From Candidatus Neomicrothrix sp. UBA2110 (GTDB lineage Bacteria; Actinomycetota; Acidimicrobiia; Acidimicrobiales; Poriferisodalaceae), in assembly GCA_002331465.1 (NCBI GenBank), contig DCYM01000042.1, positions 1 to 36,008 on the forward strand: a stretch of DNA of 36,008 nucleotides. Direction: 5' to 3'. Positions within the stretch are counted from its first letter, which is position 1. Every line of letters starts with the position of its first letter. This document shows positions 1-36,008 of this stretch, piece by piece. The notes under the pieces are model-generated. The model was not told the origin of the DNA and did not search any database. It was given only the letters and a program-made list of their open reading frames with translations. The position numbers were made by a program, and so were the translations under genes.

Positions 1-129
1 CCACTATCCGGTGACGTTGAGGTATCGCTTAGAGGGACTTGGCCTTTGGGTGGTGTCTGAAAAACACGCGGGCGTAGAGGTTGACGACCTACGCTTCAAG
101 TGACGCTGGTACTTGAAGGAGATGCAGCA

Positions 130-834
130 ATGACGACCTATATGCCTCCCAAAGAAGTCGATTTCCATTTCGACGTCATGTGCCCGTGGGCCTACCAGAC
201 TTCGCTCTGGATGCGTGATGTCCGTGACCAGCTAGACCTCAAAGTCAACTGGAAGTTTTTCAGCCTGGAGGAGATCAATCTTCGAGAGGGAAAGAAGCAT
301 CCTTGGGAGCGGGAATGGAGTTATGGATGGTCGATGATGCGCATTGGCGTGGTTCTGCGACGCATGGACATGGCTCTTTTGGATGATTGGTATGCATTGG
401 CGGGACGGGCGCTGCACGTTGATGGAAATCGACCACATAATCCAGACGTCGCGAAACACTTGCTTGAACAGATCGGCGTAGATCCTTCTGTCGTGGAACA
501 ATCGATCGAAGACGAATCGACTCACTCGGAAATCAAAGCGGAACATGACAGAGTTGTGGAAACCGGCGGATTTGGCGTTCCGACCTTATTCTTCCCCGAC
601 GGCCAGTCCTTTTTCGGACCGGTGTTATTGGATCCTCCTAGCGGAGATGCAGCGCTTCGTCTTTGGAATGCAGTAACGGCGTGGCTCGAATTCCCCCAAC
701 TGTATGAAATGCAACGCCCGAAGCAGGCGATTGACGAGGAAGCGATTTACGAAACGTTCAAGCCATATCTAGAAGCACGAGATTGGGTGAGTATCAATCG
801 CGGCAAGGTCGTGGGTTTCGATCCCAACGACTGA
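130..834 (+). CDS. DsbA-like / 2-hydroxychromene-2-carboxylate isomerase-family thioredoxin-fold protein
   Basis: ORF 100..834. The in-frame ATG at 130 is preceded by GAAGGAG (115-121). The N-terminal FHFDVMCPWAY motif is a single-Cys CPW(A)Y variant of the DsbA/HCCA-isomerase fold. Confidence 0.65.
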   Translation: MTTYMPPKEVDFHFDVMCPWAYQTSLWMRDVRDQLDLKVNWKFFSLEEINLREGKKHPWEREWSYGWSMMRIGVVLRRMDMALLDDWYALAGRALHVDGNRPHNPDVAKHLLEQIGVDPSVVEQSIEDESTHSEIKAEHDRVVETGGFGVPTLFFPDGQSFFGPVLLDPPSGDAALRLWNAVTAWLEFPQLYEMQRPKQAIDEEAIYETFKPYLEARDWVSINRGKVVGFDPND

Positions 835-857
835 TTTCAGTTGACTTAAAGGCGGAC

Positions 858-1166
858 TTACTTGTCGTGTTCGTCTTCGCCATCGCCGACCATTTCAGCT
901 GCAGCGGCCAGGGCTGATGCCAATGCAACGCTGCGCTGGTACACGGCTTCGAAATAGTGGTCGGCAATGGATTCTTGCCCGGTTAACGGAGCGGATCCCA
1001 GGCTTCTTATGACCGAAGCTGCCTGCTCGGTTACTTGAATTTTTCCCGGAGTCTCTGGCATGTCGTTAGAACCGTGCCAAAAGGACTTATTTTCGCGTTC
1101 AGCTTCACTCTCTGCGCCGGTATTGCCAATACGACGAGTTCGTGAGCTTCTGCGCCGCCGACTCAT
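858..1166 (-). CDS. Hypothetical small protein (102 aa) with an Arg-rich N-terminus and acidic C-terminus, translationally coupled to the SNF2 helicase
   Basis: Its ATG overlaps the helicase TGA as ATGA (1163-1166). Sequence runs MSRRRRSSRTRRIG... to ...DGEDEHDK, with a helix-like middle (DHYFEAVYQRSVALASALAAAAEMV). I recognise no family. Confidence 0.45.
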   Translation of the reverse strand: MSRRRRSSRTRRIGNTGAESEAERENKSFWHGSNDMPETPGKIQVTEQAASVIRSLGSAPLTGQESIADHYFEAVYQRSVALASALAAAAEMVGDGEDEHDK

Positions 1167-4100
1167 GCGTCGCTCCTCATGGCAAGGTCTTCGAGGATGT
1201 CGTCTGGATCTGCGGTCAACAATTGGTTTTCGTTGATGCCCAAAGCTGCCCGAAGCTGGTCGGCGTTAAGGTCTCCAAGAGAGCTGGATTTGGGTAACAC
1301 CATGTCAGCAATACGCCGCTTACCTTGGACTACCTCCTCGACGCGCTCATCGACCGTGCCCGGACAAACCAAGCGGTGGCAAATCACTGTCTTGGTCTGA
1401 CCGATTCTCCAAACGCGGTCTCGCGCCTGGTCCTCAACGGCAGGGTTCCACCAGCGGTCGTAAAGGACCACATGGCTTGCAGCCGTGAGATTGAGGCCGG
1501 TGCCGCCAGCCTTTAACGAAAGAACCATCGCACCGGGTCCCGTTCCATTTTGAAAGGTTTCTACGAGCCGATCTCGCTTACCTCTTGCTAGGCCGCCGTG
1601 GTAGCAGTCGATATCGATGCCGGTTCTCTGAGTCAAGTAGGTAGATAATCGCTCGCCCCAGGTAGCGAAGTGGGTGAAGATCAGAATCCGTTCCCCCGAA
1701 GCAAAAACTGAATCAATTATTTCATTCAAACGCGTGAGCTTTCCGCTTCGCCCTTCGAGGCTTACGTCGTCGTCGTTCTTGTCATAGTTCAGAGGATGGT
1801 TGCAGATTTGCTTCAACGCCGTTATGGCCGCCAAGACGAGGCCCTTTTGTTGTTTGATGTTCTGTTCACTTTGGGCGGTATCTCGCACCAGTTTGTCCAA
1901 AACCGCTTGATACAGACCGATTTGTTCGGGCGTCATCGTGCAGTGCGCTAGTTCATCGATACGGTCTGGCAGTTCTGCTGCAATGATTGGCTCTAGCTTG
2001 GTCCGGCGAAATACGAGCACACCATTGAGGGCGTGTAACGCTGATTCGGCAGCTCCGGCTGAATCACCAATTTGCCCTAATTGGTCGATAAATGCCGTGC
2101 GACCGCCGACTAGCCCCGGATTACAGAAATCCATGATTGCCCAGAGATCTCCAAGCCCATTTTCAATTGGAGTGCCTGTTAGAGCTAGTCGACTACGAGC
2201 CGTCAACTTTCGTAGTTCCTTGGCAGTAGCGCTCCGATGGTTTTTGATTACTTGAGCTTCGTCAAGCACTACACGATCCCAGTCGAGATCCGACAACTCG
2301 TCGATGTCTCGAACGGCGGTCCCATAGGTCGTGATCACTAGATCAGATTTTCGTATACGACTTCGAAGTTCTGGTCCGTTTACTCGCGAGGGCCCATGAT
2401 GGACTAACACTGACAAGTTGGGTGTAAAGCGGTTAGCTTCGGAAGCCCAGTTTCCTACTACGGCTGGAGGAGCGACTACTAATGCAGGAGCACTTCCGGG
2501 CGAGGTTGATATTCGGGCGAGAATGGTGGGGGTTTTACCAAGGCCCATGTCCAGTGCAAGACAGCCACCTAGACCGGCGTCATCAAGAAACTTGAGCCAG
2601 CCCACGGCTTCCGCCTGGTAACTCCGCAGTTCTCCACTGAACCCTGGAGGCCGCGTATCGGGTTCGTCTCTAACGTCGCCCGCAGCCCGGAGTAAATCGC
2701 CAGCCCAGCTTGCGCCAGCGAGGGTAACTCCTCCGCTGACTCCACCGCCCTCGAGTCCGAGAGCGTGCCGGAGCATTTCGGCGCCCGTGAGCCGAGTTGT
2801 GTCGGATCGTTCTGACAACGCCGCCGCTGCTTCGGCTAAGTCGGCGTGGTCCAGGGCTACCCATCGACCTCTTGATTGCACTAGTGGCCTTGCCTGCAAA
2901 GCCAACTTTTGTATTTCGGAGCTTGTTAGCTCGACGTCTCCAAATACGGCGCTCCAACTGACCGCGGTCAAATGTTGGGCGCCCACGATGCTGTCGTTAT
3001 CTTCAGCAGTTAACCGCAGCTGAGTGACCTGACGTCGCCGCGATAACGCCGGTACCCGAACCTCAAAACCTGCAGATTCGAGAGCTGGCCCGGTAACGGA
3101 CATGAGGTCCCATGCTTCGTCTTGGTCCAATAAGACTTCACCGCGGCGGCGTCCGCCTGGTCGCAAGAGAGCGGGCACGAGACGTTCGAGTCGTGTGTAT
3201 TGACCCTTCACTTCGGTTCGACGTGTGTTGGACCCGCTAACCATTGCCACCTCAACGGGATCTAAAGTGTGTTCCGGTCCCGGAGACAGCACCTTTAGTT
3301 GCCAGGCACCAGAGTCATCGGGTTCATCGAGTTGGACTATTAGCGCGTACTTTGCGACCGCTGTGACTGGTCGGGCCCATTGCTCAAGTCGTCTTGCAAG
3401 ATCAGAGCCATGGTCTGCAGCGGCAACGAAGGGTTTTCCGCCAAGGTTTGCCAAAAAGGTTTCAGCAACTTCGGCCTTCGTCCGTGGCTCAGGGGGCGGG
3501 GCTGGCACCTCGAGTCTGCGAGCTGCACTGGTAACGATCGCATTGACCATTCCCATGAGCGCGGATTGGACGACCGCTCGCGCGTCGGGGCCGGGGTCGG
3601 CAGCGCTAACCGCGCCAGGTAGCGAGGCGGCAAAGGCTTCAAGCCGATCTTTGCTGATTATGCCTGGCATCCACTGGACGATGAACTCACCGCGGTTATT
3701 TCGATTTCGCTTGTTTCGTCGTTTCCGAATTCGTTGCAATTTAGGAACAATCCTGCCTTGAGCTACGAGCTCGACTGCGGATGCAGCGACAAGGCTGAGC
3801 CATCGAGCGCTGGCCCCAAGCTCAGACTGCTCCACGGGGAGTGTCGATGGGGTCTCTAGCGAATTATTAGCTTCAAAGTCGTCCTCGGAGTCGGTGTGGT
3901 CATGTTCTTCGAGTGGTGCCTCTTCTACCGCAACGCTCAAAGATGGATCTGTCCACGGTTGCGTGGATAATGCTGCCAACCAGCCGAGGATGTCGGTAAC
4001 TTCAGCGCTTACAGCCGAGGCAGTGACCCCTCCAGGTAGTGAAACGTTGCGATGGTCCTCCCAGGCACTGGCTGGCGCACCAGTTTGCACTAAGCGATCC

Positions 4101-4582
4101 ATAACTTGTTCGGTAGTTTCGGGTTGGTTATAGGCTCCCGCCGCCCAAGCGATGACTCGGCCAGACGTCCAAGATAACTGGAGCACCGTTGACTCAGGAG
4201 GTGTATCGGGTGAAAGCGCCTCAACTTCTTCTTGCTCGTCTTCAAGGTCATATGGCTGACCAGTGGCGCGGCGGTATGCCGCCGTTAAGAGATTAAGTTC
4301 ACTTTCGAAGTCAACGATGATTTGGTTCCGCTGCGGTCCCTTGAGACGACGAACTGAGTGCAGACGGTCCTCAGACGCTTCAATCATGTCAATTAACACA
4401 TTTCGCCAACGTAGGCGATCGGTTGCAAGATCAGTTGTGGTGTGTTTGTCAGCTTCACCGTCTGCTTCTAAGCGCGCGAGTGCAGCGATTTCTTGCCAAG
4501 AACGGTCAACCAAACGCGATGGCAAACGCGCGTTAGTACCTGTCGGAAGTTCAGTTTCGGTTGTGGCGCTTAGTGATTGCAC
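1163..4582 (-). CDS. SNF2-family ATP-dependent helicase, HelZ-like, with a long N-terminal SNF2-helicase-associated region
   Basis: 1139-aa ORF with a GTG start. SNF2 motifs: LRSYQAEAVGWL, LALDMGLGKT (motif I), VLDEAQVIKN (motif II), and C-terminal helicase motifs LKAGGTGLNLTAASHVVLYDRWWNPAVEDQARDRVWRIGQ. The roughly 640-aa N-terminal extension (..RGRWVALD..) is typical of actinobacterial HelZ-type proteins. Confidence 0.9.
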   Translation of the reverse strand: MQSLSATTETELPTGTNARLPSRLVDRSWQEIAALARLEADGEADKHTTTDLATDRLRWRNVLIDMIEASEDRLHSVRRLKGPQRNQIIVDFESELNLLTAAYRRATGQPYDLEDEQEEVEALSPDTPPESTVLQLSWTSGRVIAWAAGAYNQPETTEQVMDRLVQTGAPASAWEDHRNVSLPGGVTASAVSAEVTDILGWLAALSTQPWTDPSLSVAVEEAPLEEHDHTDSEDDFEANNSLETPSTLPVEQSELGASARWLSLVAASAVELVAQGRIVPKLQRIRKRRNKRNRNNRGEFIVQWMPGIISKDRLEAFAASLPGAVSAADPGPDARAVVQSALMGMVNAIVTSAARRLEVPAPPPEPRTKAEVAETFLANLGGKPFVAAADHGSDLARRLEQWARPVTAVAKYALIVQLDEPDDSGAWQLKVLSPGPEHTLDPVEVAMVSGSNTRRTEVKGQYTRLERLVPALLRPGGRRRGEVLLDQDEAWDLMSVTGPALESAGFEVRVPALSRRRQVTQLRLTAEDNDSIVGAQHLTAVSWSAVFGDVELTSSEIQKLALQARPLVQSRGRWVALDHADLAEAAAALSERSDTTRLTGAEMLRHALGLEGGGVSGGVTLAGASWAGDLLRAAGDVRDEPDTRPPGFSGELRSYQAEAVGWLKFLDDAGLGGCLALDMGLGKTPTILARISTSPGSAPALVVAPPAVVGNWASEANRFTPNLSVLVHHGPSRVNGPELRSRIRKSDLVITTYGTAVRDIDELSDLDWDRVVLDEAQVIKNHRSATAKELRKLTARSRLALTGTPIENGLGDLWAIMDFCNPGLVGGRTAFIDQLGQIGDSAGAAESALHALNGVLVFRRTKLEPIIAAELPDRIDELAHCTMTPEQIGLYQAVLDKLVRDTAQSEQNIKQQKGLVLAAITALKQICNHPLNYDKNDDDVSLEGRSGKLTRLNEIIDSVFASGERILIFTHFATWGERLSTYLTQRTGIDIDCYHGGLARGKRDRLVETFQNGTGPGAMVLSLKAGGTGLNLTAASHVVLYDRWWNPAVEDQARDRVWRIGQTKTVICHRLVCPGTVDERVEEVVQGKRRIADMVLPKSSSLGDLNADQLRAALGINENQLLTADPDDILEDLAMRSDA

Positions 4583-4718
4583 TTTCAGCGTTCCCCAAAT
4601 TGAAAAAGCGGATTACACGTGGGCTCCGCGACCTTCCCGCTCTAGCAAACATTGCGGGCACGCAGCCATGACACTGGAGTCCAATTACCGGCGTCAGTAC
4701 CACTTCGATGCCTCGGCA

Positions 4719-4765
4719 GGTACGGAACCCGAGTGATGTCTTCGGCAGCGGGAGTTCCCGGTACC
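4719..4765. promoter_or_regulatory. Imperfect inverted repeat / hairpin in the helicase-proS divergent intergenic region
   Basis: GGTACGGAACCCG-N17-CGGGAGTTCCCGGTACC gives about 12-13 bp of pairing (GGTAC/GTACC, GGAAC/GTTCC, CC/GG) with two small bulges. The motif CGGCAG occurs directly before the left arm and again in the spacer directly before the right arm. No clear U-tract follows. Confidence 0.3.
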
Positions 4766-4853
4766 TACGACACTTAAAATTATACCTTGAGTAAGCGCAA
4801 TACGCCAGAGACGTCGCTGCTTAACCAAACCGGCGATTTACTGAGGTAGCTGT

Positions 4854-6575
4854 ATGTTAGGGGTGATGCGCTGGTCCTCCGCCTTTATTCCGACGTTGCG
4901 TGACGCCCCGGCTGACGCTGAAGCGGCTAGCCACAAGCTTTTAGTCCGAGGGGGGTTCATTCGGCAGTTGCATTCTGGGCACTACAGCCTTTTACCCCTT
5001 GGACTACGAGTTCACGACAAGGTTGCTCAAATCGTGCGAGAAGAAATGGATGCTATCGGCGGTCAAGAGTTTCTTTTACCGGCCATGCACCCGGCATCGT
5101 TATGGAAACAGAGCGGCCGGTGGGACCTGATGGGCGAGGAGATGTTTCGCCTGCAAGACCGAAGTGGTGTGGAACTCGCCCTCGGGATGACGCACGAAGA
5201 GATCTTTTCCTCGATCGCGACTGTGTTGAACTCGTATAAAGAACTGCCGCAGATTTGGTATCAAATCCAAACAAAGTTCCGCGATGAGCCTCGGCCCAAA
5301 AGTGGTCTCCTGCGCGTTCGGGAGTTCGCTATGAAGGATTCCTACAGTTTCGACTTAGAAGACGTAGGACTTGATCGTGCGTTTCAGGCGCACCACGATG
5401 CGTACGTAAAGATATTCAAGCGGCTCAGCCTTAACGCGATGCCGGTCCAAGCCTCTTCGGGGTCGATGGGCGGGTCGGCAAGCATCGAGTTTATGGTCCC
5501 CTCACCTGCCGGTGAAGACGACGTTCTTCGATGCGTTAGCTGTGGGTACAAGGCAAATGTTGAGAGGGGAACATCAGAACTTGCTGTCATTGTTGATGAA
5601 ACCGGACCCGAAGAGCCAGAACGAATTGCTACTCCAGGTGTTCGAACCATCGCTGCGCTAGAGGAGATCGACGGTGGTGCTGTGGCTGAAAATCAGATAA
5701 AGACCATGGTGATGGTCATGGACGATGAAGTTACTTTGGCCTTGTTGCGTGGTGACCATCAACTCAACCTTCAGAAACTGCAGGATTATTCGGGAGCGGT
5801 GGATATACGACCAGCGGAACCCGCCGAAGTCGTGACAAAATTAGGTGCGAGCCCTGGCAGCCTCGGCGCAGTCGGCGTTAAATCACTGAAGGTCATCGCG
5901 GATTTCGCACTTGATGGTCGAACAAACATGATGACAGGCGCAAATGAAGACGACTGGCACTTGGGGGGTGTCTCCGTGCACCGAGACATTCAGGTGGATG
6001 GATGGGCTGACCTTCGCGAGGTTCAAGCTGGCGAACCTTGTGTTGAGTGTGGGGAAACCCTAGAGATCGTTCGATGCATAGAGGCCGGGCACATCTTCAA
6101 ACTCGGTCGAAAGTACGCCGACGCGATGGGAATTTCAGTACTGGATGCTGAGGGACGATCGCAGGTTCCGACTATGGGCAGTTACGGAATCGGTATTGGG
6201 AGGGCTGTAGCCGCCGTGGCTGAAAATCATCACGATGATGCTGGCCTGATTTGGCCCGTCTCGGTCGCCCCGTATCAAATTTTGGTTACGGTGCTAGATA
6301 TCGACGATGCAGCTTGTATGGACGTGGCATCTCAGTTGGAGGTATCGCTTCGCGAAGCAGGAATAGACGTCCTTGTGGACGATCGCAAAGCTCGTCCCGG
6401 AGTTAAATTCGCCGACGCCGAATTAATCGGTATCCCCTATCGGGTGACGGTGGGCGCTCGCGGCCTGGCGAAGGGTGAAGTGGAATTCACTCCACGTTCT
6501 ACAGGTGAAACGACAATGATTGATCGGCACGCGCTACTCGAAAGAGTTCTTGAAGCGCTAGTTGTCACTATCTGA
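4854..6575 (+). CDS. proS: Proline--tRNA ligase (bacterial type with insertion/editing domain)
   Basis: 573 aa. The N-terminus ..MRWSSAFIPTLRDAPADAEAASHKLLVRGGFIRQ matches bacterial ProRS. Class II motifs (FRDEPRPKSGLLRVREFAMKDSYSF) and a C-terminal anticodon-binding domain are present. GAGG lies 7 nt upstream of the ATG at 4854; an alternative ATG is at 4866. Confidence 0.95.
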   Translation: MLGVMRWSSAFIPTLRDAPADAEAASHKLLVRGGFIRQLHSGHYSLLPLGLRVHDKVAQIVREEMDAIGGQEFLLPAMHPASLWKQSGRWDLMGEEMFRLQDRSGVELALGMTHEEIFSSIATVLNSYKELPQIWYQIQTKFRDEPRPKSGLLRVREFAMKDSYSFDLEDVGLDRAFQAHHDAYVKIFKRLSLNAMPVQASSGSMGGSASIEFMVPSPAGEDDVLRCVSCGYKANVERGTSELAVIVDETGPEEPERIATPGVRTIAALEEIDGGAVAENQIKTMVMVMDDEVTLALLRGDHQLNLQKLQDYSGAVDIRPAEPAEVVTKLGASPGSLGAVGVKSLKVIADFALDGRTNMMTGANEDDWHLGGVSVHRDIQVDGWADLREVQAGEPCVECGETLEIVRCIEAGHIFKLGRKYADAMGISVLDAEGRSQVPTMGSYGIGIGRAVAAVAENHHDDAGLIWPVSVAPYQILVTVLDIDDAACMDVASQLEVSLREAGIDVLVDDRKARPGVKFADAELIGIPYRVTVGARGLAKGEVEFTPRSTGETTMIDRHALLERVLEALVVTI

Positions 6576-6635
6576 TCCATAATACGGTACTGTTCCACCA
6601 TGTGGATTGAGCCACATCTTAGTCAGGGTGTCTTT

Positions 6636-6654
6636 GGTCGCCGGCCCGGCGACC
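6636..6654 (+). terminator. GC-rich hairpin downstream of proS (candidate terminator, weak U-tract)
   Basis: GGTCGCCGG-C-CCGGCGACC is a near-perfect palindrome (7-bp stem with GGCCC loop is realistic). It is followed by GGCGCACGGTTTGGGTT, which has only short T runs. Confidence 0.3.
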
Positions 6655-6685
6655 GGCGCACGGTTTGGGTTCGGGAGCGACGTGT

Positions 6686-7390
6686 ATGAGCGAGCAACTA
6701 GAGCCTGAAGAGGATCTCGACCTTTCGTCGTTGAACGATGAAGACTTGACGGCACAGATGCACGATGATCTTTACGACGGGTTAAGAGACGAGGTCGTAG
6801 AAGGCACAGAGCTTCTACTTGGGCGTGGTTGGGGCCCTGACCGTGTCCTCAATGACGCCTTAGTAGAAGGCATGCGCGTCGTCGGCATCGATTTTCGCGA
6901 CGGCATTCTCTTTGTCCCTGAGGTCTTACTCGCCGCCAACGCAATGAAGGCCGGCATGGCAATCCTGAGACCTTTGCTTGCAGAAACCGGCGCAAAGCCG
7001 GTCGGTACGGTCGTTATCGGCACTGTCAAGGGCGACATCCATGACATAGGAAAAAATTTGGTTGCGATGATGCTGGAAGGCGCCGGCTTTGACGTATTTG
7101 ATCTAGGCATCAATACCGATGTGGACGAATATCTCGCAGCCCTAAACGAACACCAGCCAGACATCTTGGGGATGTCGGCCTTGTTGACGACCACGATGCC
7201 TTATATGAAAGTTGTAATCGACACGCTGACCGAACAAGGTCTTCGCGATGAGTACATAGTGCTCGTCGGCGGTGCGCCACTGAACCAAGAGTTCGGTGAT
7301 GCCATAGGAGCGGACGCGTACTGTCGCGATGCCGCAGTAGCTGCCGAAACCGCAATACAGTTTGTGCAAAAAAAGCGCGAAAGCGCGTGA
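6686..7390 (+). CDS. Methyltransferase-cognate corrinoid (B12-binding) protein, MtgC/MttC-like
   Basis: Carries the DxHxxG cobalamin-binding signature (GTVKGDIHDIGKNLVAMMLEGAGFDVFDLG), a B12-binding Rossmann domain and a helical cap. GGGAG lies 8 nt upstream of the ATG at 6686. The N-terminal roughly 35 aa are very acidic. Confidence 0.9.
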   Translation: MSEQLEPEEDLDLSSLNDEDLTAQMHDDLYDGLRDEVVEGTELLLGRGWGPDRVLNDALVEGMRVVGIDFRDGILFVPEVLLAANAMKAGMAILRPLLAETGAKPVGTVVIGTVKGDIHDIGKNLVAMMLEGAGFDVFDLGINTDVDEYLAALNEHQPDILGMSALLTTTMPYMKVVIDTLTEQGLRDEYIVLVGGAPLNQEFGDAIGADAYCRDAAVAAETAIQFVQKKRESA

Positions 7391-8034
7391 CGAAACCGCC
7401 GCGCCTTTTAGTGCTCGGCTGCGGTGCTTTAGCGCGAGAGTTCAGCGAGTTGCTGAAGTTGAATGGGCTTGCCGAAGTCACGCTTGAATTTTTACCTGCA
7501 GCACTCCACAATCGCCCCGAGAACATCCCTATTCAAGTACGCGAACGGTTGGAGATCGCGGTCCACAAATACGACAAAATCTTGTTGGGCTACGGCGATT
7601 GCGGGACTGGTGGCGGCTTGGATGCACTTTGCGACGAATTCAATGTTGTTCGCTTGCCGGGTGCGCATTGCTATGAGTTCTATTTGGACGGTGGGGTGTT
7701 TGAAGCACTCCACGACTCGGAACCAGCGACGTTTTACTTGACGGACTATTTAGCGAAGCATTTCGACCGCCTCGTCTTTGATGGATTAGGGATCACCTCC
7801 CATCCAGAACTCCTCGAGATCTATTTTGGTAACTACAAGCGCGTCGTTTTCTTGACCCAAACTGATTCTGTCGAACTACGCGCGCATGCCTTACACGCGG
7901 CAACCAAGCTTGGGTTGCCGTTGGAGGTGACGGCCACTGGCTATGGCCAGATGGAAACGGCAGTCATTAATTTCGGAATTCGCCCTCGAAAGTCGGATAG
8001 CGGATCGCTGCAACCGGTAGGCGCAGTTCAATGA
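7387..8034 (+). CDS. DUF1638 domain protein (unknown function, corrinoid-methyltransferase associated)
   Basis: The GTG start overlaps the corrinoid-protein stop (GTGA). The pattern LVLGCGAL...LPAALHNRP...LLGYGDCGTGG...PGAHCYEF matches my memory of the DUF1638 family. Confidence 0.65.
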   Translation: MTKPPRLLVLGCGALAREFSELLKLNGLAEVTLEFLPAALHNRPENIPIQVRERLEIAVHKYDKILLGYGDCGTGGGLDALCDEFNVVRLPGAHCYEFYLDGGVFEALHDSEPATFYLTDYLAKHFDRLVFDGLGITSHPELLEIYFGNYKRVVFLTQTDSVELRAHALHAATKLGLPLEVTATGYGQMETAVINFGIRPRKSDSGSLQPVGAVQ

Positions 8035-8366
8035 CGAGCCGAGGAGGGCGTCGACGCACACAGGGAATCACAATCATTTCCTGGCGCGATATCCCAGCCC
8101 AGGTCACCGTTATTTCTGACGGAGATAAGCAAACAGTCGTTCTTTCAGACCGCTTTCAGCACGCCATTGATCGAGCAGCGGTAGTAGCTGGCTTCACTGA
8201 AACCAACGCATACGTAGGGGAATGGCGCCGCAATGCACGCCCTCTCGCTGGGGCCGCTGGCGACGCTATCAAGTCGTTGGTGGCTCAGCTTGAAGCGGAA
8301 CATAGCCCGGACCGCCTCGAGGCGTTAATTCGCAACGGTGGCCTTGACTCTTTAAGTCCTAAGTAG
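8031..8366 (+). CDS. Small conserved protein resembling the 'virulence factor'-domain family found in MttB clusters
   Basis: ATGA overlap with the DUF1638 stop. The motif ISWRDIPAQV...DRFQHAIDRAAV...AYVGEWRR resembles, from memory and unverified, the small proteins annotated 'virulence factor' next to MttB/corrinoid genes in Alphaproteobacteria. Confidence 0.5.
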   Translation: MTSRGGRRRTQGITIISWRDIPAQVTVISDGDKQTVVLSDRFQHAIDRAAVVAGFTETNAYVGEWRRNARPLAGAAGDAIKSLVAQLEAEHSPDRLEALIRNGGLDSLSPK

Positions 8367-8440
8367 ACCCCACTGTGATCTCAAACAAGCGTGTGACCTG
8401 AGATCGAAGACGGCGACAAGACAGACCCGACAGGAACGGT

Positions 8441-9352
8441 ATGACCGACACAGTGATCAGTTCAGCATCGAAAGAGGTAGTCATTGGTTTCGATCGGCCC
8501 TTCGTGATGATCGGAGAGAGGATCAATCCCACGGGACGGAAGCTTCTTGCTGAGGAAATGAAGAACGGCGATTTCTCTCGAGTGGAAGCCGACGCGTTAA
8601 GCCAGGTTGCTGCCGGTGCACACATGCTCGACGTCAACGCCGGAATTCCGTTAGCTGACGAACCTGCGTTGCTCTGCAAAGCGATTCGACTCGTACAGTC
8701 GGTGACTGATGTGCCGCTATCTATCGACTCCTCCATTATTGAGGCCTTAGAGGCAGGCATAGCCGCATACGAGGGGAAACCGCTGATCAACTCCGTTACG
8801 GGAGAACTAGAAGTAATGGAACGGATCCTCCCACTAGTGGCAAAAAGCGGCGCTGCCGTGGTTGCGATCTCCAACGATGAAACTGGGATCAGCGAGGACC
8901 CTGACGTTCGATTCGAGGTAGCGAAACGAATCGTGAGTGTTGCCAATGATTTCGGAATTCCAACAGCAGATGTAGTTGTTGACCCTTTGGTGATGCCCAT
9001 CGGAGCGATGGGCAACGCGGGCCAACAGGTTTTCCGCCTTGTCCGCCGCCTTCGAGAAGAATTAGGAGTCAATACAACCTGTGGGGCATCCAACGTGAGC
9101 TTCGGGCTCCCGAATCGCCACGCGATCACGGGAACTTTTCTGGCGATGGCCGTTGGTGCCGGAATGACGTCGGCGATCATGAACCCGCTCCATTCGGAGG
9201 TGAAATCAGCTGTCATGGGAGCGGATGTGCTTATGGGAAACGACCAGAATTGCGCGAATTGGATCAGCATTCACCGCGACCCAAACGCGACTTCAACAGT
9301 ACGCGGCGGCCGTAGAAACCGGCGACGAGGACCCACCCAAGAGACAGTCTGA
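8441..9352 (+). CDS. Methyltetrahydrofolate:corrinoid methyltransferase (pterin-binding, DHPS-like TIM barrel; MtgA/AcsE/MetH-domain-like)
   Basis: Motifs IGERINPTGRKLLAEEMKNGDF, MLDVNAG, PLSIDSS, LINSV and CGASNVSFGLPNR are typical of pterin-binding methyltransferase domains. Confidence 0.85.
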   Translation: MTDTVISSASKEVVIGFDRPFVMIGERINPTGRKLLAEEMKNGDFSRVEADALSQVAAGAHMLDVNAGIPLADEPALLCKAIRLVQSVTDVPLSIDSSIIEALEAGIAAYEGKPLINSVTGELEVMERILPLVAKSGAAVVAISNDETGISEDPDVRFEVAKRIVSVANDFGIPTADVVVDPLVMPIGAMGNAGQQVFRLVRRLREELGVNTTCGASNVSFGLPNRHAITGTFLAMAVGAGMTSAIMNPLHSEVKSAVMGADVLMGNDQNCANWISIHRDPNATSTVRGGRRNRRRGPTQETV

Positions 9353-9359
9353 GAACGTC

Positions 9360-11396
9360 ATGAGCAGCGAACATCGAGTTATCTTCACTCCGTCTGGCCT
9401 AGAAGGTCGCACATCTGAAGGAACCACCGCGCTGGATGTGGCTCGAGAGCTTGGCGTTGATCTAGACAGTGTTTGTGGAGGTAGAGGAATCTGTGGCCGC
9501 TGCCAGGTGGTGCCGTCGTTCGGAGAATTTCCCAAATGGGCGCTTCACTCGAACCCCGCTCATTTAAGTGCTCCGAACACGACGGAAGGTGCCTACAGCG
9601 GAAAGCGCTCAATGGAGCAAGGTGCCCGACTCGGATGCCAGGCGAACATTCTTGGCGACATCGTTCTCGACGTCCCGCCGGCAAGTCAACTGCATGCGGC
9701 GGTGATTAGAAAGGAAATTAACCTCGCTGGGCTCGTGCTAGATCCGATCAGCACCTTGCATGTTATTTCAATCCCCAAACCAGAGCTAGGAGCCTCTTCT
9801 TCACTTACCGAGGCAGTGCGAGCGGCCCTTGTCGAAGAGTGGTCACTTGAGGTCGACGGGTTTAAACCAGAGGCCTTGCGCTCCCTGCAAACAGCTGCCG
9901 GTCAAGCAGAGAGCATCCTGACCGTGCAAGTTCGTCGAAGCCTGATTGGGTCTAGGGTCGAATCGGTTCGACCAGGCATGTCGGTGCAGTTGTTTGGGAT
10001 CGCCGTCGATGTTGGCTCAACGACAATTGCCGGCCACCTGCTCGATTTGGCGACGGGTGAACTGCTGGCCACCGGCGGGCTTATGAACCCCCAGATCCGC
10101 TTAGGTGAAGACCTGATGAGTCGGGTGAGCTACGCGATGATGAATGCCGACGGAGACAAGGAGCTAACTCGGGTAGTTCGGACGGCGATCTCCGAACTGA
10201 TTCAGAGTCTGGTAACAGAAGCGAACGTCGACGTTACTCACGTCGCAGAGCTGGTTATGGTTGGTAACCCAGTGATGCATCATCTGCTTCTTGGCTTGGA
10301 TCCAACGCCTTTGGGACAGGCCCCATTCCTTCTCGCGACTGCCGACGCTGTTGAGCTACCTGCCAAAAATCTTGACTTTCCCACCCAGCGAGCCTCTGTT
10401 TATGTGCCTCCATGCATTGCCGGCCACGTGGGTGCCGACACCGCTGCTGTGATTTTGGCCGAAGGCCCACATCGGTCACCGGAGATGCAGCTACTTGTCG
10501 ATATTGGTACCAACGCAGAAATTGTGCTGGGCAACGAGGAACGCCTATGCGCTGCGTCAAGCCCGACAGGTCCAGCATTTGAAGGCGCCCAAATCTCTTG
10601 TGGCCAGCGAGCGATTCCTGGGGCAATCGAACGAGTGCGGATTAATCGAGAAACTTTCGAGGCTGCTATTAAGCCAATTGGCTGTGATATCTGGTCCAAT
10701 GAACCGGGTTTTCTGGAGGCGACAAAGGACACAGGTATCACAGGGATTTGTGGGTCGGGCATTGTTGAAGCGATCGCTGAAATGTTTCTCAGCGGCGTAA
10801 TGACGCGCGACGGCGTTATTTTGGATAACCGGGAGAAATGTGACTGGGTTGTGGAAAATGATCGCACCTTCTCTTACGTCCTGTACCCCGCGACAGACCA
10901 GACGCACGGGCAGCCTGTCGTCATAACCCAAAACGATGTGAGAGCGATACAACTAGCAAAAGCTGCCCTGAGAGCTGGCATTGATCTATTGATGGAGCAC
11001 GCTCAAGTACAAGAGGTAGACATGGTTCGTTTAGCTGGGGCTTTCGGTGCACACATCGACCCTGTGTACGCGATGGTTCTTGGGTTAATCCCCGACTGCG
11101 CCCTTACACAGGTTCAAGCGGTTGGTAACGCGGCTGGTAGCGGGGCTGTTCGCATGCTGATCTCACGCGAGCAACGCCTTGAAATTGAAGAAGTTGTTCA
11201 AACCGTAGAGAAAATTGAAACAGCGACAGAACCCCGCTTTCAGCAACTCTTTGTCGATGCGATGGCTTTTCCGCATGCAACATCGTCGACCCCCCACCTG
11301 AATGAATTAGTTGATTTTTCTAACGTAATTGTTGAGCCGGTAGAGGCTCGTCGTCGCAACCGGAATCGACGCCAGGGCGTCAAGAAGGAGATTTAG
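9360..11396 (+). CDS. RACo-type corrinoid reductive activase: N-terminal plant-type [2Fe-2S] ferredoxin plus ASKHA (DUF4445) ATPase domain
   Basis: The ORF-track start at 9225 overlaps the upstream gene. The in-frame ATG at 9360 gives MSSEHRVIFTPSG..CGGRGICGRCQV (2Fe-2S). The ASKHA signatures DVGSTTIAGHL and VDIGTNAEIV follow. Confidence 0.85.
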   Translation: MSSEHRVIFTPSGLEGRTSEGTTALDVARELGVDLDSVCGGRGICGRCQVVPSFGEFPKWALHSNPAHLSAPNTTEGAYSGKRSMEQGARLGCQANILGDIVLDVPPASQLHAAVIRKEINLAGLVLDPISTLHVISIPKPELGASSSLTEAVRAALVEEWSLEVDGFKPEALRSLQTAAGQAESILTVQVRRSLIGSRVESVRPGMSVQLFGIAVDVGSTTIAGHLLDLATGELLATGGLMNPQIRLGEDLMSRVSYAMMNADGDKELTRVVRTAISELIQSLVTEANVDVTHVAELVMVGNPVMHHLLLGLDPTPLGQAPFLLATADAVELPAKNLDFPTQRASVYVPPCIAGHVGADTAAVILAEGPHRSPEMQLLVDIGTNAEIVLGNEERLCAASSPTGPAFEGAQISCGQRAIPGAIERVRINRETFEAAIKPIGCDIWSNEPGFLEATKDTGITGICGSGIVEAIAEMFLSGVMTRDGVILDNREKCDWVVENDRTFSYVLYPATDQTHGQPVVITQNDVRAIQLAKAALRAGIDLLMEHAQVQEVDMVRLAGAFGAHIDPVYAMVLGLIPDCALTQVQAVGNAAGSGAVRMLISREQRLEIEEVVQTVEKIETATEPRFQQLFVDAMAFPHATSSTPHLNELVDFSNVIVEPVEARRRNRNRRQGVKKEI

Positions 11397-11397
11397 C

Positions 11398-12924
11398 GTG
11401 GCTACACGTAGAGGAGGCGGGCGAGCGGCTCGTCGTGAACTAAGAAGCGCCGCTCCCCCACCATCGGCTCCGTTTATGGAACGCAAGATGCCGCCAGTCG
11501 AGGTACTCGACGAAGAGGCGTTGGTTCAGATTGAAGAAAATGCGGAAACTATCCTGAGTGAAATCGGCATAGCGTTCCAAGAGTTCCCCGAAGCCCTCGA
11601 CTTGTGGCGCGGTGCAGGCGCTGAGGTTGAGGGAGATTTAGTTAAGTTTCCCAAAGGGCTATGTCGGCAGTTAGTTAAGGAATCTGCTCCGAGTATTTAC
11701 ACCCAACACGCTCGCAATCCGCAACGTTCCGTTCAGATTGGCGGCAACAACACAGTATTCGCCCCGAACTATGGATCACCTTTCGTGACAGATCTAGACC
11801 TCGGGCGCCGATACGCCACCCTGGAAGATTTCCAGAACGTGGTGAAACTTACATACAGCCTTCCAAATCTTCATCACAGCGGGGGCACCGTTGTCGAACC
11901 AGTTGATGTTCCAGTCAACAAACGACACCTCGACATGGTCTATTCACATTTGAAGTTCAGTGACAAGCCTCTGATGGGTTCGGTGACGGCCCCTGAAAGA
12001 GCTGTCGATTCTATCGAATTGTGTCGCCTTGCCTTCGGCGGAGATCTCAGTGACCGCACTGTTACCACCAGCCTCATCAATGCGTCTTCACCCCTGCGTT
12101 GGGATGCCACCATGTTGGGAGCAGCGAAGGTTTATGCTGAGAATAATCAAGCTTGCGTGATCTCACCGTTCATTTTGGCGGGTGCCATGTCGCCGGTCAC
12201 CGTGGCTGGGTTGGCTGCGCAAGCGTTGGCCGAAGCCCTTTCGGGCATGGCGTTTTGTCAACTTGTGAGGCCAGGCGCACCAGTGGTTTTTGGCACATTC
12301 GCCTCGTCTATGTCCATGGCGACCGGCGCGCCTACTTTCGGAACGCCCGAAGCAGGCCTAGCGATATATGTAATGGCCGCGCTTGCGAGACGAGTTGGTG
12401 TGCCGTTTCGTTCCGGGGGGCAAATGACTTCATCGAAGAGCCCTGACGCCCAAGCAGCTTACGAGTCACTCGCGACCCTGCTGCCCACGATGCAAGCGGG
12501 CGTAAATTTTGTTCTTCACGCTGCCGGCTGGATAGAGGGCGGGCTTGCTCTCAGCTACGAGAAGTTGGTGATGGATGCGGACCAACTGGGCATGATGCAG
12601 GTGTACGCGGACGGCGTGGACATGACTGAAAACGGGCAAGCCATGGATGCCTTTAGGACTAACCCGCATGGGCAACATTTCCTTGGGAATCCCCACACGT
12701 TGGAAAATTTCGAGTCTGCTTTCTATAGATCCCAAATTGCCGACAACAACAGTTACGAACAGTGGTTTGAGGAAGGCGAGAAGACCGCTGCACAGCGAGC
12801 GAACGAGATCTGGAAACAAATGTTGGCAGACTACGAACCACCACCACTCGATGAAGCGGTTGACTTGGCGATGCTTGACTACATGGCCCGCCGTAAGAGT
12901 GAAGAACCCGATGCGATTGGCTGA
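11398..12924 (+). CDS. MttB-superfamily (trimethylamine methyltransferase family) corrinoid-dependent methyltransferase, non-pyrrolysine type; quaternary amine (likely glycine betaine) substrate
   Basis: 508 aa with no internal TAG. AAGGAG lies 7 nt upstream of the GTG at 11398. The N-terminal RRGGGRAARR and the overall length and composition are typical of non-Pyl MttB homologues. It is the last gene of the corrinoid operon. Confidence 0.85.
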   Translation: MATRRGGGRAARRELRSAAPPPSAPFMERKMPPVEVLDEEALVQIEENAETILSEIGIAFQEFPEALDLWRGAGAEVEGDLVKFPKGLCRQLVKESAPSIYTQHARNPQRSVQIGGNNTVFAPNYGSPFVTDLDLGRRYATLEDFQNVVKLTYSLPNLHHSGGTVVEPVDVPVNKRHLDMVYSHLKFSDKPLMGSVTAPERAVDSIELCRLAFGGDLSDRTVTTSLINASSPLRWDATMLGAAKVYAENNQACVISPFILAGAMSPVTVAGLAAQALAEALSGMAFCQLVRPGAPVVFGTFASSMSMATGAPTFGTPEAGLAIYVMAALARRVGVPFRSGGQMTSSKSPDAQAAYESLATLLPTMQAGVNFVLHAAGWIEGGLALSYEKLVMDADQLGMMQVYADGVDMTENGQAMDAFRTNPHGQHFLGNPHTLENFESAFYRSQIADNNSYEQWFEEGEKTAAQRANEIWKQMLADYEPPPLDEAVDLAMLDYMARRKSEEPDAIG

Positions 12925-13752
12925 TCAGCCGCCGACTACCGCAGCTGTGCCTACTATCGCCATCGCGATGCCCCAGATCTGTCTTGCACTGGCTTGGTCG
13001 TTGTACGCAAATACTCCAACCAAGACGCTGAAAACCGGAAACAGAGACATAGCCACGACGGTGGCCAGAGGATCGAACTGCAGCCCGAGAAAACATGTGA
13101 TGCTGGCGCATCCGGCGAACACGCCAGCGACAAGTGCAGCCAAGCGTGTCCCGGACGGCGGTGTCATGGATGCGCGTGCGGTCATTGCGACGGGAACCAT
13201 GACTGCGAAGGCAAGTAAACGTTGGCTCGCGAGAACCCATGTCCCGCCGTTACCGGTCACGTTGAGTAGGACTGTTACCCCGAATCCGTACCCGAGTCCC
13301 GAACTCGACCCCCACAAGACTCCACTTTTGATTCTTCCCCCAACCTCCCCATCGGTGGTGACCATCACCAAACCCGCTAACGCTACGACGACGCCGATTG
13401 AGCCGAGTTGGGAAACACCTTGACCAATGGCGAGAACCCATATGAATGGCACACAAGTTGCTATGACCGCTGTTACGGGAGCCACCACGGCCGATGTCGT
13501 ATTTTTGAGACCGAAGTAGTAGCAGCAAAGTCCGGTGGCGAACCCGAGTCCTGATGCAGCGCCTAATGCAAGATCCCGGTATTCAGGTTTGCCGCGCCAT
13601 ATTAGGAGAGAGAGTGCCACGGTGACAGCACCAAAACCCTGCATCGCCGCTGCGCTGGTGATGGGTGAAGAACGGATTGAGACGCGCCTGCCGAATAGAT
13701 CCCCCAGACCTATCAAAAGAGCCGTCAAGAGGCCGAATGCTGCGCCGATCAC
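12925..13752 (-). CDS. DMT/EamA-family integral membrane transporter
   Basis: 275 aa with about 10 hydrophobic segments rich in Gly/Ala/Val, and a two-fold internal organisation typical of EamA. Its stop abuts the mttB stop. Confidence 0.65.
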   Translation of the reverse strand: MIGAAFGLLTALLIGLGDLFGRRVSIRSSPITSAAAMQGFGAVTVALSLLIWRGKPEYRDLALGAASGLGFATGLCCYYFGLKNTTSAVVAPVTAVIATCVPFIWVLAIGQGVSQLGSIGVVVALAGLVMVTTDGEVGGRIKSGVLWGSSSGLGYGFGVTVLLNVTGNGGTWVLASQRLLAFAVMVPVAMTARASMTPPSGTRLAALVAGVFAGCASITCFLGLQFDPLATVVAMSLFPVFSVLVGVFAYNDQASARQIWGIAMAIVGTAAVVGG

Positions 13753-13823
13753 TGACGTCTAATGGGGGTAGCCACGAAGGTGAGGGTACGCTGCCCATCG
13801 GTTAGCGGCTCGCGGAGAAACAG

Positions 13824-15497
13824 ATGACGAAAGCCTTGCGACGCGAAAAAGAAATCACTTACGACTTTGTCATTGTCGGTGGTGGTTCGGCAGGGTGCGC
13901 CCTCGCCAACCGTTTAAGTGAAGACGCCTCCACTGATGTGCTGCTGCTAGAAGCGGGACGCCCTGATTATATTTGGGACCCGTTCATCCACATGCCTGCT
14001 GCTTTTGCTTTTCCTATCGGTTCCCGTTTTTATGACTGGAGATATGAGTCAGAGCCCGAAGCGTCAATGAATGGCCGCCGTGTGTACCACGCTCGCGGGA
14101 AGGTGCTCGGTGGGAGCTCAAGCATCAACGGGATGATTTTTCAACGCGGTAATCCGCTAGATATGGAGAGGTGGTCGCAGCAACCAGGGATGGAAACATG
14201 GGATTACGCGCACACTCTCCCCTACTTCAAACGACTTGAGACCTGCCTTGCTGGCGGAGACCAATGGCGGGGCGATGTCGGTCCACTAAAACTTGAACGC
14301 GGCCCCGCTAAGGGACCGCTGTTCGAGGCGTTCTTCCTTGCATGTCAACAGGCCGGGTACTCGATGACCACCGACGTCAACGGATATCGACAAGAAGGGT
14401 TTGCGGCTTTTGATCGAAACATCTACCGCGGTCGACGGCTGAGTGCTGCACGGGCATACCTTCATCCGGTCATGAGCAGACCCAATCTTGTTGTCCGAAC
14501 GCGAACACACACGACTCGTTTATTGACTGAACACCAATGTGTTGTGGGGGTAGAGGCTGTTGAACGTTCAATGTTCGGCCGGCAGGGAAAGCCGGTTGAG
14601 TACCGGGCTAGGAACGTAATTTGTTGCGCTGGGGCGCTCAACACCCCTCAATTGCTTCAATTGAGTGGCATCGGTCCAAAGAAAATACTGGAAAAAGTCG
14701 GTATTCCAGTGGTCGCAGACCTACCCGGTGTGGGCGAGAACCTCCAAGATCACTTGGAGGTGTACATTCAGCACTCGTCGTTACAGCCCATTACCCAGCA
14801 ACCAAATTTATCGGTAGGGAGGCGGCCGTTGATCGGTCTTCAATGGTTGTTTCGGCGTGGACCAGCGACCTCAAACCATTTCGAAGCAGGTGGATTCGTT
14901 CGCAGCAATAGAGAGGCGTCTTACCCGAACCTAATGATGCATTTTTTGCCACTGGCAGTGCGATACGACGGCGAGGTCGCGAAAACCGACCATGGTTACC
15001 AGGTACACGTCGGCCCGATGTACGCAGACACGCGAGGGTCAGTGATGATCCAGTCCGATGACCCCTTCGTGAAGCCTCAGATCCGTTTCAATTATCTCAG
15101 TACTTGGAATGACTGCAGAGAGTGGATCGCGGCTGTGAAAACTGCTCGCAACGTTCTAAAGCAGCCCGCGTTCGACGAAATCAACGGGGGAGAACTGTCC
15201 CCCGGTCCGAATGTAGAAACTGACGAAGACATATTGGATTGGGTTCGACGCGATGCTGAAACAGCGCTCCACCCGTGTGGAACAGCGCGGATGGGTTTGG
15301 AAGCCCACGCGGTGGTGGACCCTAAGACAATGGGTGTTCATTCGATTAAGGGGCTCAAGGTGGTCGATGCTTCAGTCATGCCGTTCATCACCAATGGCAA
15401 TATCTACGCTCCAACCATGATGATCGCGGAAAAAGCAGCTGATTTGATCCTAGGGAATACTCCCCTAGAGCCGGAAGAGCCGGGTTTTCATCAATAA
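13824..15497 (+). CDS. betA: Choline dehydrogenase (GMC oxidoreductase)
   Basis: Strong resemblance to E. coli BetA along its length: [90 protein letters not shown]. Confidence 0.9.
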
Positions 15498-15533
15498 GTG
15501 TCTTACAACTTCACGCTGGAGGGGCGGTCTCAT

Positions 15534-16763
15534 TCAGTGTCGACGTCGATATAGCAAAGCAACGACCATTCTCGATGCCCGTAACGGAAAGGGCTGAAAA
15601 CGGCTCTGTTCCTCGACTGGAGGAGCGTCATGGAGAAACACGCGATACAACAAATATGCGGTCATGACAACGAAAATCACCGCCGGCACGCAAAAGTACA
15701 TATTGAGGGAAGCACTCATTGCGGGTGCGGCGACCAAGGGTCCGACAAAAGCACCAACCCCATGTACTCGGACAAGCAGCGCCGCTGCACCTGTCATTTG
15801 CTCTGTTCGGAGCCAGTCATTGGTGTACGCGACCGTGATTGAGTAGATGGGGAAAGCCATCCCACCGATGAGGCCTAGGCAAACTATCGAAACAAGTCCC
15901 GCCCCACTGATCGCCAGCATCACAAAGCACATAGCCGCCGCCGCCGCGGATGCTGCCGTCAGGACGCCACGGCGAGGTACTCGGTCAGATAAACGTCCAA
16001 GAGGGATCTGGAGAAGCACGGACCCCAGAAGAGGCGCTCCGACAAAGTTTGCGATTGTAATTGCTCCCCACCCGTTTGCCGCTCCATAGACGGGGCCGAG
16101 GCCAATGATGATCCCTAGAGACATGCCCGAAAGGAAACAGACGACGAGGCCTGTCGGCACAATCGAATACAGAGCGCGCAGAGTAAAGGGTTCCGGTACA
16201 GCTACCGGTGGAGCCGTTCTGCTTGACAGCGCTATAGGCACAAGTGCCATTGAAACCATCACCGATGCGACCGCAAAGAGCGTGAAGCCGCTTGTGGTGG
16301 CGAGTCCAATGACATACTGGCCACTCATCGTGGCGCCTACCGCGATGACCGTGTACACGCTCAGTATGCGGCCTCGGGATTGGTTGGTGGCCAGGTCATT
16401 TAGCCAGGACTCCGCAACGACATATAGCGCGGCGCAGCACACTCCGAAGGCAAGGCGACACAAACCCCAACTGATCGGGCTTATCCAAAGTCCCTGCAGG
16501 AGAACGATGCTGGAGGCAGTTGAGGCCAAGCCCGCGAAAGTACGAATGTGACCCACTTTGGCTAGGGCGTGTCCTACGAATCGGGTCCCCACCATAAAGC
16601 CCGCGTAATAGAGGGCCATTACGAGGGATGCGGTAAGCGTGCTAAATCCAGCTTCCTCTGCTCGCAAACCCAGCAGGGGACGTTGAAGGCCCACCCCTGC
16701 CTGCAACAGCGCTATGCCTAAGAAAAGAGACCACGCGTTGGAAGTGATGGAGGGTTTCGGCAC
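15534..16763 (-). CDS. MFS transporter
   Basis: 409 aa with about 12 predicted TM segments. An MFS-like loop motif (LGRLSDRVPRRG) lies between helices. Confidence 0.75.
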   Translation of the reverse strand: MPKPSITSNAWSLFLGIALLQAGVGLQRPLLGLRAEEAGFSTLTASLVMALYYAGFMVGTRFVGHALAKVGHIRTFAGLASTASSIVLLQGLWISPISWGLCRLAFGVCCAALYVVAESWLNDLATNQSRGRILSVYTVIAVGATMSGQYVIGLATTSGFTLFAVASVMVSMALVPIALSSRTAPPVAVPEPFTLRALYSIVPTGLVVCFLSGMSLGIIIGLGPVYGAANGWGAITIANFVGAPLLGSVLLQIPLGRLSDRVPRRGVLTAASAAAAAMCFVMLAISGAGLVSIVCLGLIGGMAFPIYSITVAYTNDWLRTEQMTGAAALLVRVHGVGAFVGPLVAAPAMSASLNMYFCVPAVIFVVMTAYLLYRVFLHDAPPVEEQSRFQPFPLRASRMVVALLYRRRH

Positions 16764-16886
16764 CGGGTCCCCCCCTTCTGGAGTGGGTGTTGCTAAATGG
16801 AGGCCGGGGGGCAGAATTATGCCGTTCGGATCGGCTTGTTGTTGATTAGGCGGGCAATTATTTTAGTTATCTTCTCGCTCGCCGAG

Positions 16887-17753
16887 TCAGGGTGCTTCTC
16901 TCGGTTTGAATTCAGGAGCATGGACGTACTGCCACCCAAAGCGGCCCTTGATGCATAGATGGCCTGAAGTTACTGAATGGTCGGACGGCGAGGTGACCTT
17001 AACTATGTGATTGTCTTGCGTGTGAAGTTCCAGGCTGCAACCCACACCGCAATACGAACAGACGGTTTCGGTTACTGTTTGCTCCGACGGTCGCCAGTCG
17101 TTGGCATCGCGAAGATCGAACTCAGTTTTAAATTGCAGAGCGTTGGTGGGACACACTCCGACGCAGTTTCCGCAATACACACATGCAGATTCTGGGAGCG
17201 GCACTTCATATTCAGTAGAGACCCGAGCATCGAAGCCGCGGCCAGCGATAGCGATAGCAAAAGTGTGTTGGGCATCATCTCCGCACGCCTCAACGCACTT
17301 GTAGCAAAGGACGCACTTGTCGTAAGCGCGAACGAAGAGATCATCTTCAATTTTAATTTGGTCTTCAATTTTAGCTGGGGCTTTGTATCGCTCAGTGTCA
17401 ACGTCGTACATCTCCGACCAGGCCACCAGATCGGGGCTTTGCGACAGGTCGTTACTAGACGCCAAGAACTCTAAAACCATCTTTCGGCTCCGATGGACGC
17501 GGTCGGTGTCCGTCAGAATTTGTGCACCGTCTTCACATACCCGAGAGCATGACGAAACCAACGTCCGGGACCCTTGTTGTTCGACGACGCAAAGCCTGCA
17601 TGCATTGGCAGGTGTGAGATTCTCAGCCCAACAAAGAGTCGGTATCTCTATCCCTGCTGAGTTTGCTGCCTGGAGAAGCGTCGTTCCCCCCTCAACTCTG
17701 ACCTTTATGCCGTTGATGTGTACCGAGACTTGGGAATCGCCTTGTTCTTTCAT
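16887..17753 (-). CDS. Formate dehydrogenase Fe-S module (NuoG/FdsA N-terminal-like): [2Fe-2S], His/Cys [4Fe-4S], 2x[4Fe-4S] ferredoxin, plus the MopB FS0 [4Fe-4S] domain, with no molybdopterin domain
   Basis: VHINGIKVRVEGGTTLLQAA..CRLCVVE (2Fe-2S); CVLCYKCVEAC and CVYCGNCVGVCP (ferredoxin clusters); C-terminal CSYCGVGCSLE...GHLCIKGRFGWQYV (Molybdop_Fe4S4-type motif). The protein ends about 15 aa after that motif. ATGA overlap with the upstream gene. Confidence 0.85.
   Translation of the reverse strand: MKEQGDSQVSVHINGIKVRVEGGTTLLQAANSAGIEIPTLCWAENLTPANACRLCVVEQQGSRTLVSSCSRVCEDGAQILTDTDRVHRSRKMVLEFLASSNDLSQSPDLVAWSEMYDVDTERYKAPAKIEDQIKIEDDLFVRAYDKCVLCYKCVEACGDDAQHTFAIAIAGRGFDARVSTEYEVPLPESACVYCGNCVGVCPTNALQFKTEFDLRDANDWRPSEQTVTETVCSYCGVGCSLELHTQDNHIVKVTSPSDHSVTSGHLCIKGRFGWQYVHAPEFKPREAP
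17344..17373 (-). repeat. In-frame 18-nt-period direct repeat (12 nt identical) inside the Fe-S module linker
   Basis: TCTTCAATTTTA occurs at 17344-17355 and again at 17362-17373. It encodes KIEDQ-IKIEDD. Confidence 0.6.
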
Positions 17754-19489
17754 GGCGCACCTGAGGGCAAAAGTCCGAGATCAAGCGCCGATTGGATGGC
17801 CGATGCCGCTGTGTGTCCCAGTCCGCAAATCGAGGCGTCACCCATCACCGCAGAGATGTCGTCAAGTAGCTCCCTTTGAGTTTGGTCGGGTCCTTTTGCG
17901 TTTATCTGAAGGAGGACCTCGTGCTGTCGCACTGTCCCAATCCGGCACGGAACGCACTGACCACAGGACTCATCACGGAAAAATTGGGCGAGACGGCGAG
18001 TGACATCCAACATGTTGACTTCATTTGAGAAGACCATCAGCGCCCCTGAACCCAAAGTGGTCTCATTAGCGGCTGCATCTTCGAGCGTCAGCGGGAGGTC
18101 CAGTTTCTCTGGGCCGACGAAACGACCGGCTGCGCCTCCCATAAGGATCGCTTGCAGGTCCCCCACCACTCCCCCAGCTATTTGCAATAGTTCTCCGAGC
18201 GAGACTCCGAAGGGAATTTCATACAATCCCGGAAATCGTATGTGCCCAGACAAACAAAACAATTTTGTTCCAGGAGATCGCTCGGTGCCTAATGACCGGT
18301 AGGCATCCACTCCACTGTTCAAAATTTCGAGCACGTTGATCAACGTTTCGGGATTGTTGATGACCGTGGGCTCGCCGAATAACCCGCTAGTCGTAGGAAA
18401 GGGGGGTTTGCTTCGCGGTTCTCCGCGCTGGCCTTCAATTGAGTTAAATAAAGCCGTTTCTTCGCCACAGATGTATGCGCCGGCGCCTCGTCGGACCTCG
18501 ATATCGAAGGAGTATTCAGAACCAGCGATCTTGGGTCCAAGGTATCCAGAGGCACGAGCGCTTTGTATTGCATGGTTTAATCGGCGTGTGGCTAGTGGGT
18601 ATTCGCCTCGGATATAAATCCACCCACGTTCTGATCCGGTGGTAACGCCTGCGATCGTCATCGCTTCAATAACCGCGAACGGATCATTTTCCATAATTAG
18701 GCGGTCCTTGAAAGTTCCGGGTTCGCTCTCGTCTGCGTTGGCGACAACGTGTTTAGAGGAAGAGTTCTCCTCAGCAACCGCACGCCACTTGGTTCCAGTA
18801 GGAAACGCCGCTCCGCCTCTTCCAGACAAACCAGATGCCTCGAGTGTGCTCAGTACTGCGTCGGTCCCGATGTTTAGGGCTAGAGCCAACGCGTCATAGC
18901 CACCGTTGGACTTATAAGAATCGATGCTCAGTGGGTCCGCGACACCAAAGCGTCTTAGCAATCGGAGAGAGGAGTCACCTCGTTGGGGATGAGAAAAACC
19001 ATCAGCGTCCGCTGGAACTCGATCGGGCGCGCCGACCTCTTGAATAAACATTGCAGGAGCGCGCTCACACTGCCCGAGGCAAGGGCTTTCGTGAACTCGC
19101 TGTCCGGTTGCTTGGATTTTAGATAGCAGGTCTGCTGAGCCGGCCATGGCGCATGCTGCATCAACACAAATGTGGTGTTGAGGGCCCGGGATAGAGGGTT
19201 TTTCAGTTGCAAACAAATCGTAAAATGTTGCTACGCCATATGCTTCGGCGGGAGGTACCTGAAGAACTTCCGCCAAATAATTGAGACCGCCGGGGCTTAT
19301 CCAGCCCTGCGAGTTTTGAAGCACATGTAGACCAGGGAGCAGTAGGTGCCGTTGCTCACGACGGCGCGTTACCCCGCCGCGTACGACTCTCTCTCCCTCG
19401 CGAACAACAGCTGTTTTGGTAACGAAGGAGTCGACAATTTGTATTTCCTCTGCATCGGGGCGAGCATCGCCGAATTGGAGGTCAGCCAC
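17750..19489 (-). CDS. NAD(H)-binding diaphorase subunit of formate dehydrogenase: NuoE-like [2Fe-2S] fused to NuoF-like FMN/[4Fe-4S] (FdsG-FdsB fusion)
   Basis: NuoE part: GVATFYDLF, CVDAAC...CLGQC. NuoF part: GRGGAAFPTGTKW, ESEPGTFKDR, ESCGQCVPCRIGT, ICGLGHTA. The ORF track starts at 19594 and overlaps fdhA by 113 nt. The GTG at 19489 overlaps the fdhA stop (GTGGCTGA) and leaves a normal-length NuoE N-terminus. The start is uncertain; TTG at 19501 is also possible. Confidence 0.8.
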   Translation of the reverse strand: MADLQFGDARPDAEEIQIVDSFVTKTAVVREGERVVRGGVTRRREQRHLLLPGLHVLQNSQGWISPGGLNYLAEVLQVPPAEAYGVATFYDLFATEKPSIPGPQHHICVDAACAMAGSADLLSKIQATGQRVHESPCLGQCERAPAMFIQEVGAPDRVPADADGFSHPQRGDSSLRLLRRFGVADPLSIDSYKSNGGYDALALALNIGTDAVLSTLEASGLSGRGGAAFPTGTKWRAVAEENSSSKHVVANADESEPGTFKDRLIMENDPFAVIEAMTIAGVTTGSERGWIYIRGEYPLATRRLNHAIQSARASGYLGPKIAGSEYSFDIEVRRGAGAYICGEETALFNSIEGQRGEPRSKPPFPTTSGLFGEPTVINNPETLINVLEILNSGVDAYRSLGTERSPGTKLFCLSGHIRFPGLYEIPFGVSLGELLQIAGGVVGDLQAILMGGAAGRFVGPEKLDLPLTLEDAAANETTLGSGALMVFSNEVNMLDVTRRLAQFFRDESCGQCVPCRIGTVRQHEVLLQINAKGPDQTQRELLDDISAVMGDASICGLGHTAASAIQSALDLGLLPSGAP

Positions 19490-21413
19490 GCGAAGTACCA
19501 ATGGGAAGCTTGTCGATCCGAATCGATGCGGCTTTGAATTCCGCTGTACCGCTGAGCGGATCCCACTCATCGTTGGTGAGAAGGTTGAGGTCAACTAACT
19601 CGGGAAAATGGAACGTCGAAAAGGTCAAGCCTGTGACTTGGTCTGGTTCGATTTTGATGTGCATTTCGACTCGGCCCCGAGGTGAGGACACTGACACCCT
19701 TTCACCATCAACGAGATTGAGGTTCAGGGCGTCAACTGTGCTGATTTCGAGATGTGAACCGGAACGTATCGGAGATTCATAGCCGCTGGATTGGACTCCT
19801 GTGTTGTAGGAGTCGAGCACTCTGCCGGTAGTTAAACGCAACGGATAGTCGTCGGTTAATTGTTCTTTGGGGCCTGCGTAGCGGGTAAGTGAGAAAGGTG
19901 CAGGTGCGCGCCCGTCCAGGTCGTCCTCCCAGAGCCACCCGTGTAGGTATGGCGTGCCGGGGTGATCAATATTCGGGCACGGCCACTGCAGTCCGCCTTC
20001 AGTTTCGAGGCGGTCGTAGGTCATGCCAGCGTGCATTGAAGACAAGGACCGGAGTTCATCCCATAGTTCTTCGGGAGTTTTAGCGGTCCATTTGGCCCCC
20101 ATGCGTTGAGCAAGTTCGCCAATAATTTCGTAATCGTGTCGACAGTCCCCCGGCGCCTTGACTGCGGCTCGCACGCGTTGCACTCGTCTTTCGCTTGATG
20201 TCACAGTGCCTTCGGATTCAGCCCAGCCGACAGTCGCTGGAAGTACAACGTCGGCGAGTTGTGCGGTGCGAGTAAGGAATATGTCTTGAACCACAAGAAT
20301 GTCGAGTTGAGCGAGGAGTTTCCTCGTGTGGTCGACGTCGGCTTCTGAATCGGCAGGGTTTTCGCCGATGATGTACAGAGCCGTCAAGTCGCCTCGGGCC
20401 ATGGCTTCGAACATCAACGTTAGGTGGAGCCCAGGTTCTGGATTGATAGGGCCGCCGTAAACTGATTCAAATTTTGCTCGGGCTGAGTCGTCAGCGACAT
20501 CTTGGAATCCAGGCAGTTTGTTGGGGAGGGCGCCCATGTCGCCGCCCCCTTGCACGTTGTTTTGGCCACGAAGCGGCACTAGGCCCGAGCCCCACCGACC
20601 GACGTGCCCGGTTAATAAGGCAAGGTTGCAGAGCGATAGCACGTTTTCAACGCCATTGTGATGCTCTGTGATTCCCAGAGTCCAAAGAATTTGCGCAGTG
20701 GGTGCAGTTGCGTACCCGTGTGCTAATTCCCGTATCGCATTCGCATTAACCCCGGTGGTTGCTGCTGCTCGCTCCAGCGTGTATTCATCGACGTGATCGG
20801 CGAAGGCGTCGAACCCTGACGTTGCGTGTTCGATGAACTCTTTGTTGTGGAGATTCGCGGCAATTATTTCCCTCGACATGGCATTGGCTAGCGATATGTC
20901 AGTGCCGACGCCTATTCCGAGCCACAGATCTGCAAATTTGGCAGATGCGGTTCGTCTAGGGTCGACGGCGAACATTTTGGCGCCTTTAGAAAGTCCTTTA
21001 AGGACATGATGAAAATAGATCGGGTGCGCGGCCCTTGCATTAGATCCCCACAACAAAACAAAGTCCGTATCTTCTACCTCCGCGTAGGAAGAGGTCCCGC
21101 CCCCGACCCCAAACACTGTCGCCAGACCGACGACGCTAGGAGCGTGTCAAGTTCGGTTACACGAATCAATATTGTTCGAACCGACGGCAGTACGGATAAA
21201 TTTTTGGGCCGCGTAGTTCATCTCGTTGGTGCTTTTCGAACAACTGAAGAGACCGAATGTTTCATGACCACGGTCATTTATGGCTTGATTGAAGCCGTCC
21301 GCTGCACGGGTGAGTGCTTCATCCCAAGAGGCTTCCCGCAGTTCTCCGTTTTCGCGAACCATGGGTTTGGTGATCCGTGCTAACGGCTTGGGATGGTCTG
21401 TCTTCGAGGTCAT
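19482..21413 (-). CDS. fdhA: Formate dehydrogenase catalytic (Mo/W-bisPGD, MopB) subunit containing selenocysteine; in-frame UGA at 21149..21147; lacks the N-terminal FS0 cluster domain
   Basis: ORFs 21147..21542 and 19482..21116 share one frame. Read-through gives SNNIDSCNRT-U-HAPSVVGLATVFGVGGGTSSY. The ATG at 21413 has AGGAG 5 nt upstream. The C-terminal molybdopterin dinucleotide-binding domain is present (RLTTGRVLDSYNTG...GERVSVSSPRGRVEMHIKI). Confidence 0.85.
21118..21134 (-). promoter_or_regulatory. Bacterial SECIS-like hairpin directing Sec insertion at the fdhA UGA
   Basis: The mRNA reads UGA-CACGCUCCUAGC-GUCGUC-GGUCU-GGCGAC: a 6-bp stem (one G.U) with a GGUCU loop, starting 12 nt after the UGA. 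E. coli fdhF has UGA-N12-GGUUGCAGGUCUGCACC with the same GGUCUG apex. Confidence 0.65.
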
Positions 21414-21562
21414 AAAGACTCCTGTTTCGCGATTGCCGTGGAGAGACGAACCTCTTTCAGTGTACGGGGCATCTAAGGCCAGCCTCAGCGCAGTCGTTCT
21501 TTCGAATACGGAAATGCGACGGTGTTCGGTAACCGACTCCACCTCGAGAAATCTTGTGAGTA

Positions 21563-21602
21563 GTTGCCGGTTCAGGGAATAGATCAGTTGGCACCTGGCA
21601 AC
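21563..21602. promoter_or_regulatory. Inverted repeat in the fdhA-iclR divergent intergenic region (candidate operator)
   Basis: GTTGCCGG (21563-21570) and CCTGGCAAC (21594-21602) are separated by 23 nt. A TGGCAC repeat occurs at 21589-21594 and 21617-21622. Its function is not established. Confidence 0.2.
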
Positions 21603-21642
21603 GCTGTTCCACGATGTGGCACACTCAGGACGGAGGTTTCTA

Positions 21643-22386
21643 ATGGCAGTCGTGCAATCGGTACACAGGGCGTTCGCGATTTTGCGAGCACTTTCTTCTG
21701 GTCCGCTAGGAGTGACTGAGGTATCTCAGCGAGTGGGATTGCCCAAAAGTACCGTGGCCCGCTTGTTGGCGGCTCTTGATGAAGAAGGGGCGGTGCGTCA
21801 AGGTCAAGCTGGTGGTCGATATTCGTTGGATGATGGACTTCTTGATCTGGCGGGCGAAATCGGTGGTAATCGAACCTTGCTAGCGGTGGCTCGATCGCAT
21901 TTATTGGACTTGGTCGACTCAATTGGTGAGACCTCAGGTATTGGAGTGAGGGAAGGCCGGGAGATCTACTACGCCGACCACGTTGAGTTCGATAGCCAAG
22001 TTCAGGTCAGGAATTGGACTGGAGAACATGCCCCTCTACATCTTGTTCCATCTGGCCTCGTGTTTTTGGCACACATGAAAACCGAAGAGGTTGACGCTTA
22101 TTTAGATGAGCCTTTGGAGGTTACGACCGCTCAGAGCGAAGTAGATCCGGTGAAGATTCGACAACGCCTTGGACAAATTCGCAGAGTCGGGTATTGCTGG
22201 GGACACCAGGAATTCGCCGAGGATCTCAACTCAATGGCAGCACCTGTTTTCAACGCTAGAGGCAACATGGTCGCTGCTCTCCACGTCCACGGACCTGCCT
22301 ACAGGTTCCCTGACCCTGAGCAAACGCACGACTTGGGTATCCTGTTGGCCGCTACTTGCGAGCGGATGACTCTTCAGCTCGGTTGA
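21643..22386 (+). CDS. IclR-family transcriptional regulator
   Basis: The N-terminal wHTH SVHRAFAILRALSSGPLGVTEVSQRVGLPKSTVARLLAAL and the C-terminal effector domain are typical of IclR. GGAGG lies 6 nt upstream of the ATG at 21643; the ORF track starts at 21616. Confidence 0.85.
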   Translation: MAVVQSVHRAFAILRALSSGPLGVTEVSQRVGLPKSTVARLLAALDEEGAVRQGQAGGRYSLDDGLLDLAGEIGGNRTLLAVARSHLLDLVDSIGETSGIGVREGREIYYADHVEFDSQVQVRNWTGEHAPLHLVPSGLVFLAHMKTEEVDAYLDEPLEVTTAQSEVDPVKIRQRLGQIRRVGYCWGHQEFAEDLNSMAAPVFNARGNMVAALHVHGPAYRFPDPEQTHDLGILLAATCERMTLQLG

Positions 22387-22418
22387 CGGCCAATCAGCGA
22401 CCCGCCCCAACGTTGCTC

Positions 22419-23396
22419 TTAGCTTCTACGTCTCTTAACTTCTTCGATGACTGCCGGGATGACTTCGTGGAGGTCCGCGATAACCGCGTAACCGGCTTTG
22501 GTAACCATGTTTGCTTCGCGGTCTGTGTTGATGGCGAGAATATTTTTTGATGCCATCGCGCCTACCCAATGCTGGATAGCCCCTGAGATGCCACACGCGA
22601 TGTAGATCTCGGGCGCAATGCGAGTGCCGGTCTGGCCCACCTGGTCGGCGTGGCTTCGCCAACCATTGTTGGTGACTGCCCGAGAGCAGCCGACGCGGCC
22701 GCCGAGAAGGTCTGCTAATTCCTCCAGTTGGGCGAAACCGTCGGCAGAGCCCACGCCGCGGCCGCCGGACACCACTACGGATGCCGTCGAGAGGGTGACC
22801 CCCTCGGTCAGCGTCACGCGATCCCGAATAACTGTCCGCCCCAAAGTGGGGTCCAGTTCTACCCCAACGGTTCGAACTTCTATCTCATTGTCCCCGGGGA
22901 AGAAGGCGGGTTCAATCGAATGGTGGTTATAGGACGCTATGAGCAGCTCTGAGTCAACAACGATGTCTTCTAGGAGGGATCCACCCCACTGAACCCGAGT
23001 TATTTCCCACGCATCGCCACGTTGAACGACGGTGCTGTTAGCGGCGAAAGGGGCACCCAACCTTGCGGCAACTTGCGCTAACACCTCATTGCCGCGGTCA
23101 GTCCCAACTGAGAGGATTACGGACGGCGAACACTGGTTTGCGAGTTCGACAATGGCCTGGCCCCATGTTTCTGGGCCGTAATCGGATAGAACCGGAGAGG
23201 TCAGACAATAAGCCAACTGCACTCCGTACTCCGCGCACATCGTTCCAAGGCCCTCGGCGGCTTGCCCGACTAAGACAGCAGCGGTTTTTTGAGACAGCCT
23301 TTCTCCCAGTTCTCTGGCGGCAGTTAGAGCCTCGCCCGCCGAGGGTGATAGTTGTCCTTGGTCGTGTTCCACGAAAACCAAAATTTCGCCCATCAC
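22419..23396 (-). CDS. etfA: Electron transfer flavoprotein alpha subunit
   Basis: The C-terminal FAD-binding signature PEIYIACGISGAIQHWVGAMASKNILAINTD is present. ATGA-type overlap with etfB. Confidence 0.9.
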   Translation of the reverse strand: MMGEILVFVEHDQGQLSPSAGEALTAARELGERLSQKTAAVLVGQAAEGLGTMCAEYGVQLAYCLTSPVLSDYGPETWGQAIVELANQCSPSVILSVGTDRGNEVLAQVAARLGAPFAANSTVVQRGDAWEITRVQWGGSLLEDIVVDSELLIASYNHHSIEPAFFPGDNEIEVRTVGVELDPTLGRTVIRDRVTLTEGVTLSTASVVVSGGRGVGSADGFAQLEELADLLGGRVGCSRAVTNNGWRSHADQVGQTGTRIAPEIYIACGISGAIQHWVGAMASKNILAINTDREANMVTKAGYAVIADLHEVIPAVIEEVKRRRS

Positions 23397-24160
23397 AGCA
23401 CCCCCAACTCGTCCAGTAAATCGACTACTCGCGCGGCGGCGGCTGCGCTCTCGCCTAGGACATTGGTTTCCGTGACTCTTTCCTCGGGCCGATGAAGGCG
23501 AACCTTATTCTGTCCTCCTGCGTGCACCTCGATAGGGGCGATAGCGATTTCAGCTTTCTTGGAGGCGAGTCGGCCTTTCATTGTGGGATAGCGAGGAAGG
23601 TTGATACCTTCGCGGACCCCGAGCACCGCTGGCGCTTCAAGTTGATAGACCTCTACGCCGGTGTCTACCTCGCGCCGGGCGGTGAAAACACGGTCGTTGA
23701 TCTCTATGCCTTTGATGCCATTAACGATGGGGCGATCCAACGCGACGGCGACCCTAACTCCTACCTGGAAGCCACCTGCATCCGCGGATTCGTTTCCAAA
23801 CATAATGAGGTCAAACTGGCCGTCCTCTGCTTCCAACTTGTTGATGGCTTGGGTGATCGCGTTTGCGGTGCGCTCAGGGTCCCAATCGCCTCCGCTGTTG
23901 TTGGGAATCAGCACAAAGTCAGTGCCCCCGACGCTCGCGGCGTAGCGGAGTTGCTCTTCCGCTTCGGTTGGCCCGGCGGTTAGGACCGTAACGGTCCCAC
24001 CATGTTGCTCAATGATCTGAGCGGCTTCTTCGAGCGCGCACTCTTCGTGAGGGCTCGTTGTGAAGCCAAGGTGGGCAGTATCTACATTTAGCTGGTCAGG
24101 GCTTATGTTGATGCGTGAACCCGGAGCAGGTACTCGTTTCACGCAAACCAGAACCCGCAT
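23393..24160 (-). CDS. etfB: Electron transfer flavoprotein beta subunit
   Basis: MRVLVCVKRVP N-terminus, about 255 aa, immediately upstream of etfA. AAGGAG lies upstream of the ATG. Confidence 0.9.
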   Translation of the reverse strand: MRVLVCVKRVPAPGSRINISPDQLNVDTAHLGFTTSPHEECALEEAAQIIEQHGGTVTVLTAGPTEAEEQLRYAASVGGTDFVLIPNNSGGDWDPERTANAITQAINKLEAEDGQFDLIMFGNESADAGGFQVGVRVAVALDRPIVNGIKGIEINDRVFTARREVDTGVEVYQLEAPAVLGVREGINLPRYPTMKGRLASKKAEIAIAPIEVHAGGQNKVRLHRPEERVTETNVLGESAAAAARVVDLLDELGVL

Positions 24161-24196
24161 CGATTCTCCTTAGTGACGGTGTTGATGTGACTGGCC

Positions 24197-26722
24197 TTAA
24201 GCTTTCATGCGCCCATTGTCAGGGTCAAAAAGAGCCAGGTTGGCTCCGGTGGCGGCGACCTTCACAGGATAGTTTTCGTTCTGATACATGACTTGTAGAT
24301 CGGTGCCGATTTCACATAGATCAGTTGGTAAATAGGCCATCAAGAGATATTTACCAACGGAAGGAGCGTTACCGGCCGTAGTGACCCTGCTAACTCTGCC
24401 TTTTGCGTCGACGATACGTTCGCCGCTCAACGTCAGTATTGGTTCATTTCCAGCGCCCATGGGAAACCGATTGTAACCGTCAATGCACGCGTGACTTTCG
24501 ACCGTGAGCACACACAATTGAGCGCAAGGAGCTCCTTCGCGGGCGGTCAGATAGGCCTCTTTGCCGATGAAGTCAGCAACCTTCACCTTCGGTCGCGCTA
24601 AGCCAGCTTCGACGGGCGTGTATTCGCTGTCTAACTCGGCGCCCATCAAGCGGTAGCCCTTCTCGATCCGACCGCTGGTGCCGTAGACCGCCGCGCCCAC
24701 TGGGCGAAGGTCGAAGTTGGATCCCTGATCGATGATGGCGTCCCACAGCGCAAGTCCATGTTGCGTTGGCGTGTATATCTCGAAGCCAGCGTCGCCTACG
24801 TACGACACTCGAAACATGTCTGTCGGAAGGCCAGCAATCAGGACCTCCTGGCAGGTGCCATAAGGGAAAGCGCTTTGATCGAGATGTGATTCGGTTATCC
24901 CTTGAAGAATTGAAATTGCGTTCGGACCCCAAACGCCAAAAGTACACAAACCATTAGTTCGATTTTCGAACTGAACGGTGCCATCTCCGGGGAGGTTGTG
25001 TCGGAACCAGTACTCGTCGCGCCCACCGTCAAAGGCTCCGGTGATGATCCGGAACCTGTTTTGTCCCAACCTGAGAATCGTTAAGTCTGACCGAAATCCG
25101 CCTGAACTGTTCAGAACTGGAGTGTAAATCGAACCACCAATTTTGACGTCACACTTGTTGACGACCATGTGTTCGATGTAATCGAGAACTCCGGGACCAC
25201 TGACTTCGAAAACCTGGAACGCTGAAAGGTCGACAATGCCCGCTTGGTCACGCATGTGCAGGTGTTCAGCATCAGAGATGGGGGTCCACCAACGCGCGTC
25301 CCATTCGTGGTCTCGCCCCGGAACCTCGTAAGTGGCAACTAAATCGTTGTTGGACTCGTACCAGTGTGGGCGTTCCCACCCGCCGGCTTCGAAATAAAAC
25401 GCTTCGAGTACGTCAGTGCGAGCTTTGACGGGCCCCGTGGTGATGTCTCGTCTTGTCGCCCACTGCTCTCTGGGGTGCACGATGCCGTAGGTTTTGTTGA
25501 AATGTTCCTCAGCGCGCGCCTCGATGTGATGAACGTTGCGTTGCTGTGGGTAGAAGCGAGCGATGTCGGCGCCATGTGGGTCAGTCAAATGCGGGTAACC
25601 GTGAGTCATCCATTCGGCTACTAGCCGTCCAACTCCTGGGCCTTCTTTGACCCAAACAGCTGCTGCCGACCACAGATTGTCAACCTCCACTGTCGGCCCT
25701 AGCACAGGGTTGGCGTCAGGTGTCAGTGAGAGCAGACCGTTAATCGCGTACTTAATTTCTCCGTCACCCAAAAACTCCATCAACTCGATGGCTTCCTCCA
25801 TTTGTTGGTCGAAGTCGTCGGCGGTGAAGGGCATTTCAGTCGGACTGAGTGCCGCTTCGTTATTGGAGGGAATTTCGTCAACTCGGTGGAGGATTGGTCG
25901 GTGGGCGTAGGAGCCGACTTCCATGGAGCCCGCAGATTGACGTTCATAGCAGAAGGTGTCCATGTCGCGAACGATGGGATAGGCCAGTTCTTGCTGAGTT
26001 TCCACCAAGACATCAAATGGACCGACATCGGCCATTTGGTGGACAGCCGGGGTAAGTGGAATTGTCGCGCCCGCCATTTCGGCCAGTCGGGGACTCCAAA
26101 CGCCGCAGGCGATGACAACGGTCTCGCATTCGATGCGGCCCTTGTCCGTCAGCACGGCCTGGACTAGGGGTTTGTTTGGTCCTGTCGAAGTTTCGATATC
26201 GATGACTTCTGTATTTGCAAATACTTGCAAGCTTCCGGCGTCTTGCGCCTTTTTGCGCATCTGAGTGCCAGTTTCGAGCGAATCAACGGCACTCACGCTC
26301 GGGGTATAGAAGCCCCCAAGGATGACGTCGACGGAAATGAATGGGACACGTTCCTTTACCTCTGCCGGGGTAAGGAGTTCCGATGGGATCCCCCAGCAGG
26401 TAGCGGAGGTCATCCGTCGCTTGAACTCTTCCAATCTCTCTGGAGTTCGGGCTACTTCAATGCCACCGCATGTGTTCTGAAGTCCCAATTCCTCGTACTG
26501 CTTTTGACTGTCCAAAGTGAGATCGACGATTTCCTTTGAATGGTCCGCTGGGAAAATGAAATTCGAAGCGTGGCCTGTTGATCCTCCCGGGTTTGGCAAT
26601 GGTCCTTTGTCGAGGAGCACGATGTCATCCCAACCCATATCGGTTAAATGCCCGACAAGGCAGTTTCCGACGATGCCAGCACCGATTACGACGCATTTGG
26701 CTTTTGTTGGAAAATCACTCAC
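24197..26722 (-). CDS. Dimethylglycine / sarcosine dehydrogenase family enzyme (FAD-dependent oxidoreductase fused to a GcvT-like folate-binding aminomethyltransferase domain)
   Basis: 841 aa with a GTG start and GAGGG 5 nt upstream. N-terminal dinucleotide fold CVVIGAGIVGNCL. The C-terminal half shows GcvT-like motifs (DLSAFQVFEVSGPG, YTPVLNSSGGFRSDLTILRL, and the barrel domain at the end). Adjacent to etfBA. Confidence 0.85.
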   Translation of the reverse strand: MSDFPTKAKCVVIGAGIVGNCLVGHLTDMGWDDIVLLDKGPLPNPGGSTGHASNFIFPADHSKEIVDLTLDSQKQYEELGLQNTCGGIEVARTPERLEEFKRRMTSATCWGIPSELLTPAEVKERVPFISVDVILGGFYTPSVSAVDSLETGTQMRKKAQDAGSLQVFANTEVIDIETSTGPNKPLVQAVLTDKGRIECETVVIACGVWSPRLAEMAGATIPLTPAVHQMADVGPFDVLVETQQELAYPIVRDMDTFCYERQSAGSMEVGSYAHRPILHRVDEIPSNNEAALSPTEMPFTADDFDQQMEEAIELMEFLGDGEIKYAINGLLSLTPDANPVLGPTVEVDNLWSAAAVWVKEGPGVGRLVAEWMTHGYPHLTDPHGADIARFYPQQRNVHHIEARAEEHFNKTYGIVHPREQWATRRDITTGPVKARTDVLEAFYFEAGGWERPHWYESNNDLVATYEVPGRDHEWDARWWTPISDAEHLHMRDQAGIVDLSAFQVFEVSGPGVLDYIEHMVVNKCDVKIGGSIYTPVLNSSGGFRSDLTILRLGQNRFRIITGAFDGGRDEYWFRHNLPGDGTVQFENRTNGLCTFGVWGPNAISILQGITESHLDQSAFPYGTCQEVLIAGLPTDMFRVSYVGDAGFEIYTPTQHGLALWDAIIDQGSNFDLRPVGAAVYGTSGRIEKGYRLMGAELDSEYTPVEAGLARPKVKVADFIGKEAYLTAREGAPCAQLCVLTVESHACIDGYNRFPMGAGNEPILTLSGERIVDAKGRVSRVTTAGNAPSVGKYLLMAYLPTDLCEIGTDLQVMYQNENYPVKVAATGANLALFDPDNGRMKA

Positions 26723-26971
26723 TTTGGCCCTCTTTGCTTGGCATTTTCACTTTGAGGTAACTCTAGAAGCGCTACTGGATAACGGCGTGCAAACTTACTC
26801 CCTTATCCCACCCGCTCTACCACCATGGGGCCTGGTCTGAACCCTCGCATGCATTCTGTATGATGGAACTGTTCCGCAGAGTGAAACAATATCCGTCGAG
26901 TTGGAGGCTGTCCATGTCGGAATGTTTCATCCTGAGCTACCAGAATCGGCCCACCAAGGAGAATGGTTCTC

Positions 26972-28669
26972 ATGGGGATTCCTAGCGATCTTGAGATAGC
27001 CAACCAGGCTTCATTATTACCTCTGTCAGAGGTCGCCTCCAAGGCCGGCATACCACTTGAATATCTCGAGTTCTATGGCAAGGGCGCGGCGAAGATTCAA
27101 CTTGAAGCGATCCCCGCGATGGCAGAACGTCCCTTTGCTAAATACGTTGTTGTGTCAGCCATCACTCCAACACCACTTGGTGAGGGTAAGACCACCACGA
27201 CAGTCGGCTTAGGACAGGCTTTTCAACACATAGGTCGAAGCGCCACCATAGCGATCCGTCAACCTTCGATGGGCCCCACCTTCGGCATCAAAGGTGGGGC
27301 GGCCGGGGGTGGCTATAGCCAAGTGGTTCCAATGGAACTGTTCAACATGCACCTGACGGGCGATATGCACGCCGTCACCGCTGCGCACAACATGTGTGCC
27401 GCTGTTTTGGATGCGCATCTGTATCACGGCAACGATCTAAAACTTGATATCCACAACATCACGTGGCGCAGAGTCGTGGACATTAATGATCGCGCGCTCC
27501 GCAATGTCACTATTGGCTTGGGGGGCTCATTAGACGGCATACCTAGAGAGAGCGGCTTTGATATCACGGCAGCTTCTGAGGTCATGGCGGCTCTAGCCTT
27601 GGCGACGTCATTGCAAGATTTGCGGGCGAGAATGGGCCGTGTCGTTGTTGGATATACCAAGGACGGCAGTCCCGTAACCGCCGAAGATCTCGGAGTTGCT
27701 GGCTCGATGACCGTCATCCTTCGCGAGGCAATTAAGCCAAATCTGATGCAAACCCTTGAAGGCACTCCAGCGTTGGTTCATACAGGCCCATTCGGGAACA
27801 TAGCGACGGGCAATTCATCGATTGTTGCTGACCAGATTGGCATCCGGACTGGCGACTTTTTGCTGACAGAAGCGGGTTTTGGGGCTGATATGGGAGCTGA
27901 ACGCTTCTTCAACATCAAGTGCCGTTACTCCGGGCTGGCTCCCGACGCAGCAGTCTTGGTGGCGACCGTTCGCGGGTTGAAGGCGCATTCTGGTAACCAC
28001 AGGATTGTCGCGGGAAGACCCCTCCCTGAGGCCCTGCTCATGGAAAATCCCGATGAGGTCCACGCGGGAGGTGACAATCTGCGTAAACAACTTGAGAACA
28101 TGCGGATTCACGGGGTCACGCCGGTAGTCGCAATTAACACGTTTCCTGGGGATCACGAAAAAGACTTAGAAGCCGTGGTGGAGATAGCAGCAGAATATGG
28201 TGCCCGGTCGGCGCTCTGCACGCATTTCGCGGATGGCGGCCGCGGAGCCACCGACCTGGCGGAAGCAGTGGTTGAAGCGGCCGCCGAGGAGAGCCAGTTC
28301 TCCCCTCTGTATCCCGACGAAATGAACCTTCGGGACAAAATCAGAACCGTGGCGCAAAAGGTTTATGGAGCGGAAGATGTTTCCTTCACCGCACGGGCAA
28401 ACAAACAGCTCGACGGATACGAACGCAATGGTTTCGGTGATTTACCTGTGTGTATTGCAAAGACCCATTTATCAATTTCCTCCGACCCGAAGTTGGTGGG
28501 CGCCCCCACTGGGTGGACGCTCCCGGTCCGGGAGGTGCGAGCTTCTGTTGGCGCTGGATTCGTCTACCCAATTTGCGGCGATATGCGAACGATGCCGGGC
28601 CTTGGCAAGAACCCCGCGGCGAAGAGGATCGATATCGACGCTGACGGAAACATAGTTGGCCTAAGTTAG
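26972..28669 (+). CDS. fhs: Formate--tetrahydrofolate ligase
   Basis: Motifs ITPTPLGEGKTTTTVGL, the P-loop context, HTGPFGNIA and ICIAKT-like CIAKTHLSISSDP. The AAGGAGA at 26956-26962 favours the ATG at 26972 over the ORF-track ATG at 26963. Confidence 0.93.
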   Translation: MGIPSDLEIANQASLLPLSEVASKAGIPLEYLEFYGKGAAKIQLEAIPAMAERPFAKYVVVSAITPTPLGEGKTTTTVGLGQAFQHIGRSATIAIRQPSMGPTFGIKGGAAGGGYSQVVPMELFNMHLTGDMHAVTAAHNMCAAVLDAHLYHGNDLKLDIHNITWRRVVDINDRALRNVTIGLGGSLDGIPRESGFDITAASEVMAALALATSLQDLRARMGRVVVGYTKDGSPVTAEDLGVAGSMTVILREAIKPNLMQTLEGTPALVHTGPFGNIATGNSSIVADQIGIRTGDFLLTEAGFGADMGAERFFNIKCRYSGLAPDAAVLVATVRGLKAHSGNHRIVAGRPLPEALLMENPDEVHAGGDNLRKQLENMRIHGVTPVVAINTFPGDHEKDLEAVVEIAAEYGARSALCTHFADGGRGATDLAEAVVEAAAEESQFSPLYPDEMNLRDKIRTVAQKVYGAEDVSFTARANKQLDGYERNGFGDLPVCIAKTHLSISSDPKLVGAPTGWTLPVREVRASVGAGFVYPICGDMRTMPGLGKNPAAKRIDIDADGNIVGLS

Positions 28670-28679
28670 GACGTCGACG

Positions 28680-29564
28680 TTGCCTATTTTCTCCTTAAGC
28701 GGGCGTTTAGATCGTTCGACCGCTGCTCCCCTACGTCGCCAACTGTTATCTGACGCGCATTTCGAAGTCATCCCTCTTAAGAACCTCACCGAACAACTGC
28801 AACATCTTCCTCTCGGGGCATCAGTTTCAGTTACGGCTTCGCCCAATAAATCACTCGATGACACGTGGAACCTCGCCAAGGATCTACTTGTTAGAGGATT
28901 CCGTCCGATTCCGCATTTAGCTTCGAGAATGCTTGAGAGCCGTCAGCAATTAGACAGACTGATCAAAGAACTCGCGGAGCTTGGCCTCAATGAATTATTT
29001 TTGGTGGGAGGCGATGCGCCATTGCCTCATGGGCCATATGAGGATTCGATACAAGTTCTTCAGGCGATTCTGGGACTGGAGCACAAGCTTGTACATATTG
29101 GTGTGACGGCATACCCCGATGGCCATTCCTTCATCGAAACTGCGGCGCTAAGCAGCAGTCTTCGAGCGAAACAGGAAATTTTGAAAGAGGCAGGATTGGC
29201 CAGCCACGCAGCCACTCAAATGTGTTTTGACCCGAATACGATCCGCGGTTGGCTCGAAAGCGAACGAGCTTCTGGGCTAGAGATACCCATCCATCTGGGG
29301 ATCCCTGGAGCAGTCGAACGCAAAAAGCTCTTGTCGGTGGGTGCACGCCTAGGAGTCGGAGCTTCACTGCGCTATCTGCAGAAGAATACGGGGACACTTG
29401 CGAGAATGGTGATGCCGGGCGGGTACAACCCGAACAAACTCTTATCTCCGCTAGCCGGCGATCTGCAAAGATTGGACGTCCAGGGGTTGCACATCTTTAC
29501 TTTTAACCAACTTGAAGCAACCGTCGCTTGGCGCAACGACGCAATCTCGTCTCTAAAGACCTGA
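28680..29564 (+). CDS. metF: Methylenetetrahydrofolate reductase (MetF-family, divergent)
   Basis: 294 aa, TTG start 10 nt after the fhs stop. MetF-like pattern: FEVIPLK (cf. FSFEFFPPK), SVTASP, IPHL, LFLVGGD, IGVTAYPDGH, TQMCFD, IPIHLGIPG. Confidence 0.7.
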   Translation: MPIFSLSGRLDRSTAAPLRRQLLSDAHFEVIPLKNLTEQLQHLPLGASVSVTASPNKSLDDTWNLAKDLLVRGFRPIPHLASRMLESRQQLDRLIKELAELGLNELFLVGGDAPLPHGPYEDSIQVLQAILGLEHKLVHIGVTAYPDGHSFIETAALSSSLRAKQEILKEAGLASHAATQMCFDPNTIRGWLESERASGLEIPIHLGIPGAVERKKLLSVGARLGVGASLRYLQKNTGTLARMVMPGGYNPNKLLSPLAGDLQRLDVQGLHIFTFNQLEATVAWRNDAISSLKT

Positions 29565-29580
29565 GTCTGCCGAGTTCGGA

Positions 29581-30795
29581 TCAGGCTCGCTCAGCAATCT
29601 CGACTCGTAGAACGCTTTCTAATTGTCGTAGGTCAGCAATTGTCTGGGCCGTAGGGGGCCTGGAAGCCCGAATCGTTGCAACCGCGGCCGTGGGCGAAAC
29701 ACCGGCGAAAATTTCGTTTTGCATCTGTTGCACATTGATGCCGGCCCCTCGAAGGCACGCAAGGACGGCCGCCAGTGCGCCGACTTCGTCTCGGTGTCTC
29801 ACCGTAAGAGTGCAGGCCCCAAGTGGACGGTCTGCGAGGTTCACACAATTGAGTATGCGGCCTTCGGCATACGCTTTAATGATCCGAACCACACCCGACG
29901 CAACAGCTTCTCGCGCCTGTTGAGTTGACCCGCCAATGTGATGGGTTCCAACGACATTTGGGTGCTCAGCGAAAGAACTGTCCCAGTCCGCTGCCGGTGT
30001 CGAAGGCTCCTCCTCGTACACATCGAGTCCGACTCGTAGCGCTTTTGTTTCCATCGCTTTGAGGAGGGCCACTTCATCGATGAGACCGCCCCTGGCGGTG
30101 TTCAACAAAATTGCGCCGTGTGAAACCAGATGAAGAAATTGATCATTCACGATGTTGCGGGTTCGATCAGTCAGAGGAAGGTGAAGCGAAATAACGTCAG
30201 CATCATCCAGAAGTTGTTGAAGGTCATCGAAGAGTTCGATGTTTAAGTGATCGATCCGATCCAAGAGGCCTGACTCTCGCTCAGGTCGATTCAAAGCTCG
30301 TACCTTGATGCCGAACGCAGCCGCGCGTTCGGCTACCGCTAGGCCAATCTCTCCTAAACCTAGGATCGCCATAGTGCGTCCTTTGAGTCCGCGGGCCGTT
30401 GAATATTCGGCCTTTGCCCAGCGACCCTTGTGTAAGTCCGCGGTTGACGCTGGAATATTGCGGTCAACCGCTAAGAGCAAACCGATCGTTAATTCTGCGA
30501 CTGCGGCTGCGTTCTGTCCGGGAACATTGCAGACATACACCCCGTTTTCACTCGCAGCTTGTGTATCGATGGTGTCGGTGCCCGCTCCGGCGCGAACAAT
30601 CAGCCCCAAGCGGGTGCTGGCTTCGATAGCTAAGCGTGTGACGCTCGTGCTGCGCACAACCAGCACGTCGGCATCGTCGATGAGTTGATCCAAGCCCTGT
30701 GTGGGTGAGACGTGCAATGTCTGGCAATGATGGCCGTCGTTTTCGAGATTTTCGATAAAAGGGGCGTCGATTTCATCAGCTAAGGCAATGTGCAC
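29581..30795 (-). CDS. D-isomer-specific 2-hydroxyacid dehydrogenase with a C-terminal ACT-like domain (D-3-phosphoglycerate dehydrogenase-like)
   Basis: NAD-binding GLGEIGLAVAERAAAFG, the catalytic region LLNTARGGLID...THHIGGST, and a C-terminal roughly 75 aa resembling an ACT regulatory domain. 404 aa, similar in size to SerA. Confidence 0.7.
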   Translation of the reverse strand: MHIALADEIDAPFIENLENDGHHCQTLHVSPTQGLDQLIDDADVLVVRSTSVTRLAIEASTRLGLIVRAGAGTDTIDTQAASENGVYVCNVPGQNAAAVAELTIGLLLAVDRNIPASTADLHKGRWAKAEYSTARGLKGRTMAILGLGEIGLAVAERAAAFGIKVRALNRPERESGLLDRIDHLNIELFDDLQQLLDDADVISLHLPLTDRTRNIVNDQFLHLVSHGAILLNTARGGLIDEVALLKAMETKALRVGLDVYEEEPSTPAADWDSSFAEHPNVVGTHHIGGSTQQAREAVASGVVRIIKAYAEGRILNCVNLADRPLGACTLTVRHRDEVGALAAVLACLRGAGINVQQMQNEIFAGVSPTAAVATIRASRPPTAQTIADLRQLESVLRVEIAERA

Positions 30796-30904
30796 GTGTT
30801 CTCCTCCCGGTGGCGTCGACCTGAAGTTGCCCCGAGATCCCCGCTGCGAACTATTCCACAGTTGTAATCCGACTGCCGACCACGTTTCACACCTAGGTCG
30901 ACGA

Positions 30905-31225
30905 TCACCCTATGACGTCGAGAAGATCGATAGCGAGAAGCACTGTCAACAAGCCAATTACGGCTCCGTTGATCAAACTCATGGGCCATTTCCAACGGTG
31001 GTCAGAATTCCAAAATCGGCGGATGCTCAGGACGTTGGCAGCTATGGCAACGAGGCCTAGGGGCAGACCAATCCAGGGCCCAACTCCTGAACTGATCCCA
31101 ACCAAGGGAGCCAAGAAAGGCAAGACTACGTAAGTAAGGGCGCATCGAATACCGGAAATTACCATCGACGTGCTGAACACGCGCGTGTCAACGTCGTTGG
31201 TGATGGGAGGTAGCGAGTTACTCAT
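30905..31225 (-). CDS. Hypothetical small membrane protein (about 3 TM)
   Basis: 106 aa with hydrophobic segments (ALTYVVLPFLAPLVGI, IGLPLGLVAIAANVL, AVIGLLTVLLAIDLL). It lies between the lipid kinase and the SerA-like gene on the same strand. Confidence 0.45.
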   Translation of the reverse strand: MSNSLPPITNDVDTRVFSTSMVISGIRCALTYVVLPFLAPLVGISSGVGPWIGLPLGLVAIAANVLSIRRFWNSDHRWKWPMSLINGAVIGLLTVLLAIDLLDVIG

Positions 31226-31246
31226 CTGCTTCTTTGGCTTCGACGA

Positions 31247-32188
31247 CTAATTCGATACATCCGCAACGGTGGCGCCGGCAATCTGCAATCCTCCAGGCAC
31301 CACCGTAATGGTTTGAGGCAGAGAACCCACAGCTTCCCCATCTGACCGCAAATCACATGAACCATGTGCATTCACAGGAACCATTTGTATCTCTATTTCT
31401 TTACCTCGAAGGATCTCGACCGCCGGATGGGCCACATGGGCGCCAGAAAAGGTTTTGGGAAGAACCCGGAGCAGGTTCAGAGCTGAAGTGTCGTGGATGA
31501 GCACAACTTCGGCCGAGCCCGAGGTAGGGCTTGCGTCTGGGGCTATTCTCATTCCTCCGCCGAAAAGTGCGGTGTTAGCAATAGCTACAAGTAGACAGGC
31601 ACATGATCGTTCGGCCCCGTCAATCCTCATTTCAACTTGGTAGCGAGGAAGGTGGGTTGCCTCCATCAGAGTCGCAACTGTGTACTTGCTGGGTCCGCGA
31701 GGCCATCGCAATCGCTCTGCGCGGACATTGACTGCTGCTGAGAAACCGGCAGTTGCGATCGTGGTGGCGTACCGGACAGCCCCTGCCGCATCGGTCATCT
31801 TCAATACATCGATGGCAGTCGAATCACCTGTCGCCGCGGTAGCCATTTCATCAACGCTTGTCGGGAGTCTCAGCGCCGAGGCAAAGTCATTACCCGTTCC
31901 TGCAGGAACAATTCCTAGGGCTGTTGATGTTTCGGCGATTTCTTGTACGACGTGGTGAACGAGCCCGTCACCCCCAACCGCGACTACGCGCACCTCGCGA
32001 TCTATCGCTTCTTTGACCAGTTCGCGAGTTGCGGAAATCGTCGAAGGGAAAACTTTTTTGGCAGCCACTCCACGTTCAACAAGAACATTCGTTATGGCGT
32101 CGCCCACACGTTGAGCGCGTCCACGATTAGCGGCGGGATTTACAAGTACCAAGGTTGAGGTTGCGGAATCGAAAGGCACTTGTTCCAT
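31247..32188 (-). CDS. Diacylglycerol kinase-family lipid kinase (YegS/BmrU-like)
   Basis: DAGK catalytic-domain motifs VVAVGGDGLVHHVV and PAGTGNDFA. 313 aa. Confidence 0.85.
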   Translation of the reverse strand: MEQVPFDSATSTLVLVNPAANRGRAQRVGDAITNVLVERGVAAKKVFPSTISATRELVKEAIDREVRVVAVGGDGLVHHVVQEIAETSTALGIVPAGTGNDFASALRLPTSVDEMATAATGDSTAIDVLKMTDAAGAVRYATTIATAGFSAAVNVRAERLRWPRGPSKYTVATLMEATHLPRYQVEMRIDGAERSCACLLVAIANTALFGGGMRIAPDASPTSGSAEVVLIHDTSALNLLRVLPKTFSGAHVAHPAVEILRGKEIEIQMVPVNAHGSCDLRSDGEAVGSLPQTITVVPGGLQIAGATVADVSN

Positions 32189-32276
32189 ATGGTTCCTTAG
32201 GTTGACTACGGTGACGGAGACTGGTGAGGCACACGGTGCCCCACCAGACAGAAGCCCAATTCGAGACGAGGTTGAA

Positions 32277-33467
32277 ATGGTTGGTGCACTCGACGGTATA
32301 CGAGTCTTGGATTTATCGACATTGGTTCAAGGTCCACAAGCGGCCGCGATGTTGCACGATCTGGGAGCTGAGGTAATCAAAGTTGAACTTCCCGAAATCG
32401 GAGATATGGGCCGCCACGTCGACATACTCCCCGAAGTGGGGACCTCCTCGTTCTTTATCGCAAACAATCGAGGGAAGCGCTCGGTGGCTTTGGATTTACG
32501 CAGCGATGGCGGGCACGAAGCCTTTCTGAGACTTGTAGAGACCTCAGATGTAGTTTTGTCGAATTTTCAACCCGGCACTCTTGATGGATGGGGATTGGGG
32601 TATGAGGATTTAGCGGCAGTGAACCCGAGAATAATCTGGGCTGCAGGAAGTTTTCTTGGACCAACAGGCCCAGATGCTCTCCGAGAAGGGGCCGATATCG
32701 CCGGCGAAGCGTATGGCGGTGTGGTCGCCGGAATTGGCAATGACGGCGAAGCTGTCACCACTGTCGCGTCGTTGCTTGCAGACCATTGTGGCTCTCAAAA
32801 CCTTCAAACGGGAATATTGGCAGCGCTCTTTGCACGCGAAAAGACGGGCCGCGGGCAACGCGTTGACGTCAGTTTGCTTGGTGGGCAAATCTGGATGCAG
32901 GCAACCGAGTACACCCACTATTTCCTGACTGGGGAACTAGCAGGCAAATCCAACGGCGGCCATCCTCTGGTACACGCGCTGTACGGCGTGTTCCCCACAT
33001 CTGATGGAGCGATCGCTATGGCTGGCTGTCCCGAACACCTTTGGGAAGGACTGTGCCGCGCCATCGAACGGCCCGATTGGGTTGATCACCCGCGTTTCAA
33101 TACCTACTTCACAACGAAAGAGATATCTGCAGAGATGCGGGAAGAATTTCTACCCATCTTCTCGCAGCGAACCACCGATGAATGGGTGGTCCGGCTGGAG
33201 GCAGAAGCGCAACGTTTCGCCCCCGTTCGCTCCCACGATCAGGTCGCAGCAGACCCGCAGTCGTACGCAAACGGTTACATCGTCGAATTCGATCACCCTG
33301 ATTGGGGCACCACCAACTTTGTTGGCTGCCCGATCCAGATGTCGGATACGCCCACGCGCTTTGGTACCGATGTCCCCGAACTCGGCCAAGAGACCGAAAT
33401 CGTTTTGGTTGAGGCCGGCTACGACTGGGAAGAACTCGAAGACCTCCGAGCGAGAGGCGCCTGGTAA
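32277..33467 (+). CDS. Family III CoA-transferase (CaiB/BaiF family)
   Basis: LDGIRVLDLSTLVQGPQAAAMLHDLGAEVIKVE is the family N-terminal signature. The ATG at 32277 with GAGG upstream is preferred over the TTG at 32202, which lies only 13 nt from the divergent gene. Confidence 0.85.
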   Translation: MVGALDGIRVLDLSTLVQGPQAAAMLHDLGAEVIKVELPEIGDMGRHVDILPEVGTSSFFIANNRGKRSVALDLRSDGGHEAFLRLVETSDVVLSNFQPGTLDGWGLGYEDLAAVNPRIIWAAGSFLGPTGPDALREGADIAGEAYGGVVAGIGNDGEAVTTVASLLADHCGSQNLQTGILAALFAREKTGRGQRVDVSLLGGQIWMQATEYTHYFLTGELAGKSNGGHPLVHALYGVFPTSDGAIAMAGCPEHLWEGLCRAIERPDWVDHPRFNTYFTTKEISAEMREEFLPIFSQRTTDEWVVRLEAEAQRFAPVRSHDQVAADPQSYANGYIVEFDHPDWGTTNFVGCPIQMSDTPTRFGTDVPELGQETEIVLVEAGYDWEELEDLRARGAW

Positions 33468-33600
33468 GGCACGGCGTTAGCCGAGTGGCCCACCTGGCAC
33501 ATGCAAGGTGCAAACGAGCGCACGCCCATGGGCACAGCCGTCGCGAAACAACCAGCGATGAGGATTGTTGCTGCGGTAGGAACAGATTGGCGCGCAGCGG

Positions 33601-34437
33601 TCAAAGGCACCTATTGACCATCGTGCCAATGCCTTCCACGGTGGTGGTGATGACATCGCCAGCAACTAAGAAACGTTTGTCCGGCATCCCGACTCCTGAG
33701 GGAGTGCCGGTAAAGATGAGATCGCCAGGAAGCAACGTCATGACTTCAGACAGGTAGCTCACGAGGAAGGGGACATCGAAGATTAGAGCACTCGTTCTTG
33801 CATCTTGGCGAGGTTCTCCGTTAATAGCGCAGGTGATGTGCAAATCGTCTGCGTCTGGGAACGAATCTGGCGAAACCAACAATGGACCAGTCGGGCCGTA
33901 GGTGTCTCGCGACTTACCGAGACCGAATTGAGGCGGCCGGGCTCCAAGTTGGAGTTTCCTATCTGAAATGTCTTGGCCAACAGTTAAACCGGCGACATGG
34001 GACCAGGCGTTTTCAGCAAGTACATCGCGGGCGACGCGCCCGATGACCACTACCAGTTCAGCTTCGTAGTCGCCACGAGTGGCCCGTAGATGAACGTCGT
34101 CAAACGGTCCGGCAATACATGATGGGAATTTTGAAAAAACCACCGGCGATTCCGGCAAGTCCATCTTCGATTCTTCAGCGTGATCCTTGTAGTTAAGACC
34201 CACGCCGAAGGAGTTACGAGGTCTGGGCGCGGGCGGCCCAAGTTTCACATCAGCCAAAGAGCCATCAGGGTCATTGCTCGTCAAGTTGCTGTTGATCTCG
34301 TGAAGAGCGTCAATATCGGTGAGGGCGTCAATCGGATCCGCTGCGATGGCGTCGTGAGAGATCCGGTTAAGGTCGTAAAAATTGTCTCCGTGGACCAGAC
34401 ATGCCCTGTCCTCAACGTTGGCAAATGTGAATGGCAT
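33601..34437 (-). CDS. Fumarylacetoacetate hydrolase (FAH) family protein
   Basis: Motifs GLNYKDHAEE, DYEAELVVVIG and LLPGDLIFTGTPSGVG. The ATG at 34437 (MPFTFANV) is preferred over the ORF-track start at 34512. Confidence 0.85.
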   Translation of the reverse strand: MPFTFANVEDRACLVHGDNFYDLNRISHDAIAADPIDALTDIDALHEINSNLTSNDPDGSLADVKLGPPAPRPRNSFGVGLNYKDHAEESKMDLPESPVVFSKFPSCIAGPFDDVHLRATRGDYEAELVVVIGRVARDVLAENAWSHVAGLTVGQDISDRKLQLGARPPQFGLGKSRDTYGPTGPLLVSPDSFPDADDLHITCAINGEPRQDARTSALIFDVPFLVSYLSEVMTLLPGDLIFTGTPSGVGMPDKRFLVAGDVITTTVEGIGTMVNRCL

Positions 34438-34548
34438 ATAGTGACCCTTCGAAGGTGTGATCAACAGCCGAAGCAAGTGCAGGCTTAGAGTCGCCGACGA
34501 TAGGGCTGTCACGCAATTTCAGCAAACAGTCCCTGAGGTACCCATTGC

Positions 34549-35847
34549 TTAATGGACGAGCAGGCCATCCTGCACGACGAGTAACCCTCGGCAAATGGTG
34601 TGGCGCACCTTTCCGATGAACTGCTGCCCCTGCCACGGCGTGTTCGTACTCTTGCTCTGTAGTGACGAACCATCGATCGCCCAAGCCTTACTTGGGTCGA
34701 ATACTGCGATGTTGGCAGGGTTACCCGGTGTTAGAGGTTGACCATGTTCATGAATATCGGCAATGCGCGCAGGTTGGGAAGACGTAACCGCCACAAACTG
34801 CTGTCTCGACATCGATCCCCCATTGACGAACGTGTCCCAAATAACTGAAGCCATCGTTTCGACGCCGAGCATCCCGGGAGGTGCCTCGGCTAGTCCCATC
34901 TCTTTGAGCCGCGGATGGTGCGGTGCATGGTCGGTCGCAACAGCATCAACTGTCCCATCAAGCAGTGCCGCACGAAGGGCGGATACATCCGTTGCAAGAC
35001 GCAACGGTGGGTTCATTATCCCAGCAGATCCAAGCCGTTCGACGTCCTCTTCAGTGAGAATCAGATGCTGAGGGGTCACCTCAGCTGTTACTCGAAAACC
35101 AGCCTGTTTGGCTCTCCTAACCTGTTCGGTGGCCAGTGACGTCGACATGTGAAGAACGTGGTAACGGCCACCCGTCTTGGCGGCGAGCGCTATGTCGCGT
35201 TCGACGATTACGGCTTCTGCTTCGCGTGGCCGGCCCGGCAGGCCCAGGCGTTTCGCCACGCTTCCGGCATTTAAAACGCCGCCTGCGACCATCTCTGAAT
35301 GTTCGGCGTGTTGGCTGATCACGGCACCAGGTAGCTCCAGGGTTTCTCGCAGGGCTGCTTCCATAAGATCAGCGTCATCGACAACCCAACCGTCATCGGT
35401 AAACACACGCACTCCGGCCTGGTGCAGCGCGGCGAAATCCACTAATCGTTCGCCGGCTCTTTCAACGGTAATTGCAGCCGAGGTGCGTACGTCGCAGGCC
35501 GCAGCACGCGCAAGTGAAAGTACATCCGAAACTATTTCCACGTTGTCGATTGTCGGAATTGTGTTGGGCATCATTACGCAAGCGGTAACACCGCCAAGAG
35601 CCGCTCCAGCGGCCCCGGAAGAAATGTCTTCACTTTCCTCGCCGCCCGGTGTACGAAAGTGGACTTGTATGTCTACGAGTCCGGGCATGACTACGGCATC
35701 CGACGCGTCAACGGTTTCTCCCCGCCCGTCAAAGGCACCCGGTGCTCCGCTGTCAGCAATCACGCCGTTTATCAGTAATAAGTCAACTTTCCGTTCAGAC
35801 AGCTGGTCGACGACTGTTCCCCCAGCAATCACAATGGGACTGGCCAT
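34549..35847 (-). CDS. pyrC: Dihydroorotase (class I PyrC-like cyclic amidohydrolase)
   Basis: Motifs GLVDIQVHFRTPG, AALGGVTACVMMPNT, HAEH, HVLHMST, TAEVTPQHL, ATDHAPH and PGMLGVET are close to Gram-positive/actinobacterial PyrC. The gene is not in a pyr operon context here. Confidence 0.75.
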   Translation of the reverse strand: MASPIVIAGGTVVDQLSERKVDLLLINGVIADSGAPGAFDGRGETVDASDAVVMPGLVDIQVHFRTPGGEESEDISSGAAGAALGGVTACVMMPNTIPTIDNVEIVSDVLSLARAAACDVRTSAAITVERAGERLVDFAALHQAGVRVFTDDGWVVDDADLMEAALRETLELPGAVISQHAEHSEMVAGGVLNAGSVAKRLGLPGRPREAEAVIVERDIALAAKTGGRYHVLHMSTSLATEQVRRAKQAGFRVTAEVTPQHLILTEEDVERLGSAGIMNPPLRLATDVSALRAALLDGTVDAVATDHAPHHPRLKEMGLAEAPPGMLGVETMASVIWDTFVNGGSMSRQQFVAVTSSQPARIADIHEHGQPLTPGNPANIAVFDPSKAWAIDGSSLQSKSTNTPWQGQQFIGKVRHTICRGLLVVQDGLLVH

Positions 35848-35913
35848 AGTCCAACCCTATGACGACATCGGGCGGTCGGGGCGTAACTTCCCATCGAGAG
35901 GTAAGATCGCAAC

Positions 35914-36008
35914 ATGGTCGACGTTGCTGGGTATCACCAGGTCATCAGCACTGAGCAGCGTGAGAGTTACGAACGTGATGGCTATTTACAGCTTCCCGGG
36001 TTCGTTGA
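35914..36008 (+). CDS. Partial ORF (5' end only), possibly a PhyH-family Fe(II)/2OG dioxygenase
   Basis: MVDVAGYHQVISTEQRESYERDGYLQLPGFV... runs off the window end. The pattern (T.EQ...Y.RDGYL.LPGF) resembles phytanoyl-CoA dioxygenase-family N-termini. Only 31 codons are visible. Confidence 0.3.
   Translation, partial: MVDVAGYHQVISTEQRESYERDGYLQLPGFV

Follow-up and report, generated by a model that had tools for sequence, protein, structure and literature searches.

What does a complete corrinoid methyltransferase operon do in a marine actinobacterium, and which substrate does it serve? The window analysed here, a 36,008-nucleotide (36-kb) stretch from a marine Acidimicrobiia metagenome-assembled genome (MAG), carries six close-packed genes on the + strand at 6686-12924, as resolved by open reading frame and profile checks (Table 1). 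We consider it likely that together they form a complete MtgBCD-type system for cobalamin-dependent methyl transfer, most likely a glycine betaine demethylase. It is a new example of a system type described in 2025 in aerobic marine bacteria, not a new kind of system.

A conserved six-gene operon

The genes encode, in order, a corrinoid protein, a DUF1638 protein, a PF13769 protein, a methyl-THF:corrinoid methyltransferase, a RACo/RamA-type activase and an MttB-family protein. All six family assignments are full length or above curated cutoffs, and the operon and domain calls of the original prediction are borne out by profiles, structure-database matches and synteny. The predicted overlaps are present, GTGA at the mtgC/DUF1638 junction (7387) and ATGA at the DUF1638/PF13769 junction (8031). 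The remaining gaps are 74, 7 and 1 nt, so that the expected tight packing stands while its upper limit of 70 nt does not, the largest gap being 74 nt. Since the core gene order recurs in 52/52 Acidimicrobiia species loci with full flanks, the operon lies far beyond chance; mttB is part of it in all 52 of these loci and DUF1638 in 51. Four seawater metatranscriptomes yielded contigs of 90-99% identity that together cover all six genes and bridge four of the five gene junctions, with the proviso that such contigs do not record the strand and that some may stem from carried-over DNA. Gene content, orthology and synteny, like the presence in metatranscriptomes, are matters of direct observation.

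Table 1. Features of the window, with positions counted from its first nucleotide.
Feature	Position	Strand	Evidence or remark
Palindromic operator-like site 1, GTTCCACCATGTGGATT	6592-6608	.	78 nt upstream of mtgC start codon
mtgC, corrinoid (cobalamin-binding) protein	6686-7390	+	234 aa; PF02607 + PF02310
DUF1638 protein	7387-8034	+	PF07796
PF13769 'Virulence_fact' small protein	8031-8366	+	PF13769, 57 bits
mtgD, methyl-corrinoid:tetrahydrofolate methyltransferase (pterin-binding)	8441-9352	+	PF00809; NF005719
RACo/RamA-type ATP-dependent reductive activase ([2Fe-2S] + ASKHA)	9360-11396	+	678 aa; Raco_middle + RACo_C_ter
mtgB-like non-pyrrolysine MttB-family methyltransferase	11398-12924	+	508 aa; PF06253
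EamA-family transporter, convergent with mtgB	12925-13752	-	PF00892; kept in 27/52 loci
betA, choline dehydrogenase	13824-15497	+	TIGR01810 766.8 bits, cutoff 732.1
MFS transporter	15534-16763	-	PF07690; kept in 41/52 loci
NAD-linked formate dehydrogenase (FDH) genes	16887-21542	-	Mo-subunit, NuoE/F fusion, FeS subunit
Palindromic site 2, GTTCCACGATGTGGCAC	21606-21622	.	FDH/iclR divergent intergenic region
IclR-family regulator	21616-22386	+	PF09339 + PF01614; kept in 38/52 loci
Electron transfer flavoprotein (ETF) alpha + beta subunits	22419-24160	-	PF00766/PF01012
Dimethylglycine/sarcosine dehydrogenase-family enzyme (DMGDH-like; FAD + GcvT-like folate domain)	24197-26722	-	PF01266 + PF16350 + PF01571 + PF08669
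Palindromic site 3, GTTCCGCAGAGTGAAAC	26871-26887	.	DMGDH/FTHFS divergent intergenic region
Formate-THF ligase (FTHFS)	26963-28669	+	PF01268, 820 bits
Divergent MTHFR, MetF2-like	28680-29564	+	PF02219 37.9 bits; TIGR00676 56 bits

Neighbouring genes and a shared palindrome

The neighbours argue for glycine betaine as the substrate: betA, the DMGDH-like enzyme, ETF, FTHFS, MetF2 and formate dehydrogenase all lie downstream of the operon, and the first three had been correctly named in the original prediction. The DMGDH-like enzyme reaches no NCBIfam equivalog at or above cutoff. The formate dehydrogenase genes run from the Mo-subunit, which has an in-frame TGA at 21147-21149, through the NuoE/F fusion to the FeS subunit with a Molybdop_Fe4S4 domain at its end, and in seven related loci MetF2 lies directly 3' of mttB. 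Against glycine betaine, betA lies within 10 kb in just 16 of the 52 related loci, and the 36-kb window contains neither betB nor a classical betaine transporter (BCCT or ProVWX).

Some of these genes share a putative operator with the operon. Three promoter regions, those of the mtg operon, FDH/iclR and DMGDH/FTHFS, contain the palindrome GTTCCAC-N3-GTGGAAC, although intergenic DNA makes up only 5.6% of the window. Upstream of mtgC it is kept across divergent Acidimicrobiia (84 sites in 80 loci, against 5.1 +/- 2.5 in shuffles), and site 3 has a counterpart upstream of FTHFS in three loci (L056, L058 and L063). The IclR-family regulator, whose true start is probably about 90 nt downstream of 21616 and whose homologues are annotated at 226 aa, is a candidate binder of the palindrome. 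Given the shared putative operator and the conserved regulator, the three units are probably co-regulated as a regulon. By comparison, a GlxA/AraC-type regulator lies beside the Paracoccus and Mesorhizobium genes, where the present locus has an IclR-family regulator and its own palindrome.

A probable aerobic methyl-transfer module and its possible second role

The MtgB/C/D, RamA and DUF1638 module has been shown genetically to be an aerobic, cobalamin-dependent glycine betaine demethylase (PMC12478193; bioRxiv 10.64898/2025.12.19.695462). Knockouts of mtgC and mtgD in R. pomeroyi cannot use glycine betaine (Mausz et al. PNAS 2025, PMC12478193), and P. inhibens mutated in both mtgB1 and gbcAB does not grow on it (bioRxiv 10.64898/2025.12.19.695462). 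The original prediction had held this chemistry to be much less studied in respiratory organisms, a view that these genetic tests in aerobic marine bacteria (PMC12478193; bioRxiv 10.64898/2025.12.19.695462) have made outdated. MtgBCD, the RamA-like activase and DUF1638 of the Acidimicrobiia locus are orthologous to those of the MtgBCD(E) system of aerobic marine and soil Alphaproteobacteria, as measured on the S. meliloti and Paracoccus copies, and the corrinoid protein has the DxHxxG motif in both; the likeness extends to a MetF2-type MTHFR, folate-linked C1 oxidation and dimethylglycine-demethylation genes nearby, and probable expression in seawater. Identities to the S. meliloti and Paracoccus aminovorans modules are 73/71% for MtgC, 63/61% for MtgD, 49/51% for RACo, 60/64% for MtgB and 42/40% for DUF1638, and the PF13769 protein is 38% identical to that of S. 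meliloti. The actinobacterial genes form a single six-gene operon, in contrast to R. pomeroyi and P. inhibens, where they are scattered (PMC12478193); the published neighbourhood survey covered Alpha-, Gamma- and Deltaproteobacteria, and Actinomycetota made up just 5% of mtgC reads (PMC12478193).

The individual proteins fit such a module. MtgC carries DIHDIG (DxHxxG) at residues 117-122 (nt 7034-7051), and its best NCBIfam matches are MtgC-type models, all below cutoff (202 vs 370), while MtgD scores 355 bits against NF005719 (cutoff 259). The activase matches PDB 3ZYY over its full length (266 bits; residues 3-640 against residues 2-622), with N-terminal cysteines Cys39/45/48/93 and the middle and C-terminal domains PF17651 and PF14574. 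Its longest open reading frame begins at 9225; we place the start at the ATG at 9360 because homologues are 677 aa long. Its N-terminal [2Fe-2S], middle and ASKHA domains are like those of Carboxydothermus hydrogenoformans RACo (PDB 3ZYY) and RamA. The partner differs: the CoFeSP of the acetyl-CoA pathway in C. hydrogenoformans and an MtgC-type corrinoid protein here.

DUF1638 and a RamA-like gene are also required for the split methionine synthase of P. inhibens, which shares MtgC and MtgD (PMC5764234). DUF1638 is presumed to be an accessory of cobalamin reactivation; its AF2 model is confident (pLDDT 92.6) and gave no informative fold match in a PDB search. [quoted passage not shown] Work on R. 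pomeroyi and P. inhibens has demonstrated both roles (PMC12478193; bioRxiv 10.64898/2025.12.19.695462; PMC5764234), and in ten Ilumatobacteraceae/acIV-type loci an MtgE orthologue, 61-67% identical to S. meliloti Bmt, lies about 2.2 kb downstream of mttB. The window itself, however, contains no MtgE (PF02574) homologue, whereas the S. meliloti locus has bmt (mtgE) as well as an ABC transporter for glycine betaine; marine loci are often without mtgE nearby (PMC12478193). Moreover, the constant presence of mttB in the operon, and surroundings made up of C1-oxidation and not methionine genes, speak for demethylation.

The methyltransferase and its substrate

The 508-aa MtgB-like protein matches PF06253 with 726.7 bits over profile positions 1-498 of 500, a full-length TIM-barrel domain. 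With the glycine betaine system of D. hafniense (MtgB/MtgC/MtgA; PDB 2QNE, 9YCE; PMC13080624) it shares a non-pyrrolysine MttB-family enzyme of this fold, a three-component logic and a RamA-type activase; the differences are an aerobic host, the additional DUF1638 and PF13769 proteins, and two positions of the active site. The two MtgB proteins are 43% identical. Residues Y97, R312 and H348 of the D. hafniense enzyme align with Y125, R338 and H374, none of which varies among 120 homologues, so that the carboxylate-binding pair R312 and H348 is retained. Three of the four betaine-contacting residues are therefore kept. The fourth, F356, is G382 here, and the Y355 position is also Gly; this counts against glycine betaine, as the aromatic pair that includes F356 is needed for its binding in D. 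hafniense. An invariant tryptophan, W378, lies four residues upstream of G382, and of 78 family representatives 35 have an aromatic residue at 378 and 28 have one at 382, while no representative has one at both positions. From this pattern, W378 may replace F356 in the cation-pi pair with Y125.

It is unlikely, in our view, that the same machinery serves an MtgB that demethylates another carboxylate-bearing quaternary amine, such as proline betaine, carnitine, gamma-butyrobetaine, trigonelline/homarine or beta-alanine betaine. The loss of F356 would fit such a substrate, and the site signature Y/R/H/W/G/G is common to stand-alone alphaproteobacterial paralogues (50-54% identity) from other catabolic contexts, so the signature does not fix the substrate. 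The original prediction was therefore correct in holding that the sequence does not settle specificity: the signature fails to separate mtgC-linked orthologues from stand-alone paralogues. Substrates differ even between close MttB-family relatives, and as MtyB and MtcB are 53% identical with distinct substrates (PMC8604678), neither the 43% identity to D. hafniense MtgB nor the 60-64% identity to the S. meliloti and Paracoccus proteins is decisive. Genomes hold up to seven PF06253 paralogues, for which Mausz et al. expect other substrates (PMC12478193). On the other side, this mtgB copy sits in one cluster with mtgC, mtgD and RACo, an arrangement also seen in S. meliloti and Paracoccus, its betA and DMGDH-like/ETF neighbours make or consume exactly glycine betaine and dimethylglycine, and Y125 and W378, a putative aromatic pair, are kept along with the R338/H374 carboxylate pair. 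The E. limosum enzymes MtpB, MtcB, MtyB and MthB (proline betaine, carnitine, gamma-butyrobetaine and phosphocholine) are likewise non-Pyl members of the MttB superfamily that supply a shared corrinoid protein and a methyl-THF-forming methyltransferase. Compared by their description, they keep R312, have H348 less often and are without the aromatic pair (PMC13080624), whereas the window protein keeps Y125.

The closest solved structure is PDB 4YYC (680 bits and about 61% identity, against 405 bits for 2QNE/9YCE), from a different phylum and with an identical Y, R, H, W, G, G signature. Deposited as an S. meliloti 'putative trimethylamine methyltransferase', it is 100% identical over residues 20-524 to the mtgC-linked S. 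meliloti protein, where DUF1638 is also linked; we found no function or ligand analysis of it in the literature. That the MtgB-like protein is a genuine trimethylamine methyltransferase (MttB), as PF06253 membership and the database name 'trimethylamine methyltransferase' would have it, is extremely improbable and effectively ruled out. TMA is not a substrate of D. hafniense MtgB and, as predicted, there is no in-frame TAG and the terminal TGA is the sole stop codon, Met343 aligns with pyrrolysine X334 of M. barkeri MttB (7XCL), a position held by L, F or M in homologues, TIGR02369 (Pyl-dependent MttB) scores 261.7 bits against an equivalog cutoff of 525, and 7XCL matches with 106 bits, far below MtgB. 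We favour glycine betaine as the probable substrate of the MtgB-like protein, a function in Acidimicrobiia that we deduce from sequence and orthologues.

A model for betaine demethylation in Acidimicrobiia

Our model takes its mechanism from the literature on orthologues. MtgB would bind a small quaternary amine with a carboxylate group, most probably glycine betaine, and pass one N-methyl group to the Co(I) corrinoid of MtgC, yielding dimethylglycine and methyl-Co(III)-MtgC, from which MtgD would transfer the methyl group to tetrahydrofolate. Corrinoid oxidised to inactive Co(II), a likely event in an aerobe, would be returned to Co(I) by the RACo/RamA-type protein with ATP, with DUF1638 and possibly the PF13769 protein as putative accessories to reactivation. 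Methyl-THF could then be oxidised through MetF2, a FolD step whose gene we did not see, FTHFS and the selenocysteine formate dehydrogenase to CO2, dimethylglycine would pass to the DMGDH-like enzyme and ETF, and choline would enter the pathway through betA. These results support the original proposal, in which a non-Pyl methyltransferase works with a dedicated corrinoid protein, methyl-THF methyltransferase and activase in a respiratory host and probably turns glycine betaine into dimethylglycine.

The PF13769 protein is a recurrent component of the corrinoid methyltransferase operon. Found in 31/52 Acidimicrobiia loci and in the S. meliloti locus, its gene lies invariably directly upstream of mtgD; it is mentioned in neither PMC12478193 nor PMC5764234. 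The protein has two invariant motifs, W18-R-D-I-P-A-Q24 and R41-F-Q..A-I-D-R-A-A50, and no Cys, and its AF2 model (pLDDT 81.8) has no Foldseek PDB match at E<0.001. Tentatively, and as a possibility that we rate as rather doubtful, it could be a dedicated part of aerobic corrinoid methyltransferase systems that has so far gone unrecognised and acts next to DUF1638, either as a partner or chaperone of the pterin-binding MtgD/MetF step or by protecting or loading the corrinoid when oxygen is present. The Acidimicrobiia mtg operon, DMGDH/ETF, FTHFS/MetF2 and Sec-FDH would then make up one IclR-controlled betaine-to-CO2 regulon marked by the palindrome.

Organisation and expression of the operon

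The original prediction described six co-directional genes at 6686-12924 as a corrinoid-dependent methyltransferase operon, a functional reading that holds, and the families assigned to the genes are borne out by domain matches, motif residues and a full-length match of the activase to PDB 3ZYY (266 bits). As had also been claimed, mttB carries no internal TAG; internal stop codons are absent from its 508-aa frame. The junctions consist of one GTGA overlap and one ATGA overlap followed by gaps of 74, 7 and 1 nt, and the starts at 6686, 9360 and 11398 are backed by homologue lengths of 234, 677 and 508 aa, respectively.

Positions of the operon genes and of other features discussed in the text
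Feature	Position	Strand	Remarks
DsbA-family protein	100-834		Rv2466c-like, mycothiol-dependent
SNF2/DUF3670 helicase	1163-4582
Palindrome	6592-6608		Upstream of mtgC
Inverted repeat	6636-6654		Between palindrome and mtgC start
Corrinoid protein (mtgC)	6686-7390	+	PF02607 + PF02310; DIHDIG, residues 117-122
DUF1638 protein	7387-8034	+	PF07796
PF13769 protein	8031-8366	+	'Virulence_fact'
Pterin-binding methyltransferase (mtgD)	8441-9352	+	NF005719, 355 bits (cutoff 259)
RACo-type activase	9360-11396	+	Raco_middle + RACo_C_ter; Cys39/45/48/93
MttB family protein (mtgB)	11398-12924	+	508 aa; PF06253, 726.7 bits
Formate dehydrogenase	16887-21542	-
In-frame TGA	21147-21149	-	In the catalytic subunit gene
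Palindrome	21606-21622		Between formate dehydrogenase and iclR
Palindrome	26871-26887		Between DMGDH-like gene and FTHFS

Four seawater metatranscriptomes contain contigs of 90-99% identity that together cover all six genes, and single contigs span the mtgC/DUF1638, DUF1638/PF13769, PF13769/mtgD and RACo/mttB junctions; these contigs are undirected and may include DNA carry-over. In two runs a contig starts at position 6618. Were transcription to begin near this point, the 5' leader would contain an inverted repeat rich in GC, GGTCGCCGG-C-CCGGCGACC, which is partially conserved in the closest relatives (loci L013 and L014) and absent from more distant ones. An Rfam search of the full window using gathering thresholds gave zero matches, as did one of 6450-6800 at E<=1, and thus a cobalamin riboswitch is absent upstream of the operon. 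Scans of 6400-14000 for sigma-70 promoters and terminators returned none exceeding shuffle expectation.

Relationship to the aerobic Mtg system

The operon encodes the system that Mausz et al. described (PNAS 2025; PMC12478193). In the loci of Sinorhizobium meliloti and Paracoccus aminovorans the PF06253 gene adjoins genes for a cobalamin-binding protein and DUF1638. All the operon's products have orthologues there, and identities to the two species, respectively, are 73 and 71% for MtgC, 63 and 61% for MtgD, 49 and 51% for the activase, 60 and 64% for MtgB, and 42 and 40% for DUF1638; the PF13769 protein is 38% identical to its S. meliloti counterpart. The best structural match of the window's MtgB is PDB 4YYC (680 bits), residues 20-524 of which are 100% identical to the PF06253 protein of the S. 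meliloti locus. Knockouts of mtgC and mtgD in R. pomeroyi abolish growth on glycine betaine and cause methionine auxotrophy, and growth of this organism on N-osmolytes induces RamA and DUF1638, with MetF2 the most induced protein (PMC12478193). In P. inhibens, an mtgB1 gbcAB double mutant does not grow on glycine betaine (2025 preprint, bioRxiv 10.64898/2025.12.19.695462). The published neighbourhood survey covers Proteobacteria, with Actinomycetota seen only as 5% of mtgC reads (PMC12478193), and our literature search on betaine metabolism in Acidimicrobiia found nothing specific.

The window differs from both proteobacterial loci immediately downstream of mtgB, where S. meliloti (L005, 13560-14264) and Paracoccus (L006, 11514-12221) encode a protein of ~235 aa without a Pfam match, which one record annotates as 'ferredoxin' and the other as 'hypothetical', whereas the window has no counterpart and a convergent EamA transporter gene follows instead. 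Two further elements of the S. meliloti locus are bmt, whose product is MtgE (PF02574), and an ABC transporter for glycine betaine. The record that carries this mtg/bmt locus (CP090106.1) is labelled 'plasmid pSymB'; its size of 3.72 Mb suggests that it is the actual chromosome, mislabelled in a plasmid collection.

No MtgE homologue was found in the 36-kb window. In ten loci of Ilumatobacteraceae/acIV-type Actinomycetota (L076, L078, L079, L080, L083, L085, L086, L088, L089 and L092), a true orthologue of the homocysteine S-methyltransferase MtgE (Bmt), with 61-67% identity to the S. meliloti protein, is encoded ~2.2 kb downstream of mttB, the order in L089 being betA - mtgC-DUF1638-PF13769-mtgD-RACo-mttB - metF2 - ... 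- mtgE. Because of these ten loci, a dual role in betaine demethylation and methionine synthesis is plausible within the class Acidimicrobiia.

A split methionine synthase requires RamA-like and DUF1638 genes (Price et al. 2018, PMC5764234). The AF2 model of the window's DUF1638 protein (pLDDT 92.6) is a two-lobed alpha/beta protein, and residues C12, C72, C95, H41, H94 and H125 are invariant. Foldseek returned just weak transcarbamylase matches (TM <=0.3, rmsd about 13 A), a similarity that we regard as generic to two-lobed alpha/beta proteins, and a sequence search of the PDB gave nothing relevant. The PF13769 protein contains invariant WRDIPAQ and RFQ.AIDRAA motifs and zero cysteines. A sequence search of the PDB gave no match to it, and a Foldseek search of the PDB with its AF2 model (pLDDT 81.8) gave none at E<0.001, with a TM-score never >0.26. 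Its gene lies directly upstream of mtgD in every case, or in S. meliloti upstream of metV-metF-mtgD.

Substrate of MtgB

From mutagenesis and the 9YCE structure, D. hafniense MtgB binds glycine betaine through Y97 and F356, which provide cation-pi contacts, and through R312 and H348, which bind the carboxylate (PMC13080624). We mapped these residues by alignment to 9YCE, in which index + 2 gives the native numbering for all four. The window's MtgB keeps Y125, R338 and H374, and G382 stands at the F356 position; Y125, R338, H374, W378, G381 and G382 are invariant among 120 close homologues and the S. meliloti and Paracoccus proteins. Across 78 full-length representatives of the family (8,464 clusters at 50% identity, E<=0.001), an aromatic residue occupies position 378 in 35 and position 382 in 28, both positions in none and neither in 15, an exclusion with p = 2e-10 by Fisher's test, uncorrected for phylogeny. 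Such a pattern would fit a relocation of the betaine site's second aromatic wall from position 382 to 378.

We rejected the four D. hafniense site residues as a discriminator of specificity. The Y/R/H/W/G/G signature also occurs in stand-alone paralogues of Mesorhizobium and Leisingera and therefore does not fix the substrate. The stand-alone alphaproteobacterial paralogues, of 50-54% identity, have LysR regulators, a member of the proline racemase family or aminomethyltransferases encoded beside them. MtyB and MtcB are 53% identical and differ in substrate (PMC8604678), and our PDB search found none of MtpB, MtcB, MtyB, MthB and P. inhibens MtgB1; the homology searches brought up only near relatives from the Acidimicrobiia. 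Glycine betaine is the probable substrate of the window's MtgB, given its orthology to the mtgC-linked copy, the retention of the carboxylate pair and of a putative aromatic pair, and a context in which betA stands upstream in the pathway and DMGDH-like and ETF genes downstream.

Methyl-oxidation genes and a candidate regulon

Besides the operon, the window has genes for FTHFS, a divergent MetF2-like MTHFR and a formate dehydrogenase of the NAD type, and these would take methyl-THF to CO2 along a folate-linked route; no FolD was seen in the window. The catalytic subunit gene of the formate dehydrogenase has an in-frame TGA at the canonical selenocysteine position (IDSCNRT*HAPSV), and relatives show the same split pair of reading frames (88-93 aa plus 544-558 aa). 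At 15 nt beyond the TGA is a hairpin whose loop reads GGUCU; its sequence and spacing resemble those of the E. coli fdhF SECIS. The architecture of this enzyme is unusual: the gene for the Mo domain has no N-terminal Fe4S4 domain, which is found instead at the C-terminal end of a distinct NuoG-like FeS protein (288 aa), and the gene for this protein comes last, behind that for a NuoE-NuoF fusion.

When the stretches preceding mtgC were aligned among relatives, a palindrome, GTTCCAC-N3-GTGGAAC, stood out as conserved. The window has only three matches at <=3 mismatches, all intergenic, and intergenic sequence makes up just 5.6% of its length. In 80 related loci (L013-L092) we counted 84 palindromes at <=2 mismatches, against 5.1 +/- 2.5 in shuffles, and 74 of the 84 lie <=250 nt upstream of mtgC, iclR, FTHFS, mttB or an MFS gene. 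Ilumatobacter-type loci have an extra copy ~125 nt upstream of mttB, within the end of the RACo gene. The conserved IclR-family protein is the obvious candidate for the palindrome binder.

Distribution and conservation

The nearest MttB homologues, 80-97% identical, come from marine Acidimicrobiia MAGs, including Acidimicrobiaceae SP304, UWMA-0303 and MedAcidi-G3, with Ca. Poriferisodalis more distant; the DNA of the window is found across many marine metagenomes. We compared 52 species-representative loci whose 10-kb flanks are complete: all 52 have MtgC, MtgD, RACo and MttB, 51 have DUF1638 and 31 have PF13769, which the Poriferisodalis clade has lost. The order MtgC-DUF1638-(PF13769)-MtgD-RACo-MttB is constant in all loci whose gene order was listed. 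The flanks differ, with betA (16/52), an MFS transporter, formate dehydrogenase, IclR, ETF, DMGDH-like, FTHFS and MetF2 genes recurring.

Recent horizontal acquisition was considered and rejected: the GC content of the operon (0.54-0.56) equals that of its surroundings, so there is no compositional sign of recent transfer. The DsbA-family and helicase genes upstream fit an actinobacterial origin, and relatives show the same SNF2 helicase-proS-mtgC synteny. Two loci binned as Gammaproteobacteria/Ca. Azotimanducaceae (L069 and L070) encode an MttB 70% identical to the window protein and ranked among Ilumatobacter sequences, which indicates either mis-binning or inter-phylum transfer.

Glycine betaine is among the most abundant osmolytes and nitrogen and energy currencies of seawater. 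The aerobic route for its demethylation was resolved only in 2025 (PMC12478193; 2025 preprint). The operon is a phylum-level addition to the kind described then and not a new kind; the increments are a compact, conserved actinobacterial operon with a recurrent PF13769 gene, the aromatic-swap observation and the candidate IclR regulon. For reconstitution work it could serve as a clean single-operon construct, and it draws attention to DUF1638 and PF13769 as putative accessory proteins and to a regulon candidate open to testing. As predicted from their genes, planktonic and sponge-associated Acidimicrobiia have the same B12-dependent route in a single compact, conserved and probably expressed operon tied to methyl-oxidation genes, and this would add the Actinomycetota to the known users of betaine and consumers of B12.

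Follow-up and report, generated by a model that had tools for sequence, protein, structure and literature searches.

The window, i.e., the whole stretch of 36,008 nucleotides that was analyzed, carries on its minus strand a tightly packed operon in which the gene of a molybdopterin-type catalytic subunit is followed by a NuoE/NuoF fusion gene and then by the gene of an Fe-S protein. The features discussed below are as follows:

19482..21413, minus strand: catalytic subunit gene, 643 codons including one UGA; Molybdopterin and Molydop_binding domains, without FS0
17750..19489, minus strand: NuoE/NuoF fusion, diaphorase subunit, 579 aa from a GTG start
16887..17753, minus strand: Fe-S subunit, 288 aa; one [2Fe-2S], two ferredoxin-type [4Fe-4S], and the FS0 [4Fe-4S]
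16920..17078, minus strand: FS0 (Molybdop_Fe4S4) domain, residues 226–278 of the Fe-S subunit
21147..21149, minus strand: in-frame TGA, codon 89 of the catalytic gene, predicted to be read as selenocysteine (CNRT-U-HAPS)
21118..21134, minus strand: SECIS-like hairpin GUCGUC-GGUCU-GGCGAC, beginning 12 nt past the UGA
21616..22386, plus strand: IclR-family regulator gene (Pfam HTH_IclR and IclR_C)

The catalytic gene starts with the ATG at 21413, and AGGAG is located just 5' of this start. Its stop overlaps the GTG start of the NuoE/NuoF gene in cGTGGCTGA, and the stop of the latter overlaps the start of the Fe-S gene in ATGA. Thus, the gene order and both overlaps described in the original prediction were read in the sequence. 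In its reading of the catalytic open reading frame, the prediction had passed over the in-frame TGA at 21149..21147; the SECIS hairpin and the loss of a His-ligated cluster had also been overlooked.

The Pfam search revealed two domains in the catalytic protein, Molybdopterin at residues 13–436 (PF00384, E = 2.6e-72) and Molydop_binding at residues 525–628 (PF01568, E = 4.3e-19), and no Molybdop_Fe4S4 (PF04879). The absence of an N-terminal Cys motif, proposed earlier, extends beyond this gene: no CxxCxxxC motif was found upstream in frame either here or in the approximately 60 related loci examined. By direct reading, no twin-arginine signal was present at the N-terminus. The best-matching family was TIGR01591 (NCBIfam, Fdh-alpha), followed by NasC-type models (419 bits). 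This model was split cleanly between the two proteins, positions 1–50 falling on the Fe-S protein and 52–672 on the catalytic protein. The catalytic protein scored 638.3 bits, below the curated cut-off of 666.25, a shortfall explained by 51 model positions that are carried by the Fe-S protein instead. The tail of the latter adds 55.9 bits on positions 1–50; the two scores, if summed, would pass the cut-off. In alignments with PDB chains, residues 13–633 of the catalytic protein corresponded to residues 308–931 of Rhodobacter capsulatus FdsA, and the Fe-S protein to FdsA 23–119 and 180–303 (residues 145–277 to 180–303), which places the break point at FdsA residues 304–307. Pfam, TIGR01591, and the PDB-chain alignments therefore agree that the alpha subunit is cut exactly at the FS0/MopB junction, and Pfam and TIGR01591 that FS0 resides on a separate Fe-S protein while the catalytic module lacks it, as had been claimed. 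The top PDB matches of the catalytic protein were all formate dehydrogenases, with T. kivui FdhF the best (489 bits), FdsA at 430 bits, and E. coli FdhF at 423 bits. The translation contains the Sec-His dyad (CNRT-U-HAPS) and the Arg motif PLRGQNNVQG, and the alignments pair both the dyad and RGQNNVQG with their counterparts in T. kivui FdhF and in the F420-dependent formate dehydrogenase.

In the 288-aa Fe-S protein, Pfam identified Fer2_4 at residues 7–83, two ferredoxin-type 4Fe-4S motifs at 146–205, and Molybdop_Fe4S4 at 226–278. The last of these, the FS0 domain, matched profile positions 2–54 of 55 (E = 8.9e-21), and the protein ends 10 residues later. Its ligand motif is C232-x2-C235-x3-C239...C267-x-K269. 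In an alignment of 37 sequences, residues C232, C235, C239, C267, K269, G270, R271, F272, G273, and W274 were invariant, as were all 16 of the cluster-ligand cysteines of the protein; the invariance of the four FS0 cysteines and of the lysine indicates that this domain is under selection. The four cluster motifs were shared by all 120 Fe-S protein homologs checked. The His-ligated [4Fe-4S] motif HxxxCxxCxxxxxC was found in none of these 120 homologs, and PF10588 (NADH-G_4Fe-4S_3) gave no Pfam match in the 288-aa protein. Hence, of the domains that the original prediction had listed for searching, Fer2_4, Molybdop_Fe4S4, Molybdopterin, and Molydop_binding were detected and NADH-G_4Fe-4S_3 was absent. 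The fused relatives P0197 and P0170 retain the His-ligated cluster (PF10588). The missing cluster corresponds to A4 of FdsA, which lies off the path from bis-MGD to FMN in the R. capsulatus enzyme (PMC7171172). The best PDB match of the Fe-S protein was StnC. A monomer structure model of this subunit, built on the 37-sequence alignment, had a mean pLDDT of 55.6, which is too low for the model to be informative.

The NuoE/NuoF fusion contains 2Fe-2S_thioredx (PF01257), Complex1_51K (PF01512), SLBB, and NADH_4Fe-4S (PF10589). These domains, together with the Cys motifs read directly, indicated a diaphorase with the features of an FMN/NADH site, a [4Fe-4S] cluster, and a [2Fe-2S] cluster. The only PDB chain aligned over both halves (residues 42–568) was Methylobacterium extorquens Fdh1B (7e5z_B), and the best PDB scores for the NuoF part belonged to the Bfu-type subunits StnB and HydB (357–368 bits). 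No extra C-terminal ferredoxin domain was found, since there was no Fer4 match and the protein ends about 10 residues past PF10589.

The codon aligned to codon 89 of the catalytic gene was TGA in all 61 related loci, with the protein conserved on both sides. Public gene calls break the gene at this codon, leaving one piece of 71 or 88 aa and another of 544 or 497 aa. The best 120 database homologs of the catalytic protein are 538–570 aa long, the length expected if the gene calls are cut at the UGA, and no full-length Cys form was found among them. The hairpin past the UGA has a 6-bp stem and an invariant GGUCU loop. In an alignment of 38 distinct sequences, 99.6% of cells were paired, and 3 of the sequences provided one compensatory pair, in which C-G is replaced by G-C. 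In addition, third-codon-position entropy was 0–0.29 bit within the hairpin, compared with mostly 1.1–1.9 bit at flanking four-fold sites. Folding of the 76 nt past the UGA showed no gain over shuffled sequences (z = +1.22); the hairpin was thus accepted on the comparative analysis (pairing, covariation, and synonymous-site entropy) and not on fold stability. A lower stem, ACAC/GUGU, was rejected, as the 3' strand of this stem would occupy a variable wobble position. A search of the window at Rfam gathering thresholds matched no family, the hairpin included. The SECIS of E. coli fdhF starts 11 nt past its UGA and has a very similar apical sequence of the GGUCU type. Since the TGA is present in all 61 loci and is followed by a conserved SECIS hairpin, the catalytic subunit is predicted to be a selenoprotein. 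Within the window, neither tRNAs (ARAGORN) nor selABCD genes were found. Sec-containing formate dehydrogenases are described as rather oxygen sensitive (PMC7171172), and the gene context of the operon looks aerobic, at odds with this sensitivity.

An assembly or sequencing artefact was not borne out. The identical 288-aa Fe-S protein is present on 17 contigs, the gene layout was identical in the three independent assemblies compared, and related genomes show the split layout as well. The order of catalytic, NuoE/NuoF, and Fe-S genes was found in about 60 of 80 species-level genomes, among Acidimicrobiia, Acidobacteriota, Eremiobacterota, and Chloroflexota, so that the synteny survey proposed earlier showed a layout kept across at least four phyla. 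Where the flanking DNA is long enough, nearly all loci have the three genes side by side in this single order, and in 62 of 77 loci the sequence would allow the 4-nt overlap of the NuoE/NuoF stop with the Fe-S start. In two Chloroflexia loci, the NuoE/NuoF and Fe-S genes are present and no catalytic gene lies within 7 kb of them, an observation that weighs against the three-subunit reading. Hundreds of bacteria from sea, sponges, and soil have the split layout; the family is frequent among Acidimicrobiia of marine and sponge origin and among Acidobacteriota of soil, and selenocysteine is predicted in every member examined.

Identity within the split family is at least 48%; the next relatives, at no more than 41%, are fused and contain PF10588. 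The two halves from the window abut exactly on fused relatives such as P0197, and the nearest fused relative with visible diaphorase genes has the canonical NuoE-NuoF-alpha order. The order in the window, MopB-E.F-FeS, is a cyclic rotation of E-F-FeS-MopB; therefore, the earlier proposal that a fission was accompanied by rearrangement or circular permutation is a fair one. On the strength of these sequence comparisons, a single origin of the family is probable, in which a fused NuoE-NuoF-alpha operon underwent fission at the FS0/MopB linker and cyclic rotation of its modules. Two candidates for other fused forms were rejected: a 1149-aa open reading frame in locus L077 has domains only in its first 330 residues, and P0123 (1405 aa), considered as a permuted fusion, is actually two alpha subunits in tandem. 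Literature searches found no published description of the split and rotated layout, and we regard the operon as a previously undescribed form of NAD-linked formate dehydrogenase.

Other genes in the window encode BetA, an MttB-family methyltransferase system, a DMGDH-like protein, ETF, FTHFS, and an MTHFR-like protein. Neighbor counts were obtained by targeted tblastn in place of an all-against-all clustering of neighboring open reading frames, which was discarded after being swamped by antisense frames in the GC-rich DNA. By these counts, the MttB-family, DMGDH-like, ETF, and FTHFS genes each lie beside the operon in 7–12 relatives, and FTHFS is directly upstream of it in several of them. The enzyme most likely removes formate arising from oxidation of the methyl groups of choline and glycine betaine via the folate pathway. 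The IclR-family gene is divergent from the operon, and its product is a candidate regulator of the operon; among 80 related loci, 21 have a homolog of this gene close by. A promoter and terminator scan gave counts at chance level. No match to fdhD/fdsC, fdsD, or mobA was found among the window open reading frames scanned, and these genes may lie elsewhere in the genome.

The three genes probably encode a cytoplasmic, Sec-dependent formate dehydrogenase that contains Mo/W-bisPGD, is linked to NAD, and belongs with FdsABG/Fdh1AB, its alpha subunit being in two polypeptides. From the sequence, we infer that the three proteins form a complex, that FS0 docks on the catalytic subunit, which acceptor receives the electrons, and in which direction the reaction runs. 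In the 643-aa catalytic subunit, formate would be oxidized at the Mo/W centre by Sec89, His90, and the Arg of RGQNNVQG. Electrons would then pass from Mo/W across a non-covalent interface to the [4Fe-4S] cluster of FS0 at the C-terminus of the 288-aa subunit, a domain that retains the conserved Lys beside the fourth Cys, and continue within the same subunit via its ferredoxin-type pair of clusters and its [2Fe-2S] cluster. The [4Fe-4S] cluster and FMN of the NuoE/NuoF fusion would receive them, and NAD+ would be reduced there.

An artefact or a decaying pseudogene, in which a contiguous fdsA-like gene is broken and the TGA is a true stop, would be compatible with the splitting of the catalytic gene by gene callers at this codon. 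However, this reading is effectively refuted, its probability being negligible, by the 17 contigs with the Fe-S protein and the three alike assemblies, by the split order in four phyla, by the TGA in 61 of 61 loci with the protein conserved on either side, by the hairpin with its compensatory change, and by the invariance of all cluster ligands. The score of the catalytic protein under the TIGR01591 cut-off, the NasC-type matches at 419 bits, and the name “YjgC” given to relatives in some sources would suit a catalytic subunit with a non-formate substrate, e.g., a nitrate-reductase-like or YjgC-like oxidoreductase. We give this very little credence: the Fdh-alpha model is far ahead (638 vs. 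419 bits), the model positions on the Fe-S protein account for the shortfall, the translation contains the Sec-His dyad as well as RGQNNVQG, all top PDB matches are formate dehydrogenases, and FTHFS stands directly upstream of the operon in several relatives.

The remaining alternatives concern the electron path. The Fe-S protein and the NuoE/NuoF fusion could form a general diaphorase module, with either its FS0 cluster vestigial like N7 of complex I or the module serving other partners, and with the catalytic subunit delivering electrons to a different acceptor. The two Chloroflexia loci fit such a module, as does the higher score of the catalytic protein against the stand-alone FdhF type (489 bits) than against FdsA (430 bits). 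Nevertheless, we consider it highly improbable, given the invariance of the FS0 Cys ligands and of the Lys past the fourth Cys, the adjacency of the three genes in one order in nearly all sufficiently flanked loci, the exact abutment of both halves on fused relatives (P0197), and a catalytic protein without a cluster of its own to export electrons. Another alternative is that the enzyme bifurcates electrons (Bfu/HylABC-like) or works physiologically as a CO2 reductase, instead of being a simple formate:NAD+ oxidoreductase. In its favor are the best scores of the NuoF part against StnB and HydB, StnC as the top PDB match of the Fe-S protein, and the separate NuoG-like subunit, which recalls HylA. 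We hold this to be quite unlikely, because the NuoE/NuoF fusion ends right past NADH_4Fe-4S without the extra ferredoxin domains of HydB, the only PDB chain aligned over both of its halves is the non-bifurcating Fdh1B, and the choline dehydrogenase, DMGDH-like, ETF, and FTHFS genes in the window point to C1 oxidation.

If the operon indeed encodes a split NAD-linked formate dehydrogenase, several consequences follow. FS0 is normally treated as integral to molybdopterin catalytic subunits and here is carried by another protein; therefore, the first electron-transfer step would cross a subunit interface. This makes the system a natural test of how the FS0 step is organized, and it might serve as a modular scheme in the engineering of CO2/formate catalysts. 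It is also conceivable, though doubtful, that the split and the gene order are an adaptation to selenocysteine decoding. With a fused alpha subunit, failed UGA decoding would leave a NuoG-like Fe-S protein truncated to roughly 370 aa, which might still associate with the diaphorase in complexes that are dead or produce ROS. With the UGA at codon 89 of the first gene, failed decoding would yield only an 88-residue peptide, and the tightly coupled downstream genes would be translated mainly upon Sec insertion, tying the supply of the Fe-S module to selenium. In a related and equally doubtful reading, the FS0-bearing Fe-S/diaphorase module would be a swappable unit for different catalytic partners. 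Since public calls cut the catalytic subunit short at the UGA and public annotation has a generic name for its Fe-S partner, the extent of formate oxidation and of selenium use in these groups is likely underestimated.

Comparison with known systems demonstrated that FdsABG(D) of R. capsulatus and Cupriavidus necator, an NAD+-dependent Mo enzyme (PDB 6tg9; PMC7171172), has the same modules, namely NuoE, NuoF, NuoG-like Fe-S, FS0, and MopB. Unlike in FdsABG, the alpha subunit in the window consists of two polypeptides cut at FdsA 304–307, the gene order is rotated, and NuoE and NuoF are fused. The window also lacks the His-ligated A4, which sits at the FdsA dimer interface, the predicted active-site ligand is Sec whereas FdsA has Cys386, and fdsC and fdsD were not found in the window. 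The tungsten NAD-linked enzyme Fdh1AB of M. extorquens (PDB 7e5z, 7vw6) likewise has a NuoE/NuoF fusion as its beta subunit, and Fdh1A aligns with both halves from the window. However, Fdh1A is one 989-aa chain containing Fe-S, FS0, and MopB, whereas the window encodes 288-aa and 643-aa proteins with the catalytic gene first.

Formate dehydrogenases of the FdhF2-HylABC type, from acetogens and purine fermenters, also keep a NuoG-like Fe-S protein apart from their catalytic subunit, which contains Sec, and have NuoE/NuoF-like partners; in these enzymes, the cut is upstream of FS0, and the catalytic FdhF retains its own FS0. In the window, by contrast, FS0 stays with the Fe-S protein, and the NuoF-like part is without extra Fe-S domains. 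Escherichia coli FdhF (FDH-H; PDB 1aa6) shares the Sec-His dyad and the Arg motif with the catalytic protein; however, it has its own N-terminal FS0 and passes electrons to hydrogenase-3 subunits and not to a NuoEFG-type module. A MopB fold split at the C-terminus is known from the formylmethanofuran dehydrogenase FwdB/FwdD of M. wolfeii (PMC7171172). FwdB/FwdD is thus a precedent for MopB domains distributed over two polypeptides, in which the separate piece is the C-terminal dinucleotide-binding domain, whereas in the window it is the N-terminal FS0, fused to a NuoG-like module.

The operon comprises three genes arranged head to tail on the minus strand, from 21413 to 16887, with the following features:

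21413 (ATG) to 19484..19482 (stop), minus strand: catalytic gene, its ATG preceded by an AGGAG motif
21149..21147, minus strand: in-frame TGA, codon 89 of the catalytic gene (motif CNRT-U-HAPS), at the Sec/Cys-His dyad position of formate dehydrogenases (FDHs)
21134..21118, minus strand: hairpin GUCGUC-GGUCU-GGCGAC, starting 12 nt after the UGA
17750-19489, minus strand: NuoE/NuoF fusion gene with 2Fe-2S_thioredx, Complex1_51K, SLBB and NADH_4Fe-4S domains (Pfam)
17753..16887, minus strand: gene of the 288-aa Fe-S protein, with Fer2_4, two ferredoxin-type motifs and Molybdop_Fe4S4

Pfam searches located Molybdopterin (residues 13-436) and Molydop_binding (525-628) in the catalytic protein and did not find Molybdop_Fe4S4, the FS0 domain, there. 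The Fe-S protein carried Fer2_4 at residues 7-83, two ferredoxin-type CxxCxxCxxxC motifs within 146-205 and a complete Molybdop_Fe4S4 at 226-278 (profile positions 2-54 of 55, E = 8.9e-21), ending 10 residues past it. The curated Fdh-alpha model TIGR01591 was divided in the same manner, with positions 1-50 matching the Fe-S protein and 52-672 the catalytic protein. In the alignment to the solved structure of FdsA, the FDH alpha subunit of Rhodobacter capsulatus, the Fe-S protein extended up to residue 303 and the catalytic protein began at 308; thus, the cut falls within the short linker that joins FS0 to the first MopB domain. These results bear out the original prediction that the catalytic protein lacks FS0 and that FS0 ends the Fe-S protein. 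The gene order and overlaps it described were also found: a possible GTG start of the NuoE/F gene overlaps the catalytic stop (cGTGGCTGA), and the ATG of the Fe-S gene overlaps the NuoE/F stop (ATGA). Candidate NuoE/F start codons are GTG 19489 and TTG 19594, public gene calls giving the 579-aa form. The first ~40 residues of the fusion, ahead of the NuoE-like domain, matched no Pfam family and differ in length among loci. No cysteine motif was present in the in-frame stretch 5' of the catalytic ATG, which is closed by a stop, nor was a cluster motif found 5' of the catalytic gene in any of the roughly 60 related loci examined, as expected from the claimed absence of such an N-terminal motif. 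The quality of a monomer structure prediction for the Fe-S subunit was too poor for use.

One expected element was missing: the NADH-G_4Fe-4S_3 domain anticipated for the Fe-S protein was absent in the Pfam search. The best 120 homologues of this protein (272-334 aa) had the same domains; the HxxxCxxCxxxxxC motif occurred in 0/120, and the [2Fe-2S], both ferredoxin-type motifs and the FS0 motif were kept in 120/120. The fused FDH alpha relatives P0197 and P0170 retain the His-cluster domain. [quoted passage not shown]

The in-frame TGA at codon 89 had been overlooked in the original prediction. The aligned codon was TGA in all 61 related loci whose alignment covered it. The best 120 database homologues of the catalytic protein were 538-570 aa long, the length expected if the gene call stops at the TGA, and no full-length Cys form was found among them. 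Across 38 distinct sequences, the hairpin loop was invariant and 99.6% of cells were paired; in three of the sequences one C-G pair was replaced by G-C. Third-codon-position entropy within the hairpin was 0-0.29 bit, whereas flanking four-fold sites mostly showed 1.1-1.9 bit, which argues for constraint acting on the RNA. Single-sequence folding of the region after the UGA gave no significant stability, and Rfam contained no family matching the hairpin. Taken together, the evidence points to decoding of codon 89 as Sec and to a predicted selenoprotein. Since gene calls are cut at the TGA and the best homologues are all ~540-aa fragments, this predicted selenoprotein is systematically mis-annotated. 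In three related public contigs, the catalytic gene was broken at the Sec TGA into products of 71 or 88 aa and 544 or 497 aa.

An assembly or sequencing artefact as the source of the split was refuted: the identical 288-aa Fe-S protein was encoded on 17 contigs, and three independent metagenome assemblies agreed in gene layout across 20 kb. When one genome was scanned per species, at least 549 stretches matched; the best 80 loci belonged to Acidimicrobiia (including Ca. Poriferisodalis, Ca. Microthrix and Ilumatobacter), Acidobacteriota (Bryobacterales, Terriglobia), Eremiobacterota/Vulcanimicrobiota and Chloroflexota. The catalytic, NuoE/F, Fe-S order on one strand was kept in those of the 80 with enough upstream DNA, with three exceptions: one locus with a 1.9-kb gap and two Chloroflexia MAGs. 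In the latter, the 7 kb flanking the NuoE/F and Fe-S genes on each side contained no catalytic gene, and the NuoE/F gene was broken into several frames, perhaps through errors in long-read assembly. The module in these MAGs may work with a different partner, or its catalytic gene may be encoded at another genomic position. In related loci the alignment reached FS0 and the Fe-S ORF stopped 0-27 residues from its end; the few apparent exceptions were due to alignments running past the stop codon or to an ORF without further domains. A 4-nt overlap of the NuoE/F stop and Fe-S start was possible in 62/77 loci.

In a library clustered at 50% identity, the split family had two full-length representatives (59% and 48% identity, the latter with the same gene order), followed by fused alpha subunits, the next relatives, whose identity did not exceed 41%. 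Many of these are present as ~360-aa fragments ending '...NNIDHCARL', which indicates truncation at their own Sec codon. The Fe-S and catalytic proteins of the window abut exactly on fused proteins such as P0197, and one close fused relative belongs to a NuoE-NuoF-alpha operon. Cyclic rotation of E, F, FeS.MopB gives the order MopB, E.F, FeS, in agreement with the proposed fission plus rearrangement or permutation. Single fission plus rotation is the most economical account; we infer that the rotated order would result if a tandem duplication then lost both its ends. A library protein of 1405 aa, P0123, carries a tandem pair of complete fused alpha subunits, which shows that alpha modules do undergo tandem duplication, a point relevant to this route.

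The operon is located within a choline/glycine-betaine methyl-group oxidation island (window 6665-15497 and 22419-29564) encoding:

BetA, choline dehydrogenase (above the curated cut-off)
non-pyrrolysine MttB-family methyltransferase
its partners: corrinoid protein, RACo activase and pterin-binding methyltransferase
DUF1638 protein
dimethylglycine-dehydrogenase-like (DMGDH-like) enzyme
ETF alpha and beta
formate-tetrahydrofolate ligase (FTHFS)
MTHFR-like gene product

Several of these genes recur beside the operon in relatives, and this context fits a role in the disposal of formate derived from methyl groups. On the same strand as the Fe-S gene and 120 bp 3' of it lies an MFS transporter gene (15534-16763, minus strand), with a homologue at this position in 8 related loci. 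Two 303-aa antisense ORFs, 8359-9270 (minus) and 8441-9352 (plus), overlap almost completely; Pterin_bind was found only on the plus-strand ORF, and the minus-strand one is probably spurious. The 404-aa product of 29581-30795 (minus), of the D-2-hydroxyacid dehydrogenase family, had its highest score, one below the cut-off, as phosphoglycerate dehydrogenase, and scored more weakly as metal-free NAD-dependent formate dehydrogenase (146 bits, cut-off 329); on these scores it is not a second FDH.

The catalytic protein has all sequence-readable formate dehydrogenase hallmarks and is expected to be cytoplasmic, since no twin-arginine signal was found on it. The NuoE/F fusion is similar over both halves to Fdh1B of M. 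extorquens and, unlike bifurcating HydB-type subunits, has no extra ferredoxin domains. The FS0 cysteines and the lysine following the fourth are invariant in the homologue alignment; by analogy with Lys44 of E. coli FdhF, this lysine would lie between cluster and pterin. On these grounds, the three products are proposed as a candidate three-subunit formate:NAD+ oxidoreductase, in which electron transfer from Mo/W would cross a subunit interface to reach FS0 and then continue through the rest of the Fe-S subunit to FMN. Maturation and selenocysteine-machinery genes were not found within the window. The apparently aerobic gene context sits oddly with the oxygen sensitivity usually attributed to Sec-dependent FDHs (PMC7171172).

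In a full-text literature search, no FDH was found whose FS0 is carried by a separate Fe-S subunit, and source annotations name the parts as '2Fe-2S iron-sulfur cluster-binding protein', 'YjgC' and 'formate dehydrogenase subunit alpha'. The predicted split FDH family is widespread and, judging from its codons, consistently selenocysteine-dependent; it is of specialist interest, with practical value for annotation correction. We file the operon as a new form of NAD-linked metal-dependent formate dehydrogenase. In the known split system FdhF2-HylABC the cut lies upstream of FS0, whereas here it falls after FS0.

Follow-up and report, generated by a model that had tools for sequence, protein, structure and literature searches.

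The formate dehydrogenase locus

The window, the whole stretch of 36,008 nucleotides that was analysed, carries on its minus strand three consecutive genes for the parts of a formate dehydrogenase (FDH), the first of which contains an in-frame UGA codon followed by a candidate bSECIS hairpin. A regulatory gene is transcribed divergently. The features of the locus, in the direction of FDH transcription, are:

21616..22386, plus strand: IclR-family regulator, divergent (Pfam HTH_IclR and IclR_C)
21419..21423, minus strand: AGGAG, Shine-Dalgarno-like, 5 nt upstream of ATG 21413 (read from the sequence; presumed ribosome-binding role)
19482..21413, minus strand: complete CDS of the FDH catalytic (molybdopterin) subunit, 643 aa, with a predicted selenocysteine (Sec) at residue 89 and without an Fe4S4 domain
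21150..21152, minus strand: Thr88 codon ACU, immediately 5′ of the UGA, a synonymous site that is unusually fixed
21147..21149, minus strand: in-frame UGA, the predicted Sec codon (residue 89), followed by His90 (TGA at the homologous codon in 82 of 82 related loci, and structure alignment)
21118..21134, minus strand: candidate bSECIS minihelix with 5′ arm GUCGUC (21134..21129), loop GGUCU (21128..21124) and 3′ arm GGCGAC (21123..21118), identified from folds and conservation
17750..19489, minus strand: diaphorase subunit of 579 aa, a fusion of NuoE-like [2Fe-2S] and NuoF-like FMN/NADH/[4Fe-4S] parts (Pfam and structure matches)
16887..17753, minus strand: separately encoded N-terminal portion of an alpha subunit of the FdsA type, 288 aa (Pfam Fer2_4, two Fer4 and Molybdop_Fe4S4)

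The TGA at 21149..21147 lies in frame on the minus strand between two ORF fragments (21147..21542 and 19482..21116) that share a single reading frame. It is followed by ten sense codons (CAC GCT CCT AGC GTC GTC GGT CTG GCG ACA) and then by GTG at 21116, from which the ORF finder began the downstream fragment. When the frame is read through, the peptide is ...GSNNIDSCNRT-U-HAPSVVGLATVFGVGGGTSSY..., with ...SCNRT-U-HAPSVVGLATVFGVGGGTSSYAEVEDTDFVLLWGSNAR across residue 89 of the fused FDH, and the translation from ATG 21413 to the stop at 19482 has 643 aa. A sequence-only reading of this DNA had already described the shared frame, the TGA, the ten sense codons and the 643-aa fusion, and all of its coordinates for them were confirmed. 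A start at GTG 21542, as in its upstream ORF, was not upheld: the true start of the CDS is most likely ATG 21413, with AGGAG at 21423..21419. The short FDH N-terminus is conserved among the relatives, and no coding conservation is found there upstream of the start. An alternative genetic code, in which TGA would be a sense codon throughout, was rejected because, of 26 ORFs in the window that have Pfam support, 17 terminate on TGA. The UGA in FDH would therefore be a local recoding, as the earlier reading had argued.

In the 643-aa product, Pfam identifies PF00384 and PF01568 and no PF04879 (Fe4S4) domain. TIGR01591 matches the product with 638.3 bits over profile positions 52-672, where the curated whole-protein cut-off is 666.25 bits, while profile positions 1-50 are found, with 55.9 bits, at the C-terminal end of the 288-aa protein; the family model is covered, by two polypeptides. 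Alignments with FdhF-type and FdsA-type enzymes in the PDB, which begin at chain residue ~60 or ~308, place the UGA at the "X" of 9t1s_L and, in 7qv7_S and 7bkb_D, at the catalytic Cys. In the FdhF-type structures this is the catalytic Cys/Sec column, followed by His, and the PLRGQNNVQG motif downstream of the UGA is conserved. The FDH active-site context that had been recognized from the letters is seen in the alignments, and the fused product, with its Pfam and TIGR01591 matches, is supported as a putative Mo/W-bisPGD formate dehydrogenase catalytic subunit.

The GTG start of the diaphorase gene overlaps the FDH stop (GTGGCTGA). Its product combines PF01512, PF10589 and PF01257 in one protein, which has a full-length match to the beta subunit of the tungsten FDH of M. 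extorquens (7e5z_B) and also matches FdsB (6tg9_B, 6vw7_B); the gene call for this fusion at locus L001 has identical length and overlap. The ATG of the 288-aa gene likewise overlaps the stop upstream of it (ATGA). The 288-aa protein has PF04879 at residues 226-278 and aligns with FdsA 6tg9_A as far as residue 303 and with residues 70-343 of 7e5z_A. This separate downstream gene for the Fe4S4 and ferredoxin N-terminal part had been missed by the sequence-only reading. The gene order catalytic, beta, N-terminal Fe-S is kept in 73 of 83 loci. An IclR-family neighbour is also present in L001 and L002, and it is possible that this regulator controls the FDH operon. No fdsD and no fdsC/fdhD were found in the window.

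Standard pipelines mis-call the catalytic gene, as had been anticipated, giving a 71-aa N-terminal fragment and a 5′-truncated FDH of 544 aa. The best 120 database protein matches are 5′-truncated calls without exception, and most of the best 150 cluster representatives retrieved with the N-terminal 88 residues as the query are short fragments, cut off precisely at the UGA. FDH is systematically mis-called in public data for this large, mostly uncultured bacterial group, with the consequence that neither the active site nor the predicted selenium requirement nor the true subunit composition can be seen in current annotations.

Conservation of the UGA codon and hairpin

The comparison comprised 82 related loci (80 species-level genomes; 69-99% amino-acid identity; labelled Acidimicrobiia or Actinomycetota with three exceptions). 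Complete genomes with this operon include OZ243946.1, OY759762.1, OY763490.2 and OY730477.1. A check of the catalytic column for U or C, suggested by the sequence-only reading, found TGA at the homologous codon in all 82 loci and replacement by a sense codon in none of these lineages; Cys-type relatives read ...CNRTCHAPSV..., in the same context (...SCNRTCHAPSVAGL...). No other stops or frameshifts occur in FDH across the 82 loci. Synonymous codon differences outnumber non-synonymous ones both upstream of the UGA (2210 versus 1488) and downstream of it (18624 versus 11556), and for this reason both flanks of the UGA are judged to be coding.

The conservation around the UGA is also a property of the nucleotide sequence. 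The lowest-entropy six-codon window of the whole gene begins at codon 94, and codons 94-98 have entropies below 0.2 bits against a gene median of 1.59. Among 193 conserved columns with at least four-fold degeneracy, entropy is below 0.3 bits only at Thr88 and at codons 94-98, which form the hairpin. Thr88 is encoded by ACU in 78 of 81 sequences, although ACC prevails at other Thr columns; this ACU may take part in the recoding context. The conservation of the UGA and the hairpin codons is far beyond chance. Constraint from the opposite strand was considered unlikely: the constraint does not extend beyond 17 nt, and the sole ORF on that strand (21006..21383) is a shadow ORF.

These 17 nt begin 12 nt 3′ of the UGA and form a hairpin in both the MFE and the centroid folds (for the 17-mer, -6.8 kcal/mol and z = -2.6). 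Regions of 42 and 63 nt around the hairpin fold no better than shuffled sequence, so that conservation, and not thermodynamics alone, is the evidence for it. The helix is 100% paired in 69 distinct sequences, in agreement with the expectation that a hairpin would be conserved in TGA-bearing relatives. Pair 21-33 has undergone two independent compensatory double changes, from C-G to U-A in L068, where the hairpin reads GUUGUC-GGUCU-GGCAAC, and from C-G to G-C in L074. Single changes that preserve pairing through a wobble number 12 in total (U-A to U-G in 11 sequences, U-G to U-A in one). Covariation by double changes is limited to one pair because the hairpin is almost invariant. Selection acts on the nucleotides of the hairpin themselves, with compensatory changes. 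A longer lower helix (GACAC/GUGUU) that includes the UGA appears in the MFE fold, but one of its pairs is broken in 15 of the 69 distinct sequences, and it is therefore not counted in the SECIS element.

With its 6-bp stem, GGUCU loop and loop G residues at +19/+20 after the UGA, the hairpin fits the published description of bSECIS elements, which have a stem of 6-8 bp and a conserved loop G ~20 nt after the UGA (PMC4605307). Rfam at its gathering thresholds has no matches in the window. A permissive Rfam scan (251-nt search) yields a weak match to SECIS_3 (13.2 bits, E = 3.7) at exactly the right place and strand; the covariance-model check that had been proposed thus finds the site, but at a score well short of the gathering score of 63. 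A mir-127 match on the opposite strand in the same scan is spurious. When 1.6 Mb of loci were scanned for an in-frame TGA followed by a hairpin with a GGUC loop, only the FDH sites were recurrent, and the five singletons look like chance. The near-invariant 17-nt element offers a clean covariance-model seed for a SECIS of the FdhF/FdsA type in Actinobacteria that is undetected by Rfam.

Decoding of the UGA codon

The sequence evidence favors, with a probability of about 0.9, the reading of the UGA at 21149..21147 as a selenocysteine codon helped by the hairpin. SelB, with tRNA-Sec, is predicted to outcompete RF2 and insert Sec89, and the resulting catalytic subunit, of 643 aa, would bind Mo/W-bis-PGD and have Sec-His at its active site. 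This subunit would most likely partner with the NuoE/NuoF fusion and the 288-aa Fe-S protein, the latter supplying the Fe4S4 domain that is normally fused to the catalytic subunit. The three proteins together would constitute an NAD-linked formate dehydrogenase, predicted to oxidize formate released by the neighboring methylated-amine/tetrahydrofolate C1 genes. A Sec-FdhA with a downstream SECIS is a textbook bacterial selenoprotein, and the mechanism is not new; FdhA is the most widespread selenoprotein of bacteria (PMC1794560).

Genes for the Sec machinery are not linked to this FDH. ARAGORN finds no tRNA of any kind, hence no tRNA-Sec, in the window or the 82 loci, and tblastn with E. coli SelA, SelB and SelD gives no selA, selB or selD match at E <= 1e-3 in the window or the 82 loci (+-10 kb), a result that means unlinked, not absent. 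In Actinomarina (Actinomarinales), which belongs to the same class as the source of the window, selA/B/C/D are present in 84 of 84 genomes, and the text of that study makes no mention of formate dehydrogenase (bioRxiv 10.64898/2026.04.03.716425). SelA and SelB are also reported for a bin of Acidimicrobiales associated with a sponge (PMC5649159 Table S4).

Three other fates of the UGA were weighed. It could be read through without Sec, by a near-cognate tRNA (Trp/Cys) or otherwise independently of SelB, with the hairpin as a mere read-through stimulator. The lack of Sec machinery near any of the 82 loci and the below-threshold scores of the Rfam SECIS models would accord with this, and the existence of Cys-type relatives with the same context indicates that Cys is functionally tolerated at the site. 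However, a sense codon would be a far cheaper way to obtain Cys or Trp, yet none of the 82 lineages has switched to one; the GGUCU apical loop and its distance from the UGA match SelB-dependent elements, Sec machinery is documented for other Acidimicrobiia (bioRxiv 10.64898/2026.04.03.716425; PMC5649159), and FdhA is the prototypical bacterial selenoprotein (PMC1794560). Read-through of this kind is improbable.

Even smaller is the chance that the TGA is a genuine stop and both fragments are non-functional remnants of a pseudogene. TGA is kept in all 82 loci at 69-99% identity with no second lesion, and changes on both of its sides are predominantly synonymous. Gene callers do annotate the locus as if it were broken, and a catalytic subunit without an Fe4S4 domain could resemble decay, but a gene downstream, translationally coupled and kept in 73 of 83 loci, encodes that domain intact; the comparative data effectively refute the pseudogene. 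It is just as hard to credit termination at the UGA followed by re-initiation, which would yield an 88-aa peptide and a 544-aa protein, an enzyme without its Sec/Cys ligand to Mo. The window does have a GTG 30 nt downstream of the UGA, and the alpha subunit is already split elsewhere. Against this, the GTG is replaced by GTC or GTA in 17 of 81 relatives and so is not a conserved start, no conserved ribosome-binding site precedes it among the relatives, and the ten codons from UGA to GTG, that of the catalytic His included, are invariant at the protein level.

If the UGA is a selenocysteine codon, a broader proposal may be made, tentatively and at somewhat less than even odds: that Acidimicrobiia from the sea and from sponges (77 or more species-level genomes) have this NAD-linked FDH only in an obligately selenium-dependent form with an undescribed architecture, in which an FdsA-type alpha subunit is cut exactly between its Fe4S4 and molybdopterin domains. 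Because alpha is split and the gene order permuted, the cluster nearest the Mo/W cofactor would come in trans. Were this proposal true, selenium supply would be linked, in a lineage abundant in the ocean, to the oxidation of the formate that glycine betaine and methylated amines yield. For marine Acidimicrobiia, the corrected annotation affects how the metabolism of formate and C1 oxidation is reconstructed; it also bears on estimates of selenium use in the ocean, and the split, permuted alpha subunit may interest the field of metal-dependent formate dehydrogenases.

Comparison with known systems

The sequence-only reading had likened the hairpin to the SECIS of E. coli fdhF, the sequence of which was verified in fdhF of 5419 of 5426 genomes. 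The likeness holds for GGUCUG, which lies at +19..+24 after the UGA in both, and fails for the loop and stem: in the E. coli minihelix the loop is GGUC, of 4 nt, and a U is bulged (-4.2 kcal/mol), whereas the hairpin here has a 5-nt GGUCU loop on a perfect 6-bp stem with no bulge (-6.8 kcal/mol). The FDH described here is homologous to E. coli FdhF (1aa6_A) over residues 13-636 (E = 1.5e-125) and has the context U-H-x-P-S-V-x-G-L in common with it. E. coli FdhF includes an Fe4S4 domain and functions together with hydrogenase 3; here a different polypeptide carries that domain, and the partner proteins resemble NuoE/F.

Another counterpart is presumably the fdhA hairpin of Moorella thermoacetica, which we take to read ...GUUGCC-GGUCU-GGCAAC..., likewise with a GGUCU loop of 5 nt that C-G closes and with no bulge; on that assumption, the L068 variant is even closer to it than the hairpin of the window. 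The Moorella fdhA SECIS is reportedly the RNA that was crystallized with the winged-helix domains of SelB. Its stem is longer than the one here, and Moorella, an anaerobic acetogen, has a tungsten enzyme linked to NADP. A literature search gave no match for the Moorella SECIS sequence string or for "Poriferisodalis". SECIS_3 (RF01989) is the only Rfam family that aligns; its UGA coincides with the one here, and its xGUCU loop with the loop of the hairpin. Its consensus, as read here, encodes U-H-G-P-T-V-A-S-L-A-P-T-F-G-R-G-A-M, a different FDH mRNA context that is presumably that of respiratory FdnG-type enzymes, and at 13.2 bits, where the gathering score is 63, the hairpin is not a member of RF01989 by Rfam's criterion.

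In Actinobacteria, selenoprotein genes are mis-annotated because UGA is the commonest stop codon, and the mycobacterial FDH has been described as fdhA/fdoG adjoining selABCD (PMC13449736). The FDH described here has the phylum and the mis-annotation problem in common with the mycobacterial one and differs in that no sel gene is linked to it.

FdsABG of Rhodobacter capsulatus and Cupriavidus necator and FoDH1 (Fdh1AB) of Methylobacterium extorquens contain the same cofactor-binding modules as the proteins encoded here, and the NuoF-like FMN/NADH and NuoE-like [2Fe-2S] modules are co-encoded with the catalytic subunit as in those systems. The active-site residue is, as far as is known, Cys in the characterized FdsA enzymes and would be Sec here. 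In FdsABG and FoDH1 the NuoG-like N-terminal Fe-S domains are fused to the catalytic domain in an alpha subunit of ~950 aa, whereas here alpha is split into two genes in permuted order, the N-terminal Fe-S gene lying downstream of beta; relative to FdsA 6tg9_A, the catalytic subunit corresponds to residues 308-931 and the 288-aa protein to residues 1-303.

The formate dehydrogenase gene and its in-frame UGA

The features discussed here are as follows.

21149..21147, minus strand: TGA, read from the sequence
21150..21152, minus strand: Thr88 codon, ACU in 78 of 81 sequences, with ACC dominant at other Thr columns
21134..21118, minus strand: hairpin GUCGUC-GGUCU-GGCGAC, present in the MFE and centroid structures
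16887-21413, minus strand: operon with a split alpha subunit and permuted gene order (catalytic subunit, NuoE/NuoF fusion, 288-aa Fe-S protein), conserved across the clade
6665-12924, plus strand: corrinoid-dependent methyltransferase cluster

The ORFs 21147..21542 and 19482..21116 share one frame and are separated by TGA and ten sense codons (minus strand, TGT AAC CGA ACT TGA CAC GCT CCT AGC GTC GTC GGT CTG GCG ACA GTG TTT), in agreement with the coordinates from which they had been joined into one formate dehydrogenase (FDH) gene. Its most plausible start is ATG 21413, five bases after AGGAG; relatives start at or adjoining this column and have no conserved coding sequence upstream. The read-through product of 643 aa matches Pfam Molybdopterin (residues 13-436, E = 2.6e-72), Pfam Molydop_binding (residues 525-628) and NCBIfam TIGR01591 (formate dehydrogenase alpha equivalog; profile positions 52-672, 638 bits), confirming the catalytic subunit proposed by the sequence-only reading. 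The product matches E. coli FdhF (1aa6_A) with E = 1.5e-125 (phmmer), and in phmmer alignments to PDB sequences residue 89, the UGA, falls on the active-site Cys of Thermoanaerobacter HDCR FdhF (7qv7_S, CARLCHAPTVAGL) and of 7bkb_D and on the non-standard residue 'X' of the F420-dependent enzyme 9t1s_L, which bears out the active-site position claimed for it. The His after residue 89 is kept, as is the motif PLRGQNNVQG, which we take to hold the active-site Arg of FdhF.

A scan in which each species was represented by a single genome gave 80 loci, the best being DUBN01000045.1 (Acidimicrobiia bacterium UWMA-0303), 99% identical; all but three of the others are labelled Acidimicrobiia, Acidimicrobiales, Microthrix, 'Aldehydirespirator' or Actinomycetota. 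The homologous codon is TGA in 82 of 82 related loci. Synonymous codon differences exceed non-synonymous ones both upstream of the UGA (2210 versus 1488) and downstream (18624 versus 11556), and therefore both parts are translated and under purifying selection. The same Sec-type operon, with 70-72% identity to the window, is present in L040 and L081 (loci in MAGs labelled Gammaproteobacteria) and in L045 (Myxococcota), through either mis-binning of Acidimicrobiia contigs or horizontal transfer.

The best 120 protein homologues (70-96% identity, 497-570 aa) cover only 77-86% of the query, and all 120 are called from just past the UGA; the gene calls on two metagenome contigs consist of a 71-aa Molybdopterin fragment followed, after a gap of 30 nt, by a protein of ~540 aa. 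With the first 88 residues as query against 1.84 billion cluster representatives, the 150 best matches were mostly short proteins ending exactly at query residue 88, and some had upstream Fe-S domains with the same stop point (for example P0222, which ends DQCART). The split call is a systematic annotation error of the kind predicted for a standard pipeline, and the sequence-only reading caught it correctly.

The hairpin and the reading of the UGA

The hairpin 17-mer alone folds with -6.8 kcal/mol (z = -2.6), and the larger region around it is no more stable than its shuffles, so that thermodynamics is weak evidence; the strong support for the hairpin is evolutionary. In a codon alignment of 81 sequences, with 193 conserved columns for amino acids that are encoded by at least four codons, the median codon entropy is 1.59 bits and falls below 0.3 bits only at Thr88 (ACU, before the UGA) and codons 94-98 (GUC GUC GGU CUG GCG), the first of which begins the lowest-entropy six-codon window of the gene; Ala, Pro, Ser and Gly codons near the hairpin vary freely. 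On the alignment of the hairpin region, pair 21-33 changes from C-G to U-A in locus L068 and to G-C in locus L074, two independent double substitutions; at pair 20-34, U-A alternates with U-G (11 sequences), and at pair 23-31, U-G with U-A (1 sequence). All six pairs of the claimed hairpin are standard in 100% of the 69 distinct sequences. A lower helix including the UGA itself is unsupported, one pair being broken in 15 sequences. The nearly fixed ACU before the UGA looks like a context constraint on the preceding base.

TGA is the stop of 17 of the 26 Pfam-supported ORFs in the window, which agrees with the earlier reading of the UGA as local recoding, as the stop codon usage indicates, and not another genetic code. 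There are no tRNA or sel genes in the window, ARAGORN found no tRNA within ±10 kb of FDH in any of the 82 loci, and SelA, SelB and SelD queries (E. coli sequences; tblastn, E <= 1e-3) matched none of them; therefore the Sec-decoding genes, if carried by the genome, are unlinked. The tRNA-free flanks total ~1.6 Mb, a strikingly low count, though the loci are syntenic and hence not independent. The literature shows that the Sec trait exists within the class: selA, selB (divergent), selC and selD are found in 84 of 84 complete Actinomarina genomes (bioRxiv 10.64898/2026.04.03.716425), and a sponge metagenome includes Acidimicrobiales bin76 with SelA and SelB COGs and bin134 with neither (PMC5649159 Table S4). 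Among bacterial selenoproteins, FdhA has the widest distribution, occurring in 67 of 75 Sec-using organisms (PMC1794560).

A pseudogene is excluded for practical purposes, one and the same stop being kept in 82 lineages with flanks intact and selected. Termination at the UGA with re-initiation downstream is unlikely, given that 17 of 81 relatives have GTC or GTA in place of the supposed GTG start and that the ten codons between UGA and GTG are invariant at the protein level, catalytic His included. Read-through independent of SelB is hard to reconcile with a loop that is SelB-type and at the canonical distance, and with a UGA that no lineage has swapped for a sense codon. The in-frame UGA first noticed in the sequence, and its interpretation as selenocysteine, are supported.

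The operon and its surroundings

At its stop codon the FDH gene overlaps the GTG start of the next gene, which encodes a 579-aa NuoE+NuoF fusion (GTGGCTGA) and whose own stop overlaps the ATG of the gene for a 288-aa protein (ATGA). The fusion is a full-length match to the tungsten FDH beta subunit of M. extorquens (7e5z_B) and also matches FdsB of R. capsulatus and of C. necator. The 288-aa protein has Fer2_4, two Fer4 and Molybdop_Fe4S4 domains (Pfam). The order catalytic > beta > N-terminal is found in 73 of 83 sequences, the remainder being cut by contig ends. Each of the 120 best matches to the 288-aa protein is a stand-alone protein too (272-334 aa), with public names such as '2Fe-2S iron-sulfur cluster-binding protein' or the like only.

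Around the operon are genes for a divergent IclR regulator, ETF alpha and beta, a GMC oxidoreductase, a dimethylglycine-dehydrogenase-like DAO/GCV_T protein, formate-THF ligase and MTHFR, and a corrinoid / MttB / RACo / pterin-methyltransferase cluster; such surroundings would suit a putative role of FDH in disposal of formate from methylated-amine C1 oxidation. The corrinoid cluster encodes a B12-binding protein, DUF1638, a small 'Virulence_fact' (PF13769) family protein, a pterin-binding MtrH-like methyltransferase, a RACo-type reductive activator and an uninterrupted, non-pyrrolysine MttB homologue, and fits demethylation of glycine betaine or methylamine into the THF C1 pathway. At 8359-9352, two 303-aa ORFs on opposite strands overlap fully; only the plus-strand ORF 8441..9352 has a Pfam domain (Pterin_bind), and its minus-strand counterpart is a shadow ORF.

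Comparison with known SECIS elements and formate dehydrogenases

The E. coli fdhF spacing and apex that had been claimed for the hairpin hold for GGUCUG, at +19..+24 past the UGA in both mRNAs. Loop size and bulge differ: in the E. coli element (TGACACGGCCCATCGGTTGCAGGTCTGCACC, matched by BLAST at 100% identity in the fdhF gene of 5419 of 5426 complete E. coli genomes) the loop is the 4-nt GGUC and a U is bulged, whereas the window hairpin has a 5-nt GGUCU loop on an uninterrupted 6-bp stem. It is presumably closer to the Moorella thermoacetica fdhA hairpin than to that of E. coli. Rfam had no match for it at gathering score; the covariance-model comparison suggested earlier gave a SECIS_3 match at 21094..21152 (minus strand), in register with the UGA and loop, of 13.2 bits, far under the 63-bit threshold. 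The SECIS_3 consensus, as read here, encodes another FDH mRNA context than the window's, one that we take to be FdnG-type. The predicted hairpin agrees with bacterial SECIS elements as they are generally described, with a 6-8 bp stem and a conserved loop G ~20 nt past the UGA (PMC4605307).

The mechanism of a selenocysteine-containing FDH is itself of a very well-known kind. In FdsA, the 2Fe-2S, 2x4Fe-4S and Fe4S4 domains are normally N-terminal on the catalytic polypeptide, whereas here they form the separate 288-aa protein. FdsA (6tg9_A) is matched up to residue 303 by the 288-aa protein and from residue 308 by the catalytic protein, and TIGR01591 positions 1-50 are at the C-terminus of the former and 52-672 in the latter; therefore the break in the alpha subunit falls exactly at the boundary of its Fe4S4 and molybdopterin domains, and the gene order is permuted. 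A shallow literature check found no description of this arrangement. A few of the best 150 cluster representatives are Cys-type relatives; two of them, P0194 and P0147, have the short N-terminus of the window FDH and a Cys context (SCNRTCHAPSVAGL), and therefore other lineages have the split catalytic subunit without selenocysteine. The parts worth a further look are the alpha subunit, split and permuted as it is, and the probable dependence of the whole clade on selenocysteine with unlinked decoding genes.
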